This document shows, one piece after another, positions 1 through 64,000 of a stretch of DNA of 64,000 nucleotides. The DNA is taken from the NCBI GenBank assembly GCA_963750165.1, contig CAVVPN010000011.1, positions 2,240,001-2,304,000 on the forward strand. The letters are read 5' to 3'. The notes below the pieces were generated by a model. It had not been told where the DNA came from and did not search any database. It worked only from the letters and a program-made list of their open reading frames with translations. Within the stretch, counting starts at the first letter, position 1; every line of letters starts with the position of its first letter. The stretch is from an uncultured Gemmataceae bacterium (GTDB lineage Bacteria; Planctomycetota; Planctomycetia; Gemmatales; Gemmataceae). The position numbers and the translations under genes were made by a program.

Positions 1-967
1 CGTCGTGCTCGAACGCCTCCAGCGTGACCACGAGCAGCAGTGCCCCAAGTACCGACAGGCCCAGGCCGGAGAAGAACGCCCGGCGGTTGTTGCGGATCAG
101 CACCATCGAGCCGTTCAGCACCGTGATCGCGGCCGCCACGGCCATCTCCGACCACGCGAAGACGGACGCCGGCACCGTCTCCTGCATGTCGTCCCAGATT
201 TCCCGGGAGAAATCGGAGCGGACACTGCGCAGGATGGTGACCAGCAGGTAGACCAGCACCAGCAAGGTCAGGCCCACGGCGTAGCGGCGGAAGAACCGCC
301 AGCGCTCGGCCCCGTCCATGGGAGTGCGCTCGCTGCGGGCGGCCACGTCGCGGAACGATGGCCGCGGGATGCGCGACAGCATCCAGGTGGACAGCAGCAG
401 CGGTGGCACGAACAGCAGGCCGGTCAGGGCCGGCATCCAGAATTCGGAGACGCCGGCCTGGAGCAGGGCGTCGCCGGCCGAGCGGGTGACGCCGTCGGCG
501 ACGATGAAGCTGGCGCACAGCCCCGCGGCGAGGGCCTCGGTGTTGCGACGGCCTTCGAGGAAGCCCAGGACCATGCCGAACACCATGCCGAGCGGTACGC
601 CGTTGCAGAACAGCCAGAAGATGTTGAACGGCGGCGGCGTCAGCGCGAACAGCACCAGCCCGACCTCCGCGATGGCGATCAGCACCAGCAGCAGGGCGGC
701 GCGGCGGTGCGGCGGCACCTCGGCGACGACCTTGATGCCGAGGAATTTGGAGAGGGTGTAGCCGAGCACCTGGGCGGTGATGAGCCACGTCTTGTAGCCG
801 ACGCCAGCGAATGTCAACACGTCGTGGTAGTTGGCGGCGGTGAAGGGCTTGCGGAAGGCGTACATGCAGAAGTAGGCGCCGAAGCCGGCGACGAGGCACC
901 AGATCGACAGCGACCAGCCGCGCCTGTTTGAGAGCGACAGATCCTCCGCGCTGCTGAGTTCCTTCAT
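1..967 (-). CDS. DUF5690-like MFS-type membrane protein (3' end runs off the window)
   Basis: Hand translation of the minus strand from ATG at 967: MKELSSAEDL...WCLVAGFGAYFCMYAFRKPFTAA...LITAQVLGYTLSKFLGIKVVAE; multi-TM; GAGGAG RBS upstream. Absent from the ORF track because there is no stop in the window. Confidence 0.7.
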   Translation of the reverse strand, partial: MKELSSAEDLSLSNRRGWSLSIWCLVAGFGAYFCMYAFRKPFTAANYHDVLTFAGVGYKTWLITAQVLGYTLSKFLGIKVVAEVPPHRRAALLLVLIAIAEVGLVLFALTPPPFNIFWLFCNGVPLGMVFGMVLGFLEGRRNTEALAAGLCASFIVADGVTRSAGDALLQAGVSEFWMPALTGLLFVPPLLLSTWMLSRIPRPSFRDVAARSERTPMDGAERWRFFRRYAVGLTLLVLVYLLVTILRSVRSDFSREIWDDMQETVPASVFAWSEMAVAAAITVLNGSMVLIRNNRRAFFSGLGLSVLGALLLVVTLEAFEHD

Positions 968-998
968 TGGGACTCCTCGTTCAGGAAGCGCGCTAAGC

Positions 999-1171
999 TC
1001 GACTGATGCACTTTTTCGAGGGGGCGAGTTTCGGGAAAGCCAGGGATTTTCGGGGGTTTTGCATATTTTGAGACAGGCCGCACCCGATATGGGGTGTGCA
1101 AAAAGTCCTTCTCCAGCGTAAAACCGCAGAAAAACCTGGCAAATCCCCTTCCGAAAAAGTGCATCAGTCGA
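999..1171. mobile_element. MITE-like element with 20-bp perfect terminal inverted repeats
   Basis: TCGACTGATGCACTTTTTCG (999-1018) pairs with CGAAAAAGTGCATCAGTCGA (1152-1171); non-coding interior. Confidence 0.55.
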
Positions 1172-1173
1172 AC

Positions 1174-1298
1174 TAGAGCGGTTCGCGTTTGGGTAGCGCA
1201 CAAGTCGTGGGACGGCTCTCCAGAGCCGTCAGCGTTCTCCCGACGGCTCTGGAGAGCCGTCCCACGACTTGTAGACCACGCGACTGGGAACCGCTCTA
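1174..1298. repeat. REP doublet enclosed by TAGAGCGGTTC/GAACCGCTCTA inverted repeats
   Basis: Core GTGGGACGGCTCTCCAGAGCCGTC...GACGGCTCTGGAGAGCCGTCCCAC; the same core recurs at 4055-4104. Confidence 0.7.
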
Positions 1299-1391
1299 AG
1301 CGCGTTCGGAAACAAAGACGACTCGTCCGAGCCGCGCACGCAGCGTATTCGCGGAGTAAGCGGCCACAGCGTCCCAACGCTTATCCAACGC

Positions 1392-3740
1392 TTACTCCGC
1401 TGCGCTGTGTGCGCGGCCCGGACGAAGCGCGGGCGACAACTTCTGCAACTGCCGCGGGACCGGCACCTGGTTCGGGATCCGCTGCTTCAGCCCGCCGGGC
1501 CCCTTCATCGGCCCTTGCCCTTTCGGGATCAGGCTCTCGTCCTTCTGCTTGCCGTCCTTCTCGACCACAATCCGCTCCGCGCCGATGTTGATCGCCAGGG
1601 CCCAGCCGAGCTGCTGCGCTTTAGCGAACGTCGTGTCTTTCTTGAGGAGTTCCAGGTACTCCGGGCTCAGGAGCTTGACGACGCGCGTCTTGCGCTTACC
1701 GACCTCCTCGGCATCGACCCACTGGCCGTCCTGGAGGTAGAACGCCCGCCGGCCGATGAGGTTGATGTTGTCGAAAGACGTGTCCTTGCCGCGGCGGTCG
1801 CGGTACGTGTTGGCGGCCTTCCCGGCGACGATCTGGGTCTGCAACTTGCGATCGTTGATCGCCTGGTTGACGGCCCACTGACCGGCCTGCTCCTTGCGGG
1901 CCATGGCCAGGCGCTTGCCCGCCTCGGCGACCAGCGCCCCGCCGCCACCCTTGAACCCGGCCGGCCCGGCCGCGGCGATGAACTCGGTGTACTCCGTCAC
2001 AATGCCGTACTGCTTGCTCAGCCGGACGACCTCCTCGACCAGCTCCTTGTTCGCTCCGCGCAGGCGGATTTCCTGGAGGAGATAGCCGATCTGCCGGGCG
2101 GCCCACAACGGAGCCAGGAACTCGTTGGTCGTCGCCGCCGCGCCACCGGGAAGGTCCGCCGCGACAGTGTACTTGACCGGCTGGCCGGCCAGCGTGCCGG
2201 CGATCGTGAAGGTGTGCTGGCCGCTCTTCTTGTAGCGGCCGACCATCATGATCTCACTGCCCTTGAACAGCACCGGCACTTTCGACGGCAGCACCTGCTG
2301 GGCGCCGGAGTCGCCGAACGACACCTTTACGCCGGACAGCAACGGGTGCGACAGACGGTCGTACAGGGCGGCGACCTTGTTGTCGAGTTCCTCCTTCGGC
2401 GCGAAGTACTCACTGGAGCCGTCGGTCACCTCGGCGAGCTGGTCGAGCAGGTGCGCGTTGACATCGTTGCCGACGCCCATGACGAAAATCCTGGTGCCGG
2501 CGTTCTGCTGCTTGACCTGCTCAATGATCTTTTCCGGCGAGCGCTCGCCAACGGTCGGCGCGCCGTCGGTGACGAAGATCATGATCCGCTCACGTCCCGC
2601 GGCGGCCTTGCCGGCCAGAGCCTTCCGGAGCGCGCCGGAAATGTTCGTCTGGCCGTGGGCGACGACATCCTCGACGAACACCCGGGCTCCCTTGAGGTTC
2701 TCCGGCGTGGCGTCCACGAGATCGTTCTTGAACGGCTTCACGTCGGTGCCAAAAGTGACGATGTTGAAACGGTCGGTCCTGTCGAGGTTCTGGATGCAGT
2801 AGTCGAGGGCGGCCCGGGCCTGCTCGATCTTTTCACCGCGCATCGAGCCGCTGGTGTCCATGACGAAGATGACATCCTTCAGGACCGCCCGCTGGGCGGC
2901 GGCCCCGGCCGGGTTGCCCAGCAGCATGAAGTAGCCGTCTTCCTTTTCCGAGGGGCGATAGGCCAGCACGCGCAGGCCGAGGGCGTCGGTGTCGGCCGCC
3001 CAGTAGAGGCGGAAGTCGTCCAGGCCGGTCCAGCGCTCGGCCTTGACGGTGGCCGTCGCCTCGGTGGGGGTTTTGCGCGTAATGGTTGTCGTGTGCGTCG
3101 GGCTGAAGATGGACCGCAGCGGCTGCTTGTCCGTGAGGTGGACATTGACGGTGACACGCTCGACCGGGGCCGCCGCAAAACTGGCGGCGGGCATCGGGCA
3201 GGTCAGCATGTGGACGCCCTGCGTGCGCTTGACCGCCATGTGGTACGTGATCGACAGTTTCCCCTTGCCGCCGAGGTTGACGGTGGGAACGAGGATCGCC
3301 GGCCGGCCGGTGAAGGCCAGTAACTTCGTCAGGCCGCTGCGGGCGATGGTCTCGTACACGGCCTGGGCCTTGGCAGGGTCAAGGAAGGTCGCGTCGCCGA
3401 GGAGCTTTGGCTCCGCTCCGAGCTTGCCCCAGGTGACCCGGATGCTCGCGCCGTTGACGCCGTCCGGCAGCGGGACGAGGCAGACGGTCGGGGTGGTCTT
3501 CTCCGGGCCGTCGATGACCTCCTCGACCTCGATCCGGGCCGCGTCCTTCGCCACGGTAACAGTCGCCGTGCTGAAGCGGATGGCGTAGCAGTGGCATGGC
3601 ACGCCCGGGGCCGGGGTGAATTTTTTCCCATCAAGCTGCCCGGGAACAAAGATCGGCCCGGCCTGAAGCGGTGCCGCCAGCAACAGGAACCCGGTTGCCA
3701 GCAGGAGCGCGGGAAGCGATCGGAAGCATGCGCGCGTCAT
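1392..3740 (-). CDS. Secreted VIT + vWA domain protein (inter-alpha-trypsin inhibitor-like)
   Basis: Signal peptide, MIDAS DTSGSM, FVTDG, GVGNDVNAHLL and LWAARQIGYLL motifs. Confidence 0.85.
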   Translation of the reverse strand: MTRACFRSLPALLLATGFLLLAAPLQAGPIFVPGQLDGKKFTPAPGVPCHCYAIRFSTATVTVAKDAARIEVEEVIDGPEKTTPTVCLVPLPDGVNGASIRVTWGKLGAEPKLLGDATFLDPAKAQAVYETIARSGLTKLLAFTGRPAILVPTVNLGGKGKLSITYHMAVKRTQGVHMLTCPMPAASFAAAPVERVTVNVHLTDKQPLRSIFSPTHTTTITRKTPTEATATVKAERWTGLDDFRLYWAADTDALGLRVLAYRPSEKEDGYFMLLGNPAGAAAQRAVLKDVIFVMDTSGSMRGEKIEQARAALDYCIQNLDRTDRFNIVTFGTDVKPFKNDLVDATPENLKGARVFVEDVVAHGQTNISGALRKALAGKAAAGRERIMIFVTDGAPTVGERSPEKIIEQVKQQNAGTRIFVMGVGNDVNAHLLDQLAEVTDGSSEYFAPKEELDNKVAALYDRLSHPLLSGVKVSFGDSGAQQVLPSKVPVLFKGSEIMMVGRYKKSGQHTFTIAGTLAGQPVKYTVAADLPGGAAATTNEFLAPLWAARQIGYLLQEIRLRGANKELVEEVVRLSKQYGIVTEYTEFIAAAGPAGFKGGGGALVAEAGKRLAMARKEQAGQWAVNQAINDRKLQTQIVAGKAANTYRDRRGKDTSFDNINLIGRRAFYLQDGQWVDAEEVGKRKTRVVKLLSPEYLELLKKDTTFAKAQQLGWALAINIGAERIVVEKDGKQKDESLIPKGQGPMKGPGGLKQRIPNQVPVPRQLQKLSPALRPGRAHSAAE

Positions 3741-4022
3741 CGTCGATCTCCCTTGCGTTTGGGTTGCGAGGACGGTCTCGTCGATTCAAGGCATTGTCGC
3801 AGAAAATAGCCTCGGAGGCGAGAAACCCAGGAGGTTCTTTACCAACTAGACGAGAGACGGCCCGGGATCGGCGGAAAAATGCAGAAAGAAAAGGAAAACC
3901 CGTCTCACCCCCCATTCGTGGCCGGGTGCCCGCAGATTCCCTACACCTGCGCTCCCGGAAGACTGTCCCAGGGGCGAATCATGGGAGCCTCTGACCGGCC
4001 CGGTGGGTCCGCAGCCCGTGTG

Positions 4023-4141
4023 ACGATTTTAAGGAGGCGCCGAACAACAACTTCGTAGGACGGCTCTCCAGAGCCGTCGGGACGGCTCTGGAGAGCCGTC
4101 CTACTCTTGGAAGTTGTTGTTCGGCGCCTCCTTAAAATCGT
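4023..4141. repeat. Long palindrome: REP doublet inside ~31-bp inverted repeats
   Basis: ACGATTTTAAGGAGGCGCCGAACAACAACTT...AAGTTGTTGTTCGGCGCCTCCTTAAAATCGT around GTAGGACGGCTCTCCAGAGCCGTC...CCTAC. Confidence 0.75.
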
Positions 4142-4357
4142 GTTATTGAAACCCGACCCGTTTTTTCTGCTCGGCCTGACCACCGGCGGCAATCGGGCAG
4201 GAGTGGGAGGCGCGCCGTGTGGCCCTGTGGCCAGGTGACTCGCGCCCCGCCCCTTCCCCCTTGCCCCCCGCCCCCCTGCTTCTAACGTAACCAGCAGGAA
4301 CCCCGGCCGCCCGGTCGGACCCGGAACGACCCCGCTTCGCTCAGTGGAAACGATGCC

Positions 4358-6174
4358 ATGATTCAGGCGTTGCAAGCCCCCGCCAGCAGTGCCGCCGGCG
4401 TTGTCTGGGATCTCGGCGATCTCTATCTCGGGCCCGATGACGGCCAGATCACGCAGGACCTTGACGAGGCTCTGCGCCGCGCCAGCGCTTCGAGCAGAAC
4501 TATCGCGGCCAGATCAACGTCCCGGGCGGCCCCGACCCCGAGACGCTGCGCACCGCCCTGGACGAGCTGGAAAGCCTGTCCGAGCAGATGGACCGCCCGG
4601 CGGTCTTCGCCGGTCTGCTGCACGCCGCCAAAACCGACGACCCCAAACACGGCGCCCTGCGCAGCCGCACTCTTGAGCAGCGCACCGTCATCAGCAAGCA
4701 CCTGATCTTCTTCGAACTGGAATGGGTCAAGTTGCCGGACGAGGCGGCGGGGCCGCTGCTGGAACGGCCGGAGCTGGCCCGGCACCGCCACTACCTGGAG
4801 AAGATGCGGCTGTTCCGGCCGCACTACCTGAGCGAGCCGGAAGAGAAAATCCTCAACGACAAGAGCGTCACCGGCAGCGCCGCCTTCGTGCGCCTGTTCG
4901 ACGAGACCGTGTCCACCATGCAGTTCCCCTTCGCGCTCAACGGCCAAACGGAACTGCTGTCGCAGCAGCAAATCCTCTCGAAGCTCTACGATCCCGACCG
5001 CGCCGCCCGCAAGGCCGCCGCCGAGGGCGTCACGCAGGGCCTGCAACAGAACGCCCGGCTGCTGACCTACGTGCTGAACACGCTGGTGCTCGACCACAAG
5101 ATCGACTGTGAGCTGAAAAAGTATCCGACGCCGATGGCGCCGCGCAACCTGGCCAACGAGATCAGTGACGCGGTGGTCGAGGCGTTGATGACCGCAACGG
5201 AGCGGCATTTCGGACTGGTGCAGCGCTACTACCGCCTCAAGGGCCGGCTGCTCGGCGTGGGCGAACTGTTCGACTACGACCGCTACGCGCCGCTGTTCGA
5301 CGACCTGCCGACGTGCGACTGGCCGCAGGCGCGGCGCACCGTCGAGGAGAGCTACCAGGCGTTCAGCCCGCGGGCCGGCGAGATCATCCGCGAGTTCTTT
5401 GACCGCCACTGGATCGACGCGGAACTGCGGCAGGGCAAGCGCGGCGGCGCCTTCAGCAGCAGCGCGGTGCCGAGCGTCCACCCGTACATCCTGATGAACT
5501 ACACCGACAAGCTGCGCGATGTGATGACGCTGGCGCACGAGCTGGGCCACGGTCTGCACCAGTACCTGTCGCGGCCGGTCGGCTACCTGCAGTGCGACAC
5601 GCCGTTGACCACGGCGGAGACCGCCAGTGTTTTCGGCGAAATGCTGACGTTTCAACGGTTGCAGCAGATTTACCACGACCCGCGCACGCGGCTGGCGCTG
5701 CTGTGCAGCAAGATCGAGGACGGCTTCGCGACGGTGTTCCGCCAGGTGGTGCTGACGCGCTTCGAGCAGGCCGTACACCGGGCGCGGCGCGAGCAGGGCG
5801 AACTGCCGACGGAACAGATCAACGCATTATGGATGAACGCCAACCAGCCGATGTTCGGCGACGTGGTGAAGTTGACGGACGGTTACGGCTGGTGGTGGTC
5901 GTACATCGGCCACTTCATCCACTCGCCGTTCTATTGCTACGCCTATGCGTTTGGCGAATTGCTGGTGCTGGCGCTGGTGCAGAAGTACAAGCAGGAGGGG
6001 CCGAAATTCGTGCCGGGCTACCTGGACTTTTTGGCCAGCGGCGGCTCGGACAAGCCGGATGTGCTGGTGAGCCGGCTCGGCGTGGATGTGACGGACCCGG
6101 CGTTCTGGGAGCTGGGGCTGCGGCTGCTCGGCGACATGGTGGGCGAGGCCGAGGCGCTGGCGAAGCAGTTGTAA
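4358..6174 (+). CDS. pepF: M3 family oligoendopeptidase (PepF-like), frameshift near 4485
   Basis: N-terminal WDLGDLY is in ORF 4358; the body in ORF 4588 has GKRGGAF, HELGH, AETAS and HFIHSPFYCYAY. Confidence 0.85.
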
Positions 6175-6175
6175 G

Positions 6176-6247
6176 TATCCTGGCTCGGAATCGAACCGAG
6201 ATCTGGACCTTCGGAGAGTCCGGTGTTGTCCGTTACACCACCAGGAT
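6176..6247 (-). tRNA. tRNA-Arg(CCG)
   Basis: ATCCTGG/CCAGGAT acceptor; anticodon arm GGACT-CTCCGAA-GGTCC; T loop TTCGATT. Confidence 0.85.
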
Positions 6248-6252
6248 GCAAG

Positions 6253-6327
6253 AGCCGACGGCCGGGGTCGAACCGGCATGGGCCCGCTTACGAGACGGGT
6301 GCCTTTCCAATGTCGAGCCACGTCGGC
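6253..6327 (-). tRNA. tRNA-Thr(CGT)
   Basis: GCCGACG/CGTCGGC acceptor; CCCGT-CTCGTAA-GCGGG; GCCGG-TTCGACC-CCGGC. Confidence 0.85.
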
Positions 6328-6331
6328 ACAG

Positions 6332-6393
6332 CAGAAGCGCAAGGATTCGAACCCTGTGCAGCAGTTTTGGAGGCTGCCTGCTCTCCCAGGAGC
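6332..6393 (-). tRNA. tRNA-Trp(CCA), 3' part (interrupted by the integrated element)
   Basis: D arm GCTC..GAGC, anticodon loop CTCCAAA, CAGGG-TTCGAAT-CCTTG, 3' acceptor CGCTTCT-G; the matching 5' strand AGAAGCG lies at 30546-30552. Confidence 0.85.
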
Positions 6394-6469
6394 TTGCACT
6401 TTCTCCAATCATGACGTACATTCATTTGACGAGGTTCGCGCTTTTCCTTACACTCCGAGGGGGCTGGAT

Positions 6470-8088
6470 ATGAAATCAAAGCAGGATGCAACCATGCCGC
6501 AGCGTGCCTATAGCTATCGCCGCGTCTCCGATCCCTACAGCAAGGACGGCATCGACCGCCAGGAGGATTACGCCACCGCCCTGGCCGTCAAACACGGCTG
6601 GTGTCTGGACGACACCTTGCTCTTTACCGACCGCGGCCGCAGCGGCTTCCACGGCCACAACCGCAAGCCGACCGCGGCCCTCACGCAGTTCCTGGACCTG
6701 GTGAAGCGCGGCCGCATTGCCCCGGGTTCGGTACTCATCATCGAGAACATTGACCGGCTCAGCCGCCAGGAAGTGGACATCGCCTACGACCTCTTCCGCG
6801 ACATCCTCAAGGCCGGCGTCTGGATCGCCACGCAGACGCCCGAGCGCATCTACCGGCCCGGCGTCAGTTCGTTCATGGACCTGATGGAACCTATCTGGCT
6901 CATGTACCTGGCGCACGCCGAGAGTCTGAAGAAGTCGGAGCGTACAAAACACGCCTGGATCACTGCTCGCCGCAAGGCCCGCGAGCAGAAGACGCCGCAC
7001 GGCAACCTGCCGCCCTGCTGGCTGCGGAAGTTGCCGACCGGTTATCACTTCATCCCCGAGCGCGTCGCCGCCGTCCGCCGCGCCGTGCAACTTCTCACCG
7101 AGGGGTACGGCTTCCGCCGCGCCTGCCAGCAACTGGAAGTCGAGGGAATCGAGGCCCCCACCATGGAACTGGTCAACCGTCCGAAGAAGGTCAAGTCGCC
7201 GCAGCCGCCGCGCCAGGTGCGCGGAAAATGGGACCGCAAATTCCTGGCGGACCTGGTGCAGACGCGCGTGCTGCTCGGCGAGTTCGCGCCCTGGGCGAGC
7301 CGCCGATCCCCGGATATTACCCAGCACTCCTGACCGAAGACGAGTGGCTCGCCCTCGGCGGTGCCGTGGCCGGCCGTAAGAACCACAGCGGCCGGCCGAC
7401 CGGCAAGCACCGCTTCAACCTGTTCACCGGCTTTATCACCGACGCGGCCGGCAACGCGCTCCACCTCCAAACCCCGTTTCCGCTGGACGACCGGCTCAGC
7501 TATCTGGCCGGCCCGGGGAAAGGCGCCGTCCGCGTCCGCTACCAGGACGCGGAAGACGGCATCCTTGACGCGCTCGCCATGCTCCGTGTCGAAGACGTAA
7601 TCGAGCCGACTGCCCAGCATCTGGAGCGCGAGCGGAGGATTGCGGAATTGACCACGCGTCGCGTGGCCCTCGACCATCGCCGCCAACTGCTGGTTGCCGC
7701 CGCCGCCGACCCCGACGAGGACCTGGCGACCAACCAGGCGGCGCGCAAGGCCGTGGCGGACGCCCTGGCGACGCTGGAAGAGGAGTTGCGCCGCCTGAAA
7801 CTGGAAAGCCAGACGGGCAAGGCCGAGCACCTATCCGAGACGCAGACGCTCGCCCAACTCTACCGGGCCGCCGCCGGCGACGAAAAAGCCGAACTGGCCC
7901 GCCGCATCAAGGCCGCGCTCCCCGCCGTTGTCCGCGGGATTACTGTGGAGGCCGTGAAGGTGAGCGCCAAGCGGCAGCGGACGCGCGTCACGATCGAGTT
8001 GCGGGGCGGCGGCCGCCGGGCCTTCGTACTCTTGCCCGGGGAACATACGCCACTTCACATTGATGCCCTAGCTTCCGAAGACAGCTAA
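6470..8088 (+). CDS. Large serine recombinase/integrase, frameshift near 7290
   Basis: AYSYRRVS catalytic motif, DRGRSG, IENIDRLSR; continues as PIPGYYPALLTEDEW plus coiled coil in ORF 7228-8088. Confidence 0.9.
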
Positions 8089-8284
8089 CCGCCAATGCGC
8101 AATCGGCGTAGGCGTCCGGCAGTTTTCGGAACTGCCGGGCGCCCGCCACGGACTGCACCCACCCGTCGGCCCCGTCCCAGAACAGCCCCGCCGCACTCAG
8201 CACCACAAAGCAATTCTCGACCATCGGCGTCTCTCCCACGCGGGCGACGCCCCAATCCTGCCGCCGGCCCACGATCCCGTCCAC
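7988..8284 (-). CDS. Small hypothetical protein
   Basis: Protein-like composition (FVVLSAAGLFWDG...CEVAYVP), but it overlaps the integrase 3' end by ~100 nt. Confidence 0.35.
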   Translation of the reverse strand: MDGIVGRRQDWGVARVGETPMVENCFVVLSAAGLFWDGADGWVQSVAGARQFRKLPDAYADCALAVSCLRKLGHQCEVAYVPRARVRRPGGRRPATRS

Positions 8285-8416
8285 CCCGCCGCCGCCGCGG
8301 CGGCCGAAACCCGCCGCCCTGTTTTCGGCCGACCGTCAAACCGGCACACCTCGACAACCCGGCGCATCTCAACATCTTCGGGGCCACCCCACCGCCGCCG
8401 GAAAAATTCCGGCGGA

Positions 8417-8904
8417 TGGCAGAGCTTGCCGCTCAGGCAATTCGGCTAAGCCGAGTAAATTTAGACGGGAGACGTGCGCGTCTCGTTGGCGACGGTTCGA
8501 CAAGCAGGCCGTGGCCGAGCTGCGCCGCCAGGGCAAGAGCACGCGGCAGATCAGCGACGACCTCGGGGTGAGTGAAGCAACCGTGCGACGTGATTTGCAA
8601 GTAGCGTCAACTGCGTCATCGAATGACGCAGTTGACGCTATCACCGGCAAGGACGGCAAGGAATATCCCGCCTATCGGCCGGCCGTCACCTGCGTCATTC
8701 GATGACGCAGGTGACGGCATTACCGGCAAGGACGGAAAGAAGCGTCCCGCCCATCGGCCGGCCGTCACCCCCGAGCAGCGGGAGCGGCGGCGGGCCAGGT
8801 CCCGCCGACGTGCCCAGGCGGCCCGCCAGGAGCCACGGCGGCCCCAAGCCGGCTCAACGGACGCCCGGCGGCCGAGGCCGCCATACGCAAGCCCAGGGCA
8901 GTAG
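8417..8904 (+). pseudogene. Frameshifted HTH protein with repeated ITGKDGKxxPA motif
   Basis: HTH ELRRQGKSTRQISDDLGVSEATVRRDL; pieces lie in different frames (8417, 8511, 8623). Confidence 0.55.
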
Positions 8905-8987
8905 AAACACGACCCGGCCGCCCCCGAACGCAAACACTCGCCATGATGGGCAAAGAAACCCGCAGCCAACTCTGAAGAGGGCGCACG

Positions 8988-9194
8988 ATGACTACGATCA
9001 TGACTGCCGAGGTGGCGGCCTACCTGGACGACTTGCTCACCTGCGAGCAGGTGTGCGCGGAACTGGGCTGCAGCGCCCGCACGCTCCGCGAGTGGATTTC
9101 CAAGAAGCGGTTCCCCGAGCCGCTGAGGATCGGCAAGCGTTGCAGCCGGTGGCGCAGGTCGGACGTGGAGCAGTTCAAGCAGGCGCAGGGCTGA
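8988..9194 (+). CDS. AlpA/excisionase-like HTH regulator
   Basis: LLTCEQVCAELGCSARTLREWISKKRFPEPLRIGKRCSRWRRSDV. Confidence 0.85.
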   Translation: MTTIMTAEVAAYLDDLLTCEQVCAELGCSARTLREWISKKRFPEPLRIGKRCSRWRRSDVEQFKQAQG

Positions 9195-9273
9195 CCGGAG
9201 GACGGGCACGTCAAACAAAAACGCCGGCAGGGTGCACTACTACCCTACCGGCGCGAAAAGAGGTACTGCCAAG

Positions 9274-10812
9274 ATGATAACCCAAAGCTCCGTTCCGTTC
9301 ATCTCCGACGCCGCCGGCCCGGGCCAGATTCTTGAGGCGCCCAGCCGCGCCTCCCCACGAATCGTCACCACCGACCCGAACGGCCCCGCCCCGGGCAATG
9401 AGCACCTGGGCGACCTGGGCAACGCCGTGGCCTTCGCGCGGCACCACGCAGACCACCTTCGCTACTGCTGGCCCTGGAAGAAGTGGCTCTACTGGACCGG
9501 CCGCAAGTGGACGACGGACGAGTCCGGCCACGTCTACCAGCTGGCCAAGGATGTGATCCGGGCCATGTACCAGGCCGCTGTGGACGAGTCGGACGACGCC
9601 ACCCGCAAAGCCAAGGTAAAGCATGTCCTGGCCACCGAGAGCCGCAAGGCGCGCATCGACGCCATGATCGACTTGGCCCGCTCCGAACTGGTGATCCAGC
9701 CCGATCAACTGGACAATTACATGATGCATCTCAACGTGGGCAACGGCTTGCTCGCCCTGGGCATTTTGGATAAGCCCACGGATGTGTTTCTCCCCCACAA
9801 CCAGTATGAAATATTCTGCCGAGACGAATTTTGCATGGCCATCGCCCCGGTGTGGTACAAGCCCGCAGCCGCCTGCCCGACTTGGCTGAAGTTCCTCGAC
9901 ACGATCTTCTCCGGCAACGTCCGCGTCATCAACTTTGTGCAGGAGCTGGCCGGCTACGCGCTCACCGGCGACGTCCGCGAGCAGGTGCTGCCGATCTTCT
10001 ACGGCAGCGGCGCCAACGGCAAGAGCACCTTCGTCAACACGCTGCTGGCGATCCTGGGTGAAGACTATGCCATCCCCGGGCCGCGCGACCTGCTCATGGC
10101 CCGCAAGGGCGACTCCCACCCCACCAACGTCGCTCGCCTGTTCCGCAAGCGTCTGGTGGTGTGGCAGGAAACCACGGACGGCAACCGCCTCGACGAAGCT
10201 TTCGTTAAGGAGTTGACGGGTGGCGACCGCCTCAACGCCCGGCGCATGTGCGAAGATCCCTGGTCGTTCACCCCGACGCACAAGGCCATCCTGGTCACCA
10301 ACCACAAACCCGAAATCCGCGGCACTGACCACGGCATCTGGCGCCGCGTCCGGCTTGTTCCGTTCAATGTCCGCATTCCCGACGAGCAGCAGGATAAGGA
10401 GTTGCCGGAGAAGCTCCTGGAGGAACACTCCGGCATCCTGAACTGGTGCCTGGAGGGTTGTCGGCGCTGGCTGACCCAGGGGCTGAGCCTGCCCGCCGAG
10501 GTCAAGGCCGCTACCGAAGAGTACCGCGACCAGCAGGATTTGATTGCGCTGTTTCTCGATGAGTGCTGCCTGACGGGCAGCGACGATTATCGGGTGAAGG
10601 CGAGCGTCCTGTTCACCGCCTGGGGTAAGTGGTGCGAGCAGAACAACGAGACCATAGGCACGCAACGAAAATTCGGAGACACCCTCACGGGCCGAGGATT
10701 TAAGAAAAAGGTCAGTAATGGCATTTGGCGCTTGGGTATCACCCTTGCCGGCCATGACAACCAGAACGCTCAGAACGATCAGAACGACCGCAACGACGAG
10801 ATACCCGAGTAG
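9274..10812 (+). CDS. P4-family phage/plasmid primase-helicase (D5_N + SF3 ATPase)
   Basis: DLGNA..F..H (D5_N), Walker A GSGANGKS, KELTGGD, TNHKP, IWRRVRLVPF. Confidence 0.9.
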   Translation: MITQSSVPFISDAAGPGQILEAPSRASPRIVTTDPNGPAPGNEHLGDLGNAVAFARHHADHLRYCWPWKKWLYWTGRKWTTDESGHVYQLAKDVIRAMYQAAVDESDDATRKAKVKHVLATESRKARIDAMIDLARSELVIQPDQLDNYMMHLNVGNGLLALGILDKPTDVFLPHNQYEIFCRDEFCMAIAPVWYKPAAACPTWLKFLDTIFSGNVRVINFVQELAGYALTGDVREQVLPIFYGSGANGKSTFVNTLLAILGEDYAIPGPRDLLMARKGDSHPTNVARLFRKRLVVWQETTDGNRLDEAFVKELTGGDRLNARRMCEDPWSFTPTHKAILVTNHKPEIRGTDHGIWRRVRLVPFNVRIPDEQQDKELPEKLLEEHSGILNWCLEGCRRWLTQGLSLPAEVKAATEEYRDQQDLIALFLDECCLTGSDDYRVKASVLFTAWGKWCEQNNETIGTQRKFGDTLTGRGFKKKVSNGIWRLGITLAGHDNQNAQNDQNDRNDEIPE

Positions 10813-10815
10813 CGC

Positions 10816-10926
10816 GGAACCTTTGGAACCTTTTGGAACCTTGGAACCGAATTTCGAGGTTGAGCGCTCGGGAGACGTGTCTATAGAAACTAACCTGAAA
10901 AAAGGTTCCAAAGGTTCCAAGGTTCC
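10816..10926. repeat. Putative replication origin: GGAACC iterons
   Basis: Four GGAACC(TT) direct copies (10816-10848) and three inverted GGTTCC copies (10904-10926) around a partly AT-rich spacer, directly after the helicase gene. Confidence 0.75.
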
Positions 10927-10948
10927 ACGACTTCGCAAGGAGAAGCCT

Positions 10949-11254
10949 ATGGAGTCCATCAACCCGGTGTTGCCCCTGTGTACCTTCAGCGAGGCGGAAG
11001 GCGGCCGCTACGAAAAGGCCCTCTGCTTGCACCAGGACGACGGCTGCCCACTTGGCCTGAACCGAGCCGAGGGCAGACACTGTCCATGCCGACAGCGCGT
11101 GACCGTCGAACGCTTCGATAGCCACGACGTACAGGTGCTGTCGTGTTGCTTTCCAAAGACGTACAGCGGCACCACGATCCGCGATCCAGAGGAGTTCGCC
11201 CGCTGGATCCGGCGCCAGCATCAACGCCGCCTGGACGAGGCCAGGCGGAACTGA
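10949..11254 (+). CDS. Small Cys-rich hypothetical protein
   Basis: AAGGAG RBS; MESINPVLPLC... Confidence 0.5.
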   Translation: MESINPVLPLCTFSEAEGGRYEKALCLHQDDGCPLGLNRAEGRHCPCRQRVTVERFDSHDVQVLSCCFPKTYSGTTIRDPEEFARWIRRQHQRRLDEARRN

Positions 11255-11346
11255 ACCCGCGTGAAAAACATTATCCCCGGAACGCAGAAGTCAGTCAAAC
11301 TGCGGTCAGGTCGGAGAAAAATCGGAGAGTTTCGGCGGGGTCGGTC

Positions 11347-11781
11347 ATGAACGCGGACAGCAACGATCTGCCCGAACCGGAAGGCCCGGATGAGGTTCCG
11401 GCGGCGGGCTTCACTGTCAAGGAGGCGCGTCTCGCCCTCCTCCTCGCGTGCGGTGATAGTAATTCCGTTGCTTCCAAGAAAATCGGAATTGCCGAAAGTA
11501 CCGCGTGGCGGTGGCGCAAGTCGCCAGTGTTCCAAAAATTGCTCCTCGAATTGCGCGCGGCGTTAATCTCCGAAACGACCGGCAAACTCGCCCAAACCGC
11601 GTGCCAGGCGGCGGCCGTCCTGAACCAGTTGCTTAGCGACTCGAATAGCAGCATCAAGCTCGGGGCGGCCCGGACTGTGCTGGAACGGGCAACCGAATTT
11701 TACAAGCTCTCCGACATGCAGCAGCGCCTGGAGAACATGGAAGCGGAGTTGGAAGGTTACAGGGCCGCGCAAGGGGCTTGA
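11347..11781 (+). CDS. HTH protein, small-terminase-like
   Basis: GDSNSVASKKIGIAESTAWRWRKSPVF followed by helical IKLGAARTVLE. Confidence 0.55.
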   Translation: MNADSNDLPEPEGPDEVPAAGFTVKEARLALLLACGDSNSVASKKIGIAESTAWRWRKSPVFQKLLLELRAALISETTGKLAQTACQAAAVLNQLLSDSNSSIKLGAARTVLERATEFYKLSDMQQRLENMEAELEGYRAAQGA

Positions 11782-11823
11782 AGCGTACCACGCCAGCCCA
11801 GGCCGTCATCGAGGTGTTCGCCA

Positions 11824-12027
11824 ATGATCGATCTTCGTGAACTTTTCAGCGACGAGTTGCTACGCGACGCCCGCGACCTGCTTGTCGAGCAGGTTCGCGA
11901 TAAGGCTCTGCCAGCCCGTGAACGCCGGCAGGCGGCGGTGATCTTGCTTCAGGCGAGCGCGAAGGTCGCCCGGCTGTCGCCCAGGTTGGCCGTTCCGGTC
12001 AAAACTCAAAACGGAGTTCCGAAATGA
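11824..12027 (+). CDS. Hypothetical protein
   Basis: GAGGTG RBS; ATGA overlap with the next gene. Confidence 0.55.
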   Translation: MIDLRELFSDELLRDARDLLVEQVRDKALPARERRQAAVILLQASAKVARLSPRLAVPVKTQNGVPK

Positions 12028-12284
12028 TCCATCAGACTGCCATCGCGCTTGTCGCAGGCACCGATTACAACCGCGTCGAGATCGGCCGGGCCGCCGCCAT
12101 CGTCGAGCGCACGGGCTGCAGCCCGCAGAGCGCGCTGGCCACGTCGCGGCAGCAGCTGCGTTCCGAGGTGGCGTTCGACCAACCCGTCAGCGTCCGCGAG
12201 CGCGACCAGGCCCTCGCGTACATGCGGCAGCATGCGACCGAGGACTTCGACGCGGCGGTCCAAGCGGTGCGTCGGCTCAACTGA
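12024..12284 (+). CDS. Small protein sharing its C-terminus with the protease/scaffold
   Basis: VRERDQALAYMRQHATEDFDAAVQAVR versus VRERDAAIAYMRKHETEDFDAALAEVR (end of 18180-19385). Confidence 0.7.
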   Translation: MIHQTAIALVAGTDYNRVEIGRAAAIVERTGCSPQSALATSRQQLRSEVAFDQPVSVRERDQALAYMRQHATEDFDAAVQAVRRLN

Positions 12285-12319
12285 ACCAACGCGGTGCTTG
12301 TAGACGGCACCGCTGCGGC

Positions 12320-12352
12320 GGGCGGGGGTTTCGGCAAGGCCCCCGCCCTTTT
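12320..12352 (+). terminator. Intrinsic terminator
   Basis: GGGCGGGGG...CCCCCGCCC followed by TTTT. Confidence 0.55.
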
Positions 12353-12372
12353 CCCCTACTCCGTGGAGTCTT

Positions 12373-13041
12373 ATGGAACACCCTGAATTAGCCTGCAACG
12401 GCCTCCGAGCATTTACAACAGCCCGTCTCCTCATCGGCGCCGAGCCGAGCGCGCTGGACACTGTTGGCCTGCACCTGGAAGCGGGCGAGCGCTGGAGACT
12501 CGAAGCCATCCAGGCTCAGCAGCACGTCCTCGCCCAGATTCGCGACGCCGGCACCGCCGCGCGGACCGAGCAAGAGCCGGTGCTGAGCCGGCTGCGCGAC
12601 CAGCTGCAGCGCGGCGAGCAGTCGGTGACCGCCGAAAGGGCCGGTGCGGAGCAGCTGCGGCGTGAAGTCGAACGGCTTGCCGAAGCCGGTGACGCGGCCC
12701 TGGACATTCGCAGCCAGCTGGCAGACGCGACGCGCCGCGCGAACCTGGCCGCGGAGTTCGTCGCCGAGGTCAAGAGGAAGCTGGCCGACGCCGAGCGCGC
12801 CGCGGATCGGGCCGCCGCCGCCGCCAGTAGCATCGCCGCGGCGGCCGTGGCCACAAAGCTGGGCGCTGAGATCGAGGAGGAGAAGGAGGGGTTCCTGATC
12901 GACCTGGCCCATAGCTGGAAGGTGTTTTACACCAAGGAGTCGGCGCGCGCCCTGGCGGCCCAGCGGGTCACCCAGCCGGCGGACTGGCAGGCGGCGCGGG
13001 CGTCGGCCGGCGCGGCGAATGTGGAGGTGCCCCAAGCATGA
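12373..13041 (+). CDS. Coiled-coil hypothetical protein
   Basis: Ala/Glu/Arg-rich heptads; GGAG RBS; ATGA overlap with the next gene. Confidence 0.65.
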   Translation: MEHPELACNGLRAFTTARLLIGAEPSALDTVGLHLEAGERWRLEAIQAQQHVLAQIRDAGTAARTEQEPVLSRLRDQLQRGEQSVTAERAGAEQLRREVERLAEAGDAALDIRSQLADATRRANLAAEFVAEVKRKLADAERAADRAAAAASSIAAAAVATKLGAEIEEEKEGFLIDLAHSWKVFYTKESARALAAQRVTQPADWQAARASAGAANVEVPQA

Positions 13042-16000
13042 CCGCCGCCGCGCTGCCGCTGCTGGACGGGCCGGAGCAGTCCCTGCATTACGAGCGGGCG
13101 AAAAGGCCCGCGTTGCTGAACCGGCTGGCCGGCCCCGAGGGCGGCGCCTACCACCCCGCGCCGCGCTCCACCGTCCACTACGCCCGCAAGGGGCTGACCG
13201 ACCCGCTCAACCCCGGTGCGTTCGCCCCGGCGGGCGAAGGCGTCGAACACCCCGACGCGACCAAGACCCCCCAATCCGGTCCCGCCGGCCCGCAGCCGCC
13301 GCAGCTGGGCGCGGCGAAGAAGCCGATGGCCCCGCAGGCGCCGCAATCCTCGGTGCCCCGGGGCGGCTGGAAGCGATACCTGGCCACCGCGCCCAGGCCC
13401 GAGGAGGTTGGGCCGGCGCTGGTGGCCCACGATTGGGACCGAAGCGCCACGCCCGGCGACCAGGGCGCGGTCGCCGGACACCTCGCCGGACTTGAGCCGT
13501 CCGACTTCTGGAAGGTCGCCCACCACGTTGGCGCCGCCGCGGCACAGGGCGAGGCGCACCCGCAACTGGTCGGTCGCGTCCGGGACCAGATGCGGATGCT
13601 GCACCGGCCCGGCACCTTTGCCGTGGACGAGTCCCGCGCCCCACTGGCCTACCGCCTGGACCTGACGGGGCTGTCTCCCGAGGAGCAGGCCGACGCCAGG
13701 GAACTGCTGCGGGGCATGCCCCGGGTGCGGGGTGTGACGCACGGCTACTACCTGCAGCCGGGCCTGGCCGAGCACCTGCCTGCGCTGCTGGGCCTCAAGG
13801 TCGGTATCAAGAAACTCGGCCGCGGCGAAATCGGCGATCTGACGCCGCGCCGGCCCTCGCAGGTGCCGCTGGCCGAGTGGCAGCACATGACCGCCGACGA
13901 GCGCGCCGACGTGGCCGCGCAGCCGCAGGACAAGCTGCGGCGGGCGCGGGAGTTCTTCGACACGCTGCCGGACACCGAGGAGACGGCCGCCGCCGCCCAC
14001 GCCGGCCGCGCCAAGCGGGGCTGGTACGAGGACTTCGCCAACGTGCTGGGTCTCTGGGGCAAGGACCGCAAGCTGTTCGCCGGCCTGCTGGCGACGCAGA
14101 GCACCAAGCACACCGTGCAGCGCAACCTGATCGACGCTTTGGCCATCTGGAACGCCTGGAACGCGGCGGGGCGGCCGACGGATTTGATCCATCATGTGGA
14201 CCAGACCAAACGCGGACCGCTCAACTCGGTGTCGATGGCGTTCCTGAACGAACTTGGCAGTCAGCCGGGCATGGGCACGGTCATGTTCCCGGCGCGACGG
14301 GTGGCTGCCGCGCGGCTGCTAGCCGGGTCGGCTCAGTCGCACGAGCTGGACCGGGACGAAAAACCCAAGACTAGCAATTTCCAGACCGGCCTGGCGGACA
14401 ACAGCCCGGAAGCGCGCTGCGCCGTGACCAACGACGTGTGGATGGCGATGTTCAACGCCAAGCGGCATGAGGCCGGCGACTTGCAGGAAGAGTTCAGCCG
14501 CGCCGGCAACACGCTCTACCACCTGCTGTCCGCCCGCGCCCGCCGGGCCGGTTCGCAGCTTGGCTTCGACCCCCGCGAGGTGCAGGAGACCGTCTGGTCG
14601 CTGGGCATGGCGATGTCGGGCCTGGCCGCTGCTGGGCTGTCGCCGGAGGAGATCGTGCGGTATATTACCCACGAGCACGTCCGTGAGGGCGTGAACGACT
14701 ACAAATCCCTTATGAGGCAGAACCCCCATGTACGACGACTCCTCTCCGAAATCCCCGTCGCCGGAGGAAAGCGCTCTCTTCTCGACGCTGTTGACGGACT
14801 TTTTGCAACAGAGCGAGCGGCAGAACAGCGCGGCGAGGTACGACCCCTCACAGGATCCATTTTTGGCGGCGCTGGCGAACCTGAACGACGCCTCGCCCTC
14901 CGCATCGCCAAACGAATGTCCCGATACGCCACCAGCTTCCCCGGGAGTCTGAGGCCATTCCAGGACGCCGTGCAGGCAGCGCGGGCCGCGCGCGAGCAGG
15001 ATCCAGCATTCAACGCGATCCTGCGGCGCGGCAAGCAGGGCAAGGGCGGCGGCACCGTCCACTACGACCGGAACGGGCTGCTGCACTACGCGGCCGGGAC
15101 GGGCGACGCGGACCCGCCGGACGCGGCTGCGTCGGATGCAACCCCGGCCGGCGGGTCGGGCGGGGCGGCCCGGCTGACCCACCTGGCCAGCGTCCCTCAT
15201 GTGGACGCGCCAGCAGCCCGGCCGGACATGCGACCCAGCCGCCCCACGCAGCTGGCCCCGAAACCGCCGCCCCGCCTGCCCCTGACGCCGCTGGCGCACG
15301 GCCAGCCGATGCACCCCGAGGTGGCGGAGCTGCTGCACGCCCACGGCGTCCCGGACGCCCACGTGCGCAGCCTCAACCATGCCCTGGCCAACCCGGACCA
15401 CCCCGACACCGGCCGGCAGTCCGACTACTTCCGCAACCACGTCGAGGCGCTGCGCCACTTCGGCGTGCCGGGCCACGTCGTCGAGCACCTGGCGGCCGAG
15501 CCGGAGCCGCGGCAGGCGTCGCTGCTGGAGCGGCTGCAATCGCTGACGCCGCACGAGGCGGGCCGGCACTTCGCTGAGCACCCCTGGCACGAGTCCACCT
15601 ACAGCGAGATGGCGGAGGCGGCGGGGCACCTGCACAGCCTGTCCGACGAGCACTTCTGGCCCTTCGCCGAGCGGGCCATGGCGCACCTGAACGCCAACGA
15701 GGGCCGGCCCCAGGTGGAGCGGGCGCGGTTCCTGCTGCGGGCGGCGCTGGCGGCCCGGTCGGGCGTCGGCGACGTTCAGCCGACGCCGGAGGACTGGAAC
15801 CGCTACGCCCAGGTGCTCGACCTGTCCGGGGTGCGGCCCGCGGAGCACGACCGCGTGCGCGGCTACCTGCACGGACTGCCGCACGTCGAGGGACTGCCGG
15901 ACGCCTACCTGATGCCGCCGGGCCTGGCGGTCAGCCTGCGGCGCGGCCTGGGCGAGGACTTCCCGCTGCAGTTCCACCCGGTGCGCGGCAGTGACGTGGC

Positions 16001-17182
16001 GCCGCTCTTACAGCCGCATCTCGGTGAGGACGGGCGGACGGCGGACCAGCTGGCGCAGGCGGCCGGGTTGCCGCCGGCCCTGGCCGAGCGGTCGCTGCAG
16101 TACCTGGAGAACCACGGGCGGGTGATGCCGGTGCGGGACGAAACGGGTGAGACGTACTACTACGGCAGCACGCCGGGGCAGGGGCAGCCGGCGATGAGCG
16201 AGCTGCAGCGGCGCCTGCTGGGGCTGTTCGAGTCGCCGCGCTACGAGGACGCCATTACCGATGTCCTCGCCGGGCACTCGGCCGAGGAGGCGCAGCGGGC
16301 CTTCCAGGGGCTGCGAGACGCCGGGCTGGTTCAGGAGCTGGACAACGGCACGCACTGGACGAACGGGGCCGGCAGCGCGGCACTGCAGGCGGCGGGGGGC
16401 AAGCCGGCGGTTGCGGCTCAGGGCAGTGGCGGGGAACAACCCGGTGCGGCGGCGGACGGCGGCGCGGGGGCGACTCAGGCGACGGCGCCGGCCTACACCG
16501 GCCACCGCGAATTCATGGCGCGGTGGTCCGACCCAAAGCACCGGGCCACGGCGTCCGCGTCCGCCCAGGATCTGGCCAACCTGAAGACGTTTCTCGGCCG
16601 CGAGCCGCGGCCGCACGAACTGGCGGGCATGACCTGCGCGCGGCGGGGGCGGACGCGAAGGTGGAAGCCTACGGCGGCGCCATGAGTTCCCTGGTCGATC
16701 ACGAGGGGGTGGAGGCATGCCGCGGCTACGGCCGCCACCCGGACGGCAGCCTGGTCTGCCACAACGACATCTTCTACATCCACAAGAATTCGCCGCACAA
16801 GGGTCAGGGCTACCAGTTCACCGCCCGCCAGGTCGCCGCGCTCTGCGCCCTGGGTTTCCATAAAATCATGATGGGGTCGGCGGTCGGCCGCAAGGGAGCG
16901 AATTCGAACGGCTACTATACCTGGCCGCTGTTCGGCTTTGGCGGCAGGATGCATGACTACCAGTACAGCGAGCTCGCCCCGGAGTTCCAGAAGGCCCTGG
17001 GCAAGAGCCGGGAAATCCTCGACCTGTTCGAGTTGCCCGGCGGCCCCGAGGAGTGGAAGGAGAAGGGCAGCGGCCTGAGCAACCTGGAGTTTGATTTATC
17101 GGACGGCAGCCGCAGCATGCGGCGGCTGGAGGCGTACATCCGCGAGCGCGAGTCGCGACCGGCACAAGGAGCAGCCCCATGA
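13038..17182 (+). CDS. Large polyvalent phage protein (glycosylase-like central domain, C-terminal GNAT-like domain), frameshift near 16640
   Basis: GWY...LFAGLLATQS...N...KTSNF...VTNDVWM domain; after the shift, HKGQGYQFTARQV...LGF...NGYYTWPLFGF. Confidence 0.6.
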
Positions 17183-17367
17183 GCATCGGCGAACGGATCA
17201 AGGAGTGCAGGCGTTACCAGGACGAGATTCGTCAGCTGCAGGAACAGCTGGAGCAGCGGTTCCGGGAGACCGGGGCGGTGGACGCCGAGCTGCAAGGGCG
17301 ACTGGACGCGCTGACCGGGGAGGCGGCCCAGGCCGGCTGCCTGGAAGAGGGCGATGGCGACGTTTGA
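17179..17367 (+). CDS. Hypothetical protein
   Basis: AAGGAG RBS, overlaps the previous stop, helical composition. Confidence 0.55.
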   Translation: MSIGERIKECRRYQDEIRQLQEQLEQRFRETGAVDAELQGRLDALTGEAAQAGCLEEGDGDV

Positions 17368-17461
17368 GCAATTCGCCCTTGAACATCGCGCCGGGCCGTG
17401 TTTCACTGCAGCATCACCCGGCGACCGCACCCCATTCCCCGAGGCCAAGATCGTGAACAAC

Positions 17462-18075
17462 ATGAACGGCACCCTGAATCAAGGCAGCCCCATTTTCAAG
17501 GCCCTCGAAGCGCCCGAATGCAAGGAGCACTTCGGCCACAAGATCGCGTCGCGCGCGGCGCCAAAGCGCTGGATCGCAACAAGGAAAGCATCACGGACGA
17601 ATACATCGCGTCCTACTTGAGGCGGCACCCCGGCCTGACCGTTGACGATCTGGTGTTGTGTCACGGCGTCACGCACCTCACACCCACGACGCTGTGCCAG
17701 ATATTCTGGCTGGAGCCCAGGACCAAGGCCCTCGCCTTCGGCACCATTCAGGAGCGGCTGCAGCGAGAACTGCAGGACGCCCGCGATGCCTGCCAGGCCG
17801 TTCGCGCGGCGGTGCCCGAGGAGTTCCGCCAGGACGGCGTCAAGCTGGACGAGATGGTCTGCGCCATGGCCGCGCGCATCGACCGCCTGACCCTGCAGCT
17901 GGAGGCCGGCCGGCAACTGGAGTCCCAGGCGGACGCCCCGCAGGTGGCACCCGCGACCGATGGCATGCAGCCCACGCACCAGTTCGTCCGCCGCATCGAG
18001 ACGGTCGAGACCACGACGGTCTACGCCCACGAGGACGCAGCGGACCCCGAGGTGCTCATCGCCGTTCACGCCTGA
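17462..18075 (+). CDS. Hypothetical phage protein, probable frameshift near 17560
   Basis: The N-terminal piece MNGTLNQGSPIFKALE appears to join the ITDEYIASYLRRHPGLTVDDLVLCH frame. Confidence 0.45.
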
Positions 18076-18179
18076 GCCGCCCGCGGGCCGGGGCGCACCC
18101 AGCGCGGCCCCGGCCCGTTTTCTTTCACTTCTTTTTTTTCTCCATCCCCCGGAACGCGCGAATCCCGTCTCATGTGGTC

Positions 18180-19385
18180 ATGGCGACCGCGACCGCCGAC
18201 CCCACCCGCAACCTGATCGACCGGCTGGCGGATGCGTCCCAGTGGCACATCATCCGCGGCGTGCCGGTCTTCGACGTGCACGTGCGGTCGGATGGCGGCA
18301 CCGAACCGGTCCGGGTCGGCGCCGACGAACTGGAGCGCATCGTCGCCCGCGCCAGGTTCCGCCGCGAGCACAAGCGGGTGGTCCCGGTCATCCAGATCGG
18401 GCACACCCGGCCGAAGGAGCCGGAGCCGAACCAGCCGGACATCGTGGGGTTCGCCGACCACTGGCGGGAGGGAACGTTCGATGGGAAACCGTGCCTCCTA
18501 GTAGACGAGTTCTACGAGAAGGCCGAGGTGCCCCAGTTGTTCCACCCGGACGGCCGCGCCAAATATCCGTTCCGCTCGGTCGAGTACGACCCGCGGCGGC
18601 ACGAGGTCACCCGACTGGCCGTCCTGAAGCGCGACCCCGAACGCGATCTGGGCCTGGTCTATGGCCGCTGCGGCGGCGTGGTGTTCTACTCTCGGAGCCA
18701 AGACATGCCCCTTGCCGACCCGACGATGCAGCCCCAGGCCAACCCCATGCCGGCCCCCGCGCCGGCCGACGAGCACCCGGTCCTCAAGTACCACCGCAAG
18801 CTCGAGCGCTTCATGAAAAAGTGCTACGAGCGCGACCCGCACGCCTTCGACGACTTCGACGGCGAGGACAAGGATGGAGAGGACAAGGACAAGCCGGCGG
18901 AACTGCCGCCGCCGGACGAGGGTCGCGACAAGGACAAGCCGGGCGAGCCATATCAGCGGGGCACGCTCTCCTTCGAGATGGCCCAGCTCCGCCGCCAGGT
19001 AACCGACCTGGCCCGCGACCGCGACGAGTCGCGGCAGCTGTACGCCCGCAGCGAGGGTATGCGGCGGGTCCAGGAGTTGCAGACCGAGGGCTACGTCTTC
19101 AAGGATCCCGCCAAGAAGGCCGGCGAGTTCGCGGCCCTGGCGACGGACGCCGCCCGCGACGCGCTCGCCGACGACATCCGCGTCCATTACCAGCGCGACG
19201 ACAAGGCGCCGACCGGCGGCAGCTTCCTGAATCTGACGACGCCCCCGGGCAACCCCGGCGGCCGCAGCACCGACCCGGACGCCATCACCGTCCGCGAGCG
19301 CGATGCCGCGATCGCGTACATGCGGAAGCATGAAACCGAGGACTTCGACGCGGCGCTGGCCGAGGTCCGCAAGCAGTCCAAGTGA
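18180..19385 (+). CDS. Prohead protease/scaffold protein (Mu gpI-like)
   Basis: VIQIGHT, DIVGFA, YPFRSVEY N-terminal domain; acidic/coiled-coil C-terminal half; upstream of the capsid gene. Confidence 0.7.
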   Translation: MATATADPTRNLIDRLADASQWHIIRGVPVFDVHVRSDGGTEPVRVGADELERIVARARFRREHKRVVPVIQIGHTRPKEPEPNQPDIVGFADHWREGTFDGKPCLLVDEFYEKAEVPQLFHPDGRAKYPFRSVEYDPRRHEVTRLAVLKRDPERDLGLVYGRCGGVVFYSRSQDMPLADPTMQPQANPMPAPAPADEHPVLKYHRKLERFMKKCYERDPHAFDDFDGEDKDGEDKDKPAELPPPDEGRDKDKPGEPYQRGTLSFEMAQLRRQVTDLARDRDESRQLYARSEGMRRVQELQTEGYVFKDPAKKAGEFAALATDAARDALADDIRVHYQRDDKAPTGGSFLNLTTPPGNPGGRSTDPDAITVRERDAAIAYMRKHETEDFDAALAEVRKQSK

Positions 19386-19418
19386 ACCGCGGCCGACGAC
19401 ACCCCAGGGGCCTTTAGC

Positions 19419-20096
19419 ATGAGCAACTACGCCGAGTACGTCATCGGCCGCCGCGGCTACGGCAAGCTGACGCAGACCGCGGGCACCGTCATCAGCCGGC
19501 TGATCGAGCCACGCAAGAACGCCTGGACGCGGATTACCGGCGTGCTGACCACGACCGCCGCCACGGCGCACCTGCTGACGCTGCTGCGGCCCCTGGGCCG
19601 CACGACGTTCAGCGCCGTGGCGGCGGCCGGGCAGGCCGTGGTCACGCTCACTGCCGACCCGGGCGCCTACCCCAGCGGCGTGCGGACGGCGGCCGACGCC
19701 ATTACTTCGGGCGACTACGTCGTCTACGAGGCGGCAGACGGCACGCTGGTGCAGGACACCGCTGCGGGTACCTGGAACAGCACGACGGGCGCGTTGACGC
19801 TGAACACCTTCCTGCCGACGGGCGGCGTCCTGGTGGGCGGGCGGTTCTGGTACTTCGGGCTGGCCACGGACACCAACCCCAACGACGCCCAGGCGCACCC
19901 GCGCTGGAACCTCCTGGCCAACACCAGCAATTTCTTCGGCCGCGCCGACGGCATGGGCAGCATCCCGGACAACCCGCTCATGAATCTGGGCAAGGGCGAG
20001 GAGCAGCCGCTGCTGCTGCAGATCGACAACGGCAGCAACGCCAGCACCCTGGAGTCGGTCGGCGTCGAATACGTCAAGAAGGCGGCCGCGGGCTAG
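19419..20096 (+). CDS. Putative virion structural protein
   Basis: Thr/Ala/Gly-rich, beta-type composition, in the head module. Confidence 0.6.
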   Translation: MSNYAEYVIGRRGYGKLTQTAGTVISRLIEPRKNAWTRITGVLTTTAATAHLLTLLRPLGRTTFSAVAAAGQAVVTLTADPGAYPSGVRTAADAITSGDYVVYEAADGTLVQDTAAGTWNSTTGALTLNTFLPTGGVLVGGRFWYFGLATDTNPNDAQAHPRWNLLANTSNFFGRADGMGSIPDNPLMNLGKGEEQPLLLQIDNGSNASTLESVGVEYVKKAAAG

Positions 20097-20143
20097 GGCC
20101 AGGGCGTCGAGGGCGGGGGCGGCACGGCGAGCGGAGGCGAGAC

Positions 20144-20350
20144 ATGCAGCGGATTCCTGGGCACCTGACCGACAACAGCGCCGGCACCGCCAGCGCCACG
20201 GCGATTGCGGCCCTGAGCGACGGCAGCACCTACGCCAACGACGTGGCCGCGATCCGCAACAACCTGGCGACCATCGCCGCCACGCTGAACAGTCTGATCG
20301 ACCTGACCAAGGCGCTGGCCCGGCGGGTCGGCGAGTTGGAAGGGCAGTAA
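20144..20350 (+). CDS. Small head-fibre/decoration-like protein
   Basis: LTDNSAGTAS...IRNNLATIAATLN; GGAGG RBS. Confidence 0.5.
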   Translation: MQRIPGHLTDNSAGTASATAIAALSDGSTYANDVAAIRNNLATIAATLNSLIDLTKALARRVGELEGQ

Positions 20351-20384
20351 CCGCGGCACGCCACAGCAACCCGGGGGATGAATC

Positions 20385-20808
20385 GTGGAAGGCACGTATT
20401 TCAAGCCAAGTGCGGGCGGCCAGGCCGCGGGCACCATCTATCCGGCGCGCTTCGTCAAGCCGGGCAGCGACGAGGGCCTGATCCTCATGGCTGGCTCGGG
20501 CGATTTGCCCAGCGGCATCAGTTTCAATGAGACGCGGCGCTGCCAGCTGGTCGATAACACGGCTTCGCCGGGCATCCTGGCCAACACGGGCGAGCCGCTG
20601 AGTTACTACACCCAGGGCGCCCGCTGTCAGCCTGCAGCTGGGCGGCACCGTGAGCGCTGGCAACCTCCTGAAGCCGAACACGAACGGCGACGGCACCGGC
20701 ATCGCCACCACGGCCGACGGCGACGCCTACGGCGCCCGCGCCCTGCGCAACGGCACCAGCGGGGACATCATCCCCGTGGAAGTCTTGGTCGGCGAACGCG
20801 GCGCGTAG
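20385..20808 (+). CDS. Capsid decoration/cement protein (DUF2190-like), frameshift near 20627
   Basis: AAGTIYPARFVK...; shifted frame LQLGGTVSAGNLL...YGARALRNGTSGDIIPVEV, stop at 20808. Confidence 0.6.
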
Positions 20809-20879
20809 TCCACACATGGCCCGCCGAGTGCTTCGAGCGCTCGCCAGGAATGCCGCCGCGAGGCGGGGCGGGTCTCCAT

Positions 20880-20951
20880 CCCGGGGAGGAGCCGCGGAGG
20901 CTCGCCAGGCTCATAACCTGGAGGCGGTCGGTTCAACTCCGACCCCCGGCA
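20880..20951 (+). tRNA. Element-encoded tRNA-Met(CAT), initiator-like
   Basis: CCCGGGG/CCCCGGC with 1:72 mismatch; GAGCC..GGCTC D arm; CCAGG-CTCATAA-CCTGG; GTCGG-TTCAACT-CCGAC. Confidence 0.8.
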
Positions 20952-21148
20952 CTGACTCCCCCGGCTGCTTCGGCGGCCGGGCGCGGGGACGCAGGGAGGC
21001 GTCCTTAGCTCACCAAGGGATCGTGCGGCGCGTCCGCGCGGTCAATGAACGGGCCGGCCGGGAGTAGCTACCCGGCGAGACGGCCAAACACGTTGCGACC
21101 CGTTTGGGGGCCGCGCGGACGATCCGCGGTCCCACGAGGTCAACGGCC

Positions 21149-22234
21149 ATGCCGTTCGTCTACACCGGTCAGTTCAACGCCTACGTCCCCAAGGCCACCG
21201 GCCAGGTAGTCGCCTACGCCCGCAACCCGAAAAAGTACAAGCTCAACCGCTACACGCAGCTGGTGCCGGCGCCGGAGGACTTGTTCCTCTACTACCTGAT
21301 CCATCCGGACGACTTCGTCACGCACTACAACCAGACCGCCGCCATCTGGCAGGACGGCCAGTTGCGGCCGATGAAGTCCGGTCAGCGCATCCGCCACGAC
21401 CAGGTGCAGGGCCAGTGCGTCCGCTATGACTACGACTTCCAGATCGGCTGGAAGACGCTCAAGAGCGCGGACTACAACGTGCTCATGGCCAACACCAAGT
21501 CGGCCGAAAACGAGGCCATGATCGCCTGGACCGAGGAGGCCATCGCCCTGATCGAGGATGCGGCCAACTGGAACGGCAACACCGCCGACGCCGCGGACCT
21601 CGACGGCGGCGCCACCTGGGACGCCGGCACGCCGGAGAATCCCGTCATCAAGAAGACGCTGGGGGCGCTGGCCGAGCAGATTAGCCTGGGCACCAATGGC
21701 ATCGTCGGCGACTTCGAGAACCCCGAGGACGTGGGCCTCATCCTGCTCCTGGCCCCGGGCGCCGCCCGCCGCATGGCGGTGACGCCGGAAATCCACGCGA
21801 TTTACAAGGAGTCGCTGTACGCCGACGCCCTGGTGACGCGGCAGAGCGCCAACCCGAACGCCGTCTGGCAACTGCCGGCCCGGCTCTACGGCTTCACCGT
21901 CGTCGTCGAGAACGCGGTGCAGGTGAGCACGTCCCCCGTGGCCGCGGCCACGGCGGCGGCCACGACCGGCAGCCCGGCGCCGCGGTCGTTCCTCAAGAGC
22001 TACACGAGCGCGGCGATCCTCAGCCGTGTCGGCGGCATCGACGGCGAGATCGCCGCGCCCAACTTCTCGACGGTGCAGCGCTATTACACCGGCACCGAAA
22101 TGGCCGTCAAAATTTTCGACGAACCCAAGCACGAGTTGACCGACGGTCACGTGGAGCGCTGCGGCACCACCAAGCTGGCGGCGCCGGCGTCGGGGTTCCT
22201 CATCACCAACATCTTCCGGCCAGGCGTCGGCTAA
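21149..22234 (+). CDS. Major capsid protein
   Basis: 361 aa; follows scaffold and decoration genes; LPARLYGFTVVV motif and C-terminal GFLITNI typical of HK97-fold capsids. Confidence 0.7.
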   Translation: MPFVYTGQFNAYVPKATGQVVAYARNPKKYKLNRYTQLVPAPEDLFLYYLIHPDDFVTHYNQTAAIWQDGQLRPMKSGQRIRHDQVQGQCVRYDYDFQIGWKTLKSADYNVLMANTKSAENEAMIAWTEEAIALIEDAANWNGNTADAADLDGGATWDAGTPENPVIKKTLGALAEQISLGTNGIVGDFENPEDVGLILLLAPGAARRMAVTPEIHAIYKESLYADALVTRQSANPNAVWQLPARLYGFTVVVENAVQVSTSPVAAATAAATTGSPAPRSFLKSYTSAAILSRVGGIDGEIAAPNFSTVQRYYTGTEMAVKIFDEPKHELTDGHVERCGTTKLAAPASGFLITNIFRPGVG

Positions 22235-22267
22235 CCCGGGCGACGGCTGACACAGAGGGTCCGATTC

Positions 22268-23065
22268 ATGGAAACCGCCGCGCTGATGAAGGGGCACGTC
22301 CACCGGCTGTTGCCGATCCCGGCCGCCGAGGACCAGGGCAAGAGCGCGCGTTTCGGCCGCTACGGCGAGCCGTGCGTGCAGTCGATGGTTCGCAAGGCGC
22401 ACCCGCTGGCCGACGAGGGCAGCTACTTCCTGTGCAACAACGCGCAGACGGCCATCACCGCCGTGGCCGCCACGGCGTTCGCGGCGACGACGCCGCTGCT
22501 CATCGTCACCAACACCGACGTGCCCACCAACCCGAACGCCAAGAGCATCTACCTGGACTTCCTGTCCCTGCTCAACGGCAGCACGGCGTTCTCGAACAGC
22601 ACCAGCAACATCGGCATGTTCTGGGCCAGTTACCTCGACCAGCTGGCCCGCTACTCCTCGGGCGGCAGCAACCTGTCGGCCAACATCGTCAGCCCGAACA
22701 GCGGCGTCGCCAACCCGACCTCGGTGGCCAAGGTCTACCTGGGCAGCCTGACGGCGGCGGCGGCCGGCCCCAACGTCCGCTGCCTGATCGGCCAGCGGCT
22801 GTTCCGCGCCCCGGTCACCGCCACGGCCATGTCGCTGGCGTACCTCGACGACTGGCACTACGAGTTCGGCAGCGTGGAATCCCCGCCGGCGGGCACGCCG
22901 GGCACCTCGGGCACCGTCAACGCCAACGCCCTGCACAGCGTCTTCAAGCACCCGCCCGTGGTGATCGGCCCGGGGCACAGCTTCCTGCTCTACCTGTGGA
23001 TGGCGGCCAACAGCGGCCAGACCGGCGGCACCCTCTTGCCCGATCTGGGCTGGTGGGAGCGCTGA
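22268..23065 (+). CDS. Putative virion structural protein
   Basis: Long ORF with phage-like codon usage between the capsid and adaptor genes. Confidence 0.6.
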   Translation: METAALMKGHVHRLLPIPAAEDQGKSARFGRYGEPCVQSMVRKAHPLADEGSYFLCNNAQTAITAVAATAFAATTPLLIVTNTDVPTNPNAKSIYLDFLSLLNGSTAFSNSTSNIGMFWASYLDQLARYSSGGSNLSANIVSPNSGVANPTSVAKVYLGSLTAAAAGPNVRCLIGQRLFRAPVTATAMSLAYLDDWHYEFGSVESPPAGTPGTSGTVNANALHSVFKHPPVVIGPGHSFLLYLWMAANSGQTGGTLLPDLGWWER

Positions 23066-23160
23066 GCGGCGGCCGGACAGTTGGGTTTTGCGAAACCGTG
23101 GCGGATTCCGGCGCCGATCGCGGCCGGAATCCGCCGTAGCAGCCCAGTCAAGGGGCGGCC

Positions 23161-23700
23161 ATGACGCAGACCGTCATCAGCGGAGCCAGCGCCTACTGCA
23201 CGCCGCAGCAGTTCCTGGACCGCTACGACCTGCGGACGGTCGGCCGGCTGCTCTCCGATGACGGTAAGAGCACGCTGAACCAGATGCAACTGCTGGCGAG
23301 TCCGATCCTGGCCTCCTTCCTCATGGAAGCCTCGGGCGAGGTCGAAACGGTGTGCCTGCAGGGAGGGCGGTACACCCCGGCGGACCTGGCCGCGCTGGCG
23401 GGGACCAACCACGGCATGACGCTGGCCGGCCTGGTCGCGGACCTGGCCATGTGGCGGCTGTGGCGGCGGCGGCCCAGCAAGGACGACAAGGCCCCGGCGT
23501 CCGTGGAGGATGCCCGGGATCTGCTCCAGCGGCTGGGCGACGGCGAAGCCATCTTTGGCTTCCAGGAGACGGCCGACGCGGGCGTGCTGCACGCCGGGCG
23601 GCGGCACCAGCGCGACGAGACCTTGCTGCCGCCTCGCTACTATGGCCGCGGTTGGGATAGCGACCGCGGCTATGGCTTTGGCAGTGGCGTGGGCGACTGA
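23161..23700 (+). CDS. Head-tail adaptor, Mu gp36/DUF1320-like
   Basis: AYCTPQQF...EASGEV...GRY...LVADLAMWRLWRRR...EDARDLLQRLGDG. Confidence 0.75.
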   Translation: MTQTVISGASAYCTPQQFLDRYDLRTVGRLLSDDGKSTLNQMQLLASPILASFLMEASGEVETVCLQGGRYTPADLAALAGTNHGMTLAGLVADLAMWRLWRRRPSKDDKAPASVEDARDLLQRLGDGEAIFGFQETADAGVLHAGRRHQRDETLLPPRYYGRGWDSDRGYGFGSGVGD

Positions 23701-23711
23701 GGGCCACGACG

Positions 23712-24299
23712 ATGACGCTACAGGTCGGCATCCCCAACCCGCTCTCCACCGGCGCCGTGGCCATCTACGTTGGCACCGGCAAACACAACGCGCCGGCCCT
23801 GCTCGGCACCGGCCGCACGGCGCCCCGCTACCTGATCGAGCGGGCCTGGATTCCCTTCTTCAATGATCTGGGCGGCTCGGCGATGCCCTTTGACGAGCTG
23901 TACGCGGGCACGCGGGCGCTCGTCTCGGTGGACCTCAACTGGCTCGACCTCAAAGTGCTCAAGGTGGCGCAGGCCGTCCCCGGTTCCGTCAGCCAGCAGA
24001 CCGGCTTTCAGGCGCTGCTCGACCAGGGTTCGTTCATGGTCGCCGAGAACCTGGCGTCCCCGCTCTGGCTCAGGTTCCTCAACTACAACAAGCCGGCGTT
24101 TCGGGCGCTCGGCCTCGCCCCTGGCATCCGCTTCCCCTACAGCTGGCTGCTCGGCCCCGACCGCCACGAGCCGGGCACGCAGTCGCTGAATATCAACCTC
24201 ATCTGGCGCTGCCAGCGCGGCTTCGTGCCGGCGCTCGGCGGCTTCCTGTTCGCGGACAACGACATGACCGGACTGCCGCCCTTCCCCGGCCTGAAGTGA
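23712..24299 (+). CDS. Putative tail tube protein
   Basis: Size and position between the adaptor and the frameshifted chaperone pair. Confidence 0.45.
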   Translation: MTLQVGIPNPLSTGAVAIYVGTGKHNAPALLGTGRTAPRYLIERAWIPFFNDLGGSAMPFDELYAGTRALVSVDLNWLDLKVLKVAQAVPGSVSQQTGFQALLDQGSFMVAENLASPLWLRFLNYNKPAFRALGLAPGIRFPYSWLLGPDRHEPGTQSLNINLIWRCQRGFVPALGGFLFADNDMTGLPPFPGLK

Positions 24300-24306
24300 G
24301 CACCCC

Positions 24307-24926
24307 ATGAGTCAGCGCGGCCCCAACGACGTGTTCGGACCCTACGAGTGCGGCCAGGGCCCGGTCTACGGCGATCCCTTCCGCCTCTACCGCGGCTTCG
24401 TCCACGGTTTAGGCGGCGAGCCGGGCCGTGTCCTGCGCGGCTGCCGGAGCGCCGACGAGACCGAGCGCTTCGAGTGCGTCGAGCGGTTGGTCGCCACGAC
24501 CCGCGAGGTGTTTGGCCTGGTGCCGTTCGACCCGGCGGACGGCTCGGGCGTCCTGGACCGCGAGGCGGTCGAGTTGGCCCGGCAGTTCCTGCTCTGGGTC
24601 GAGGGTGTAAAAAAAAATGGCGTGACGCCGCCGACCTCGCCGCCAATTACGGAGTTGGCGTCCTGCCCGGACCCTTGGGTCACGCCGGACGCTTCGGTCT
24701 GTGGCTGAACCTGCCCCGGCAGCGGGCGCGGCACGCCTGGGCCGGCAAGGAGGCCATCGAGTTGGCGATGGGTCGGGGCAGGGTGCCGCGGCTGTACTTT
24801 GAGGCGGTGTGCGCCACCGAGGCCCAGGCCGAGGAACTGGCCTTCCGGGTCAACACGGCGCGGAAGGAAAAAGAGGCGCTGGCCTCCCTCAAGGGCGGCC
24901 CGGCGGCGTGGCAAGGGGCTTGGTAG
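24307..24926 (+). CDS. Tail assembly chaperone pair (G: 24307-24708; GT via -1 frameshift to 24926)
   Basis: A9 run at 24609-24617 (V-K-K-N); the -1 frame stays open to 24926. Confidence 0.6.
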
Positions 24927-25859
24927 ATGGCGGCCGACAAGGAAGCGCTGTTGCAGATGGCGGCGGCGCTGGCCGACGAGGCGGCGGGCATGGCCGACGC
25001 CGTGGACCGCACCGCCGGGTTCGGCCAGGTCGAGATGCCGGCAATGGCGGACGAGGCGGGCGGTCTGGCGCCCCTGGACTGGCCGCAGAGTGCAGACGGC
25101 GCCGAAGGCGAGGCCGGGGGTGACGGTCAGGACCCGTTCGCGCCGCCGGACTTCGCGGGACTGGGCGGGGCGCTGGAGCCGGGCGGCATGCCCGCGGCCG
25201 GCGTGGCGCCGGGAGAGGTACCGCAGGTGCCGGCGACGGGGTTGGATGCCGCGGGCGACTTCGCGCCGCCGGTGACTGCGGGCGACGGACCCTTCGAGGT
25301 GCCGCCGTTGCCGGGGGCGGTGCCGGAGTTGCCGCCGCCCGAGTTGCCGCAGAGCGTGCCGGCCACCGTGAACTACTACCCCAACGAACCGCAGGTCGAG
25401 GCGCCGCCGCCGGCGGCCGGGCCGGACCAGGATCCGTTCCGCTTCAGCCAGTGGACCGAGCAGGACGGCGGCATCGTCTTTGAGAATGGCCCCGGTGCGG
25501 CCCCAGAGCGCGGCGGCCCGCAACCCTCGGAGTTGCCCGAGCAGGCGGCCGACGAGCCGGACAAGGCGCCGCTGGGGGGCGTCCTGGGCGATGTCTTCGG
25601 GTTGCTCCAGAGCATCCAGGAGGGGATTCAGGCGCTGGCGGGTGGGGGCAGCCAAGGGAGAGGGGCCAACGGCCTCAACTTGCCCACGGGGCCGCAAGGG
25701 CTGCCCTGGTCTGGGATACCTCCGGCGTCCTTGCCCGAGGCCAGCGAGAGCTACGCCGCGGCGTCGCCGGGGATCTTCGACGCGACCACCACGGCCGGCG
25801 CCGGGGGGCTGGCGGCTACGGTGCCGGCAGCCGGCCAAACGTGCCGACTATCGACGTGA
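24927..25859 (+). CDS. Acidic Pro/Gly/Ala-rich protein at the tape-measure position
   Basis: Starts immediately after the GT stop; low complexity. Confidence 0.55.
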   Translation: MAADKEALLQMAAALADEAAGMADAVDRTAGFGQVEMPAMADEAGGLAPLDWPQSADGAEGEAGGDGQDPFAPPDFAGLGGALEPGGMPAAGVAPGEVPQVPATGLDAAGDFAPPVTAGDGPFEVPPLPGAVPELPPPELPQSVPATVNYYPNEPQVEAPPPAAGPDQDPFRFSQWTEQDGGIVFENGPGAAPERGGPQPSELPEQAADEPDKAPLGGVLGDVFGLLQSIQEGIQALAGGGSQGRGANGLNLPTGPQGLPWSGIPPASLPEASESYAAASPGIFDATTTAGAGGLAATVPAAGQTCRLST

Positions 25860-25899
25860 CCGAACCTTCCAAGCGGCTGGCTTCGCACGGGTGATACCG

Positions 25900-27693
25900 A
25901 TGGCGACCTGGGCGTTCTACAACGGCGTGTACATGGACCGCGCCCGCTGCCACGTGCAAAGGCAGCAGGTGGTCAGCAACGGCTTCTACGTCCGCACCGA
26001 CGTGACGCTGCGCGTCCGCGGGGTCTACAACCCCGCCTACATCAGCTACTATCTGAACAAGCTGCCCGCGCAGGCGAAGGCGGCGGCATTGGCGGGGCAG
26101 GCGGTCGGCAACCTCGCCGCCGGCCTGGCCGCCAACGCCGCGCCCCCAGGCTTCAACCCCCTCGCCCTGGCGAACGCCGCCGCCGGGCTGGCCCAGGCGG
26201 GCAGTGTGCCGCGGCCGGCCCCGCGCCAGGCGCCGGGCGTGCCCGCCCCGCAGACCGACAATGCCATCCGCTACGTGCTCAGCCAACCGCGCAAGCGCCT
26301 CGTCTTCGGCTGCGGACCCGACATCCTGTACGACATCCCCCGGCCGCCGAACACCACGGACGTGAACAACGGGCCGACGCCCGTGCGTATCGACGTGGTG
26401 GAGGTCGAGGGCTACAAGACCTTCCACATCGACTTCATCATCACCTTCGCTGTTAACGAGGTGGACGCCACCAATCGCGGCCAGCGGCGTACCATCGACA
26501 ACAGGGGGAAGCCGGTCAACGTCACCGTCGCCAATTCGCCCTACCGGGTCAGCCCGCTGCTGCTGCACGAGTGGTCGATGGAGCACGACATCGACCAGGA
26601 CTTCTTCGTCACCCGCACGGTGACGGGTCGCGCCGTCTTTCGCACGGACGTGCTGACGCGCGAGGGGCTCGTCCCCGATCAGCTGCGTTACTGGCTGGGG
26701 CACCCGGTGCCGGAAAGGTTCGCCCGCCAGCGTGTCTGGGTCAAGGCGCTGCCGGACAACCGCACGGTCGAGTACACCATCCTCGACCGCGAGCGGACAA
26801 TCCCGTGGGACCCAAACCAGGCCACCCGCGTCGAGTGCGTGTACACGGAAAGCATCAACCACGAGGGGCTGGAATCGTTTCTGGGGCGGCAGAGTTGGTC
26901 GTACCGGGACCGTCAGGACCGATTGCGCTTTGATACCAGTTGGTCGGGCGGCTTCGCCGCCTCGGGGTTCGTGCTTGGGCTGCAGGCGGCGCCGATGCTC
27001 TGGAATGGAATTCGCAATTTGTTTCCCAATGCAGGACTCCCGGCCATGCCAGGCGCCACCGCGCTGGCCGGTGTGCCGGTGAAGAACTATCATATCGTCG
27101 GCCGCGCCTGGGGCCACCCGGGCAAGGATTTGGGCCTCCTCGCCAACTACGTCCGCCGCTTCGTCGGCACCCGGCTGGTCAACCCGCTGGCACCGCCAGG
27201 CGCCATCCTGCCGCAGCGCTTCCCTGGGTTCAACCCCATCCGGGGCATTATGCTGGGCAGCGAGGTGTACGAGCACCGCGCGGACCTGACCGGCAAGTTC
27301 GTCGAGTTCAGCATGACCATGACCGGCTCGCTACTCCGCTCCCTCGCTGGAGACATCGGCTTCGCGAACGCCCAGCCGGGCGCGTTCGATGAGGCCCCGG
27401 GACGGCCCGGCCCACCGGAGAACCGCCCCATCCTGGCGCACCCCATGCGCGGCGTGTACCTGGGGGCGGCCGTGGCGCGGGCGCTGCGGGACACGGAAAC
27501 GCCCTGGACGCCCCCGACCGACCCGCCGAACGTGCTGGAGGTGAACAACCCGCGGCCGGTGGGTTCCAACAACCGGCTCAACGCCGACCCGCAGCAGATT
27601 TGGAACGGCGATCAGGGGCAGTTCGATCTGGTCAGAAACGATGTCGCGGCGGGGGTCAACAACAACGCGGCCGATGCCGTGCAGGCCCCGTGA
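25900..27693 (+). CDS. Putative tail/baseplate protein
   Basis: MATWAFYNG...DVNNGP...TRTVTG, in the tail module. Confidence 0.55.
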   Translation: MATWAFYNGVYMDRARCHVQRQQVVSNGFYVRTDVTLRVRGVYNPAYISYYLNKLPAQAKAAALAGQAVGNLAAGLAANAAPPGFNPLALANAAAGLAQAGSVPRPAPRQAPGVPAPQTDNAIRYVLSQPRKRLVFGCGPDILYDIPRPPNTTDVNNGPTPVRIDVVEVEGYKTFHIDFIITFAVNEVDATNRGQRRTIDNRGKPVNVTVANSPYRVSPLLLHEWSMEHDIDQDFFVTRTVTGRAVFRTDVLTREGLVPDQLRYWLGHPVPERFARQRVWVKALPDNRTVEYTILDRERTIPWDPNQATRVECVYTESINHEGLESFLGRQSWSYRDRQDRLRFDTSWSGGFAASGFVLGLQAAPMLWNGIRNLFPNAGLPAMPGATALAGVPVKNYHIVGRAWGHPGKDLGLLANYVRRFVGTRLVNPLAPPGAILPQRFPGFNPIRGIMLGSEVYEHRADLTGKFVEFSMTMTGSLLRSLAGDIGFANAQPGAFDEAPGRPGPPENRPILAHPMRGVYLGAAVARALRDTETPWTPPTDPPNVLEVNNPRPVGSNNRLNADPQQIWNGDQGQFDLVRNDVAAGVNNNAADAVQAP

Positions 27694-27701
27694 GGTGAGT
27701 C

Positions 27702-28238
27702 ATGGCCACGAGTCCCGTTTTGTACAAGCTGCCGGCCAAGACCCCGCGCTTCAACTTCGACTACGGGGTAGGCGGCTACGTCCGCAACCAGCTGGCCAGC
27801 GAGTACCTGTTCAACACGGGCAAGATTGTGGTGCCCGTCATGGGCGATCCGAATTACCCCGCGACGGAGGACACCACGGTATCCGTGCAGGTGTGCAGCC
27901 CCTATGGCTTCAAGGTGGTGTCGTTCCATCTGGGCCGCGTCGGCATCAAGCCGCGGCTGCCGTCGCCGCAGTCCAACGACCCGAACCTGGAGTTCCTGGG
28001 CGGCCGGCTGTGGCTGCCCGCGCCGGTCATCCTCAACGACCTGGTGACCTACGTGTACGAAGCGGCCGGCGTCTACTACTACCGCTGCCTGAAACCCGTC
28101 TGGACCGCCGAGGGGTTCACGCTCGGCGCCTCGACGGTGGACCGCACTCCGGGCGCTGCGAACATGCTGGGCGGCCCCGCCGACGCGAACCGCTTCTTCC
28201 CCATCGACGCCACCGACGTACAGCAGAAGCAGGCATAG
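27702..28238 (+). CDS. Putative tail protein
   Basis: GAGGTG RBS; last gene of the structural run. Confidence 0.55.
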   Translation: MATSPVLYKLPAKTPRFNFDYGVGGYVRNQLASEYLFNTGKIVVPVMGDPNYPATEDTTVSVQVCSPYGFKVVSFHLGRVGIKPRLPSPQSNDPNLEFLGGRLWLPAPVILNDLVTYVYEAAGVYYYRCLKPVWTAEGFTLGASTVDRTPGAANMLGGPADANRFFPIDATDVQQKQA

Positions 28239-28258
28239 GTGGGCATCGCGCCGAAGCC

Positions 28259-28837
28259 TTACTGAGAAGGCCGGGCGAATACCTGGCAGAAATAGATGGT
28301 ATCGCCGTTGCCATCCCCCGGTTGCCCCGGGGCGATGGCGACACCGATGCCGGTTTCGGTCCAGTCGCCGCCGAAGGCAATCGGAATGAGGCCGAACTCC
28401 CAGCGCCGCTTTACCACATGGGCGGCGCTCGGCCGGGCTATGTCGGCCCGGTCGAATGCGACATCGTAGAGCGCCGCCACCTTGCCAGCGTAGCCCGCCT
28501 CCTTGGCCCGCTGCTCTGCCTTCTTACCGTCCGCGGGCAGCCCAAAACCCTTCGCTTTGGCCATCTGATCGGCGTGCAGCTGCGCGATCGCGTCCAGCTT
28601 GGCGATCCGCTTCAGTGGCAACACATCGGGCAGAGGCGGCTCTCCGATTTCCTTGCGAACCTGATTGGCGTTCGGCAGCCGCTCCTTCCGATACCACTCC
28701 CGCGCCTTGTTGTGCAGGGCGAAGAGTTCGTCCCCGAGCTTCTTCAGGTCCAGTGGCTTCTTGTCCTGGGCGGCCGGGCCGGTGCCGGGCAACACCGCCG
28801 CCAGCACCGCCACCGCCGTCAACGTCATTACGCGCAT
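28259..28837 (-). CDS. Secreted CAP/SCP domain protein (cargo)
   Basis: Signal peptide; LHNKAR, LDAIAQLHADQMA, ETGIGVA, YFCQVFA. Confidence 0.75.
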   Translation of the reverse strand: MRVMTLTAVAVLAAVLPGTGPAAQDKKPLDLKKLGDELFALHNKAREWYRKERLPNANQVRKEIGEPPLPDVLPLKRIAKLDAIAQLHADQMAKAKGFGLPADGKKAEQRAKEAGYAGKVAALYDVAFDRADIARPSAAHVVKRRWEFGLIPIAFGGDWTETGIGVAIAPGQPGDGNGDTIYFCQVFARPSQ

Positions 28838-28889
28838 GGGTGACCCTCCTTTCCTGCCATTAGAACGGCAAGCCGGGGGCTTGTCAACT

Positions 28890-29144
28890 TCACGCTTTTC
28901 GCGGCCGGCCGCGCTTCGCCGGGGCGGCAGCCGGCGATGGGGCCTTCGTGAACGCCAGGACCGTCACCCCCAGCGCCCGCGCCAGCGCCAGCGCGCTCGA
29001 CCAGCTAGGATCGGTCAGGTTCTGTTCGTAGTGCGAGACGGCACGCTGGCTGATGCCGGCCTTCTCCGCCAGTTCCTTCTGCGTCAGGCCGGCTCTCTCG
29101 CGCAATTCCTTGAGCCGTCCGCTGAAAATCTCCGCATCGGTCAC
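28890..29144 (-). CDS. XRE-family HTH repressor
   Basis: RLKELRERAGLTQKELAEKAGISQRAVSHYEQN..DPS. Confidence 0.9.
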   Translation of the reverse strand: MTDAEIFSGRLKELRERAGLTQKELAEKAGISQRAVSHYEQNLTDPSWSSALALARALGVTVLAFTKAPSPAAAPAKRGRPRKA

Positions 29145-29165
29145 CGGAACACCCCCGCCAGAAAA

Positions 29166-29208
29166 TACCAAAATTTGGCTTGACGCCATAGCCAGACTTT
29201 GGTATTAT
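29166..29208 (+). promoter_or_regulatory. Sigma70 promoter overlapped by two inverted operators
   Basis: TTGACG (29180)-N17-TATTAT (29203); TACCAAAATTTGGCT and AGCCAGACTTTGGTA are 13/15 inverted copies. Confidence 0.65.
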
Positions 29209-29295
29209 ACCTTCGTCGCCTGGAAAAACAAGTTGGGCCGGCGAGTGCTACTAACACCCCCGGCCCGTGGCAAACCCCGAGTGACCGAGGTTCAC

Positions 29296-29652
29296 ATGAA
29301 CAGCGTAGCATCCCCCGTCCGTGCCGAGAAGGCCAACACGTCCGCCCGCACCGTCCGCCTGAGCACCAGCGCTCACGGCCACAAGCTCCTGACCATCACG
29401 GAGCGCAAGGGCCGCCAGACGCTCACCACCGCGTACCACCTGGAGCAGATCGACGCCGGCATGGGCCGCCGCGGCTTCCGTCTCTCCAAGGTCGAGCGCT
29501 CCAGCGGCACCGACAAGTCCCCCGAGGCCGACGCCTATCACGTCCTGACCGCACCCGAGGGAACCGCCTGCGAGTGCCGCGGGTTCCTTCGTCACGGGCA
29601 CTGCAAGCACTGCGAGAGTCTGGTTGCCCTGGAGCGGGCCGGCAAGCTCTAG
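29296..29652 (+). CDS. SWIM zinc-finger protein
   Basis: CECRGFLRHGHCKH. Confidence 0.75.
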   Translation: MNSVASPVRAEKANTSARTVRLSTSAHGHKLLTITERKGRQTLTTAYHLEQIDAGMGRRGFRLSKVERSSGTDKSPEADAYHVLTAPEGTACECRGFLRHGHCKHCESLVALERAGKL

Positions 29653-29742
29653 AGCCATCTGGTTGATGGGGTGCCGCGGGCCAGGGGCGTGTGCCCCGCC
29701 GCGGCGCCTTTTTCCTCGCCCCCGAACACGGAGAACATCCCG

Positions 29743-29967
29743 ATGACTATCGATACCACGACCACCCGCGGCCTACTGCTGCCCTGCCCCCTGTGCGGGG
29801 AGGCCGAGGCGCAGGTGCTGCTCGACCTGTCGGACATGGACACCTGCCACTGCGACAGCTGCGACACCGACTTCTCGCTGACCGACCTGGCCGGCCGGAT
29901 CGCCAAGTGGCATCGCCTGCTCACCTGGGTCGAGGCCGCCCCGGGCGCGGAAGGCGGTGCGTCTTGA
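29743..29967 (+). CDS. Zinc-ribbon protein
   Basis: CPLCG...CDSC. Confidence 0.65.
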   Translation: MTIDTTTTRGLLLPCPLCGEAEAQVLLDLSDMDTCHCDSCDTDFSLTDLAGRIAKWHRLLTWVEAAPGAEGGAS

Positions 29968-30043
29968 AACCCACCTGGCGGATGTTAGAATCCACCTTGA
30001 AAATTCCAGGCCCCGAAACCTCTTGTTTCGAGGAGACGGTTCG

Positions 30044-30418
30044 ATGCTCACCGCGCGCCGCGTGCCCGTCAACCGCGTTCAGGCACTGCTGAAACTGGCC
30101 CGCCAGGTCCTCGACGAACAACACGGCCCCGACCCCGGCCCGGTCAGCGTCGTTATCGTCCGGGGCCAACTGGTCACCGTCAGCAGCGACCAGGCCGCCG
30201 AACAAGCCGTCATCGCCGCGGCACCGACGGCCGCGAACGTCGGCCCGCTACAGCGGCGCATCCTGCAGGCCCTGACAGCTTCCCCGCAGACCGCGCGACG
30301 GCTGGCCAGTTCGGTGAGGCACCGTTGCAATAGCTACTTTTACGAGCAGCTGCGACTGCTTGTGGACGCCGACCCACAACTGATCCGCCGCGTGTCCTGG
30401 GGCTACCGGCTGCCGTGA
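30044..30418 (+). CDS. Winged-HTH-like protein
   Basis: GAGGAG RBS; LQRRILQALTASPQTARRLA...GYRL. Confidence 0.55.
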   Translation: MLTARRVPVNRVQALLKLARQVLDEQHGPDPGPVSVVIVRGQLVTVSSDQAAEQAVIAAAPTAANVGPLQRRILQALTASPQTARRLASSVRHRCNSYFYEQLRLLVDADPQLIRRVSWGYRLP

Positions 30419-30461
30419 AGGTGGCAGGCAGCATGGAAACGGCCCTTCCGCCCAGAAAGAA

Positions 30462-30490
30462 AGGCCCCGGCCGTTCACTGGTCGGGGCCT
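30462..30490. terminator. Hairpin near the right end of the element
   Basis: AGGCCCCGGCC...GGTCGGGGCCT, preceded by an A-rich tract. Confidence 0.45.
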
Positions 30491-30532
30491 GATGCGAGAC
30501 TTGTGAAATATTGGAGAAAGTGCCTTCTCCTG

Positions 30533-30552
30533 CTCCCAGGAGCGTCGCTTCT
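30533..30552 (-). tRNA. tRNA-Trp 5' fragment at the right att site
   Basis: AGAAGCG-AC-GCTCCTGGGAG; AGAAGCG pairs with CGCTTCT at 6333-6339. Confidence 0.8.
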
Positions 30553-30560
30553 GTTCGTCA

Positions 30561-30635
30561 GGGTGTCCGGGGGGAATTGAACCCACCACCGCGACATTCA
30601 CAGTGTCGCATGCCGGCCATTACAACACGAACACC
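30561..30635 (-). tRNA. tRNA-His(GTG)
   Basis: CGACA-CTGTGAA-TGTCG; discriminator C. Confidence 0.8.
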
Positions 30636-30645
30636 ATCAATCCAG

Positions 30646-30715
30646 TTGCAGGCTCCGGTAACGATCCGGACGAGCCGGCCTTATGAGAGCCAGCCGGACG
30701 CCTGTCACGCCTGCA
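30646..30715 (-). tRNA. tRNA-Met/Ile2(CAT), atypical
   Basis: TGCAGGC/GCCTGCA; loop CTCATAA; short D arm; T loop ATCGTTA. Confidence 0.65.
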
Positions 30716-30723
30716 CCAGCAGA

Positions 30724-30800
30724 ATCAGCAGGAGGAGTCGAACCTCTTGGCAGTAGTTTTGCAGACCACCGGGGCACCATGTCCCTTCAGCCACTGCTGA
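30724..30800 (-). tRNA. tRNA-Cys(GCA)
   Basis: TCAGCAG/CTGCTGA; GTGGT-CTGCAAA-ACTAC; TTCGACT. Confidence 0.75.
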
Positions 30801-30808
30801 CGTTCCAG

Positions 30809-30892
30809 CGGAAAGGGAGGGAGTCGAACCCTCAAGGCTCATCGCTCAACCGTTTTCGGGACGGTCGCCATCGCCGATTGGCTTGCCTTTCC
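30809..30892 (-). tRNA. tRNA-Ser(CGA)
   Basis: GGAAAGG/CCTTTCC; ACCGT-CCCGAAA-ACGGT; long variable arm. Confidence 0.85.
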
Positions 30893-30903
30893 GTTTCACC
30901 CAG

Positions 30904-30975
30904 TTGGGGAGGTGGGAATCGAACCCACTTGCTCCAGCTCCCAAGGCTGGCGGACCGCCATTGTCCCACACCCCA
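30904..30975 (-). tRNA. tRNA-Pro(TGG)
   Basis: CCAGC-CTTGGGA-GCTGG; GTGGG-TTCGATT-CCCAC. Confidence 0.85.
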
Positions 30976-30992
30976 ATGTCACGCGCACGCAG

Positions 30993-31064
30993 TAGGGGCA
31001 GTTGGAATCGAACCAACACCTTCCTGTTTAAGAGACAGGTATGCCGCCGCTACACCATACCCCC
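30993..31064 (-). tRNA. tRNA-Lys(CTT)
   Basis: CCTGT-CTCTTAA-ACAGG; GTTGG-TTCGATT-CCAAC. Confidence 0.85.
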
Positions 31065-31088
31065 AGATCAATCGAACCGCCATCAACG

Positions 31089-31120
31089 AAAAAAGGCCGG
31101 GTGTCTGGTGACACCCGGCC
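31089..31120 (-). terminator. Intrinsic terminator (attenuator) just upstream of the tRNA array
   Basis: GGCCGGGTGTC-ACCA-GACACCCGGCC-TTTTTT. Confidence 0.8.
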
Positions 31121-31150
31121 CACACGCTGCTCGCGTGGAGTCCCGCAATG

Positions 31151-31240
31151 TCACAACCGTAAGTTGCACCGGCACGGCGCCATCGACGTGGGTTTATGCC
31201 ACGAATGGGGCTGCATCAAGTTAGTCCGTGCGGTCAACAT
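31151..31240 (-). CDS. Putative leader peptide MLTARTNLMQPHSWHKPTSMAPCRCNLRL
   Basis: GAGGA RBS a few nt upstream of the ATG; stop lies 30 nt before the terminator. Confidence 0.65.
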   Translation of the reverse strand: MLTARTNLMQPHSWHKPTSMAPCRCNLRL

Positions 31241-31349
31241 GGGTTCCTCAATTCGTCTCAGGATTAGCGTCTCACGTAGTAGTAGACGCGGCCACCCGGG
31301 AACTGGTTCGCCAGGAAAACGAAATTATTTGCCAGACTTGCGCGACAAT

Positions 31350-31473
31350 TAGAGCGGCTTGCGGTTGGGTGTAGCGGTCTGGGGTAGGTGCCGCGAGCCG
31401 AGCGGCACCCGCAGCCAGTCCGGCTCGGCTCGCCGGACCTACTACCCGCTACACGCACCTGCAATCCGCTCTA
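31350..31473. repeat. REP doublet inside TAGAGCGG/CCGCTCTA inverted repeats
   Basis: Outer IR resembles 1174-1298; inner GTAGGTGCCGCGAGCCGAG...CTCGGCTCGCCGGACCTAC. Confidence 0.6.
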
Positions 31474-31887
31474 GTCGCCCAGCACCGTCACCACGACGGT
31501 GCGCTTGCGCGGCCGGATGTCGCACTCCACGAAGATGACCTGTTGCCAGGTGCCCAGGATCAGCTTGCCGCGGCCGACCGGCACCGTCAGCGACGGCCCC
31601 AGCAGCGTCGCCTGCAGGTGGGAATGGCCGTTGCCGTCGTGCCACGCTTGCTCGTGGCCGTAGTCGCGGCTCGGCGGAATCAGGCGGTCCAGCAGTTCCG
31701 GCAGGTCGCGGCGCAGCCCCGGCTCGAACTCGATGGCGCCGATTGCTGCCGTGCTGCCAACGCAGAAGACGTCAGCAATCCCCGTTTTGATCCCCGAGCG
31801 GGCCACCACCGCCGCGACCTCGTCGGTCAGGTCATGCAGTTCGCCGTGGCCGCGCGTGTGCAGGCTCAGCGTTTCCTGATGCGTCAC
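31471..31887 (-). CDS. yjbQ: YjbQ/UPF0047 family protein
   Basis: GSTAAI, DGNGHSHL, LGTWQQV. Confidence 0.9.
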   Translation of the reverse strand: MTHQETLSLHTRGHGELHDLTDEVAAVVARSGIKTGIADVFCVGSTAAIGAIEFEPGLRRDLPELLDRLIPPSRDYGHEQAWHDGNGHSHLQATLLGPSLTVPVGRGKLILGTWQQVIFVECDIRPRKRTVVVTVLGD

Positions 31888-34112
31888 GGCGTCACTCCTT
31901 CTTTTCGCGGTGCCACCAGGCCGCCGAGCACCGCCGCCCAGCGGCTCATGGCCATCAGCAACAACAGGCCCACCGATACCATCACGAACAGCGTCATCAC
32001 CAGGTTCAGCCCGCCGCGCAGCGCCGTCGCCTCGTTGCCCAGCAGGGTCACGAACTCGGCTGTCATTTGCACTCCCGCAGTCATCGTCGTCGTGGTGACG
32101 AACAGCATCGGCAGCACCGTCACCCAGGCGTAGCGGGCCTTGCCGGTGTTGATGAGCAGCGTCGTCACCAGCGCCAGCGCCACCACCGCCAGCAGCTGGT
32201 TGGCGATGCCGAACATCGGCCAGATCGTACTGATCGAGCCCGTCGCCACCAGCCCGCCCCAGCCTGCCGTCACGATCAGCGTCGCCAGCGCCGCGCCCGG
32301 CAGCCAGTCCGTCTTCTCGAACCGCGGCACCACCTTGCCCACCGTTTCTTGAAGCAAAAAGCGGGCGATGCGCGTGCCGGTGTCGATGGTTGTTAATATG
32401 AACAGGGCTTCAAACATGATGGCGAAGTGATACCAGTATTTCATGACGCCTTCGATGGACAGGTTGAGCGTGTGCATGGCCCTGGTGAAGATGCGGGCCA
32501 TGCCGACCGCCAGCGTCACGGCGCCGCCGGTGCGGCCGCGCAGCGATTCGTTGCCGACCAGCTTCTCGATCTGGGCAAGGTTTTCGTGCTCCACATCGAG
32601 GTGCGCCACCGTGTCCACGTTGGCGTTGTGCAGGCGGTCCTTGCTCGCCTGCGGGTCGATACCGTGTTCGCGGTACAGGTCGTTCAGCTGGCCCTGCCAC
32701 TTCTCCGCGCTCTCCAGATCGACGTTGATCGGGTAATACAAATCCAGCGGCAGCGACGCGGCGGCGATCAGCGCCACCACGCCGACCAGGCCCTCCAGCA
32801 GCATCGAGCCGTAGCCGATGGGCCGCACGTCCGATTCCTTGTTAATCATCTTCGGCGTCGTGCCGGACGACACCAGTGCGTGGAAGCCGGAGATGGCGCC
32901 GCACATGATGCAGATGAACACAAACGGGAAAATGTTCCCCTTGAAGGTCGGGCCGCCGTTGATGAAGGTGTAGTTGACGGTTGGTTGCGGCAGCGGCGGA
33001 TTGGCCAGGATGACACCGAGCACCAGCAGCGCAATGGTGCCGACCTTGAGGAAACTGGAGATGTAGTCGCGCGGGCATAGCAGCATCCACACCGGCAGCA
33101 CCGACGCGATGAAGCCGTAGCCGCACAGCGCCAGCACCGTCTGCGTCTTGTCGAGCGAGAACATGCGGTGCAGTGTTGGGTCTTCCGGGATCAGGGCGCC
33201 GGCGATGGTCGCCGTCAGCACGCCGGCGGCGCCGATCAGCGACGCCTCGATCACGCGGCCCTTGCGGATGCGGTACATCCACAGGCCGACGAACAGCGCG
33301 ATGGGAATGGTGCAGGCGATGGTGAACGTGCCCCAGGAACTGCCTTCCACCAGCTGGATGGAGTCCGGCGGCAAGGTGACGACGTTGCCGACGGTGGTGA
33401 AGGTGCTGCCGGCCTGCACGGCGACCTGGAACGCCTCGGGCCGCGACTCGGTGGGCGTGCCCGGTCGGTAGCGGATGTCGCAGCCCTTCGGGAAGCGGTA
33501 GACGGTGCGCTCGGCGGTGTCGCGGTCGGCGACGCGCTGCGGCGACTGGCCCGGCGGCAGCGTGATTTGCATGGTTTTCGGCAGCTTCACCTCTTCGCCG
33601 CCGAGCGCCTTGACGACGACCAGGCCGAGGCCGGCCAGGGCGATGATGACGATGAACAGGATCGCCAGCGACACGACGACGGCCGCGGGCTTGCCCACTT
33701 CCGTCAGCGCGATCTGCGCCAGCGACTTGCCGCCGCGGCGCACCGAGGCGGCCAGCACGAGCATGTCCTGCACCGCCCCCGCTAAACAGACGCCGACCAG
33801 CAGCCAGAGCAGGCCGGGCATGTAGCCGTACTGGATGGCGAGCACCGGGCCGATGAGCGGGCCGGCGCCGCTGATGGCGGCGAAGTGGTGGCCGAACAAT
33901 ACCCATTTATTGGTGGGATGATAGTTCTGACCGTCGTTGAACTGGTGAGCGGGCGTGACGCGGCTGTCGTCCAGGGCGGCGACGCGGGCGGCGAGGAAGG
34001 CGCTGTAATAGCGATAGGCGATGGCCAGCACGCACAGCACCACCAGCAGCAGCGGCATCGCCCGCAGCACCGGCTGGCCGTTGACCTCGTCCACGAACAG
34101 GCTCGCCAACAT
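31884..34112 (-). CDS. cstA: Carbon starvation protein A
   Basis: FGHHFAAISGAGPLIGP, PRDY, CGAISGFH, IWPMFGIANQLL. Confidence 0.95.
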   Translation of the reverse strand: MLASLFVDEVNGQPVLRAMPLLLVVLCVLAIAYRYYSAFLAARVAALDDSRVTPAHQFNDGQNYHPTNKWVLFGHHFAAISGAGPLIGPVLAIQYGYMPGLLWLLVGVCLAGAVQDMLVLAASVRRGGKSLAQIALTEVGKPAAVVVSLAILFIVIIALAGLGLVVVKALGGEEVKLPKTMQITLPPGQSPQRVADRDTAERTVYRFPKGCDIRYRPGTPTESRPEAFQVAVQAGSTFTTVGNVVTLPPDSIQLVEGSSWGTFTIACTIPIALFVGLWMYRIRKGRVIEASLIGAAGVLTATIAGALIPEDPTLHRMFSLDKTQTVLALCGYGFIASVLPVWMLLCPRDYISSFLKVGTIALLVLGVILANPPLPQPTVNYTFINGGPTFKGNIFPFVFICIMCGAISGFHALVSSGTTPKMINKESDVRPIGYGSMLLEGLVGVVALIAAASLPLDLYYPINVDLESAEKWQGQLNDLYREHGIDPQASKDRLHNANVDTVAHLDVEHENLAQIEKLVGNESLRGRTGGAVTLAVGMARIFTRAMHTLNLSIEGVMKYWYHFAIMFEALFILTTIDTGTRIARFLLQETVGKVVPRFEKTDWLPGAALATLIVTAGWGGLVATGSISTIWPMFGIANQLLAVVALALVTTLLINTGKARYAWVTVLPMLFVTTTTMTAGVQMTAEFVTLLGNEATALRGGLNLVMTLFVMVSVGLLLLMAMSRWAAVLGGLVAPRKEGVTP

Positions 34113-34130
34113 CCAGATTACTCCAAAAGG

Positions 34131-34171
34131 ATTTCACCACGGAGCGCGCTCCGCGTGCTCCGTGGTGAAAT
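34131..34171. repeat. Short palindrome
   Basis: ATTTCACCACGGAGC...GCTCCGTGGTGAAAT. Confidence 0.5.
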
Positions 34172-34177
34172 CTCTTG

Positions 34178-35146
34178 TTAAAACCACCAGGCCTTGCCCG
34201 CGGGCTCGCGCGGCAGCAGCCCACGCAGATACGTCACCGCGCGCGTGAAGCCCTCCTGCCAGCTGAGATAGCTGTCCTCGTGCTCGATGGACAGCACCCC
34301 ATCATAACCCACCGCCCGTAGCATGCTCACGAACGGCTTCCAAAACTCGTCGCCGTGACCGTAGCCGCAGGCGCGGAACACCCACGACCGGTGTTGCACG
34401 TCGCCGTAGCTCTTGGTGTCGAGCACGCCGTTGACGCGGGTGTTGTGCGCGTCAATCGCCACGTCCTTGGCGTGCAGGTGAAAGATGGCCCCGGCGCCGC
34501 CCAGCACACGCACCGCCTCCACGGGATCGATGCCCTGCCAGAACAGGTGCGACGGGTCCAGGTTCGCGCCGACGGTGTCGCCGGCCAGCTGCCGCAGCCG
34601 CAGCAGCGTCTCGGGATTGTAGACCGCGAAGCCGGGGTGCGCCTCCACGGCGATGCGCACGCCTTCGTCGCGCGCCTCACGGGCCTTGCGCTGCCAGTAC
34701 GGCGTCAGCACGTCGTTCCATTGATATTCCAGGATCTGTGCGAACTCGGTCGGCCAGACGCAGGTGACCCAGTTCGGCGTATGGTCGCCGGGCTTGCCGC
34801 CGGGACAGCCGCTGAAGGTGTTGACCACGCCGACGCCCAGCTTCGAAGCGAGACGCACCACGGTGTCGTGAATCTGCTCGGCGCGGCGGGCCACGTCCGG
34901 GTCGGGGTGGACGCCGTTGCCGTGACAGGACAGGGCGCTGATTTCGAGGTGGTGTTTGGCCAGGTCGTCCAGGAGGCGCTGTCGGGCGGTGGCGCTGTCC
35001 AGCAGCTCAGCGGCGTTCACGAGCGGCGTTTTCGTGTAGGCGCCGCCAGCCAGTTCGATGGCGTCCAGGCCGAGCGACTGGCAGTACGCCAGCGCCCGTT
35101 CCCAGCCCAGCGCCGCGACGCCAGCACTCATCACGCCGAGTTTCAT
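34178..35146 (-). CDS. Sugar phosphate isomerase/epimerase (TIM barrel)
   Basis: EAHPG, DPSH, HAKD, SIEHED. Confidence 0.9.
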   Translation of the reverse strand: MKLGVMSAGVAALGWERALAYCQSLGLDAIELAGGAYTKTPLVNAAELLDSATARQRLLDDLAKHHLEISALSCHGNGVHPDPDVARRAEQIHDTVVRLASKLGVGVVNTFSGCPGGKPGDHTPNWVTCVWPTEFAQILEYQWNDVLTPYWQRKAREARDEGVRIAVEAHPGFAVYNPETLLRLRQLAGDTVGANLDPSHLFWQGIDPVEAVRVLGGAGAIFHLHAKDVAIDAHNTRVNGVLDTKSYGDVQHRSWVFRACGYGHGDEFWKPFVSMLRAVGYDGVLSIEHEDSYLSWQEGFTRAVTYLRGLLPREPAGKAWWF

Positions 35147-35176
35147 AAGTCTCCAGGGGGTGAATGGTATTGGTTT

Positions 35177-35229
35177 GTAGTACCGCCTTCAGGCGGGTTG
35201 GGGCGAAGACCGCCTGAAGGCGGTACTAC
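35177..35229. repeat. REP doublet
   Basis: GTAGTACCGCCTTCAGGCGG...CCGCCTGAAGGCGGTACTAC. Confidence 0.7.
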
Positions 35230-35245
35230 GAACGAAGAAGCCGCA

Positions 35246-37873
35246 TCAATCCGGCGTGCTGCTGCGGCGCGTGAAATACTCGCTCTTGGCGTACACGCTG
35301 ATGATCGCGTTGCCGACCTCGAAGAACGTGCCCTCCGCCTCGTCCTTCGACAGCGCCAGGTCCGGGTACTTCGTACCCAACTCCTCCGCGTTCAGCGCCT
35401 TCACCTCGATCTCGTCCGGCAGCAGGCCCGTCGCGCCGATGTAGAACACCAGCGGCGACACCTTGTCACGATACAACTCGTCGGCGAAGTCATCGACCTT
35501 GCGCCGCGCCTCGGTCAGCGCCGCGACGAACTCCGCCGTCGGCACCGCCTTGCCCGCGTGCTTCTGGTCCAGCAGTTTCGCCAGCTTCGTGTCGCCGACC
35601 TTCTTCAAAATCGCCGCCACGCTGCCGTTCTTCTCCAGCCCCAGGAAGTCGTCGAAGATCCGCTGCATGAACAGATCGACCGGCGTCACGCGCGTCCGCG
35701 CCGACAGCGTTTTGCGGCGGAAGGTCACGCCCTCTGCCAACGTCTGGTCGAAGGTTGGCTTCGGCAACACGTTGCCGCGCGCGTCCACCATCTCGTACAG
35801 CCGCTCCAAAAACTTGTTGGCCGAGTGCAGCTTGCCCACGCTCAAGATCGTGCGGTTGCCGAGATCGACCTTGTAGCTGACGCGCGTATCAACACTGCCG
35901 TCCGCCAGCGCCTGTTCCAGGTCCGTGTACTCCGTCGTCGTCGGGAAGTTGATGAACAGGCTCTTCGACAGGTAGTGCTTCTTCAACTCCTCGACCTGCT
36001 CCGGCGTGAAGGTCGCCGACTCCTCCTTGAGGTACGCGCCCAGGATGCTCGACAGCACCTTCAACTCCGCCAGCTGCTCGAACAGGCCGTCCAGCTCCAC
36101 CTTGCCCGTGAACGGCGGCACCAGCGGCAAATCGTCCAGCTTCAGCGTGTATTCCGCTTTCGGGTCGAACTTCGCCGCCGGCTTGCCGTCCAGTTCCAGC
36201 ACACCAGCCTCGGCCAGCTTGTCGTACAGCGGTTTCTGGTTGACGCGAATCGCCAGCGACTTCACGTTCAGCTCGCCGTCGCCGACCAGCGTGTAATTGT
36301 TGAAGGTCGTCAGGTCCGTCAGCGGAATGCCCGCGACTTCATTGATCGGCTTGCCGCCCTCGACCGTCACCAGCCGCACCCGCCGCGGCACCAGCATGTT
36401 CAGGTTCGCCGTGTTGCGGTTGATGTCGAAACTCGACACCTTGGCGTAGTCGCTATCGTCCACGTTCTCCGTCTTCAGCCACGGCTTGACCAGGTTGCCG
36501 TTCTCGTCGCGGCTGCCCTGGATGCGCTTCAGGCCGCGCCGCACGTAGTCCTGCTGCAATTTCTTCATGTTCACCAGGAAGCCGTCCCTGTGCTCGCCCA
36601 GGATGCCGACCAGCGTCAGCAGGGGGATGCGCGTGTTGACCGGCACCTCCGTACGGACGTCATGTTCTTGCAGGATGGCCGGCTGGAACAGCACCGCGTC
36701 CAGGTCCAGTGCCAGGGCCGCCACCTGCAGGTTTGTCAGGGCGCGGGCGTGCTGGTTGAGCAGCGTCGCGTCAAACGTGCTGGCCACTGCGTACTTGGCG
36801 GTGTTGAGGTTGCCGTTGGACAGCTCCGCCCGCGCGAACGCCAGCACCGCCTCGCTCGTCTGCTCCACCGGCACCTTCTTGTCGGCGTCGTACTCCTTCT
36901 TCTCAACCTTGCGGTACTTGTAGAAAACGCCGTCGTCCTCGGGCCGCAGGCCGCGGATGCGCAGCGGGCCGGCGGCGCCCAGCAGCTTGTTGCCGCTGTG
37001 CGACACGAACACCTGGTAGTCGTACTCCGGCGACAGCGGCTCCTCCAGCGCCGGCGCGATCTTGCCATCCAGCAGCTTCTCGGTGTTGTACAGCGTGTCG
37101 TACACCTCCTTGATGCTGCCGGCCTTGACGCAGTTGCCCGAGACATTGTTGGCCACGTGCGCCAGCAGCCGGAAGTCGGAATAGTTCGAGTAGGCGATGG
37201 TGTTGACGAAGACCTCGCGGCCTTGCAGTTGTTCGCACAACTTGTCGAGCGTCTTGGCCTCGCTGGTGGGGCTGGGGTGGTTGGCGTAGCCGTCGCTGTG
37301 CAGCGTGATGGCGGTCAGTTCGCCCTCCTTCGCCAGCGACGCGGCCAGTTCCACCGCCTGCGAGATGCACGTCAGGCCGGTCACGCGGATCTGCTTGATT
37401 TCCTTGATCTCGTCCGAGTTGGGCTTGAGGATGTCGCTCAGCTTCGAGCGCTGGAAGTGAACGCGGCAGTCGCCCTTCGATGAGTACGAGATCAGCGTCA
37501 CCAGCAGGTCGGACTGCTGGTACTCGTCGAGCGTCAGCAGCTTGATGAGGGTGTTCTTGGTGGCCTCGATGTCGCTGTACATCGAGCCGGAGCGGTCGAT
37601 GATGATGATGCTGTGGACGACCTCCCTGGCGGTGGGCGACTGCTCGAAGTTGAGCGGCACGCGGTCCACGAGGTAGTACGCGCGCGGCTTGCCGAGGAAG
37701 TTGTAGAGCGTGAAGCGCGAGCGGGCCGGGGCGGATACCGGCGCCTTGGCCGGCTTGACGGCCGGGGCCTTCGTCTTGGCGGCGGGCTTGCGTTTGGCCG
37801 CGGCGGGCTTCACGGCGGCGTCGGGGGCGGTCGGGGCCTGCGGGGCGGCGGGGGAGCGGCGCGGTTTGGCCAT
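35246..37873 (-). CDS. vWA domain protein of unknown function
   Basis: DRSGSM MIDAS, HSDGY; AKP-rich N-terminal tail. Confidence 0.8.
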   Translation of the reverse strand: MAKPRRSPAAPQAPTAPDAAVKPAAAKRKPAAKTKAPAVKPAKAPVSAPARSRFTLYNFLGKPRAYYLVDRVPLNFEQSPTAREVVHSIIIIDRSGSMYSDIEATKNTLIKLLTLDEYQQSDLLVTLISYSSKGDCRVHFQRSKLSDILKPNSDEIKEIKQIRVTGLTCISQAVELAASLAKEGELTAITLHSDGYANHPSPTSEAKTLDKLCEQLQGREVFVNTIAYSNYSDFRLLAHVANNVSGNCVKAGSIKEVYDTLYNTEKLLDGKIAPALEEPLSPEYDYQVFVSHSGNKLLGAAGPLRIRGLRPEDDGVFYKYRKVEKKEYDADKKVPVEQTSEAVLAFARAELSNGNLNTAKYAVASTFDATLLNQHARALTNLQVAALALDLDAVLFQPAILQEHDVRTEVPVNTRIPLLTLVGILGEHRDGFLVNMKKLQQDYVRRGLKRIQGSRDENGNLVKPWLKTENVDDSDYAKVSSFDINRNTANLNMLVPRRVRLVTVEGGKPINEVAGIPLTDLTTFNNYTLVGDGELNVKSLAIRVNQKPLYDKLAEAGVLELDGKPAAKFDPKAEYTLKLDDLPLVPPFTGKVELDGLFEQLAELKVLSSILGAYLKEESATFTPEQVEELKKHYLSKSLFINFPTTTEYTDLEQALADGSVDTRVSYKVDLGNRTILSVGKLHSANKFLERLYEMVDARGNVLPKPTFDQTLAEGVTFRRKTLSARTRVTPVDLFMQRIFDDFLGLEKNGSVAAILKKVGDTKLAKLLDQKHAGKAVPTAEFVAALTEARRKVDDFADELYRDKVSPLVFYIGATGLLPDEIEVKALNAEELGTKYPDLALSKDEAEGTFFEVGNAIISVYAKSEYFTRRSSTPD

Positions 37874-38160
37874 GTGCAATCTCCTGGAGTCCCTGGGGGT
37901 GATGCGCGAGCTGGGATCGCGGCGGCAGTCCACGGGCGTGCCTGGCGAATCGCTGTCGATTCTACCGGATACAAGTATGCTGCCGGCTCTGACGATTCAG
38001 ACACTTTTTTGGGACAGCGAAGCAAGTGAGGCTGCGCCGGGCTCGCCGGGAGTGCCGGATTTGCGCATTGTATGGGGAGCGCTGAAGAAATGCTCCAGGG
38101 CCGTGTACCAGGGAGGACCTGCGACGCCCGGGAAATGCCCCGGCAGGGCTCGGGATGGTC

Positions 38161-38212
38161 TTGACAGGGATGGCTGTGCCGCTAGAATGGAAGTGTTGAG
38201 ATTCAGTCTCAA
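38161..38212 (+). promoter_or_regulatory. Promoter and Fur-like palindrome upstream of bfd
   Basis: TTGACA-N16-TAGAAT; TTGAGATTCAGTCTCAA at 38196-38212. Confidence 0.6.
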
Positions 38213-38283
38213 TATCAACGCGCGGGAAGCTGTTGACCACCCACCTGATCTTCCCGCCTAACGTCGTGCGAGGACGTTCCGAG

Positions 38284-38499
38284 ATGGACCCCCGATGCTC
38301 GAATGGCTGTGAGGGCTGCCCGGTGCGGCTGGTGTGTCGCTGCCTGCAAGTCACCGAGGAGGCGGTGCTGGAGGCGGTGCGCACGTTGCAGCTGCGGACG
38401 GTCAAGGACATCCGCCAGCACACCGGGGCCGGAGACGGTTGCACCTGCTGTCACAAGCGGCTGGAGCGCTTCCTCGAACAGTACGCCATCGCCTCCTGA
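38284..38499 (+). CDS. bfd: Bacterioferritin-associated [2Fe-2S] ferredoxin
   Basis: VCRCLQVTE...TGAGDGCTCC. Confidence 0.85.
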   Translation: MDPRCSNGCEGCPVRLVCRCLQVTEEAVLEAVRTLQLRTVKDIRQHTGAGDGCTCCHKRLERFLEQYAIAS

Positions 38500-38530
38500 T
38501 ACCAAATCGCCTTGATGGTTCTTGGTCTTC

Positions 38531-38582
38531 ACCAGCCCGAAGCGTGAGCGAGGGTGGCCCTCGCTCACGCTTCGGGCTAGTG
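38531..38582. repeat. REP doublet
   Basis: AGCCCGAAGCGTGAGCGAGGG...CCCTCGCTCACGCTTCGGGCT. Confidence 0.7.
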
Positions 38583-38639
38583 GATGAAGAAGGGCCAGGG
38601 CGATCCCATATGAGACAGCCCGTTGCCGCCCGTGGCGGG

Positions 38640-39368
38640 TCAGACGGGCGGCAGCAGCTGGCGAATTTCCACGGGCAAGACGTTCCAGGTCGTCTGGTAT
38701 GTCTCCTCCAGCGGCACGTTGACGTAGAAATCCCCAACGAGAAAGAGCGGCGCGTCCGGCAGCGGGTCGCCGACCGCCACCGGATCGACGTAGGCGATCC
38801 GCGTCGGCGCCGTCTGGTAGGCGGCCACGGTCAGCGGCTTGCCGGCGGGTAGTTCAAACTGCTGGTCGGTGAACTCGTCCCAGATGAGGCCGTGGACCCC
38901 TTGCGGGTCGCGCGGGCCGGGCGGGAACAGATCGACGACGAGCAGGTTGACCCGGTGCCGGATCAGGCTGGCCGCCTTTTTGACCGTTGCGCGGATGGCG
39001 TGCCGGCTCGCCTTGTTGCCCGGGGAGACGATCTCGATCACGGCCACGACGTTGCCCAGGTCGTGGTGGATGGCGATGCGGTTCGCCTTGCGGGCGTAGC
39101 GCTCCTTCTCCTCCGCGGCGGGAATGACGAAGGTGGCCTGCGGGCGGGCCGGCGCCACGGCGGTCGCGCCGTCCTGCGGGTGGCGCTTCGGGCCGGCGCG
39201 GAGCGTCACCACGTCCGGCTCCGGGCCGCCGACCACCTGCTCGGCCATCGCGAAGAACCCGGGCGGCAGCAGCCCGGCGTTCAGCCGATTCATGATCGTC
39301 GCCACCCAGGCGTAATGAAAGTTGTGGAACGTCCCCGCCCGCACCGTGGTCCAGTCGTGAATCGGCAT
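38640..39368 (-). CDS. DUF4058 family (restriction-endonuclease-like fold)
   Basis: MPIHDWT, FHNFH, VIEIVSPGNK, VPLEETY. Confidence 0.8.
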   Translation of the reverse strand: MPIHDWTTVRAGTFHNFHYAWVATIMNRLNAGLLPPGFFAMAEQVVGGPEPDVVTLRAGPKRHPQDGATAVAPARPQATFVIPAAEEKERYARKANRIAIHHDLGNVVAVIEIVSPGNKASRHAIRATVKKAASLIRHRVNLLVVDLFPPGPRDPQGVHGLIWDEFTDQQFELPAGKPLTVAAYQTAPTRIAYVDPVAVGDPLPDAPLFLVGDFYVNVPLEETYQTTWNVLPVEIRQLLPPV

Positions 39369-39512
39369 GACGCACCTCCTGGCCGCATTGTACCGAACGG
39401 CGCAGTTCACGTGCGGGCCGAGTGGGCTGGGCGTGTCGGATCAACCTCAGATGGCCCGTCACCTGCAGCGTCTGGTTCGGCGGAGCTCGCCACATCGACG
39501 CCGCGGGTGCCG

Positions 39513-40478
39513 TCATTTCCCCGCCTTCAGGAACTCAAGAACCAAGCGATTGCATTCTTCCGGCTGATCCAGCCACGGAAGATGACCGGCATCGCGCAGC
39601 ACTTCACAGCGGGCCTTGGGCGCCAACTTGGCCATCTCCTCGCCCAGGGTCGGCGGGCCGAGTTTATCCTTGTCGCCCCAGATAAACAGTGTGGCCGGGC
39701 GCAGGTTCTTCAGCTCAGGTCGCAGCTGGTAAGCCCCCTGCGGATCCTTGGCGAACTTCTTGAGCAAGGTATTCCAACTCCCGGCGAATCCCGGCATGCG
39801 CTTGTTAGCCAGGTCCACCTGAAGGAACTCCTCGGGAACGCGCTTGATGTCGGCGACGAGTCGCGCCGCATAGGCCGCACGGACGCCCTCGATCGTTGGG
39901 GGCTTTTTCGCCGGAGGCGGCGGAATCGTGATCTCCTTCGCGCTCCCCGCGGGTTCCCCCAGGAGCACCAGTCTAGTTACCCGCTCCGGTTTCGCCAACG
40001 CGAACTGCATCGCCCACAAGCCACCCATCGAGTTGCTCACCAGCGTTGCCTTGGGCAGGTCGAGAGCGTCCAACACGCCGGTGACGAAATCAACGGCGTG
40101 TTCCCGCGTGGCCGTTTCCGAGTAGTCGAAGCTGTCGGTGAGACCGCAGCCGGGGCGATCGACCGCGTAGACGCGGAAGTTCTTCTGGAGCGCACTCATG
40201 AGCGGGGCGAAGCTGCAGGCGAACGATCCCCCGCCGTGAATGAGAAGCACAGGTTCACCGCGGCCCGCCTCCAGCACGTGAGCGGTCATCTGCGGCTTCT
40301 TAAGCGTCACGTACCGCGATTTCGCCGTCACGCCGTACTTCTTCAAGAGGGCCTCCTGCGCCTTCTTGAAGGCATCGACCTCCGGACCGGGGGCAAGCGG
40401 CGTGACTGGCTGGGCATGGGAAGAGGACGAGTAACATCCAAGGACCAGCAGGGCGGTGAAAATGGTCGAGCGCTTCAC
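39513..40478 (-). CDS. Secreted alpha/beta hydrolase
   Basis: IHGG, SNSMGG, WGDKD, AGHLPW. Confidence 0.85.
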   Translation of the reverse strand: MKRSTIFTALLVLGCYSSSSHAQPVTPLAPGPEVDAFKKAQEALLKKYGVTAKSRYVTLKKPQMTAHVLEAGRGEPVLLIHGGGSFACSFAPLMSALQKNFRVYAVDRPGCGLTDSFDYSETATREHAVDFVTGVLDALDLPKATLVSNSMGGLWAMQFALAKPERVTRLVLLGEPAGSAKEITIPPPPAKKPPTIEGVRAAYAARLVADIKRVPEEFLQVDLANKRMPGFAGSWNTLLKKFAKDPQGAYQLRPELKNLRPATLFIWGDKDKLGPPTLGEEMAKLAPKARCEVLRDAGHLPWLDQPEECNRLVLEFLKAGK

Positions 40479-40861
40479 AATGTTCCTCCTCCAGAGTGCT
40501 GCCGCCGAACCAGGGGATTAGGGCGCGCCCTAATCAGGAACGGTTTTCCGGTTTTACACTGCCCGGCGGTGCCGGCGCAGCGCGGCGCCCGCCGGGCAGC
40601 GTAACCGCCCCAAACCCGGAAAGCAAGTAGTGCGCGCCGAATTGTGACAGGCTACCGCTGATGTCGCCAGAACGACCGATGACGCTGCGGCCGACGCGGT
40701 GAAGGCGAACTGGGGTCATGGATTCTCAGATGTCCGCCGGGCATGGTGAAGAAACGGTGAATCCGCCCGCGTCCGCTTGCCGGTGCCCGGGGCGGTTCTA
40801 GGATGCCCAGGGTCCACCGAATCGCAAATCCTGCCGCTCCCATCTTTTCGAGAGGCCGCTG

Positions 40862-42609
40862 ATGAACCGTGCCGCCTGGATGCCGCGCTGGGGCGACGTG
40901 AACGGGCTGTTCGGACTGCTGCTCGATAACGTCGCCGCCCTGGTGCTGCTCTACGTCCTGCTCGCCGCACCCGGCTTCTCGGCCGAGCGCTTCCGACCGG
41001 AATTCGTGCTGGCCTGGCTGGTCCCCGGGACAGTGTTCGGGGTGCTACTGGGCGGTCTGCTCTACGCCTGGCAGGCGCGGCAGCTCGGCCGCCGCACGGG
41101 CCGCGACGACGTGACCGCCATGCCCGTCGGCCTGGATACGCCCACCGTCTTCGCCATGTCGCTGTTCGTGCTGGTGCCGGCGCTGGCCGAGGGCCGGACG
41201 TTGTTCGCCGACCGCGGCCTGGATGAGCTGGAACGGCACCACCTGGCGTCGCTGTTCGCCTGGCATGTCGGGGCGGCGGTGCTCGTGTTGATGGGCCTGT
41301 TCAAGCTGGCGCTGGCACCGCTGGGCGGCGTCGTCCGCCGCTGGCTGCCGCGGGCCGCGCTGCTGGGCTCGCTGGCGGCGATTTCGCTGGCACTGATCGC
41401 GTTCCTGCCGATGGCCCGGCACGTGGCGCCGGCGCCGGTTGTCGGCCTGCCGGTACTCGCAATCCTGCTGGTGATGCTCCTGCGCGGCGCGGCCGGCCGG
41501 ACGGCGTGCCGGCCACGGTGCTGGCGCTGGCCGTCGGCCTGCTCATCGTGATGGTCAGCATTTTGCTGGGCGAGTGGCGCGGCTGGTCGTTTGTGCCGCT
41601 GAGCAGCGTGAGTCTGCTCAAGGCAGGGGAGGTGCGGCCGCTGCCGGCGGAGGTCTGGACTGCTGACTGGTGGCAGCCGGTGTGGCTGGCGGCGCTGGCG
41701 AAGCTGCCGGTGGCACTGCCGTTCGCCCTGTTCACGCTGGTCGGCGGCGTCGAGTGCGCCGAGAGCGCCGCGGCGGCCGGCGACGAGTACGACACCAACG
41801 GCGTGCTGCTGGCGCAGGGCGTGGCGAGCACGGTCGGCGGTCTGCTCGGCGGTGTCGTGCAGCCGACGCCCTACTTCGGCCATCCCGCCTACAAGAAAAT
41901 GGGTGCGGGCTGGTCCTACGTGGTGTTCGGTACGCTGGCGCTGGCGGTGGTCGGCTACTTCGGCTGGTTCGCGTACGTCTTCGAGTGGGTGCCCGGGGCA
42001 GTGCTGTTCCCGGTGATCATTTACATCGGGCTGCGCACCATCGCCCACGCCTTCGAGGCGGCGCCGCAGCGCGACTACGCCGCCATGGCGCTGGCAGCGG
42101 TGCCGGTGCTGGCGTACCTGATCGTGGTGACGACCGACGAGTTGTTCCACGGCCGGCAGCCGTACGGCAACGGCATTGTGTTGCTGCAGGCGCTGCGCTG
42201 CCTGGGCAACGGCTTCATCCTGACGAGCCTGCTGTGGGCCGCGGCGCTGGTCGCGCTGCTGGACGGCAAATCGAACCGGGCCGCTGTGGTACTGCTGATC
42301 GCCGCGGGCTGCAGTCTGTTCGGGCTGATCCACTCGCCGCTGCGCGGCTCACCGCTGGCCTGGCCGCACGAGGTCTGGCAGGAGTTGACGCAGCCGGGCG
42401 AGGCTCGCGGCATGCACCCGGACCTGCGCTACCAGTCGCCGTTCCACTGGGCCGCCGCTTATGTGCTGGCCGCGCTGGTCGTGCTGATCGACGCCCGGCT
42501 GCCGGCGTGGGCCGCCCGCAACCAGGCGGCGCCGGCGGCAAGCGACCCTGCCCTGGTGGCCGCTGCGCCGCCGGCCGCGGACCAGGCCGGCCAGCCGCAG
42601 GGAGCGTGA
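40862..42609 (+). CDS. NCS2/AzgA-like permease, frameshift near 41500
   Basis: GDVNGLFGL, VTAMPVGLDTP; second frame ESAAAAGDEY, YFGHPAYK. Confidence 0.8.
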
Positions 42610-42619
42610 GCGCCGCCGC

Positions 42620-43105
42620 TCAGTCTTCCTCGTCCTGCCCGCCCATCTGCTCCGTCAGGTAATTTTGCAGCCCCACCGCCGCAATGAGGCCCAGCTGCGT
42701 CTCCAGCCAATCGACGTGCTCCTCGGACTCCACGAGGATCGGCTCGATGAGTTCCCGGCTGCCGTGGTCCCTGAGCTGCGTACACAGGTCGATGGTGTAG
42801 TTGTAGTGCTTGACGCCGCTCATCTCCAGTTGCAGGTCGTTCTCGAACTGCTCTTTGATATCGGTGCCAACGCGGATCACGTCATAGCGGGCGATCTCCG
42901 GCGTGCCCTCCAGGAAGAGGATGCGGTCGATGAGCAGCTCGGCGTGCTTCATCTCGCCCATCGACTCCTCGTAGTGCTTGGCAGCGAGCTTGAGGAAGCC
43001 CCAGTTCTTGCACATCTTGGCCTGGCAGAAGTACTGGTTGATCGCCGTCAACTCGACGGTCAACGCGCGGTTGAGGGCCTCGATCACCTGCGGGTCGCCC
43101 TTCAT
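42620..43105 (-). CDS. bfr: Bacterioferritin
   Basis: MKGD, ELTAINQY, EMKHA, EEHVDWLE. Confidence 0.95.
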   Translation of the reverse strand: MKGDPQVIEALNRALTVELTAINQYFCQAKMCKNWGFLKLAAKHYEESMGEMKHAELLIDRILFLEGTPEIARYDVIRVGTDIKEQFENDLQLEMSGVKHYNYTIDLCTQLRDHGSRELIEPILVESEEHVDWLETQLGLIAAVGLQNYLTEQMGGQDEED

Positions 43106-43263
43106 CGGCTGCGCTCCTGGTGGGGAGTGGGGTCGGTACTTCCCGCGAAGATATGCCGGCGCGGCAGGTTCGGCAAGGCGGCCGGCGCGGGCGGTTGAAC
43201 TGGCCGGGGCGGGGAGAAGTTGGTACGATGCGTCCCCGTGAACTCAAGTCGGAGGGCGGCGAC

Positions 43264-43923
43264 ATGGCGGCCATTGTGTATGAAGGAGACATCCGAATTC
43301 CGGAAATTCGCGACCTGGAAGAATTCCGCCGCTGGGTCCGATCCGATGATTTTCCGGAACAAGGGCGGTTTTCCTTTATCGCCGGTGACATCTGGGTGGC
43401 GCTCATGGGGGAGCAAATTTTTACTCACGGTCAGGTCGTGGCGGAATTCTTGAATGTGCTCTTCCGTTTTGTGAAAACGAACAAGCTGGGTTATTTCTTT
43501 AACGACCGCACCTGGTTGACGAATAAAGAGGCTGACCTGTCCACGGAGCCGGATGGCATTTTTGTTTCCAGAGAGTGTCTGCAGGCTGGACGGGTTTACT
43601 ACGAGGGAAACGAGGAGGGGCCTCTTGAACTGGTCGGCAGCCCTGACATGGTCCTGGAGGTCGTAAGCAAAAACTCAGTTAGAAAAGACACCAAACGACT
43701 CCGCGATTTGTACTGGGAAGCTGAAATCCTGGAATACTGGTTGGTGGACGCCCGCGGGCAGGAACCTCATTTCGAGATCATGAAGCGCGGCCCCAAAGGC
43801 TACGTACCCACGCGGGCCCGGGACGGGTGGCTCGCGTCCAGGGTGTTTGGGTGTGCTTTTCGTTTGGTCCACGGCACGGACGAGTTCAGCCACCCGGAAT
43901 TCACCCTGGAAATGCGCTCCTGA
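43264..43923 (+). CDS. Uma2/DUF820 endonuclease-like protein
   Basis: EPDG, PDMVLEVVS, EYWLVD. Confidence 0.85.
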   Translation: MAAIVYEGDIRIPEIRDLEEFRRWVRSDDFPEQGRFSFIAGDIWVALMGEQIFTHGQVVAEFLNVLFRFVKTNKLGYFFNDRTWLTNKEADLSTEPDGIFVSRECLQAGRVYYEGNEEGPLELVGSPDMVLEVVSKNSVRKDTKRLRDLYWEAEILEYWLVDARGQEPHFEIMKRGPKGYVPTRARDGWLASRVFGCAFRLVHGTDEFSHPEFTLEMRS

Positions 43924-44045
43924 AGCGCTGGCCGCTTGCCGCCCGCCTCCGCTTGCTTGTCACCCCCCGGCCGCGCTGCTAGACTAACCCTTTCTTCCGG
44001 CGCCGTGGTCGGAAAGCGGTCCCGAATCCCGACGAACGATCCCTC

Positions 44046-45140
44046 ATGCCTGAAGTGCTGGACTGGCAGGGCGGCGCCCCACAGGAACGCAGCGCCCACG
44101 CCGCGGACCTGCTGGCCCAGGGCCGGCTGGTGGCGGTGCCGACCGACAGCGTCTACGTCGTGCTCGCCGACGCCCGGCAGCCCGACGCGCTCGCCCGACT
44201 GCCGTCCGGCCCCGACGGCCTGACCATACTGGTGCCCGGCGTCTCCGGCCTGCGTGCCTGGGTGCCGGAGCCGCCGCCGCTGGCCCTGCGCTTCGCCCGC
44301 CGCTGCTGGCCCGGCCCGCTGACGCTGGTCCTTGACGCTACGCCCGACCGCGGCCCGGCCGCCCAGTTGCCCGAGGCGGCACGCGCCCGGCTGTTCGCCG
44401 ACGGCACCGTGGCCCTGTACGCGCCTGCCCACGAAGCGCCGCTGCTGCTGTTGCAGGCGCTGCCGTTCCCGCTCGCCGCCGCCACGCCGCGCCTCGACGG
44501 CCAGCCGGTGACCACCGCGGCGCAGGCCCTGGCGGTGCTCGGCGACGCGGCGGCCCTGGTGCTCGACGACGGCCCCACGCAGTTCGGCCAGGCGCCGACG
44601 CGGGTGCGAGTTCGCGGCGACCGATGGGAGATCGTCGGCGACGGCGTGCTGTCGGAGGCCGTGCTACAACAGGTGGCGCCGTGCCTGATCCTGTTCGTCT
44701 GCACGGGCAACACCTGCCGCAGTCCGCTGGCGGAGGCATTGTGCCGGCGGCTGCTGGCCGAGCGGCTCGGCTGTGCGGTACAGGAATTGCCTCGAAGGGG
44801 GTACGTCATCACCTCGGCGGGCCTGGCCACTGGCGGCGGAGAGCCGGCGACGTCGGAGGCAGTCGAGGTCGCCCGGGAACATGGCGCCGACCTGAGTCAA
44901 CACCAGAGTCAACCCCTGTCACTGGAATTGCTGGCCGCCGCCGATCACGTTATCGCCATGACGCGCGGTCACCTGCGGGCGCTGACGGCCCACACGACGG
45001 ACGGGGGTGGGACGCTGCGGCTGCTGATGGCGGACGGTTCGGACGTGGCGGACCCCATCGGGGGGCCCGGCGAGGTGTATCGCGCCTGTGCGGAGCAGAT
45101 TCGCCGGGCGCTGGTGGAGTGGCTGCCGCAAATGGGGTAG
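44046..45140 (+). CDS. TsaC/Sua5-like domain fused to a low-molecular-weight protein phosphatase
   Basis: PTDSVY, WPGPLTL; CTGNTCRS P-loop and DPIGG. Confidence 0.85.
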   Translation: MPEVLDWQGGAPQERSAHAADLLAQGRLVAVPTDSVYVVLADARQPDALARLPSGPDGLTILVPGVSGLRAWVPEPPPLALRFARRCWPGPLTLVLDATPDRGPAAQLPEAARARLFADGTVALYAPAHEAPLLLLQALPFPLAAATPRLDGQPVTTAAQALAVLGDAAALVLDDGPTQFGQAPTRVRVRGDRWEIVGDGVLSEAVLQQVAPCLILFVCTGNTCRSPLAEALCRRLLAERLGCAVQELPRRGYVITSAGLATGGGEPATSEAVEVAREHGADLSQHQSQPLSLELLAAADHVIAMTRGHLRALTAHTTDGGGTLRLLMADGSDVADPIGGPGEVYRACAEQIRRALVEWLPQMG

Positions 45141-45158
45141 GGGTGAGTGAGTGGAGCC

Positions 45159-45638
45159 ATGAACATTGCAATCGGCAGCGATCACCGCGGCTTCGAGGCC
45201 AAGGCGCGCCTGACGGCGCTGCTGCGGCAACTGGGGCACGAGGTGCTGGACGTGGGGCCGCCGAGCGGCGACAGTGCGGACTACCCGGACTTCGCGTTCG
45301 CGGTGGCCGAGGCGGTCGCTGGCGGTCGGGCGGAGCGCGGCGTGTTGATCTGCGGCACCGGCATTGGCATGTGCATCGCCGCCAACAAGGTGCCCGGTGT
45401 GCGGGCGGCGCCGTGCCACGACCCGATCACTGCCGAGATGAGCCGTCGCCACAACGACGCCAATGTGTTGTGCCTGTCAGCGGACCTGCTCGGCGACGAA
45501 CTGATGGCCCGCATGATGCGCACCTGGTTGGAGACGGAGTTTGAAGGCGGCCGTCACGCCCGCCGCGTCGAGAAGATCACGCGCTATGAGGCGCAGCACC
45601 CGACGATGGGTTTCGGTCCTGGCGAGCGGACGCCATGA
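45159..45638 (+). CDS. rpiB: Ribose-5-phosphate isomerase B
   Basis: SDHRG, CGTGIG, ANK, HNDAN, GGRH. Confidence 0.95.
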   Translation: MNIAIGSDHRGFEAKARLTALLRQLGHEVLDVGPPSGDSADYPDFAFAVAEAVAGGRAERGVLICGTGIGMCIAANKVPGVRAAPCHDPITAEMSRRHNDANVLCLSADLLGDELMARMMRTWLETEFEGGRHARRVEKITRYEAQHPTMGFGPGERTP

Positions 45639-45949
45639 AGCAATTCACCGTGGTCGTGAAGCCCTTCCGCGCCGAGGCAGTGTTGCGCACCGCCGCCGAA
45701 CTGGAGGTCAGCGCCTGCGTCGTGCAGGAGGCCAAGGGCTACAGCCGCCAGAAGGGTTACCTCGACCGCTACGCCGGCAGCGAATACAGCCTGGCGTTCC
45801 TGCCCAAGGTCGAGATCACTGTCTGGGTGCGCGACGAGCGTGCCGCCCTGGTCGCGGAGCGCCTCGCCGCCGTCGCCCGCACCGGCCGCATCGGCGACGG
45901 CAAAATCTTCTGCGTCGAGGCCGCCTGGCCCGAGCCGCTGGAGTTCTAA
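45635..45949 (+). CDS. P-II family nitrogen regulator
   Basis: KPFR, GYSRQKG...GSEY, RTGRIGDGKIF. Confidence 0.9.
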   Translation: MKQFTVVVKPFRAEAVLRTAAELEVSACVVQEAKGYSRQKGYLDRYAGSEYSLAFLPKVEITVWVRDERAALVAERLAAVARTGRIGDGKIFCVEAAWPEPLEF

Positions 45950-45955
45950 TTGGAG

Positions 45956-46043
45956 AAAAGAGGATCCACAGATGACACAGATAAAGACAAATTCAAATGT
46001 CTTTTGTCTGTGTTTCATCTGTGTCCTCTGTGGATCCTCTTTT
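45956..46043. repeat. CACAGAT-type palindromic repeat
   Basis: AAAAGAGGATCCACAGATGACACAGAT...ATCTGTGTCCTCTGTGGATCCTCTTTT; relative at 51754-51829. Confidence 0.65.
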
Positions 46044-46080
46044 GTCTGTTCTCTGCGCTCTCCGCGTTCTCCGCGGTGAA

Positions 46081-47196
46081 TTATCCGGGCGGCCCCGTGG
46101 TCTGGCCGGTGCGCAGCGTGTGCGGACACAACTGGTGCTCCGGCCCCCGGCCCGCCAGCGCCTGCAGCAGCAGCCGCACTGCTGTCCGGCCGATCTCGCT
46201 CCAGTCGGCCTGATGGCAGGTCAGGCCCGGCACCTCCTCGCCGCCGCCGCCCAGCACGCTCACGTCCCCCGGCACCCGCAAGTCCTGCCGCCGCAGTTCG
46301 GTGATGACCAGGCTGGCGAGCGTGTTGTTGAAGCAATACAGGGCGCTCGGCCGCGGCGCCAGCTCCAGAAATTGCCGCACCGCCCGCTCCGCGCCGGCTG
46401 GCGTCAGTTCGACCGACAGTTCCCACGCCCGGCGGCACGACAGTTTCGCGTCGCGCAGCCCCTGACGGTAGCCCTGCAAACGCCACGGGTTCAACTCCTC
46501 CTGCCGCCAGTTGACGAACGCCACGCGGCGGTGCCCCAACTCGGCCAGGTAACGCACCGCCGTCCGGGCCGCCGCGAAGGAGTCGTCGCGCACGGAGGGA
46601 ATGCGGCTTAGCTGCAAATCATGGTCGAGCAGGACGGTCGGCAACCCCAGACCATCCGTGCGTCGCAGCAGTTTTTCCTCGCCGTAGTGGGCGAAGACGA
46701 CGCCGCGCAGCCGTTGCTCCTGCTGCACCTGCCGCAGCGCCTGGCCGATCTGCGTGTACGCGGCGTGTTGCACGACCAGGCGAAAACCGTTCCGACTCGC
46801 CTCCTCCAGCGCCCCCTGCAACATCAGGGCGCTGACCAGGCGCGTCACCGCCTCCTCCTGGCCCGGCTCACTCGGGTAGCCGGCCTGCAGGTAGGCCAGA
46901 CAGGTCGAAGCCGTCGGCTCGATGCGGTCAGGCAACTGCGGCGGTCGCACAAACGTACCCTTGCGGCGAATCTTGACGAGCAGCCCCTCGCCCTGAAGGT
47001 TCTCGGCGGCCAGGCGGACGGTTTCGCGGCTGACGCCGAGCTGCTTGGCCAGCTCCACCTCGGTCGGCAGCCGGCCGTCGGGGAACTGCCCGGCGGCGAT
47101 GGCCTGCCGCAACATTTGTTCGACGTGCGCAGTCAGGCTCGGCGGCCGCGCCAGCCGGCCAAACTCCTGCGCCCGGTCCTGTGGGGACGAGGACAT
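46081..47196 (-). CDS. GntR HTH + LacI-type sensor regulator
   Basis: LPTEVELAKQLGVSRETVR; LGHRRVA; VPGDVSV. Confidence 0.85.
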   Translation of the reverse strand: MSSSPQDRAQEFGRLARPPSLTAHVEQMLRQAIAAGQFPDGRLPTEVELAKQLGVSRETVRLAAENLQGEGLLVKIRRKGTFVRPPQLPDRIEPTASTCLAYLQAGYPSEPGQEEAVTRLVSALMLQGALEEASRNGFRLVVQHAAYTQIGQALRQVQQEQRLRGVVFAHYGEEKLLRRTDGLGLPTVLLDHDLQLSRIPSVRDDSFAAARTAVRYLAELGHRRVAFVNWRQEELNPWRLQGYRQGLRDAKLSCRRAWELSVELTPAGAERAVRQFLELAPRPSALYCFNNTLASLVITELRRQDLRVPGDVSVLGGGGEEVPGLTCHQADWSEIGRTAVRLLLQALAGRGPEHQLCPHTLRTGQTTGPPG

Positions 47197-47399
47197 GGTT
47201 GGAGCCCCGGAGCGCCCAGTTACGTTTCGCGCGGGCAGCAGTCCGCGCGAAACTGGAAACGGGGCGCGGGAACGGTTGCGTTTCGTGAATAATGACAAAT
47301 TTACAATCCCCTTGTCTTATCCGCAAGTGCTGGCATTGCCATCGGGGAGTGGGTACGATTGCAATTGTCCAACCCACCCTCCCCCCCGAGGAGAGCGCC

Positions 47400-49007
47400 A
47401 TGCCCTCCCCCCGCACCCCCGCCGCGGCGTGCCTGATCGCGATAACGCTGGTTCTGCTGGCCTGCGCCACTCCTGCGTGCGCTGGCGACAAGCCGTTGCG
47501 CCAGGCGATCGACACGGAAGTCCGCGCCGCCTGGCAGCGCGAGAAGGTCACGCCCGCCGCCCGCAGTTCCGATAGCGCCTTCCTGCGCCGCCTCTACCTC
47601 GACCTGCTGGGCGTCGTCCCGACGCTGGAGGAGACGCAGAAATTCCTGGCCGACGCGAGCACGAAGAAGCGTGAACAACTGATCGACCGCCTTCTGCAAG
47701 ACCCGCGCTTCGCCGCCGCCCAGGCGGATGTGCTGGACCTGGTGCTGTTCGGCCGCCATCCGGGCGGCGGCGACCAGACACGGCGGCGCGACGGCTTCAA
47801 GAAATGGCTCGCCGGTCAGATTGCGAAGGACGTGCCGTATGACCGCCTGGTGCGCACGCTGCTGACGGCGGACCAGGACGGCTCGGAGTTGTTTTACGTG
47901 CAGTTCCGCAACCAACCGGCGGACGCGACGGTCGCGGTCACGCGCATCTTCCTGGGCACGCAGTTGCAGTGCGCCCGCTGCCATGACCACCCCTACGAGA
48001 GTTGGACGCAGAAAGACTTCTACGGCATGGCTGGTTTTTTCGTCCGCCTCGTGGTGCTGGACGCCGGCGCGAAGAAGTTCCGCATCGCCGAGAAGAGCAC
48101 TGGCGAAGTGCTGTTCACCGGTTCCGTGAAGGACCAGAAGCCGGGCCAGAAGGGCGAACCGGTCAAGGCTCGCTTTCTCGGCGGCGCCGAACTGGCCGAG
48201 CCGCCGGTGCCGAAGGGCTTCAAGGAACCGGTCTTCAAGGGCAACCAGGCCCCGCCGCCGCCGCGGTTCTCGCGCAAGGAGAAACTGGCCGCGTGGTTGA
48301 CCGCCCCGGAGAATCCGTACTTCGCCCGTGCCGCCGCCAACCGCGTCTGGGCGCAGTTCCTCGGCCGCGGCCTCGTCCATCCCGTCGATGACCTGAGCAA
48401 GAAGAACAACGCCAGCCATCCCGCCCTGCTCGACGCGCTGACCAAACACCTGATCGCCAGCAAGTTCGATCTGAAGAGCCTCATCCGCGAACTGGTGAAC
48501 AGCGAGACGTATCAACTCGCCGGCACCGGGCCGAGCACCGAGGCGCTGCCGCGCTGGTTCGAGCGAGCGCGAGTGCGGCCGCTGACGGCGGAGGAGTTGC
48601 TGGCGTCGCTGCGAGCCGCAACCGCTTTTCCGAAGGACGGCTTCAAGGGCTCCGGCGAGCCGACCGAGTATTTCCTGCGTTACTTCGGCGAGCCGAACGA
48701 CGGTCAGGGGAATTTTCAGGGCAGCCTGCAGGAACACCTGTTCCTGAACAACGCGCCGTTCATCCGCACGTTCGCCCAGCAGCGCAAGGGCAACCTCACG
48801 GACCAGATCCTCGGCATGAAGGCGGCGACCTGGGAGCAGAAGGTGGATCGACTGTTTTTGAGCGTGCTGTGTCGGCTGCCCAGCGCTGCGGAGCGGCAGC
48901 GTTTCGTGCAGCATTTCGGCGGCGGCCTCGCTGCCATGACGCCCGCGCTCGTCGAGGAGGCGGTGTGGGTGCTGGTGAGCTGCTCGGAGTTTCGGTTTAA
49001 TCATTGA
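47400..49007 (+). CDS. DUF1549/DUF1553 protein
   Basis: FLRRLYLDL, CARCHDHP, NRVW, EFRFNH. Confidence 0.9.
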   Translation: MPSPRTPAAACLIAITLVLLACATPACAGDKPLRQAIDTEVRAAWQREKVTPAARSSDSAFLRRLYLDLLGVVPTLEETQKFLADASTKKREQLIDRLLQDPRFAAAQADVLDLVLFGRHPGGGDQTRRRDGFKKWLAGQIAKDVPYDRLVRTLLTADQDGSELFYVQFRNQPADATVAVTRIFLGTQLQCARCHDHPYESWTQKDFYGMAGFFVRLVVLDAGAKKFRIAEKSTGEVLFTGSVKDQKPGQKGEPVKARFLGGAELAEPPVPKGFKEPVFKGNQAPPPPRFSRKEKLAAWLTAPENPYFARAAANRVWAQFLGRGLVHPVDDLSKKNNASHPALLDALTKHLIASKFDLKSLIRELVNSETYQLAGTGPSTEALPRWFERARVRPLTAEELLASLRAATAFPKDGFKGSGEPTEYFLRYFGEPNDGQGNFQGSLQEHLFLNNAPFIRTFAQQRKGNLTDQILGMKAATWEQKVDRLFLSVLCRLPSAAERQRFVQHFGGGLAAMTPALVEEAVWVLVSCSEFRFNH

Positions 49008-49019
49008 AAGTTGGATGCC

Positions 49020-49095
49020 GGCGAGCGGGGTCGCGTCAGCGCCCCGTGGGACGCCACAAGGGACGCCACGGGGCGCTGACGCGACCCCGCTCGCC
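49020..49095. repeat. REP doublet
   Basis: GGCGAGCGGGGTCGCGTCAGCGCCCCGTGG...CCACGGGGCGCTGACGCGACCCCGCTCGCC; relative at 53036-53102. Confidence 0.65.
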
Positions 49096-49110
49096 GAAGA
49101 GAACCCAACC

Positions 49111-50379
49111 ATGACCACGAACACCGGGTCCGAACACCTGAGCCGACGGGCGTTCCTCAAGGGCGTCCTGGGCACCGCGGGCGGCGCCGCCGTCGCCAAC
49201 TGGGGCGGCCTGGCCCACTCGCAGACCGCCGCGCAGACCGCCGTGCGCCGCAACAAGCGCTGCATCCTGCTGTGGATGAACGGCGGCGCCAGCCAGCTGG
49301 ACACCTTTGACATGAAGCCCGGCCGGCCCACCGGCGGCCCCTTCCGGCCGATCGCGACCAACGTCCCCGGCATTCAGATTTGCGAATATTTGCCGTTGTT
49401 GTCGCGCATGACCGACAAGCTGGCGGTCATCCGCAGCATGCGCACGCACTCGCCGGACCACCCGGACGGCATCTACCACATGCATACCTGCTACCGCATG
49501 GCCGAGCGAGTGCCGCACCCCGAACTCGGGGCCATGATCGCGCGCTACAACGGCCATCCGGACGCGGACCTGCCGAGCTTCGTGCGCATCGGGCCGTGCG
49601 GCAACGCCGGCGCCGGCTACCTCGGGCCGCGCTACGAGCCGTTCGCCATCGGCCGCGATGGCCGGCTGCCGTACTTCAGCGAACCCACCGGCACGCCCCA
49701 GGCGCAGCAGCGCCGCGGTGAACTGCTCAACTTCATGGAGGGTCAGTTCGCCCAGGATCACCGGGCGACGCCGTTTGAGGCGCACCGGCTGGCGGAGGCG
49801 CGGGCGCACCGGCTGATGCGAGCGCGGCGCGTGTTCGACACGACCGGCGACTGGCCGGCGGCCCGCGACCGTTACGGCAATACCGCGTTCGGCCGGCACT
49901 GCTTTTTGGCCCGCAAACTGGTCGAGGCGGGCGTGCCGTTCGTCGAGGTCGGCCAGGACAACTACGACAGCCACGCCGACAACTTCGTCTGCCACCGCGG
50001 CAACATGGACGTGCTCGACCCGGCCTGGACCGCTCTGTTGCAAGATTTGCAGGACCGCCGGCTGCTCGACGACACGCTGGTGGTGTGGATGGGCGAGGTG
50101 GGCCGGACGCCATACATCAACAACCGCGCTGGCCGCGATCACTACATCCGCGCCTGGACAATCGTGCTGGCTGGCGGCGGTGTCCGCGGCGGTCAGGTGT
50201 ATGGCGCCACCGACGCGGACGGCCGTGATGTGCGCGACCAGCCGGTGAGCGAGGGCGATTTGTTCGCCACGATTTACACGGCGCTGGGCATCAACCCGCG
50301 CGTTCGCCACACGCTCGGCACGCGGCCGATCTGGGCGACGCCGGAGGGTTCGACACCGCTGCGGGCGCTGCTCGGCTGA
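49111..50379 (+). CDS. DUF1501 protein (Tat signal)
   Basis: SRRAFL, GGASQLDTFDMKP, GEVGRTP, GRDH. Confidence 0.9.
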   Translation: MTTNTGSEHLSRRAFLKGVLGTAGGAAVANWGGLAHSQTAAQTAVRRNKRCILLWMNGGASQLDTFDMKPGRPTGGPFRPIATNVPGIQICEYLPLLSRMTDKLAVIRSMRTHSPDHPDGIYHMHTCYRMAERVPHPELGAMIARYNGHPDADLPSFVRIGPCGNAGAGYLGPRYEPFAIGRDGRLPYFSEPTGTPQAQQRRGELLNFMEGQFAQDHRATPFEAHRLAEARAHRLMRARRVFDTTGDWPAARDRYGNTAFGRHCFLARKLVEAGVPFVEVGQDNYDSHADNFVCHRGNMDVLDPAWTALLQDLQDRRLLDDTLVVWMGEVGRTPYINNRAGRDHYIRAWTIVLAGGGVRGGQVYGATDADGRDVRDQPVSEGDLFATIYTALGINPRVRHTLGTRPIWATPEGSTPLRALLG

Positions 50380-50551
50380 TGCCAGCGCTGGCCCCGCGCT
50401 GGCGCTCGGGCTCGGATCGGAACCATGTGAAGACCTCTCCCATGCCGGGATCAGGCCGGGGTGGGGTAAGGGGGGCAGTGTCGCGGCTCGCGGCACCTCC
50501 CCACCCTGGCCGAACCCGGATGTTTTAAACCCCTTGCCAGGTGACAGAACC

Positions 50552-51736
50552 ATGTCGCGGCACCCGCTCGTTCAACATCGACGCACCCTCCTGGCGCTGG
50601 CCGTACTGGCGGCCCTCGTCCCCATGACCAGCGCCCGCGCCCAACCGGCCGGCCCCGACAAGGCGGCCCTGGCCTGGACGCTGCCCTGGGACGCCGACTG
50701 GGTGACGGCGGTCGCTTTCCTGGGCAACCACCGCATCGCGGCCGGCAACAACCTGGGCCAGATCCTCGTCTGGGAGTTGCCTGATAAAACCGGCGGTCCT
50801 GCCCCAGCGCCGAAGTGGCGGCTGCACGGCCACGACAACACCGTCAACCGCCTGGTCGCGACGCCGGCCGGCCGCTGGCTGATCTCCGCGAGCAACGACC
50901 ACACCATCCGCTACTGGGACTTGCAGGCCCCGCCCAGCCGCACCGAATCGGTGGTGCTCAACGCCCGCGCCCGGGACGAGGCCGTGGCCCGCAAGCGCAA
51001 GGTGCCGCCGCCGGTCGAAGTCAAGGTGTCGGTCATTGAGGCGGCCCGGGTGCTCAAGGGCCACAAGGACTGGGTGCTCGGCCTGAGCCTGACGCCGGAC
51101 GGCAAGACCCTGGTCAGCGGCGACGACAAGGGTGTGGTCATCGTCTGGGATCGGCCCGCGGCGAAGGAGCTGCGGCGCTGGCAGGTCAAGGGTTGGGTCT
51201 GGGCCCTGGCTGTGGCGCCCGACGCGCAAACGCTGGCGGTGTCCGAGCGCGTCCACCTCGTCTTCGACTCCGGCCGGCACGCCGGATTGAAGCTGTGGGA
51301 CCCGCAGACGGGCAAGGTGAAACTGGACCTCGGCAAGCTGTTCGACAAGCAATTCATCGCCGCAGCGGCGTTCGCGCCGGACGGCAAAACGCTGGCGGTG
51401 TGTCGCGGCGGCGAGGTCGATGGTCAGAACGGCAAGGCGTCACTGGTCGATCCGGCCACCGGCAAGAAGCTCCGCGACCTGACGCCCGGCCACCTCAACG
51501 GCGCCACGGACGTGCTCTTCTCGCCGGACGGCCAGTACCTGTATTCCAGCGGCCGTGACACGACGGTGCGCGTCTGGCGCGTGGCCGACGGCAAGCTGGT
51601 CAAGGAACTGGGCCGGCCGCGCGGCGGTCAGTTCAAGGACTGGATTCACGCCGTGGCCGTGACGCCGGACGGCCGCTGGCTGGCCGCCGCCGACATGGCC
51701 GGGCAAGTGCAGATCTACGCGCTGCGGGGCAAATGA
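50552..51736 (+). CDS. Secreted WD40-repeat protein
   Basis: Multiple GH...WD repeats. Confidence 0.85.
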   Translation: MSRHPLVQHRRTLLALAVLAALVPMTSARAQPAGPDKAALAWTLPWDADWVTAVAFLGNHRIAAGNNLGQILVWELPDKTGGPAPAPKWRLHGHDNTVNRLVATPAGRWLISASNDHTIRYWDLQAPPSRTESVVLNARARDEAVARKRKVPPPVEVKVSVIEAARVLKGHKDWVLGLSLTPDGKTLVSGDDKGVVIVWDRPAAKELRRWQVKGWVWALAVAPDAQTLAVSERVHLVFDSGRHAGLKLWDPQTGKVKLDLGKLFDKQFIAAAAFAPDGKTLAVCRGGEVDGQNGKASLVDPATGKKLRDLTPGHLNGATDVLFSPDGQYLYSSGRDTTVRVWRVADGKLVKELGRPRGGQFKDWIHAVAVTPDGRWLAAADMAGQVQIYALRGK

Positions 51737-51753
51737 CGGCTCAATAAATTGAC

Positions 51754-51829
51754 CCACAGATGACACAGATGTCACAGATAAAGACCAATTTCTTTTTGTC
51801 TTTATCCGTGTCATCTGTGTCATCTGTGG
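51754..51829. repeat. CACAGAT-type palindromic repeat
   Basis: CCACAGATGACACAGAT...ATCTGTGTCATCTGTGG. Confidence 0.65.
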
Positions 51830-51830
51830 A

Positions 51831-52256
51831 TCACTTCTTCCTCATATCGGAGACGCGCTTGAAGGTGAGCATGCGGCCGACCGGGTTCTGACGGGGGATG
51901 TCGAAGGTCGTCTGCCGATTGTTGTCGCCGTTCCAGAAGCAAATGACCAAGGTGTCGGCGTCAAAGCGGTAGATGCCCTTTTCGTGGTTGATGTCGAGGC
52001 GTGACGGCATCGCATTCGGATCGATGATGATCGCGTACGGGCCGGTCTCCGCACTGCCGCCCTTGCCGATCCACGACACCTTGTCGCCCCGGATGATGAG
52101 CGTCCAGCCGGTGTCGTTGGGGTTGAGTCCGCCCTGGTTCTGGGAGCGGACGCACAGCCAGTGGCCATCCAGCTGGGGCGTCCGTCTCTGCTGGGAATCG
52201 ACGCCGGCCGGCAGGGCCAGCGCGACCACGGCTACGGTCAGGAATATCGTTCGCAT
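51831..52256 (-). CDS. TIGR03067 planctomycete domain protein
   Basis: LDGHW, IDP..PSRLDI, KGIYRFDADTLVIC. Confidence 0.75.
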   Translation of the reverse strand: MRTIFLTVAVVALALPAGVDSQQRRTPQLDGHWLCVRSQNQGGLNPNDTGWTLIIRGDKVSWIGKGGSAETGPYAIIIDPNAMPSRLDINHEKGIYRFDADTLVICFWNGDNNRQTTFDIPRQNPVGRMLTFKRVSDMRKK

Positions 52257-52354
52257 GGGTTCCTCCGATCCTGCCTGTCGTAGAATAAACTTTGGACGAT
52301 TCTCGCACGAATTCCCAACTGGTTCAAGAGTCTGCTTTTCGACCGCAGTTGCTC

Positions 52355-52924
52355 ATGCCGATGACGCACCTGGAAGCTCTGGAAGTGCTGGCCGTCCACC
52401 GCGACCGCCACGTCGTCCTCACCACGCACGGCTCCATTGACCTGTGGACCGCGTTGTCGGACACGCCGCTGGACCTCGCCTACGTCCCGGCGTCGATGGG
52501 CCAGGCTCCGGGCCTGGGGCTGGGTCTGGCGCTGGCGCGGCCGGGTCTGGGCGTCGTGGTGGTCTGCGGCGACGGCCATCTGCTCATGAACCTCGGCTGC
52601 CTGGTCACGCTGGCCAGCCATCCGGCCGACGTGTATTTGCTGGTCGTGGACAACGGCGTCTATGAAGTGACCGGCGGCCAGCCGACCCCCGGCTCCGGCC
52701 GCACCGACTTCGCCGGCCTGGCGCGGGCGGCGGGCGTTCGGCGCGTGTATGCCTTCGATGCCCTGACAGCCTGGCAGCGGGGCGCCGCCGAGGCGCTGAC
52801 CGGGCGGGGGCCGGTGGTGGTCTGGCTGCGCGTGGCACCGCGGCCAGGTCAACGCGCGCCCACCACGGCGCGGCCAATGGCCGAGCAACTGGCCCGACTG
52901 CGGCAGGCGCTGGGGACTGGCTGA
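52355..52924 (+). CDS. TPP-binding decarboxylase beta subunit (ComE/phosphonopyruvate decarboxylase-like)
   Basis: SMG, GDG.LLMNLG, DNGVYEVTGGQPT. Confidence 0.8.
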   Translation: MPMTHLEALEVLAVHRDRHVVLTTHGSIDLWTALSDTPLDLAYVPASMGQAPGLGLGLALARPGLGVVVVCGDGHLLMNLGCLVTLASHPADVYLLVVDNGVYEVTGGQPTPGSGRTDFAGLARAAGVRRVYAFDALTAWQRGAAEALTGRGPVVVWLRVAPRPGQRAPTTARPMAEQLARLRQALGTG

Positions 52925-53035
52925 AGCGCTTGCTCCGTTGATGATGGCCAGTCAGCAGTCGGTTTCCCGCATTCTCCCCGATCAAACTCTCTCGTAACGG
53001 CATCCTTGCCGAGTTAAACTCAATGTCACTCTCCG

Positions 53036-53102
53036 GGCGAGCGGCGCGGCGTCAGCCCGCCGGTCCAGGCGCTACCGGCGGGCTGACGCCGCGCCGCTCG
53101 CC
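53036..53102. repeat. REP doublet
   Basis: GGCGAGCGGCGCGGCGTCAGCCCGCCGGT...ACCGGCGGGCTGACGCCGCGCCGCTCGCC. Confidence 0.65.
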
Positions 53103-53128
53103 AAGACATGAGCCACGCTGGGATCAGT

Positions 53129-53962
53129 ATGAAGCAGTATCTGGACCTGTTGCGACACGTGCTGGAGCGCGGGGTGCGCAAACCCACCCGTGCCAAACTC
53201 CTCTCGACCGGGGAGAACATTGACGCCCTGAGCGTCTTTGGCTATCAGATGCGCTTCGACCTGAACGAGGGGTTTCCGGCGGTCACGACCAAGAAGCTCG
53301 CGTTCAACGCCGTCGTTCACGAACTGCTCTGGTTCCTGAGTGGTTCGACCCGGGTCGCGGACTTGCGGAAACACAACGTCACCATCTGGGATGAATGGGA
53401 AAACGCGAACGGCGACGCCGGCCCGATTTATGGCAAACAGTGGCGCACCTGGGAGGCGCCGGACGGAAAGCAGATCGACCAGATCGCTTATTTGCTGGAG
53501 GGCATCCAGGCGGTCAAGCAGGATCCCACCGCCGCGGCAGGTCGCCGTCTGGTGATCTCGGCCTGGAACCCGGCTGACCTCCAGGCGATGTCCGTACCGG
53601 CCTGCCATACTCTTTGTCAATTCCTGCTCACGGAGGGCCGGTTGTCCTGCCAGCTCTACCAGCGCTCGGCGGATTCGTTCCTGGGCGTGCCGTTCAACAT
53701 CGCGAGCTACGCCCTGCTGACGCACCTGGTCGCGCACGTCAGCGGCGTAGGGGTCGGTGATTACATCCACACCTTCGGAGATGTGCATATCTATACCAAT
53801 CACCTGGAGCAGGTTGAGGAGCAGTTGCGGCGCCAGCCTTACCCGTTGCCGCGGCTGTGGATTGACCCTGCGATCAACGATCTGGACCATCTCGAGCGCC
53901 GACAAATCGCCTTGCTCGACTACCGACACCACCCGGCCCTGACCGGGGAGGTTGCGGTTTAG
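53129..53962 (+). CDS. thyA: Thymidylate synthase
   Basis: ELLWF, IWDEW, PACH, YQRSAD, PFNIASY. Confidence 0.97.
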   Translation: MKQYLDLLRHVLERGVRKPTRAKLLSTGENIDALSVFGYQMRFDLNEGFPAVTTKKLAFNAVVHELLWFLSGSTRVADLRKHNVTIWDEWENANGDAGPIYGKQWRTWEAPDGKQIDQIAYLLEGIQAVKQDPTAAAGRRLVISAWNPADLQAMSVPACHTLCQFLLTEGRLSCQLYQRSADSFLGVPFNIASYALLTHLVAHVSGVGVGDYIHTFGDVHIYTNHLEQVEEQLRRQPYPLPRLWIDPAINDLDHLERRQIALLDYRHHPALTGEVAV

Positions 53963-53971
53963 GGATGCCGC

Positions 53972-54490
53972 ATGCTCGTTTCCATCATTGCCGCAATGGA
54001 CCGCCGCGGGCTGATCGGTACTGAGGCTGGCCTGCCCTGGCAGCTGCCCCAGGACCTCCGGCGCTTCCGGGCGCTCACCTGGGGCAAGCCGGTCATCATG
54101 GGCCGCAGGACATTCGAGTCGATCGGCAGGCTGCTCCCGGGGCGTCTCAACATCATCCTCACCCAGCAGCCCGAGTATCACGTCCCGGGTGGTCGCATCG
54201 CCCGCACCCTTCAGGAAGCCCTGGCCATCGCCGCCGACTACCTCACCGGGGCAGGCGGCGACGAGGCCATGATCATCGGTGGCGGCCGGGTCTACGCGCA
54301 AGCCATTCCTCACTGCGACCGCTGTTACCTCACGATCGTCGCGGGGCACTTCCAGGGCAGCACCTATTTCCCCCTTGAAGCGTTGCTGCGGCAGCGCTGG
54401 CGATTGGTCTGCGAGCCGGAAACACACCCCGCCGATGCGCAGAACCCGCACCCGCACTCCTTCTACTACATCGAACGCATCACGGATTGA
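53972..54490 (+). CDS. folA: Dihydrofolate reductase
   Basis: LPW.LPQDL, IMGRRT, LPGR, IIGG. Confidence 0.95.
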   Translation: MLVSIIAAMDRRGLIGTEAGLPWQLPQDLRRFRALTWGKPVIMGRRTFESIGRLLPGRLNIILTQQPEYHVPGGRIARTLQEALAIAADYLTGAGGDEAMIIGGGRVYAQAIPHCDRCYLTIVAGHFQGSTYFPLEALLRQRWRLVCEPETHPADAQNPHPHSFYYIERITD

Positions 54491-54503
54491 AGATAGTTTG
54501 ACT

Positions 54504-55301
54504 TCAGGCATTCCCCGCCCGGGCCAGCACGGCGACCACCACGCCCGCCGCGCCGGCATCGCGAAGGGTGCGGGCGCATTCGTGCATGGTGCTGCCAGTG
54601 GTCATCACGTCATCGACGAGCAGGACGGTGCGGCCCTGGAAGCCGGTGCGCGGGGCGACGCGGAAAGCCCCCTTGACGTTGAGGCGGCGGGCGGTGGGAG
54701 AGGCCTGGTGGTGTTGCACGGGGGTGTCGCGCCAGCGGCACAGACCGTGGGCCAGGCACGGCAACCGGAGGTGGTCGGCCAACGCATAGGCCAGCGCTTC
54801 ACTCTGGTTGTAGCCGCGCGACCAGCGTCGCCGCCAGTGCAGCGGCACGGGCACCACCAGGTCCGCGGCCAGCGCCCGCAACCGGTCCGCGACGTGCTCC
54901 ACGAAGAGGTCGCCAAGCACTTCCGCCAACCCTTCACCGGAGTGGTGCTTCAGGCGCAGCACCGCCCGGGACAGCAGATCACCTGTCGTGCGGTTCTCGT
55001 ACGGACCAAGGCGCCGAACCGCGGCGAAGGCGAAGTGTTCCCCGCGGCACTTCGGGCAGCCGTCGTCAGTATCGGTGCGTGGGCCGACATTGGCGGCGCA
55101 GCGCGGACAGGTCGCGAAGGGGTCGCTGGTCAGGGCGGACTGGCAAGGCTTGCAGAACGCGCCGGTTTCCTCGGGCATTGAGACGCCGCAGAGCCAGCAG
55201 ACACGCGGGTAGATCAATTCGACGAAGCCCTGGCCCAGGGCGCGGGCGGCGCTGACGAACCGGGCGGACCAGGGTGAAGGCGGTGGCGTGGAGGACGGCA
55301 T
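54504..55301 (-). CDS. comF: ComF family protein
   Basis: Double zinc ribbon; RGYNQSE; LLVDDVMTTGST. Confidence 0.9.
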   Translation of the reverse strand: MPSSTPPPSPWSARFVSAARALGQGFVELIYPRVCWLCGVSMPEETGAFCKPCQSALTSDPFATCPRCAANVGPRTDTDDGCPKCRGEHFAFAAVRRLGPYENRTTGDLLSRAVLRLKHHSGEGLAEVLGDLFVEHVADRLRALAADLVVPVPLHWRRRWSRGYNQSEALAYALADHLRLPCLAHGLCRWRDTPVQHHQASPTARRLNVKGAFRVAPRTGFQGRTVLLVDDVMTTGSTMHECARTLRDAGAAGVVVAVLARAGNA

Positions 55302-55446
55302 AACGCCTCGAAAATCAGTCGGCGTTGGCGAGCGGCGCGGCGGAAAGAGCTGCCGAACTTGCTGAATACAACGCCCAGGGGCAGGAGAAATGGCGAGATT
55401 TGCCGGCCGAATTGCCGCAGAGAGGGATTTCAGAGGGCATAAGAAG

Positions 55447-55585
55447 AGTGTTCCTGGTGGGACGCACGGGTGCGGGCGATAGGCCACGGACCTAAACGGT
55501 AACGGGATTGGACTCCACCCCGGCACGAGGCCGGCCCTTTCCCGACTAACCTAAAGGGCACCGCTAGTGGCCCACCAGGGACACT
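55447..55585. ncRNA. Structured ncRNA candidate downstream of the RT
   Basis: AGTGTTCCTGGTGGG/CCCACCAGGGACACT closing stem; nested GGCCAC/GTGGCC, AACGGT/ACCGCT, CCGGC/GCCGG and GCCCTTT/AAAGGGC helices. Confidence 0.5.
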
Positions 55586-55700
55586 TTCCAGAAGATACTC
55601 ATCCCCCAGCGCCGACACAAGACAACTCTCACCGAATCCCGGCCCATCCTGGTTTCCGCTGACAACCTGCACCAGCATTGCCGAGAATGCCGGCCAGTCC

Positions 55701-57008
55701 TCACGCCCCAGTGGACGCCATCACTTGCTCCAGATCCTCCAGCAGCTTTTTGCCCAGTTGCGGATCCGTCATGTAAACATACGCCGCGTAGCCGCGCAAC
55801 CGCGCCGGCGTCTCGCCCTCCTGGAGCCCCCCGCCGTGCTTCAGATTGTGAATCGCGGCCCGCAGCTGCCGCTTCAGTTTGCGCGGCACGCGCGGCTCGC
55901 CCTGACCGTTGACCACCAACCCCGTGATTTTCTGGCGACCGCCTTTGCGCAGCACCCGCGTCTTGTCCTCGTTGAGCGTGAAGCCCTCGCTCTCGACGAT
56001 GCGCTTGACGAAGCCCAGCAATTTTCCCAGGAACGGCTTGCCCTTGTGCTCGGCCGGCAAGCTGAACGTCAGGTCGTCGGCGTAGCGGCTGTAGCGCCAG
56101 CCGAGCTTCCTGGCCAGCGACGCAATGCGGTTGTCCAGATGCAGGCAGAGCGTGTTCGTCAGTCCGGGACTGGTCGGCGCCCCCTGTGGCAGGCAGCGCG
56201 GCCCCAGGGCGATGTAGTACGTCTTGCCCTGGTGCTGTACGACCTCGCGCGGCGACTCCGTGCAGAGCAGCGCCAGCAGCGTCGCGATCTGTTCGCGGTA
56301 GCCGGCCTTGCGGAAGACGCCCTTGACGCGCGGCAGTGTTACCGTCGGGAAGAATGACTTGATGTCCATCTTGACGACGATTTTGGCGTCCGTGTGCCGG
56401 GTGGCGTTGGTCAGCGTGGACCGGCCCGCGAGGAAACCATGCACCGCCCCATGCACGAGCAGTTTTTCCACGATGTTGCGCAGGATCCAGCGCTGGGCCG
56501 CCTTCAGCTTCTTCATCGGCGCCCAGATCGGCCGTTCGCTGCCGTCGCGCTTGGGGATGGTGAAGCGGTAGTAATGGATGCGCGTCGCCGCCTCACGGTG
56601 GTACGCCAGCCAGCGCAGATGGCCGACCGACAGGCTCAGCGCCTCGGCCAGCTGCTGTGGCGTGTCCAGTGGCGGCAGTTCGTTCTCGGCGGCACGCTCC
56701 TCGGCGTGCGGCGCGTCCCATTTGTCCTTGCGGTTCGGCTCGTCGTTCCAGTAGATACCCTCGCCGAGGTGGACGATGTGGTTGGCCTTGTACGCGAGCC
56801 ACGTTTCCTTCTTGATCTTGCGGAGTTCTTCCGCCTCGGCGCGCAGCTGCTTCTTGTACTGCTCCAGCTCGCGCTCGGACATGCCGTCCGTCTCGCGGCG
56901 CTCGACAAGGTAGCCGCGCTCGCGCAGTTGCAGGTTGATGAACGCCTGCACGCCGCCGGCCTGGAGGATGTTGCGCCAGAGGGTGATCGGGTCGGTTTGC
57001 TTGGCCAT
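55701..57008 (-). CDS. Retron-type reverse transcriptase, Mx162-like
   Basis: IPKRDG, region X NATRH, QGAPTSP, YADD, region Y ITG; N-terminal extension (AGG..., HLGEGIYW, EERA..N.L) resembles the M. xanthus Mx162 RT as I recall it. Confidence 0.9.
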   Translation of the reverse strand: MAKQTDPITLWRNILQAGGVQAFINLQLRERGYLVERRETDGMSERELEQYKKQLRAEAEELRKIKKETWLAYKANHIVHLGEGIYWNDEPNRKDKWDAPHAEERAAENELPPLDTPQQLAEALSLSVGHLRWLAYHREAATRIHYYRFTIPKRDGSERPIWAPMKKLKAAQRWILRNIVEKLLVHGAVHGFLAGRSTLTNATRHTDAKIVVKMDIKSFFPTVTLPRVKGVFRKAGYREQIATLLALLCTESPREVVQHQGKTYYIALGPRCLPQGAPTSPGLTNTLCLHLDNRIASLARKLGWRYSRYADDLTFSLPAEHKGKPFLGKLLGFVKRIVESEGFTLNEDKTRVLRKGGRQKITGLVVNGQGEPRVPRKLKRQLRAAIHNLKHGGGLQEGETPARLRGYAAYVYMTDPQLGKKLLEDLEQVMASTGA

Positions 57009-57021
57009 GATTCGCTCTTCT

Positions 57022-57085
57022 CGTGGGGCAGACATTCCTCTCTGCCAATCATCAAGGACGGCAGAGAGGAATATCTGCCCCACGA
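57022..57085. repeat. REP doublet between the SWIM gene and the RT
   Basis: CGTGGGGCAGACATTCCTCTCTGCC...GGCAGAGAGGAATATCTGCCCCACG. Confidence 0.7.
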
Positions 57086-57089
57086 CCAG

Positions 57090-58961
57090 TTACTCGGTGG
57101 TCGCGTCCAGGTAGCCGCGGGCGTGCAGGTCGGCGAGCCGGGCCTGGTACGCCGCCCGCGCCTCCTCCAGCGTCCCGAACTTCAGCCGCTGCAGCCGCGA
57201 CTCCTTGCCGGCCCGGCCCCAGCGCAGTTTCAGGCGCTGCTTCTCCAGCGACACCTGGAACACATCCTCGCCGGCCGCGTCGCGCTTGCTGAAGGTGCGC
57301 GTCTCCATCGTCACCTTGTCCAGGCTCGGCTTGCCGCGCTGCTGCTCCGCGTAGGCCAGCCGCAGCGCGATCAGGTGAGCGCACGGCCCCTGCTTCAGCC
57401 CCTGCTTGCGGTACAGCGCACACGTGCATTCCGCCTTGAGCACCTGGGCTTCGTCGCCCAGCAGCAGTTGCGGCCGGTACTCGCGCTTGTCCTCGTCCAC
57501 GGCGACCTTGCCGGTCAGCTCCAGGCCGGTGCCGGCGATGCGGTTCTCACTCGTGAGCTTGACCGCCCCGCGCCGCACCAGCAAATCATGGGCGACGCGC
57601 TCACGCTGGTTGCGGTACTCCAGCCGCTCCAGGTCCAGCGGCGCCTCGGACAGCGGACGTAAGCGATACACATCCTCCGCCACGTCGTACATGAGCTTGC
57701 CCTGCTGGCAGCCCAGTTGCAGTGCCTCGACCAGCGCCGCTCCCTTGAGGCCAGTCTTTTTGGACAGGGAATCAGCGTTGGCGAGCCAGACGCCGGCGAG
57801 GTGGGCGAGGATGGCTTCGAGCGGCTTGCTCGTCTGCGTCTTGCGCGGCAGCAGCAGGTCGAAGTTGATCGCCTGCGACCAGTTGGCGGCGGTGAAGCCG
57901 GTCAGGCCGACCGTCATGGAAAAATCCGCGGCGCGAAAGATCCAGAAGTTCGGCAGACCGTTGCCGAGCAGCCGCACGTCGATGGACTCGATCAGCGGTA
58001 GCAGACGCTGGAGCAGCAGCAGTCGGCGCCGTCCCCAGATGCGCACCACCTTCGGGCTCTTGCCCTTGAACGTGCCGAGGCTCGACGGCAGCACCAGCTC
58101 CCACGGCTCCAGCACCAGCCGCGGTTTTTCCGCGGGAATCAACTCGATACGGATACCGCGGCGCTTGCCCTTTTTGTCGCCGTGCATGCGCAGATGCCGC
58201 ATCAGGTTGTACAGATCGATGGGCGCCAGCGAAAATTCGTCCTGCGGCAGCGTCGCAGCGGACTGCACCTGCAAGAAACCGCGCAGCCAGGTGTCCGGGA
58301 CCTGAATCTTCTTCTCCAGGATTTCCTTGTGCGTCGCGTCCGGCGTTTTCATGGCGACCTGTTCGCGGCCGATGTGCAGCCGCGTCGCGCGGAAACTGCG
58401 CAGTTGCTGCACGCCCGCGAACAGCGCGGGGCTGAAGTCGATGTTGGTGGTGCCATGCGTCGGGCTGCCCGCCACGTCGAAGGTGCCGCCGCGGTCGAAG
58501 CTCAACTTGGCGTAGGTGCCCTCGTCCTTGCTAAAAACCTCGAAAATTACCTTGTCCGGGTGGACGGTGATGATCGGGTCGAGCATGACGAACGCCAGCG
58601 GGTCGTTGCGCAGCAGCCAGGAAAAATATGCCTGCTGCGCCTGCCAGGCCCCCTGGCCGAGCGACTCCTTGCGCATACGCTGGTAGGCCATGTACGCGGT
58701 GCGGTCCTTGGGCACGTAGCGGAAATCGCTGCCGACGACGGCGTAAAGCGCGGCCATCGCTTCACGGAAGCGCAGCGGCTTGCGGACGGCACCGTCGAAG
58801 CGCACCGGCTCGCGCTGCAGGTTGGCGAACAGGTCCAACTCAGTGCCGGCCTCCGTCGTCTCCAGGTGGCTGGCGCCGGCGTAGCTCAGGTGGAACGGCG
58901 TGCTCGGCGCCGGCTCCGGCGCGGCCGCCGGTTGCTCGACGGGTGTTTCTTCGGTGCTCAT
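57090..58961 (-). CDS. SWIM zinc finger + C-terminal WGR domain protein
   Basis: CTC...GPCAH; LRWGRAG...RGY; DPIITV and WLRGFLQVQSA motifs; ATGA overlap with the HEAT gene. Confidence 0.85.
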   Translation of the reverse strand: MSTEETPVEQPAAAPEPAPSTPFHLSYAGASHLETTEAGTELDLFANLQREPVRFDGAVRKPLRFREAMAALYAVVGSDFRYVPKDRTAYMAYQRMRKESLGQGAWQAQQAYFSWLLRNDPLAFVMLDPIITVHPDKVIFEVFSKDEGTYAKLSFDRGGTFDVAGSPTHGTTNIDFSPALFAGVQQLRSFRATRLHIGREQVAMKTPDATHKEILEKKIQVPDTWLRGFLQVQSAATLPQDEFSLAPIDLYNLMRHLRMHGDKKGKRRGIRIELIPAEKPRLVLEPWELVLPSSLGTFKGKSPKVVRIWGRRRLLLLQRLLPLIESIDVRLLGNGLPNFWIFRAADFSMTVGLTGFTAANWSQAINFDLLLPRKTQTSKPLEAILAHLAGVWLANADSLSKKTGLKGAALVEALQLGCQQGKLMYDVAEDVYRLRPLSEAPLDLERLEYRNQRERVAHDLLVRRGAVKLTSENRIAGTGLELTGKVAVDEDKREYRPQLLLGDEAQVLKAECTCALYRKQGLKQGPCAHLIALRLAYAEQQRGKPSLDKVTMETRTFSKRDAAGEDVFQVSLEKQRLKLRWGRAGKESRLQRLKFGTLEEARAAYQARLADLHARGYLDATTE

Positions 58962-61900
58962 GTTGTCTTGACCTCTCCGGCCGCCGTGGCCAGGCGCTGC
59001 CGCGCCCGCTTCAGGCGCCGCAGCGCCCGCCACGCGGCCTTGCGCAGCTCTTCCTCTTCCTTGTCGTTGCGGGCGACGGCCAGCAATTTTTGCTCGGCCG
59101 CCGCCTGCGGGATTTTCGCCAGCCCCTCGACCGCCCCGAGTCGCGTCGCCTCGGGCAGCTTCGGGTTCTCCGCCACCGCGGCCAACCCATCCACGTCCGC
59201 TTGCGCGACCAGGTGCGGCAGGGCGACGCCCTGGTAGTGGACCTGGCGGACGGCGGCGCGGAGCGTGTCGGTCTCGGCGGCGCCGTCGCGGAGCAGCAGG
59301 CGGTTGAAGCTGACGCGATCCGACAGAAGTTTTTCCGCGATTTTTTTGGCCCGCTCCGGGCTGTTGCGGCCGAGCGCGTCCGCGGCGACGGTGCGGATTT
59401 CCGGGTCGTTGCCCAGCGCCGCCTGCTCCAGCACGTCGAGCGTCGCGGCGTCCTTCGAGTCCGCCAGGGCCGTGACCGCTTCCAGCCGGATCGGGCGGTA
59501 CAGCGGGTCATCGGCCCCGGCGGCGGCCAGCGCGACGAGCCGGTCCTGCGCAACGCCGAGGCGGCCGGCGGCCCAGATCAGGCTCGTCAGGCACGGCGTC
59601 AACTGGTCGAGTTGCTGGCGGTCGCGCGGCAGGTTGTCCTTCGCGACCAGCCGCCGCCGTTCTTGCCACGCCGCGGCCCAGCGGTCCAGCGCCGCGGCCA
59701 CATCCTTGGCGGCGTCCTTCGCGGCGGAGCCGGCGCGGCCGAGCAGGTGGGCCGCCACCTGGACCGTTTTGGCGTTCTGGCTCGTCAGCGCCGCGCGGGC
59801 CTCCGCCAGCGGTGGCGGCGTGCGGTTGATGAGGGCGTTGGCGATGGCCGTGTGGACGAACTCGATGCCACTGGCCAGCAAGCGGAATAACTCGGCCGGC
59901 TCCCCGCGCTCGCAGGCGCGCTTCAGCACCTCATCGTAATCGTTCCCCTCGTTCGGGTTTCGTAGCAGGGCATAATCCGGCTCCAGCGCGTCTGGTCCCC
60001 ACAGCCGTCGAGCGCTGGTGAGCGCTGCCTCGACGGACATAGTGTCATCACTCTCCGACAACATCTTCAGCAGCAAGTCGCGGGTACTTGGTTCGTTGTT
60101 GTAGCCGAGTTGCTCGATGGCAAAATATACGGCATAGGTGGCCCAATCCTGGGTCTGTTCGCGGATCAGTTGCCAGGCGTCACGAGTGTTAAGCCAGCGC
60201 AATCCCTTGACTGCCGACCCCGCGAGAACGCTGTCGCTTTTGACCAAACGCGCCAGCAGCTTGAAGATCGCGTCCGCCTTGTCCGACCGGCCCAGGTGGC
60301 CGATGGCCTCCGCCGCCACGTCCTGCAGCGCGTGGCCCTCCTCGTTCGCCAGCCGCAGCAGCGTATCGACCGAGCGCACGTCCGCCAGTTCGCCCAGCGC
60401 CCGCAGCGCCCGCGCCCGCATTGGATGATCGGTCAGGAAGTCGATGCTCGCCAGCAGCACGTTCATGCCGTCGTTGCGGCCCGCCTTCGCCAGGCCCTCC
60501 GCGGCCAAAAACTGCGTCACCGGGTCCTTATGCGCCAGCGCCTTGACCAGCGACTCGGCCGGCCCGCCGCGCTTCCGCAGCCGCCAGCCGACCGCCTCTA
60601 CGAACGAGTGCCGAAACCGCTCGTCCGGGTGCGCCACCACCACCGCCAGGGCGGAATCGACCTCCTGGCCCAGCGCCCACCGCGCCGCCGGGATCAGCCG
60701 CGTGAGCAGGTCGCCAGCGCCGACTGTGAAGCAGCGGTCGATCAGTTGCGCCAGGAGGGCGTCGCGGCGCGGGTGCTGCTTTTCCAGCCATTCGCGGTCG
60801 GGCTTCTCGTCTTCGTAATCCTCAATGGGCTGATCGTGGCCGCTAACCAGCTGCAGCGCCTCGAACGCCTGCTTGCGCCACTTCGGCTGCTTCTCGAACA
60901 GTCCGAACAGCCGCGGCGCCACCTCCGGCCGGCGGAACCTGCCGACGGCCTGGAACAGCTCCGCGACCTGGGCGGTGCCGGCGGGGTCGTTCTCCAGGCG
61001 GTCGAGCAGGGCGTCCGGCGTGCGCGGGTCGCCGAGCGTCACCAGCGCCTTGATGGCCTGATTCTGGGTCGCGGCGTCCGGGGCGGTGTTCAGCAAGCTC
61101 ACCAGGGCGGCATACGCGGCGCTGTCCTTCTTGCCGGCCAGCTCCAGCGCGGCGCGGTTGCGGACGGGGCGGTAGCGCGAGTCCAGCGCCTGCCGCAGCG
61201 CCGCCTGGGCCGCCGGGTCTTTCTCGTACTCCGCGGCCAGCCACAGCACCGCCTGCTTGCGCACCTCGTCGTTGGCGGCCTCCAACGCGCGGGCCGCCAC
61301 CGGCGTCTGGCCCTGCCGCGCCACCAGCAACTTCGCCGCCTCCAGCGCCAGGTTGTCGCCGCGCGTCAGCATCACCTGTTCGATGACCTTGTCGCCCTGG
61401 CCGCCCTTCGCCGACGCGCCGAGCAACTCCAGCCCCTTGATGCCGAGGTCGGTGTGGCCCGCCTCCAGCGCCTCGGCGCCGAGCGCCGTGCCGTCCATTT
61501 TGAGCGTTTGCAGCTGCTCGAACGCCTGGAAGCGCACCGGCTGGTTGGGGTCGCCGAGCGCCTGCACGAACACCGGCACCGCGGCGCGGGCGTAGTGGGC
61601 GTCGGCGCCGGCCAGCGCCAGGATGCGGGCGAGCGCGGTCTGGCGGACGCGGATGACGAGGGCGGCGCGCTCCTGCCGGCCGGCGGCGCTGCCCTGCTCG
61701 CGCACCAGGCCGACGTAGGCGCCGAACGCCAGCTCCTGCAGCTGCTCGGGAGTGTACTGCGACGCGGGCGGCCGCTGCGCCTGCTGCCGCAGCGTGGCGA
61801 TCTCGTGGGCGAAGCGCTGCGTGTGCGCGGCCCAGGCGGCGTTCCAGGCGTGCGGCTCCTTCTCCTTCAGCGTCTGCAGCAAGGCGGCGGTGCGCGCCTT

Positions 61901-64000
61901 CAGGTGCGGGCCGGCGTGCGCGACCAGCGTGGCCACCGTGTCCACGATGTCCGCGCCGATCTTCCACGGCTGCTCCTCGCCGCGGTCGTTGAACAGCTGC
62001 GTCACGAACTGCAGGAACGCCGCGGGGTCGGTGAAGCACTCCAGGGCGCGGGCGGCGGTCAGGCGGACGCGCGGCATGCGCGACGACAGCGACGCCAGGC
62101 AGCGCGTCGGCGTGCCCGCGTTCGCCTTCAGCTCCAGCATCATGAGGAGCAGCAGCGCCTGGTTGCAGAGGTGGGAGTCGGCGTCGTCGAGGAAGACGGT
62201 CAATTGGTCCTCACCGGCCGGCCCCAGCGTCAGGGCCGCGATCAGCCGTTCCTCCGGCCGGAAGACCGTCGCCGCCTGATCGACGAACACCCACGACGCC
62301 ACGTAGGGGTCGCCGGCGTAAGCGAGGCCGAGCGCCGCCAGGTATTTCACGTGATTGTCGTTGTGCTGCAGCGCCTGCCGCAGCGCCTCGGGGGCGTTGG
62401 CCGGCGATACCCAGATGAGCGCCCGCGCCGCCGCCTGGCGGACGTTGGCGTGCGTGCTGTCGAGCAACGGCAGCACGTCCGTCAACGCCGCGGGGTCGCC
62501 CAGCTCGGCCAGGCCGGCCAGCGCGTCCGCGACCAGCGCCGCCCATTCGCCCTGCCGCTCCTTCTCCTGCGGCTCCGGCCGTGTCGCCAGGCTCAGCAGC
62601 ACCGGCAGCGCCGCCCGGTCGCCGTGCTTCGCCAGCGCCTTCGCGGCGCTGAGGCGCACGTCATCGTGCGGACTCTGCAGCGCGTCGGTCAGGGCGGCGC
62701 GGGCGTCGTCGCTGACCAGCGACTGAATCGCGCGCTGCCGCACGACTTTTTCCTTATCGACCAGGGCGCGGACGAGGATCGCCTGCGCCGCCTTCGTGTG
62801 CTTCTTGACCAGGCCCTCCACCGCCGCCTTGCGGACATCGACGTACTGCGCGAGCAGGCCGACTTCCAGCGGCTCCAGCTCCTTCGTCTTCTTGACCGCG
62901 AACTGGAACGCCTCGTCGCGCAGCTTCGGGTCGGGGTCGTTGTAGAACTCCAGCAGCAGCGACCACGCCCACTGCTCGCCAACCTGGGCCATCACCTCGG
63001 TCAGCACCTCGCGGCGGACGTTGGCGTGGGCGCTCTGCAGCACGAAGCGCAGCGTGGCCACGCCGCCGCCGGCGATCTGTAAATTCAGCGCCGCCTTGAA
63101 CGCCTCGTTGCGGACGCTCTCGAAGCTGTCGTTGAGCGCCCGCACCAGCAGCTGCCAGGTCGGCGCCACGGCGTCCTTCGGTTTCGCCTTCTTCGCCTCG
63201 CTGACGAGCACCTGCAACCCGCGGCGGCGCACGTCTTCAAAAGCGGCGCTCAGGCCGGACTCGGCGACGGTTAGCGGCTGCTCGTCGTGCAGCGCCAGCA
63301 GGGCGGTGAACGCCGCGTCGCGCACCGCCGCCTCCTTGTCGTAGAGCAGCGAGCGCAGCCGCTTGACGGCGCGCTCGTCGTCCAGCGCCGCCAGCGCCCG
63401 GCAGACTTCCACGCGCGCCGCGGTGTCGTCCTCGCGGCTCAGCTGCAGCAGCAGCCCGAACGCGCGCGGGTCGCCAAGGACCGCCAGGCCACGGCCGCCC
63501 ATCAGGCACACGTCCAGCGCCCGGCTGGCGGTCGCCTGCAGCAGCGGGTTGTAATCCGCCTCATCGAGATTGGGCTTCTCCGCCGCGGGTTTCTGCGGCT
63601 TGCCCGCGACGGCCTTCACCTGGGCCGCGACCTTCTGCAGCGCCGGCTCGGCCTTCTCCGTCTTCTTGCCCTTCTTCTCCTTGCCCTCCGGCTCCGCTTC
63701 CTGGCCGAACGTCTCCAACTCGACCAGTTGCCGGTGCAGTTCCGGGTCGCGTGCCCGCAGCGCCGGCGGCAGCCGGTCGCGCGTACACAGCGAGATCAGA
63801 AAGGCGGTGCGGCGCACGTCGGCGTCGGCGTCCTCGGCCCGGCGGCGCAGTGCCGCCTGCACCTTCGCGTCCTGCAGCAGTTTCCGCTGAAACAGGCGGA
63901 TCAGCGTGAATTTCCGCAGGTCCGCGTGCTTGCTGTTCAGCGCGATCAGGTTCGCTTCCGCCGCGCCGCCGTGGACGCGCTCCAGGCTCGCCAGCGCCGC
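58958..64000 (-). CDS. Giant HEAT/ARM-repeat protein (5' end off the window)
   Basis: >1630 aa of HEAT repeats; the frame stays open to the window edge. Confidence 0.9.
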   Translation of the reverse strand, partial: AALASLERVHGGAAEANLIALNSKHADLRKFTLIRLFQRKLLQDAKVQAALRRRAEDADADVRRTAFLISLCTRDRLPPALRARDPELHRQLVELETFGQEAEPEGKEKKGKKTEKAEPALQKVAAQVKAVAGKPQKPAAEKPNLDEADYNPLLQATASRALDVCLMGGRGLAVLGDPRAFGLLLQLSREDDTAARVEVCRALAALDDERAVKRLRSLLYDKEAAVRDAAFTALLALHDEQPLTVAESGLSAAFEDVRRRGLQVLVSEAKKAKPKDAVAPTWQLLVRALNDSFESVRNEAFKAALNLQIAGGGVATLRFVLQSAHANVRREVLTEVMAQVGEQWAWSLLLEFYNDPDPKLRDEAFQFAVKKTKELEPLEVGLLAQYVDVRKAAVEGLVKKHTKAAQAILVRALVDKEKVVRQRAIQSLVSDDARAALTDALQSPHDDVRLSAAKALAKHGDRAALPVLLSLATRPEPQEKERQGEWAALVADALAGLAELGDPAALTDVLPLLDSTHANVRQAAARALIWVSPANAPEALRQALQHNDNHVKYLAALGLAYAGDPYVASWVFVDQAATVFRPEERLIAALTLGPAGEDQLTVFLDDADSHLCNQALLLLMMLELKANAGTPTRCLASLSSRMPRVRLTAARALECFTDPAAFLQFVTQLFNDRGEEQPWKIGADIVDTVATLVAHAGPHLKARTAALLQTLKEKEPHAWNAAWAAHTQRFAHEIATLRQQAQRPPASQYTPEQLQELAFGAYVGLVREQGSAAGRQERAALVIRVRQTALARILALAGADAHYARAAVPVFVQALGDPNQPVRFQAFEQLQTLKMDGTALGAEALEAGHTDLGIKGLELLGASAKGGQGDKVIEQVMLTRGDNLALEAAKLLVARQGQTPVAARALEAANDEVRKQAVLWLAAEYEKDPAAQAALRQALDSRYRPVRNRAALELAGKKDSAAYAALVSLLNTAPDAATQNQAIKALVTLGDPRTPDALLDRLENDPAGTAQVAELFQAVGRFRRPEVAPRLFGLFEKQPKWRKQAFEALQLVSGHDQPIEDYEDEKPDREWLEKQHPRRDALLAQLIDRCFTVGAGDLLTRLIPAARWALGQEVDSALAVVVAHPDERFRHSFVEAVGWRLRKRGGPAESLVKALAHKDPVTQFLAAEGLAKAGRNDGMNVLLASIDFLTDHPMRARALRALGELADVRSVDTLLRLANEEGHALQDVAAEAIGHLGRSDKADAIFKLLARLVKSDSVLAGSAVKGLRWLNTRDAWQLIREQTQDWATYAVYFAIEQLGYNNEPSTRDLLLKMLSESDDTMSVEAALTSARRLWGPDALEPDYALLRNPNEGNDYDEVLKRACERGEPAELFRLLASGIEFVHTAIANALINRTPPPLAEARAALTSQNAKTVQVAAHLLGRAGSAAKDAAKDVAAALDRWAAAWQERRRLVAKDNLPRDRQQLDQLTPCLTSLIWAAGRLGVAQDRLVALAAAGADDPLYRPIRLEAVTALADSKDAATLDVLEQAALGNDPEIRTVAADALGRNSPERAKKIAEKLLSDRVSFNRLLLRDGAAETDTLRAAVRQVHYQGVALPHLVAQADVDGLAAVAENPKLPEATRLGAVEGLAKIPQAAAEQKLLAVARNDKEEEELRKAAWRALRRLKRARQRLATAAGEVKTT

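Follow-up and report, generated by a model that had tools for sequence, protein, structure and literature searches.

A conserved leader ORF as a probable codon-matched attenuator of a spare tRNA array in Gemmataceae

Introduction

On the minus strand of a Gemmataceae genome, a block of tRNA genes is preceded by a short ORF and an intrinsic terminator, and the locus raises the question of whether the ORF decides if the tRNAs are transcribed and whether its codons are chosen for that purpose. The window analyzed here is a stretch of 64,000 nucleotides from an uncultured Gemmataceae bacterium, to which all coordinates without a locus or contig name refer (Table 1). A first-pass annotation of this window had read the ORF as a leader peptide whose codons match the nine tRNAs behind it. 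Leader-peptide attenuation is known for amino-acid operons; a literature search, with most subscription papers outside its reach, found no paper on attenuation of tRNA genes.

Results

Leader and terminator of the studied locus

Direct reading placed the 29-codon ORF (31240-31151, minus strand) and its GAGGA (31249-31245) where the first-pass annotation had put them, and the encoded peptide MLTARTNLMQPHSWHKPTSMAPCRCNLRL, which has no match in a Pfam search, contains all nine amino acids of the uninterrupted array. The Shine-Dalgarno-like word is found in only 32 of 89 related leaders. The codon claims of that annotation hold as well, namely that Arg is CGG three times, Ser is TCG twice, the core Thr is ACG, and Lys is AAA, a codon that the array tRNA-Lys(CUU) does not read under simple wobble. 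Its list of mismatches was correct for Lys and otherwise incomplete, having missed that two of the three Pro codons are CCC, unread by the array Pro-UGG under simple wobble. In a chance test on 16,692 ATG ORFs of 25-35 aa from the same genome, a 15-residue window with at least 14 matches was present in 665, all nine residues in 163 and both in 14, while the whole-leader fraction of 0.68 was equaled by 3,093. Taken alone, the studied locus matches its array only moderately beyond chance, and the match is regarded as non-random because of the family evidence, not because of the single locus.

The strand GTGACATT (31154-31147), which lies over the UGA stop, can pair with GGTGTCAC (31115-31108) in the 5' arm and loop of the terminator, and sequence and folds put both this pairing and the terminator at the places first reported. 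The 12-bp terminator stem (31121-31094) with its T6 has a z of -5.8, and 0/200 shuffles were as good. By folding, the studied antiterminator holds two G-U pairs and is weaker than in most relatives, with a probability of 0.87 when 7-9 nt of the terminator 3' arm are hidden, and of 0-0.48 versus a family median of 0.83-0.99 when 5 nt are hidden. The spacer gives no support for a conserved pause hairpin, whose z falls below -1.5 in only 40 of 141 leaders. No family was matched in an Rfam search of the leader region, and no T-box was matched at the studied locus at the gathering score or up to E=5. Each of 18 public read runs contained at most 0.07 of the locus words, and in three runs that were mapped, the reads fell solely on a repeat and on pieces of tRNAs from other strains, leaving the leader uncovered.

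Two kinds of repeats were also observed in the window. A long palindromic repeat (31344-31479), similar pieces of which are abundant in soil contigs, lies between a UPF0047 gene and the promoter, and a short intergenic palindromic family occurs at 4053-4100 and 1205-1261.

Table 1. Features of the putatively attenuated tRNA locus and of the prophage-like element that splits it
Feature	Position	Strand	Basis
Predicted promoter GCGAACC-N-CGTCT	31284..31311	-	motif scoring, 23.9 bits, third best in genome
Shine-Dalgarno-like GAGGA, 4 nt ahead of ATG	31245..31249	-	sequence
Leader ORF, 29 codons, MLTARTNLMQPHSWHKPTSMAPCRCNLRL*	31151..31240	-	sequence reading, translation
Antiterminator strand GTGACATT over UGA stop (partner 31115-31108)	31147..31154	-	sequence, folds
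Spacer hairpin, possible pause element	31123..31137	-	folding
GGTGTCAC, pairing partner in terminator 5' arm and loop	31108..31115	-	sequence
Intrinsic terminator, 12-bp stem, 4-nt loop, U6	31089..31121	-	hairpin scan, folding
tRNA-Lys(CUU)	30992..31064	-	ARAGORN, Rfam
tRNA-Pro(UGG)	30903..30975	-	ARAGORN, Rfam
tRNA-Ser(CGA)	30808..30892	-	ARAGORN, Rfam
tRNA-Cys(GCA), atypical D arm	30722..30801	-	ARAGORN
tRNA with CAU anticodon (Met or possibly Ile2), atypical	30645..30721	-	relaxed ARAGORN threshold only; conserved in L322
tRNA-His(GUG)	30561..30634	-	ARAGORN, Rfam
Original 5' piece of tRNA-Trp, ending in 11-bp attachment core (30543-30533)	30533..30552	-	junction comparison
14-bp arm, inverted copy of 6396-6409 (attP-like arms)	30510..30523	-	junction comparison
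Terminator-like hairpin at prophage end	30458..30490	-	folding, z -3.3, 1/200 shuffles
Prophage-like element, ~24 kb, inside tRNA-Trp	6394..30532		Pfam, PHROGs, junctions
HTH repressor	28890-29189		Pfam/PHROGs
Mu gp36-like adaptor	23161-23700		Pfam/PHROGs
D5-type primase	9232-10812		Pfam/PHROGs
Serine integrase in two reading frames	6494-7330, 7228-8085		Pfam/PHROGs
Prophage-borne promoter motif copy, directly ahead of the distal three tRNAs, leaderless	6410..6440	-	18.3 bits
Hybrid tRNA-Trp(CCA), phage-supplied 5' strand, one acceptor mismatch	6331..6403	-	ARAGORN, junctions
tRNA-Thr(CGU)	6252..6327	-	ARAGORN, Rfam
tRNA-Arg(CCG)	6175..6247	-	ARAGORN, Rfam

Relatives of the element

A first pattern run over the genome collection returned mostly noise, with 14 of 119 loci followed by an array of at least three tRNAs (39 of the 119 had short flanks only). 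A stop-plus-terminator pattern was then matched in 98 of 252 family genomes versus 16 genomes for the reversed control, and the family set consists of 80 of about 150 matches picked by eye for hairpin quality, together with 14 earlier loci and the two arrays of the studied genome itself. Records carrying the element are labeled Gemmataceae, Gemmatales, Planctomycetota or Pirellulales, with a single one labeled Alcaligenaceae. Of these 96 loci, 89, from 68 genomes, have a called leader; the seven misses comprise four loci without a tRNA after the hairpin and three without an ATG start. A second set, not picked by eye, was obtained with a stricter pattern and holds 87 metagenome loci, 69 of which have a called leader; a tRNA follows within 400 nt in 74 of the 77 motifs with enough downstream DNA, and behind the other three lie a degenerate tRNA-like sequence, an RNase P-like RNA and a protein gene. 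With a leader in 158 of 183 loci overall, the ORF proves to be conserved in homologous arrays, which the first-pass annotation had allowed it might not be.

In these loci, a promoter-like motif, the leader, an antiterminator strand overlapping the stop, a terminator and tRNAs follow one another in fixed order, and the arrays range from 9 genes at the studied locus and 18 on contig C10 of the same genome to as many as 35 in relatives. A looser, class-wide pattern was noisy outside the family among the matches listed, and of four matches fetched from another family, L395 alone was followed by an array, and its leader call is doubtful. Viral contigs gave 10 pattern matches, none with a terminator plus tRNA.

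Leader residues follow the array

After 19 arrays cut by a contig end or with fewer than 4 tRNAs were dropped, 70 complete arrays were left, in which 0.740 of the core leader residues belong to the array's own set versus 0.555 upon permutation (z 14.9, 0/20,000); in the 55 arrays whose set comprises no more than 14 amino acids, the fractions are 0.684 and 0.466. For these 55, no match was found in the other frames (+1, z 1.0; +2, z -1.8) or in a 5' UTR control (z 1.3). All 20 amino acids are commoner in the leader when their own tRNA is in the array, with frequencies of 0.042 versus 0.006 for Lys and 0.030 versus 0.007 for Trp, and little difference for His, Val and Arg. Moreover, every array amino acid occurs in the leader in 35 of the 55 arrays versus 6.4 expected. 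About one quarter of leader residues lie outside the called tRNA set, and some leaders match poorly; tRNA calls miss divergent genes.

With one leader per cluster, z is 10.6 (34 clusters) or 5.8 (13 clusters), and clustering at 33% identity collapses to 2 clusters. Pairs of arrays within a genome gave 13 wins, 3 losses and 2 ties, and disjoint pairs of related leaders with different arrays behaved as predicted in 33 of 41 cases at identity of at least 30% (5 against, 3 ties) and in 22 of 28 at identity of at least 40% (5 against). Kinship among leaders is reduced by the clustering and pair tests, and some of it remains. In the metagenome set, where 16 new complete arrays were left after removal of duplicates, leaders already seen and cut arrays, the fraction is 0.734 versus 0.595 permuted (z 5.8), and the other frames (n=14) gave z -1.0 and 1.3.

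These results bear on the alternative that a chance ORF stands ahead of an ordinary terminator in GC-rich DNA. The many short ORFs that reach the whole-leader fraction of the studied ORF speak for it, yet such an ORF would hardly recur as a leader in most loci of both sets, at a fixed spacing of 27-46 nt and with co-variation specific to one frame, and this explanation is scarcely credible.

Synonymous codons follow the isoacceptors

The choice among synonymous codons was examined by permuting isoacceptor sets among arrays sharing an amino acid, a test in which kinship is uncorrected. Read with wobble, 1196 codons are matched versus 1055 +/- 13 permuted, and read strictly, 776 versus 655 +/- 14, each with 0/3,000; strict matching is weak for Arg (z 0.8), Ala (z 0.2) and Pro (z 1.2). 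The co-variation by which the first-pass annotation proposed to check its reading is thus found at both the residue and the isoacceptor level. Against genome codon usage, strict matching is lower than expected (655 versus 748) and wobble matching higher (615 versus 543); because leaders are low in GC3 (0.62 versus 0.87), genome usage is a poor null for strict matching and was replaced by the isoacceptor permutation.

A second array in the same genome

The studied locus and an 18-tRNA array on contig C10 (G000:C10:90125-88560) carry the sole two such terminators of the genome; the second array has the same promoter motif and stop context and a near-identical terminator. Its leader, MRYSVISLVLEQQALQAVAAYQRKLLALDRLNL, has 31 of 32 residues after the start within its own array set. 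The tRNA sets of the two arrays are largely complementary, and the fraction of leader residues matched is 0.86 for the own set and 0.34 for the swapped one. Since the C10 array holds the only called Lys-UUU, Leu-UAA and Val-GAC of this 93% complete genome, it may not be silent. Two tandem promoter motifs were observed at this locus (L404, G000:C10:88300-90600). As well, the AAA codon of the studied leader is readable by the C10 Lys-UUU, a possible cross-link between the arrays.

Predicted switch and its dependence on the ribosome

The leader stop is UGA in 141 of 141 unique leaders and the next base is C in 139, which is partly imposed by the search patterns. The distance from stop to terminator keeps within 27-46 nt, and positions stop+1 to +6 are paired with the terminator 5' arm in 79-89 of 89 relatives; stop+4, a position free in the family pattern, co-varies with its partner (A-U 39, G-C 34, G-U 6). 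A T-rich terminator tail is present in 128 of 141 relatives.

Folds were computed for a state in which the last 9 nt of the stem are still inside the polymerase, with an assumed ribosome cover of 13 nt; a cover of up to 12 nt is given in PMC4833913, which also provides background on leader-peptide attenuation. In this state, the antiterminator is predicted in 87/89 relatives with the ribosome upstream and in 0/89 with the ribosome over the stop, and a scan of stall positions gave 0/89 at codons 0 to -3 and 86/89 at codon -4. The co-varying pairs and the stall scan both point to a predicted antiterminator that excludes the terminator and lies within the ribosome's reach. Full-length RNA folds as the terminator in 80/89, so the switch would rely on co-transcriptional kinetics. 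Without any ribosome, the antiterminator folds in 115-116 of 129 leaders, and the stop region pairs upstream as a protector (1:2) hairpin in only 3-5 of 129; therefore, loss of leader translation should also give read-through.

The excess of the composition match by codon is 0 at -1 and -2, +0.08 at -3 and +0.12 at -4, and mostly +0.2 to +0.3 further upstream, and this fade near the stop is in line with the boundary predicted at codon -4. The C-terminal P-L-R-L-UGAC is retained irrespective of the presence of the corresponding tRNAs in the array (Arg at -2 in 42/59 leaders with an Arg tRNA in the array versus 17/26 without), with Pro at -4 and Arg at -2 encoded by varied codons, and may hold the ribosome at the stop. 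Such retention suggests selection on the peptide end, as would be expected if the ORF encoded a functional or arrest peptide and the RNA were a plain terminator for it; yet the remainder of the peptide evolves quickly (85 non-synonymous versus 49 synonymous single changes in 15 leader pairs), no Pfam match was found, and the stop region co-varies with the terminator arm, which makes a peptide function very improbable.

A more serious alternative, which we nevertheless consider unlikely, is that the switch is real and senses general translation failure only (antibiotics, hibernation), in the manner of whiB7/wblC, with its composition a by-product. The read-through predicted for untranslated leaders, with no protector hairpin, and the C-terminus kept regardless of the array tRNAs are both compatible with it. 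Induction of the Anabaena array by translation inhibitors, as described in PMC8421152, speaks for it as well. A sensor of this kind, however, would have no use for residues specific to one array, whereas both the composition of the leader and the choice of isoacceptor codons track the array, and the studied genome has two leaders that differ as their arrays do.

Promoter motif

The motif GCGAACC-N-CGTCT, whose consensus was derived from the analyzed loci themselves, lies upstream of 84 of 89 leaders versus 3% in shuffles. It resembles the consensus of ECF sigma promoters. A sigma-70 scan found no minus-strand promoter near the leader. No promoter of the GCGAACC-N-CGTCT class was found in the 24 nt between the terminator and tRNA-Lys, where the first-pass annotation had named a promoter as evidence that would count against its reading. 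The letters of the motif are absent from the main text of PMC7826278. The genome has 22 matches scoring at least 18 bits versus 8 in the reversed control, so that single assignments are uncertain. Among them, the motif stands ahead of an archease-rtcB pair (L403, G000:C3:1266000-1269800, 20.1 bits), of several single tRNAs and of an ORF that we presume to be infC-like from its sequence. The archease and RtcB genes behind the motif hint at a regulon of tRNA repair and replacement, and the cognate sigma factor may not be stress-specific. As a separate observation, four tRNA clusters (L386, L389, L401, L027) carry the motif and have no leader or terminator.

The company of a tRNA-repair pair also matters for a further reading, in which the leader senses amino-acid starvation through uncharged tRNA, like the multivalent thr and ilv leaders, and the tRNAs serve a purpose other than replacement. 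A ribosome cannot tell an uncharged tRNA from a missing one, and the residue-level match is stronger than the codon-level match, as that reading would have it. Against this, the gated genes are tRNAs and not biosynthetic enzymes, synonymous codons follow the isoacceptors, and the promoter motif of the arrays recurs ahead of the archease-rtcB pair, so that a starvation sensor appears quite improbable.

A prophage splits the studied array

The claim of nine tRNAs behind the switch stood for Lys, Pro, Ser, Cys, Met and His and failed for Trp, Thr and Arg, which now lie at 6403-6175, beyond a prophage-like element. An 11-bp core was found by junction comparison, a direct-repeat scan having missed it: one copy (30543-30533) lies within the tRNA-Trp D arm and the other at 6393-6383, and the element contains 14-bp inverted arms. 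When the element is removed in silico, the nine tRNAs become contiguous and the Trp acceptor stem is perfect, while the hybrid tRNA-Trp of the lysogen has a mismatch there. In the metagenome locus L322, a direct orthologue, the run of Lys, Pro, Ser, Cys, Met, His, Trp and the first part of Thr is unbroken, and the leader there is near-identical to the studied one, with AAG as the Lys codon. Of the 18 relatives having both His and Trp, 9 carry Trp immediately after His.

Because the prophage splits tRNA-Trp and bears a promoter copy, the switch now precedes six tRNAs, and the other three are likely driven without a leader. The terminator-like hairpin at the prophage end would, by its fold, stop array read-through from entering the prophage. 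All nine array anticodons have 1-4 other copies elsewhere in the genome, as expected of a back-up set.

Further observations concern the element itself. A PHROG match was obtained for 5 of 15 prophage proteins, and most proteins of 6394-30532 have no Pfam or PHROG match. The prophage carries a tRNA-Met(CAU) of its own (20880-20952, plus strand), and the transcript start predicted from its promoter copy (6410-6440, minus strand) coincides roughly with the first base of the hybrid tRNA-Trp.

Variants among relatives

In some attenuated arrays (L310:168-347(+), L222, L363 and L400), a compact RNase P-like RNA of ~250 nt comes first, just past the terminator; that of L310 scores 33 bits against Rfam RF00010 (E 2.9e-8), which is below the gathering score of 100. 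The switch may thus gate a spare tRNA-processing ribozyme. At L326:2267-2328(+), the switch motif precedes a protein-coding gene instead of tRNAs. At another locus (L388, G023:C1:6680500-6684600), tRNAs for Glu, Asp, Leu, Met, Ser and Arg follow a longer leader in which those residues are abundant and a terminator of unrelated sequence; this arrangement is possibly an independent version of the device. In addition, L180, L183, L184 and L225 contain array tRNAs that are called as Ala and carry an AGC anticodon (A34), an unusual feature for bacteria.

Discussion

Proposed mechanism

The conserved leader is, with good confidence, a codon-matched attenuator of a spare tRNA array, which would be turned on when ribosomes slow on the array's own codons; this reading is built on sequence comparison and folding models. 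According to the folds, a ribosome at the UGA would cover the antiterminator strand, the terminator would form and the array would be off, whereas a ribosome with its A site at least 4 codons upstream, or no ribosome, would let the antiterminator pair with the terminator 5' arm and loop and give read-through. The trigger would presumably be the shortage, cleavage or under-charging of particular tRNAs, general translation arrest may be a second input, and an ECF-type sigma factor might provide a first layer of control. The newly made tRNAs would relieve the stall and thereby close a negative feedback loop. At the studied locus, the prophage in tRNA-Trp leaves six tRNAs behind the switch, and a leaderless prophage promoter likely drives Trp, Thr and Arg.

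A broader picture is offered more tentatively, at slightly under even chances. In it, the codon-level self-test of each array would be rewritten as tRNAs come or go, as part of a modular feedback system that senses the loss of single isoacceptors (e.g., to anticodon nucleases or toxins) and replaces the set, beside RtcB repair under the same sigma factor, and the prophage here would have taken Trp, Thr and Arg out of control until its excision.

As a leader lists the codons that it tests, more than 140 distinct natural leaders (141) may reveal which tRNAs the cell monitors as a group, and leaders can help to assign the identity of oddly shaped array tRNAs. The leader-terminator part is, moreover, a candidate portable sensor of tRNA shortage.

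Comparison with known systems

The leaders trpL, hisL and pheL and the multivalent thrL and ilvL are transcription attenuators of enterobacterial amino-acid operons. As in the trp and his leaders, a short leader with control codons is present here, the position of the ribosome is predicted to select the antiterminator or an intrinsic terminator, and the stop position is predicted to favor termination. Unlike in those operons, the gated genes are tRNAs and not genes for amino-acid biosynthesis or synthetases, the control codons cover 4 to 19 amino acids and are single or scattered instead of forming runs, and the leader composition changes with the array content; the product would itself be the sensed molecule. 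The trp/his geometry to which the first-pass annotation had likened the locus does not apply, as the protector hairpin is rarely predicted and the device is not of the four-segment type.

In Actinobacteria, the whiB7/wblC uORF attenuator gives read-through under translation stress when translation of the uORF is lost or slowed. A stalled or untranslated uORF would likewise give read-through here, judging from the folds, whereas the leader codons correspond to the tRNAs behind them, and non-coding RNA takes the place of a transcription factor gene as the target. T-box riboswitches bind uncharged tRNA directly, without translation; antitermination is set by tRNA status in both systems, and would proceed here through a translated leader, without a T-box match in Rfam. 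SPbeta in spsM and skin in sigK are gene-splitting serine-integrase prophages, and the element described here similarly interrupts a host gene and has a short core together with inverted arms. In contrast to them, its target is a tRNA in an attenuated array, to which it contributes an imperfect 5' strand as well as a promoter copy.

The studied array resembles the L-arrays (PMC8421152, PMC4758250), which are blocks of supernumerary tRNA genes, redundant with housekeeping copies and also reported in Planctomycetes; they can reach 43 genes in length and are spread by horizontal transfer. Neither paper uses the words leader, attenuat- or terminator in its main text. The trn operon of Anabaena is controlled by promoter-overlapping repeats and the repressor TrcR (PMC8421152, PMC10272220), and TrcR-type repeats over the promoter are described for cyanobacteria in PMC8421152. 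The studied array shares with L-arrays a redundant tRNA block and a link to rtcB and translation stress, and differs from the Anabaena operon in having 9 genes and a predicted attenuator. If the proposed reading is true, it provides a mechanism for switching on silent tRNA arrays outside cyanobacteria, in which the product of the genes is the very molecule that is sensed.
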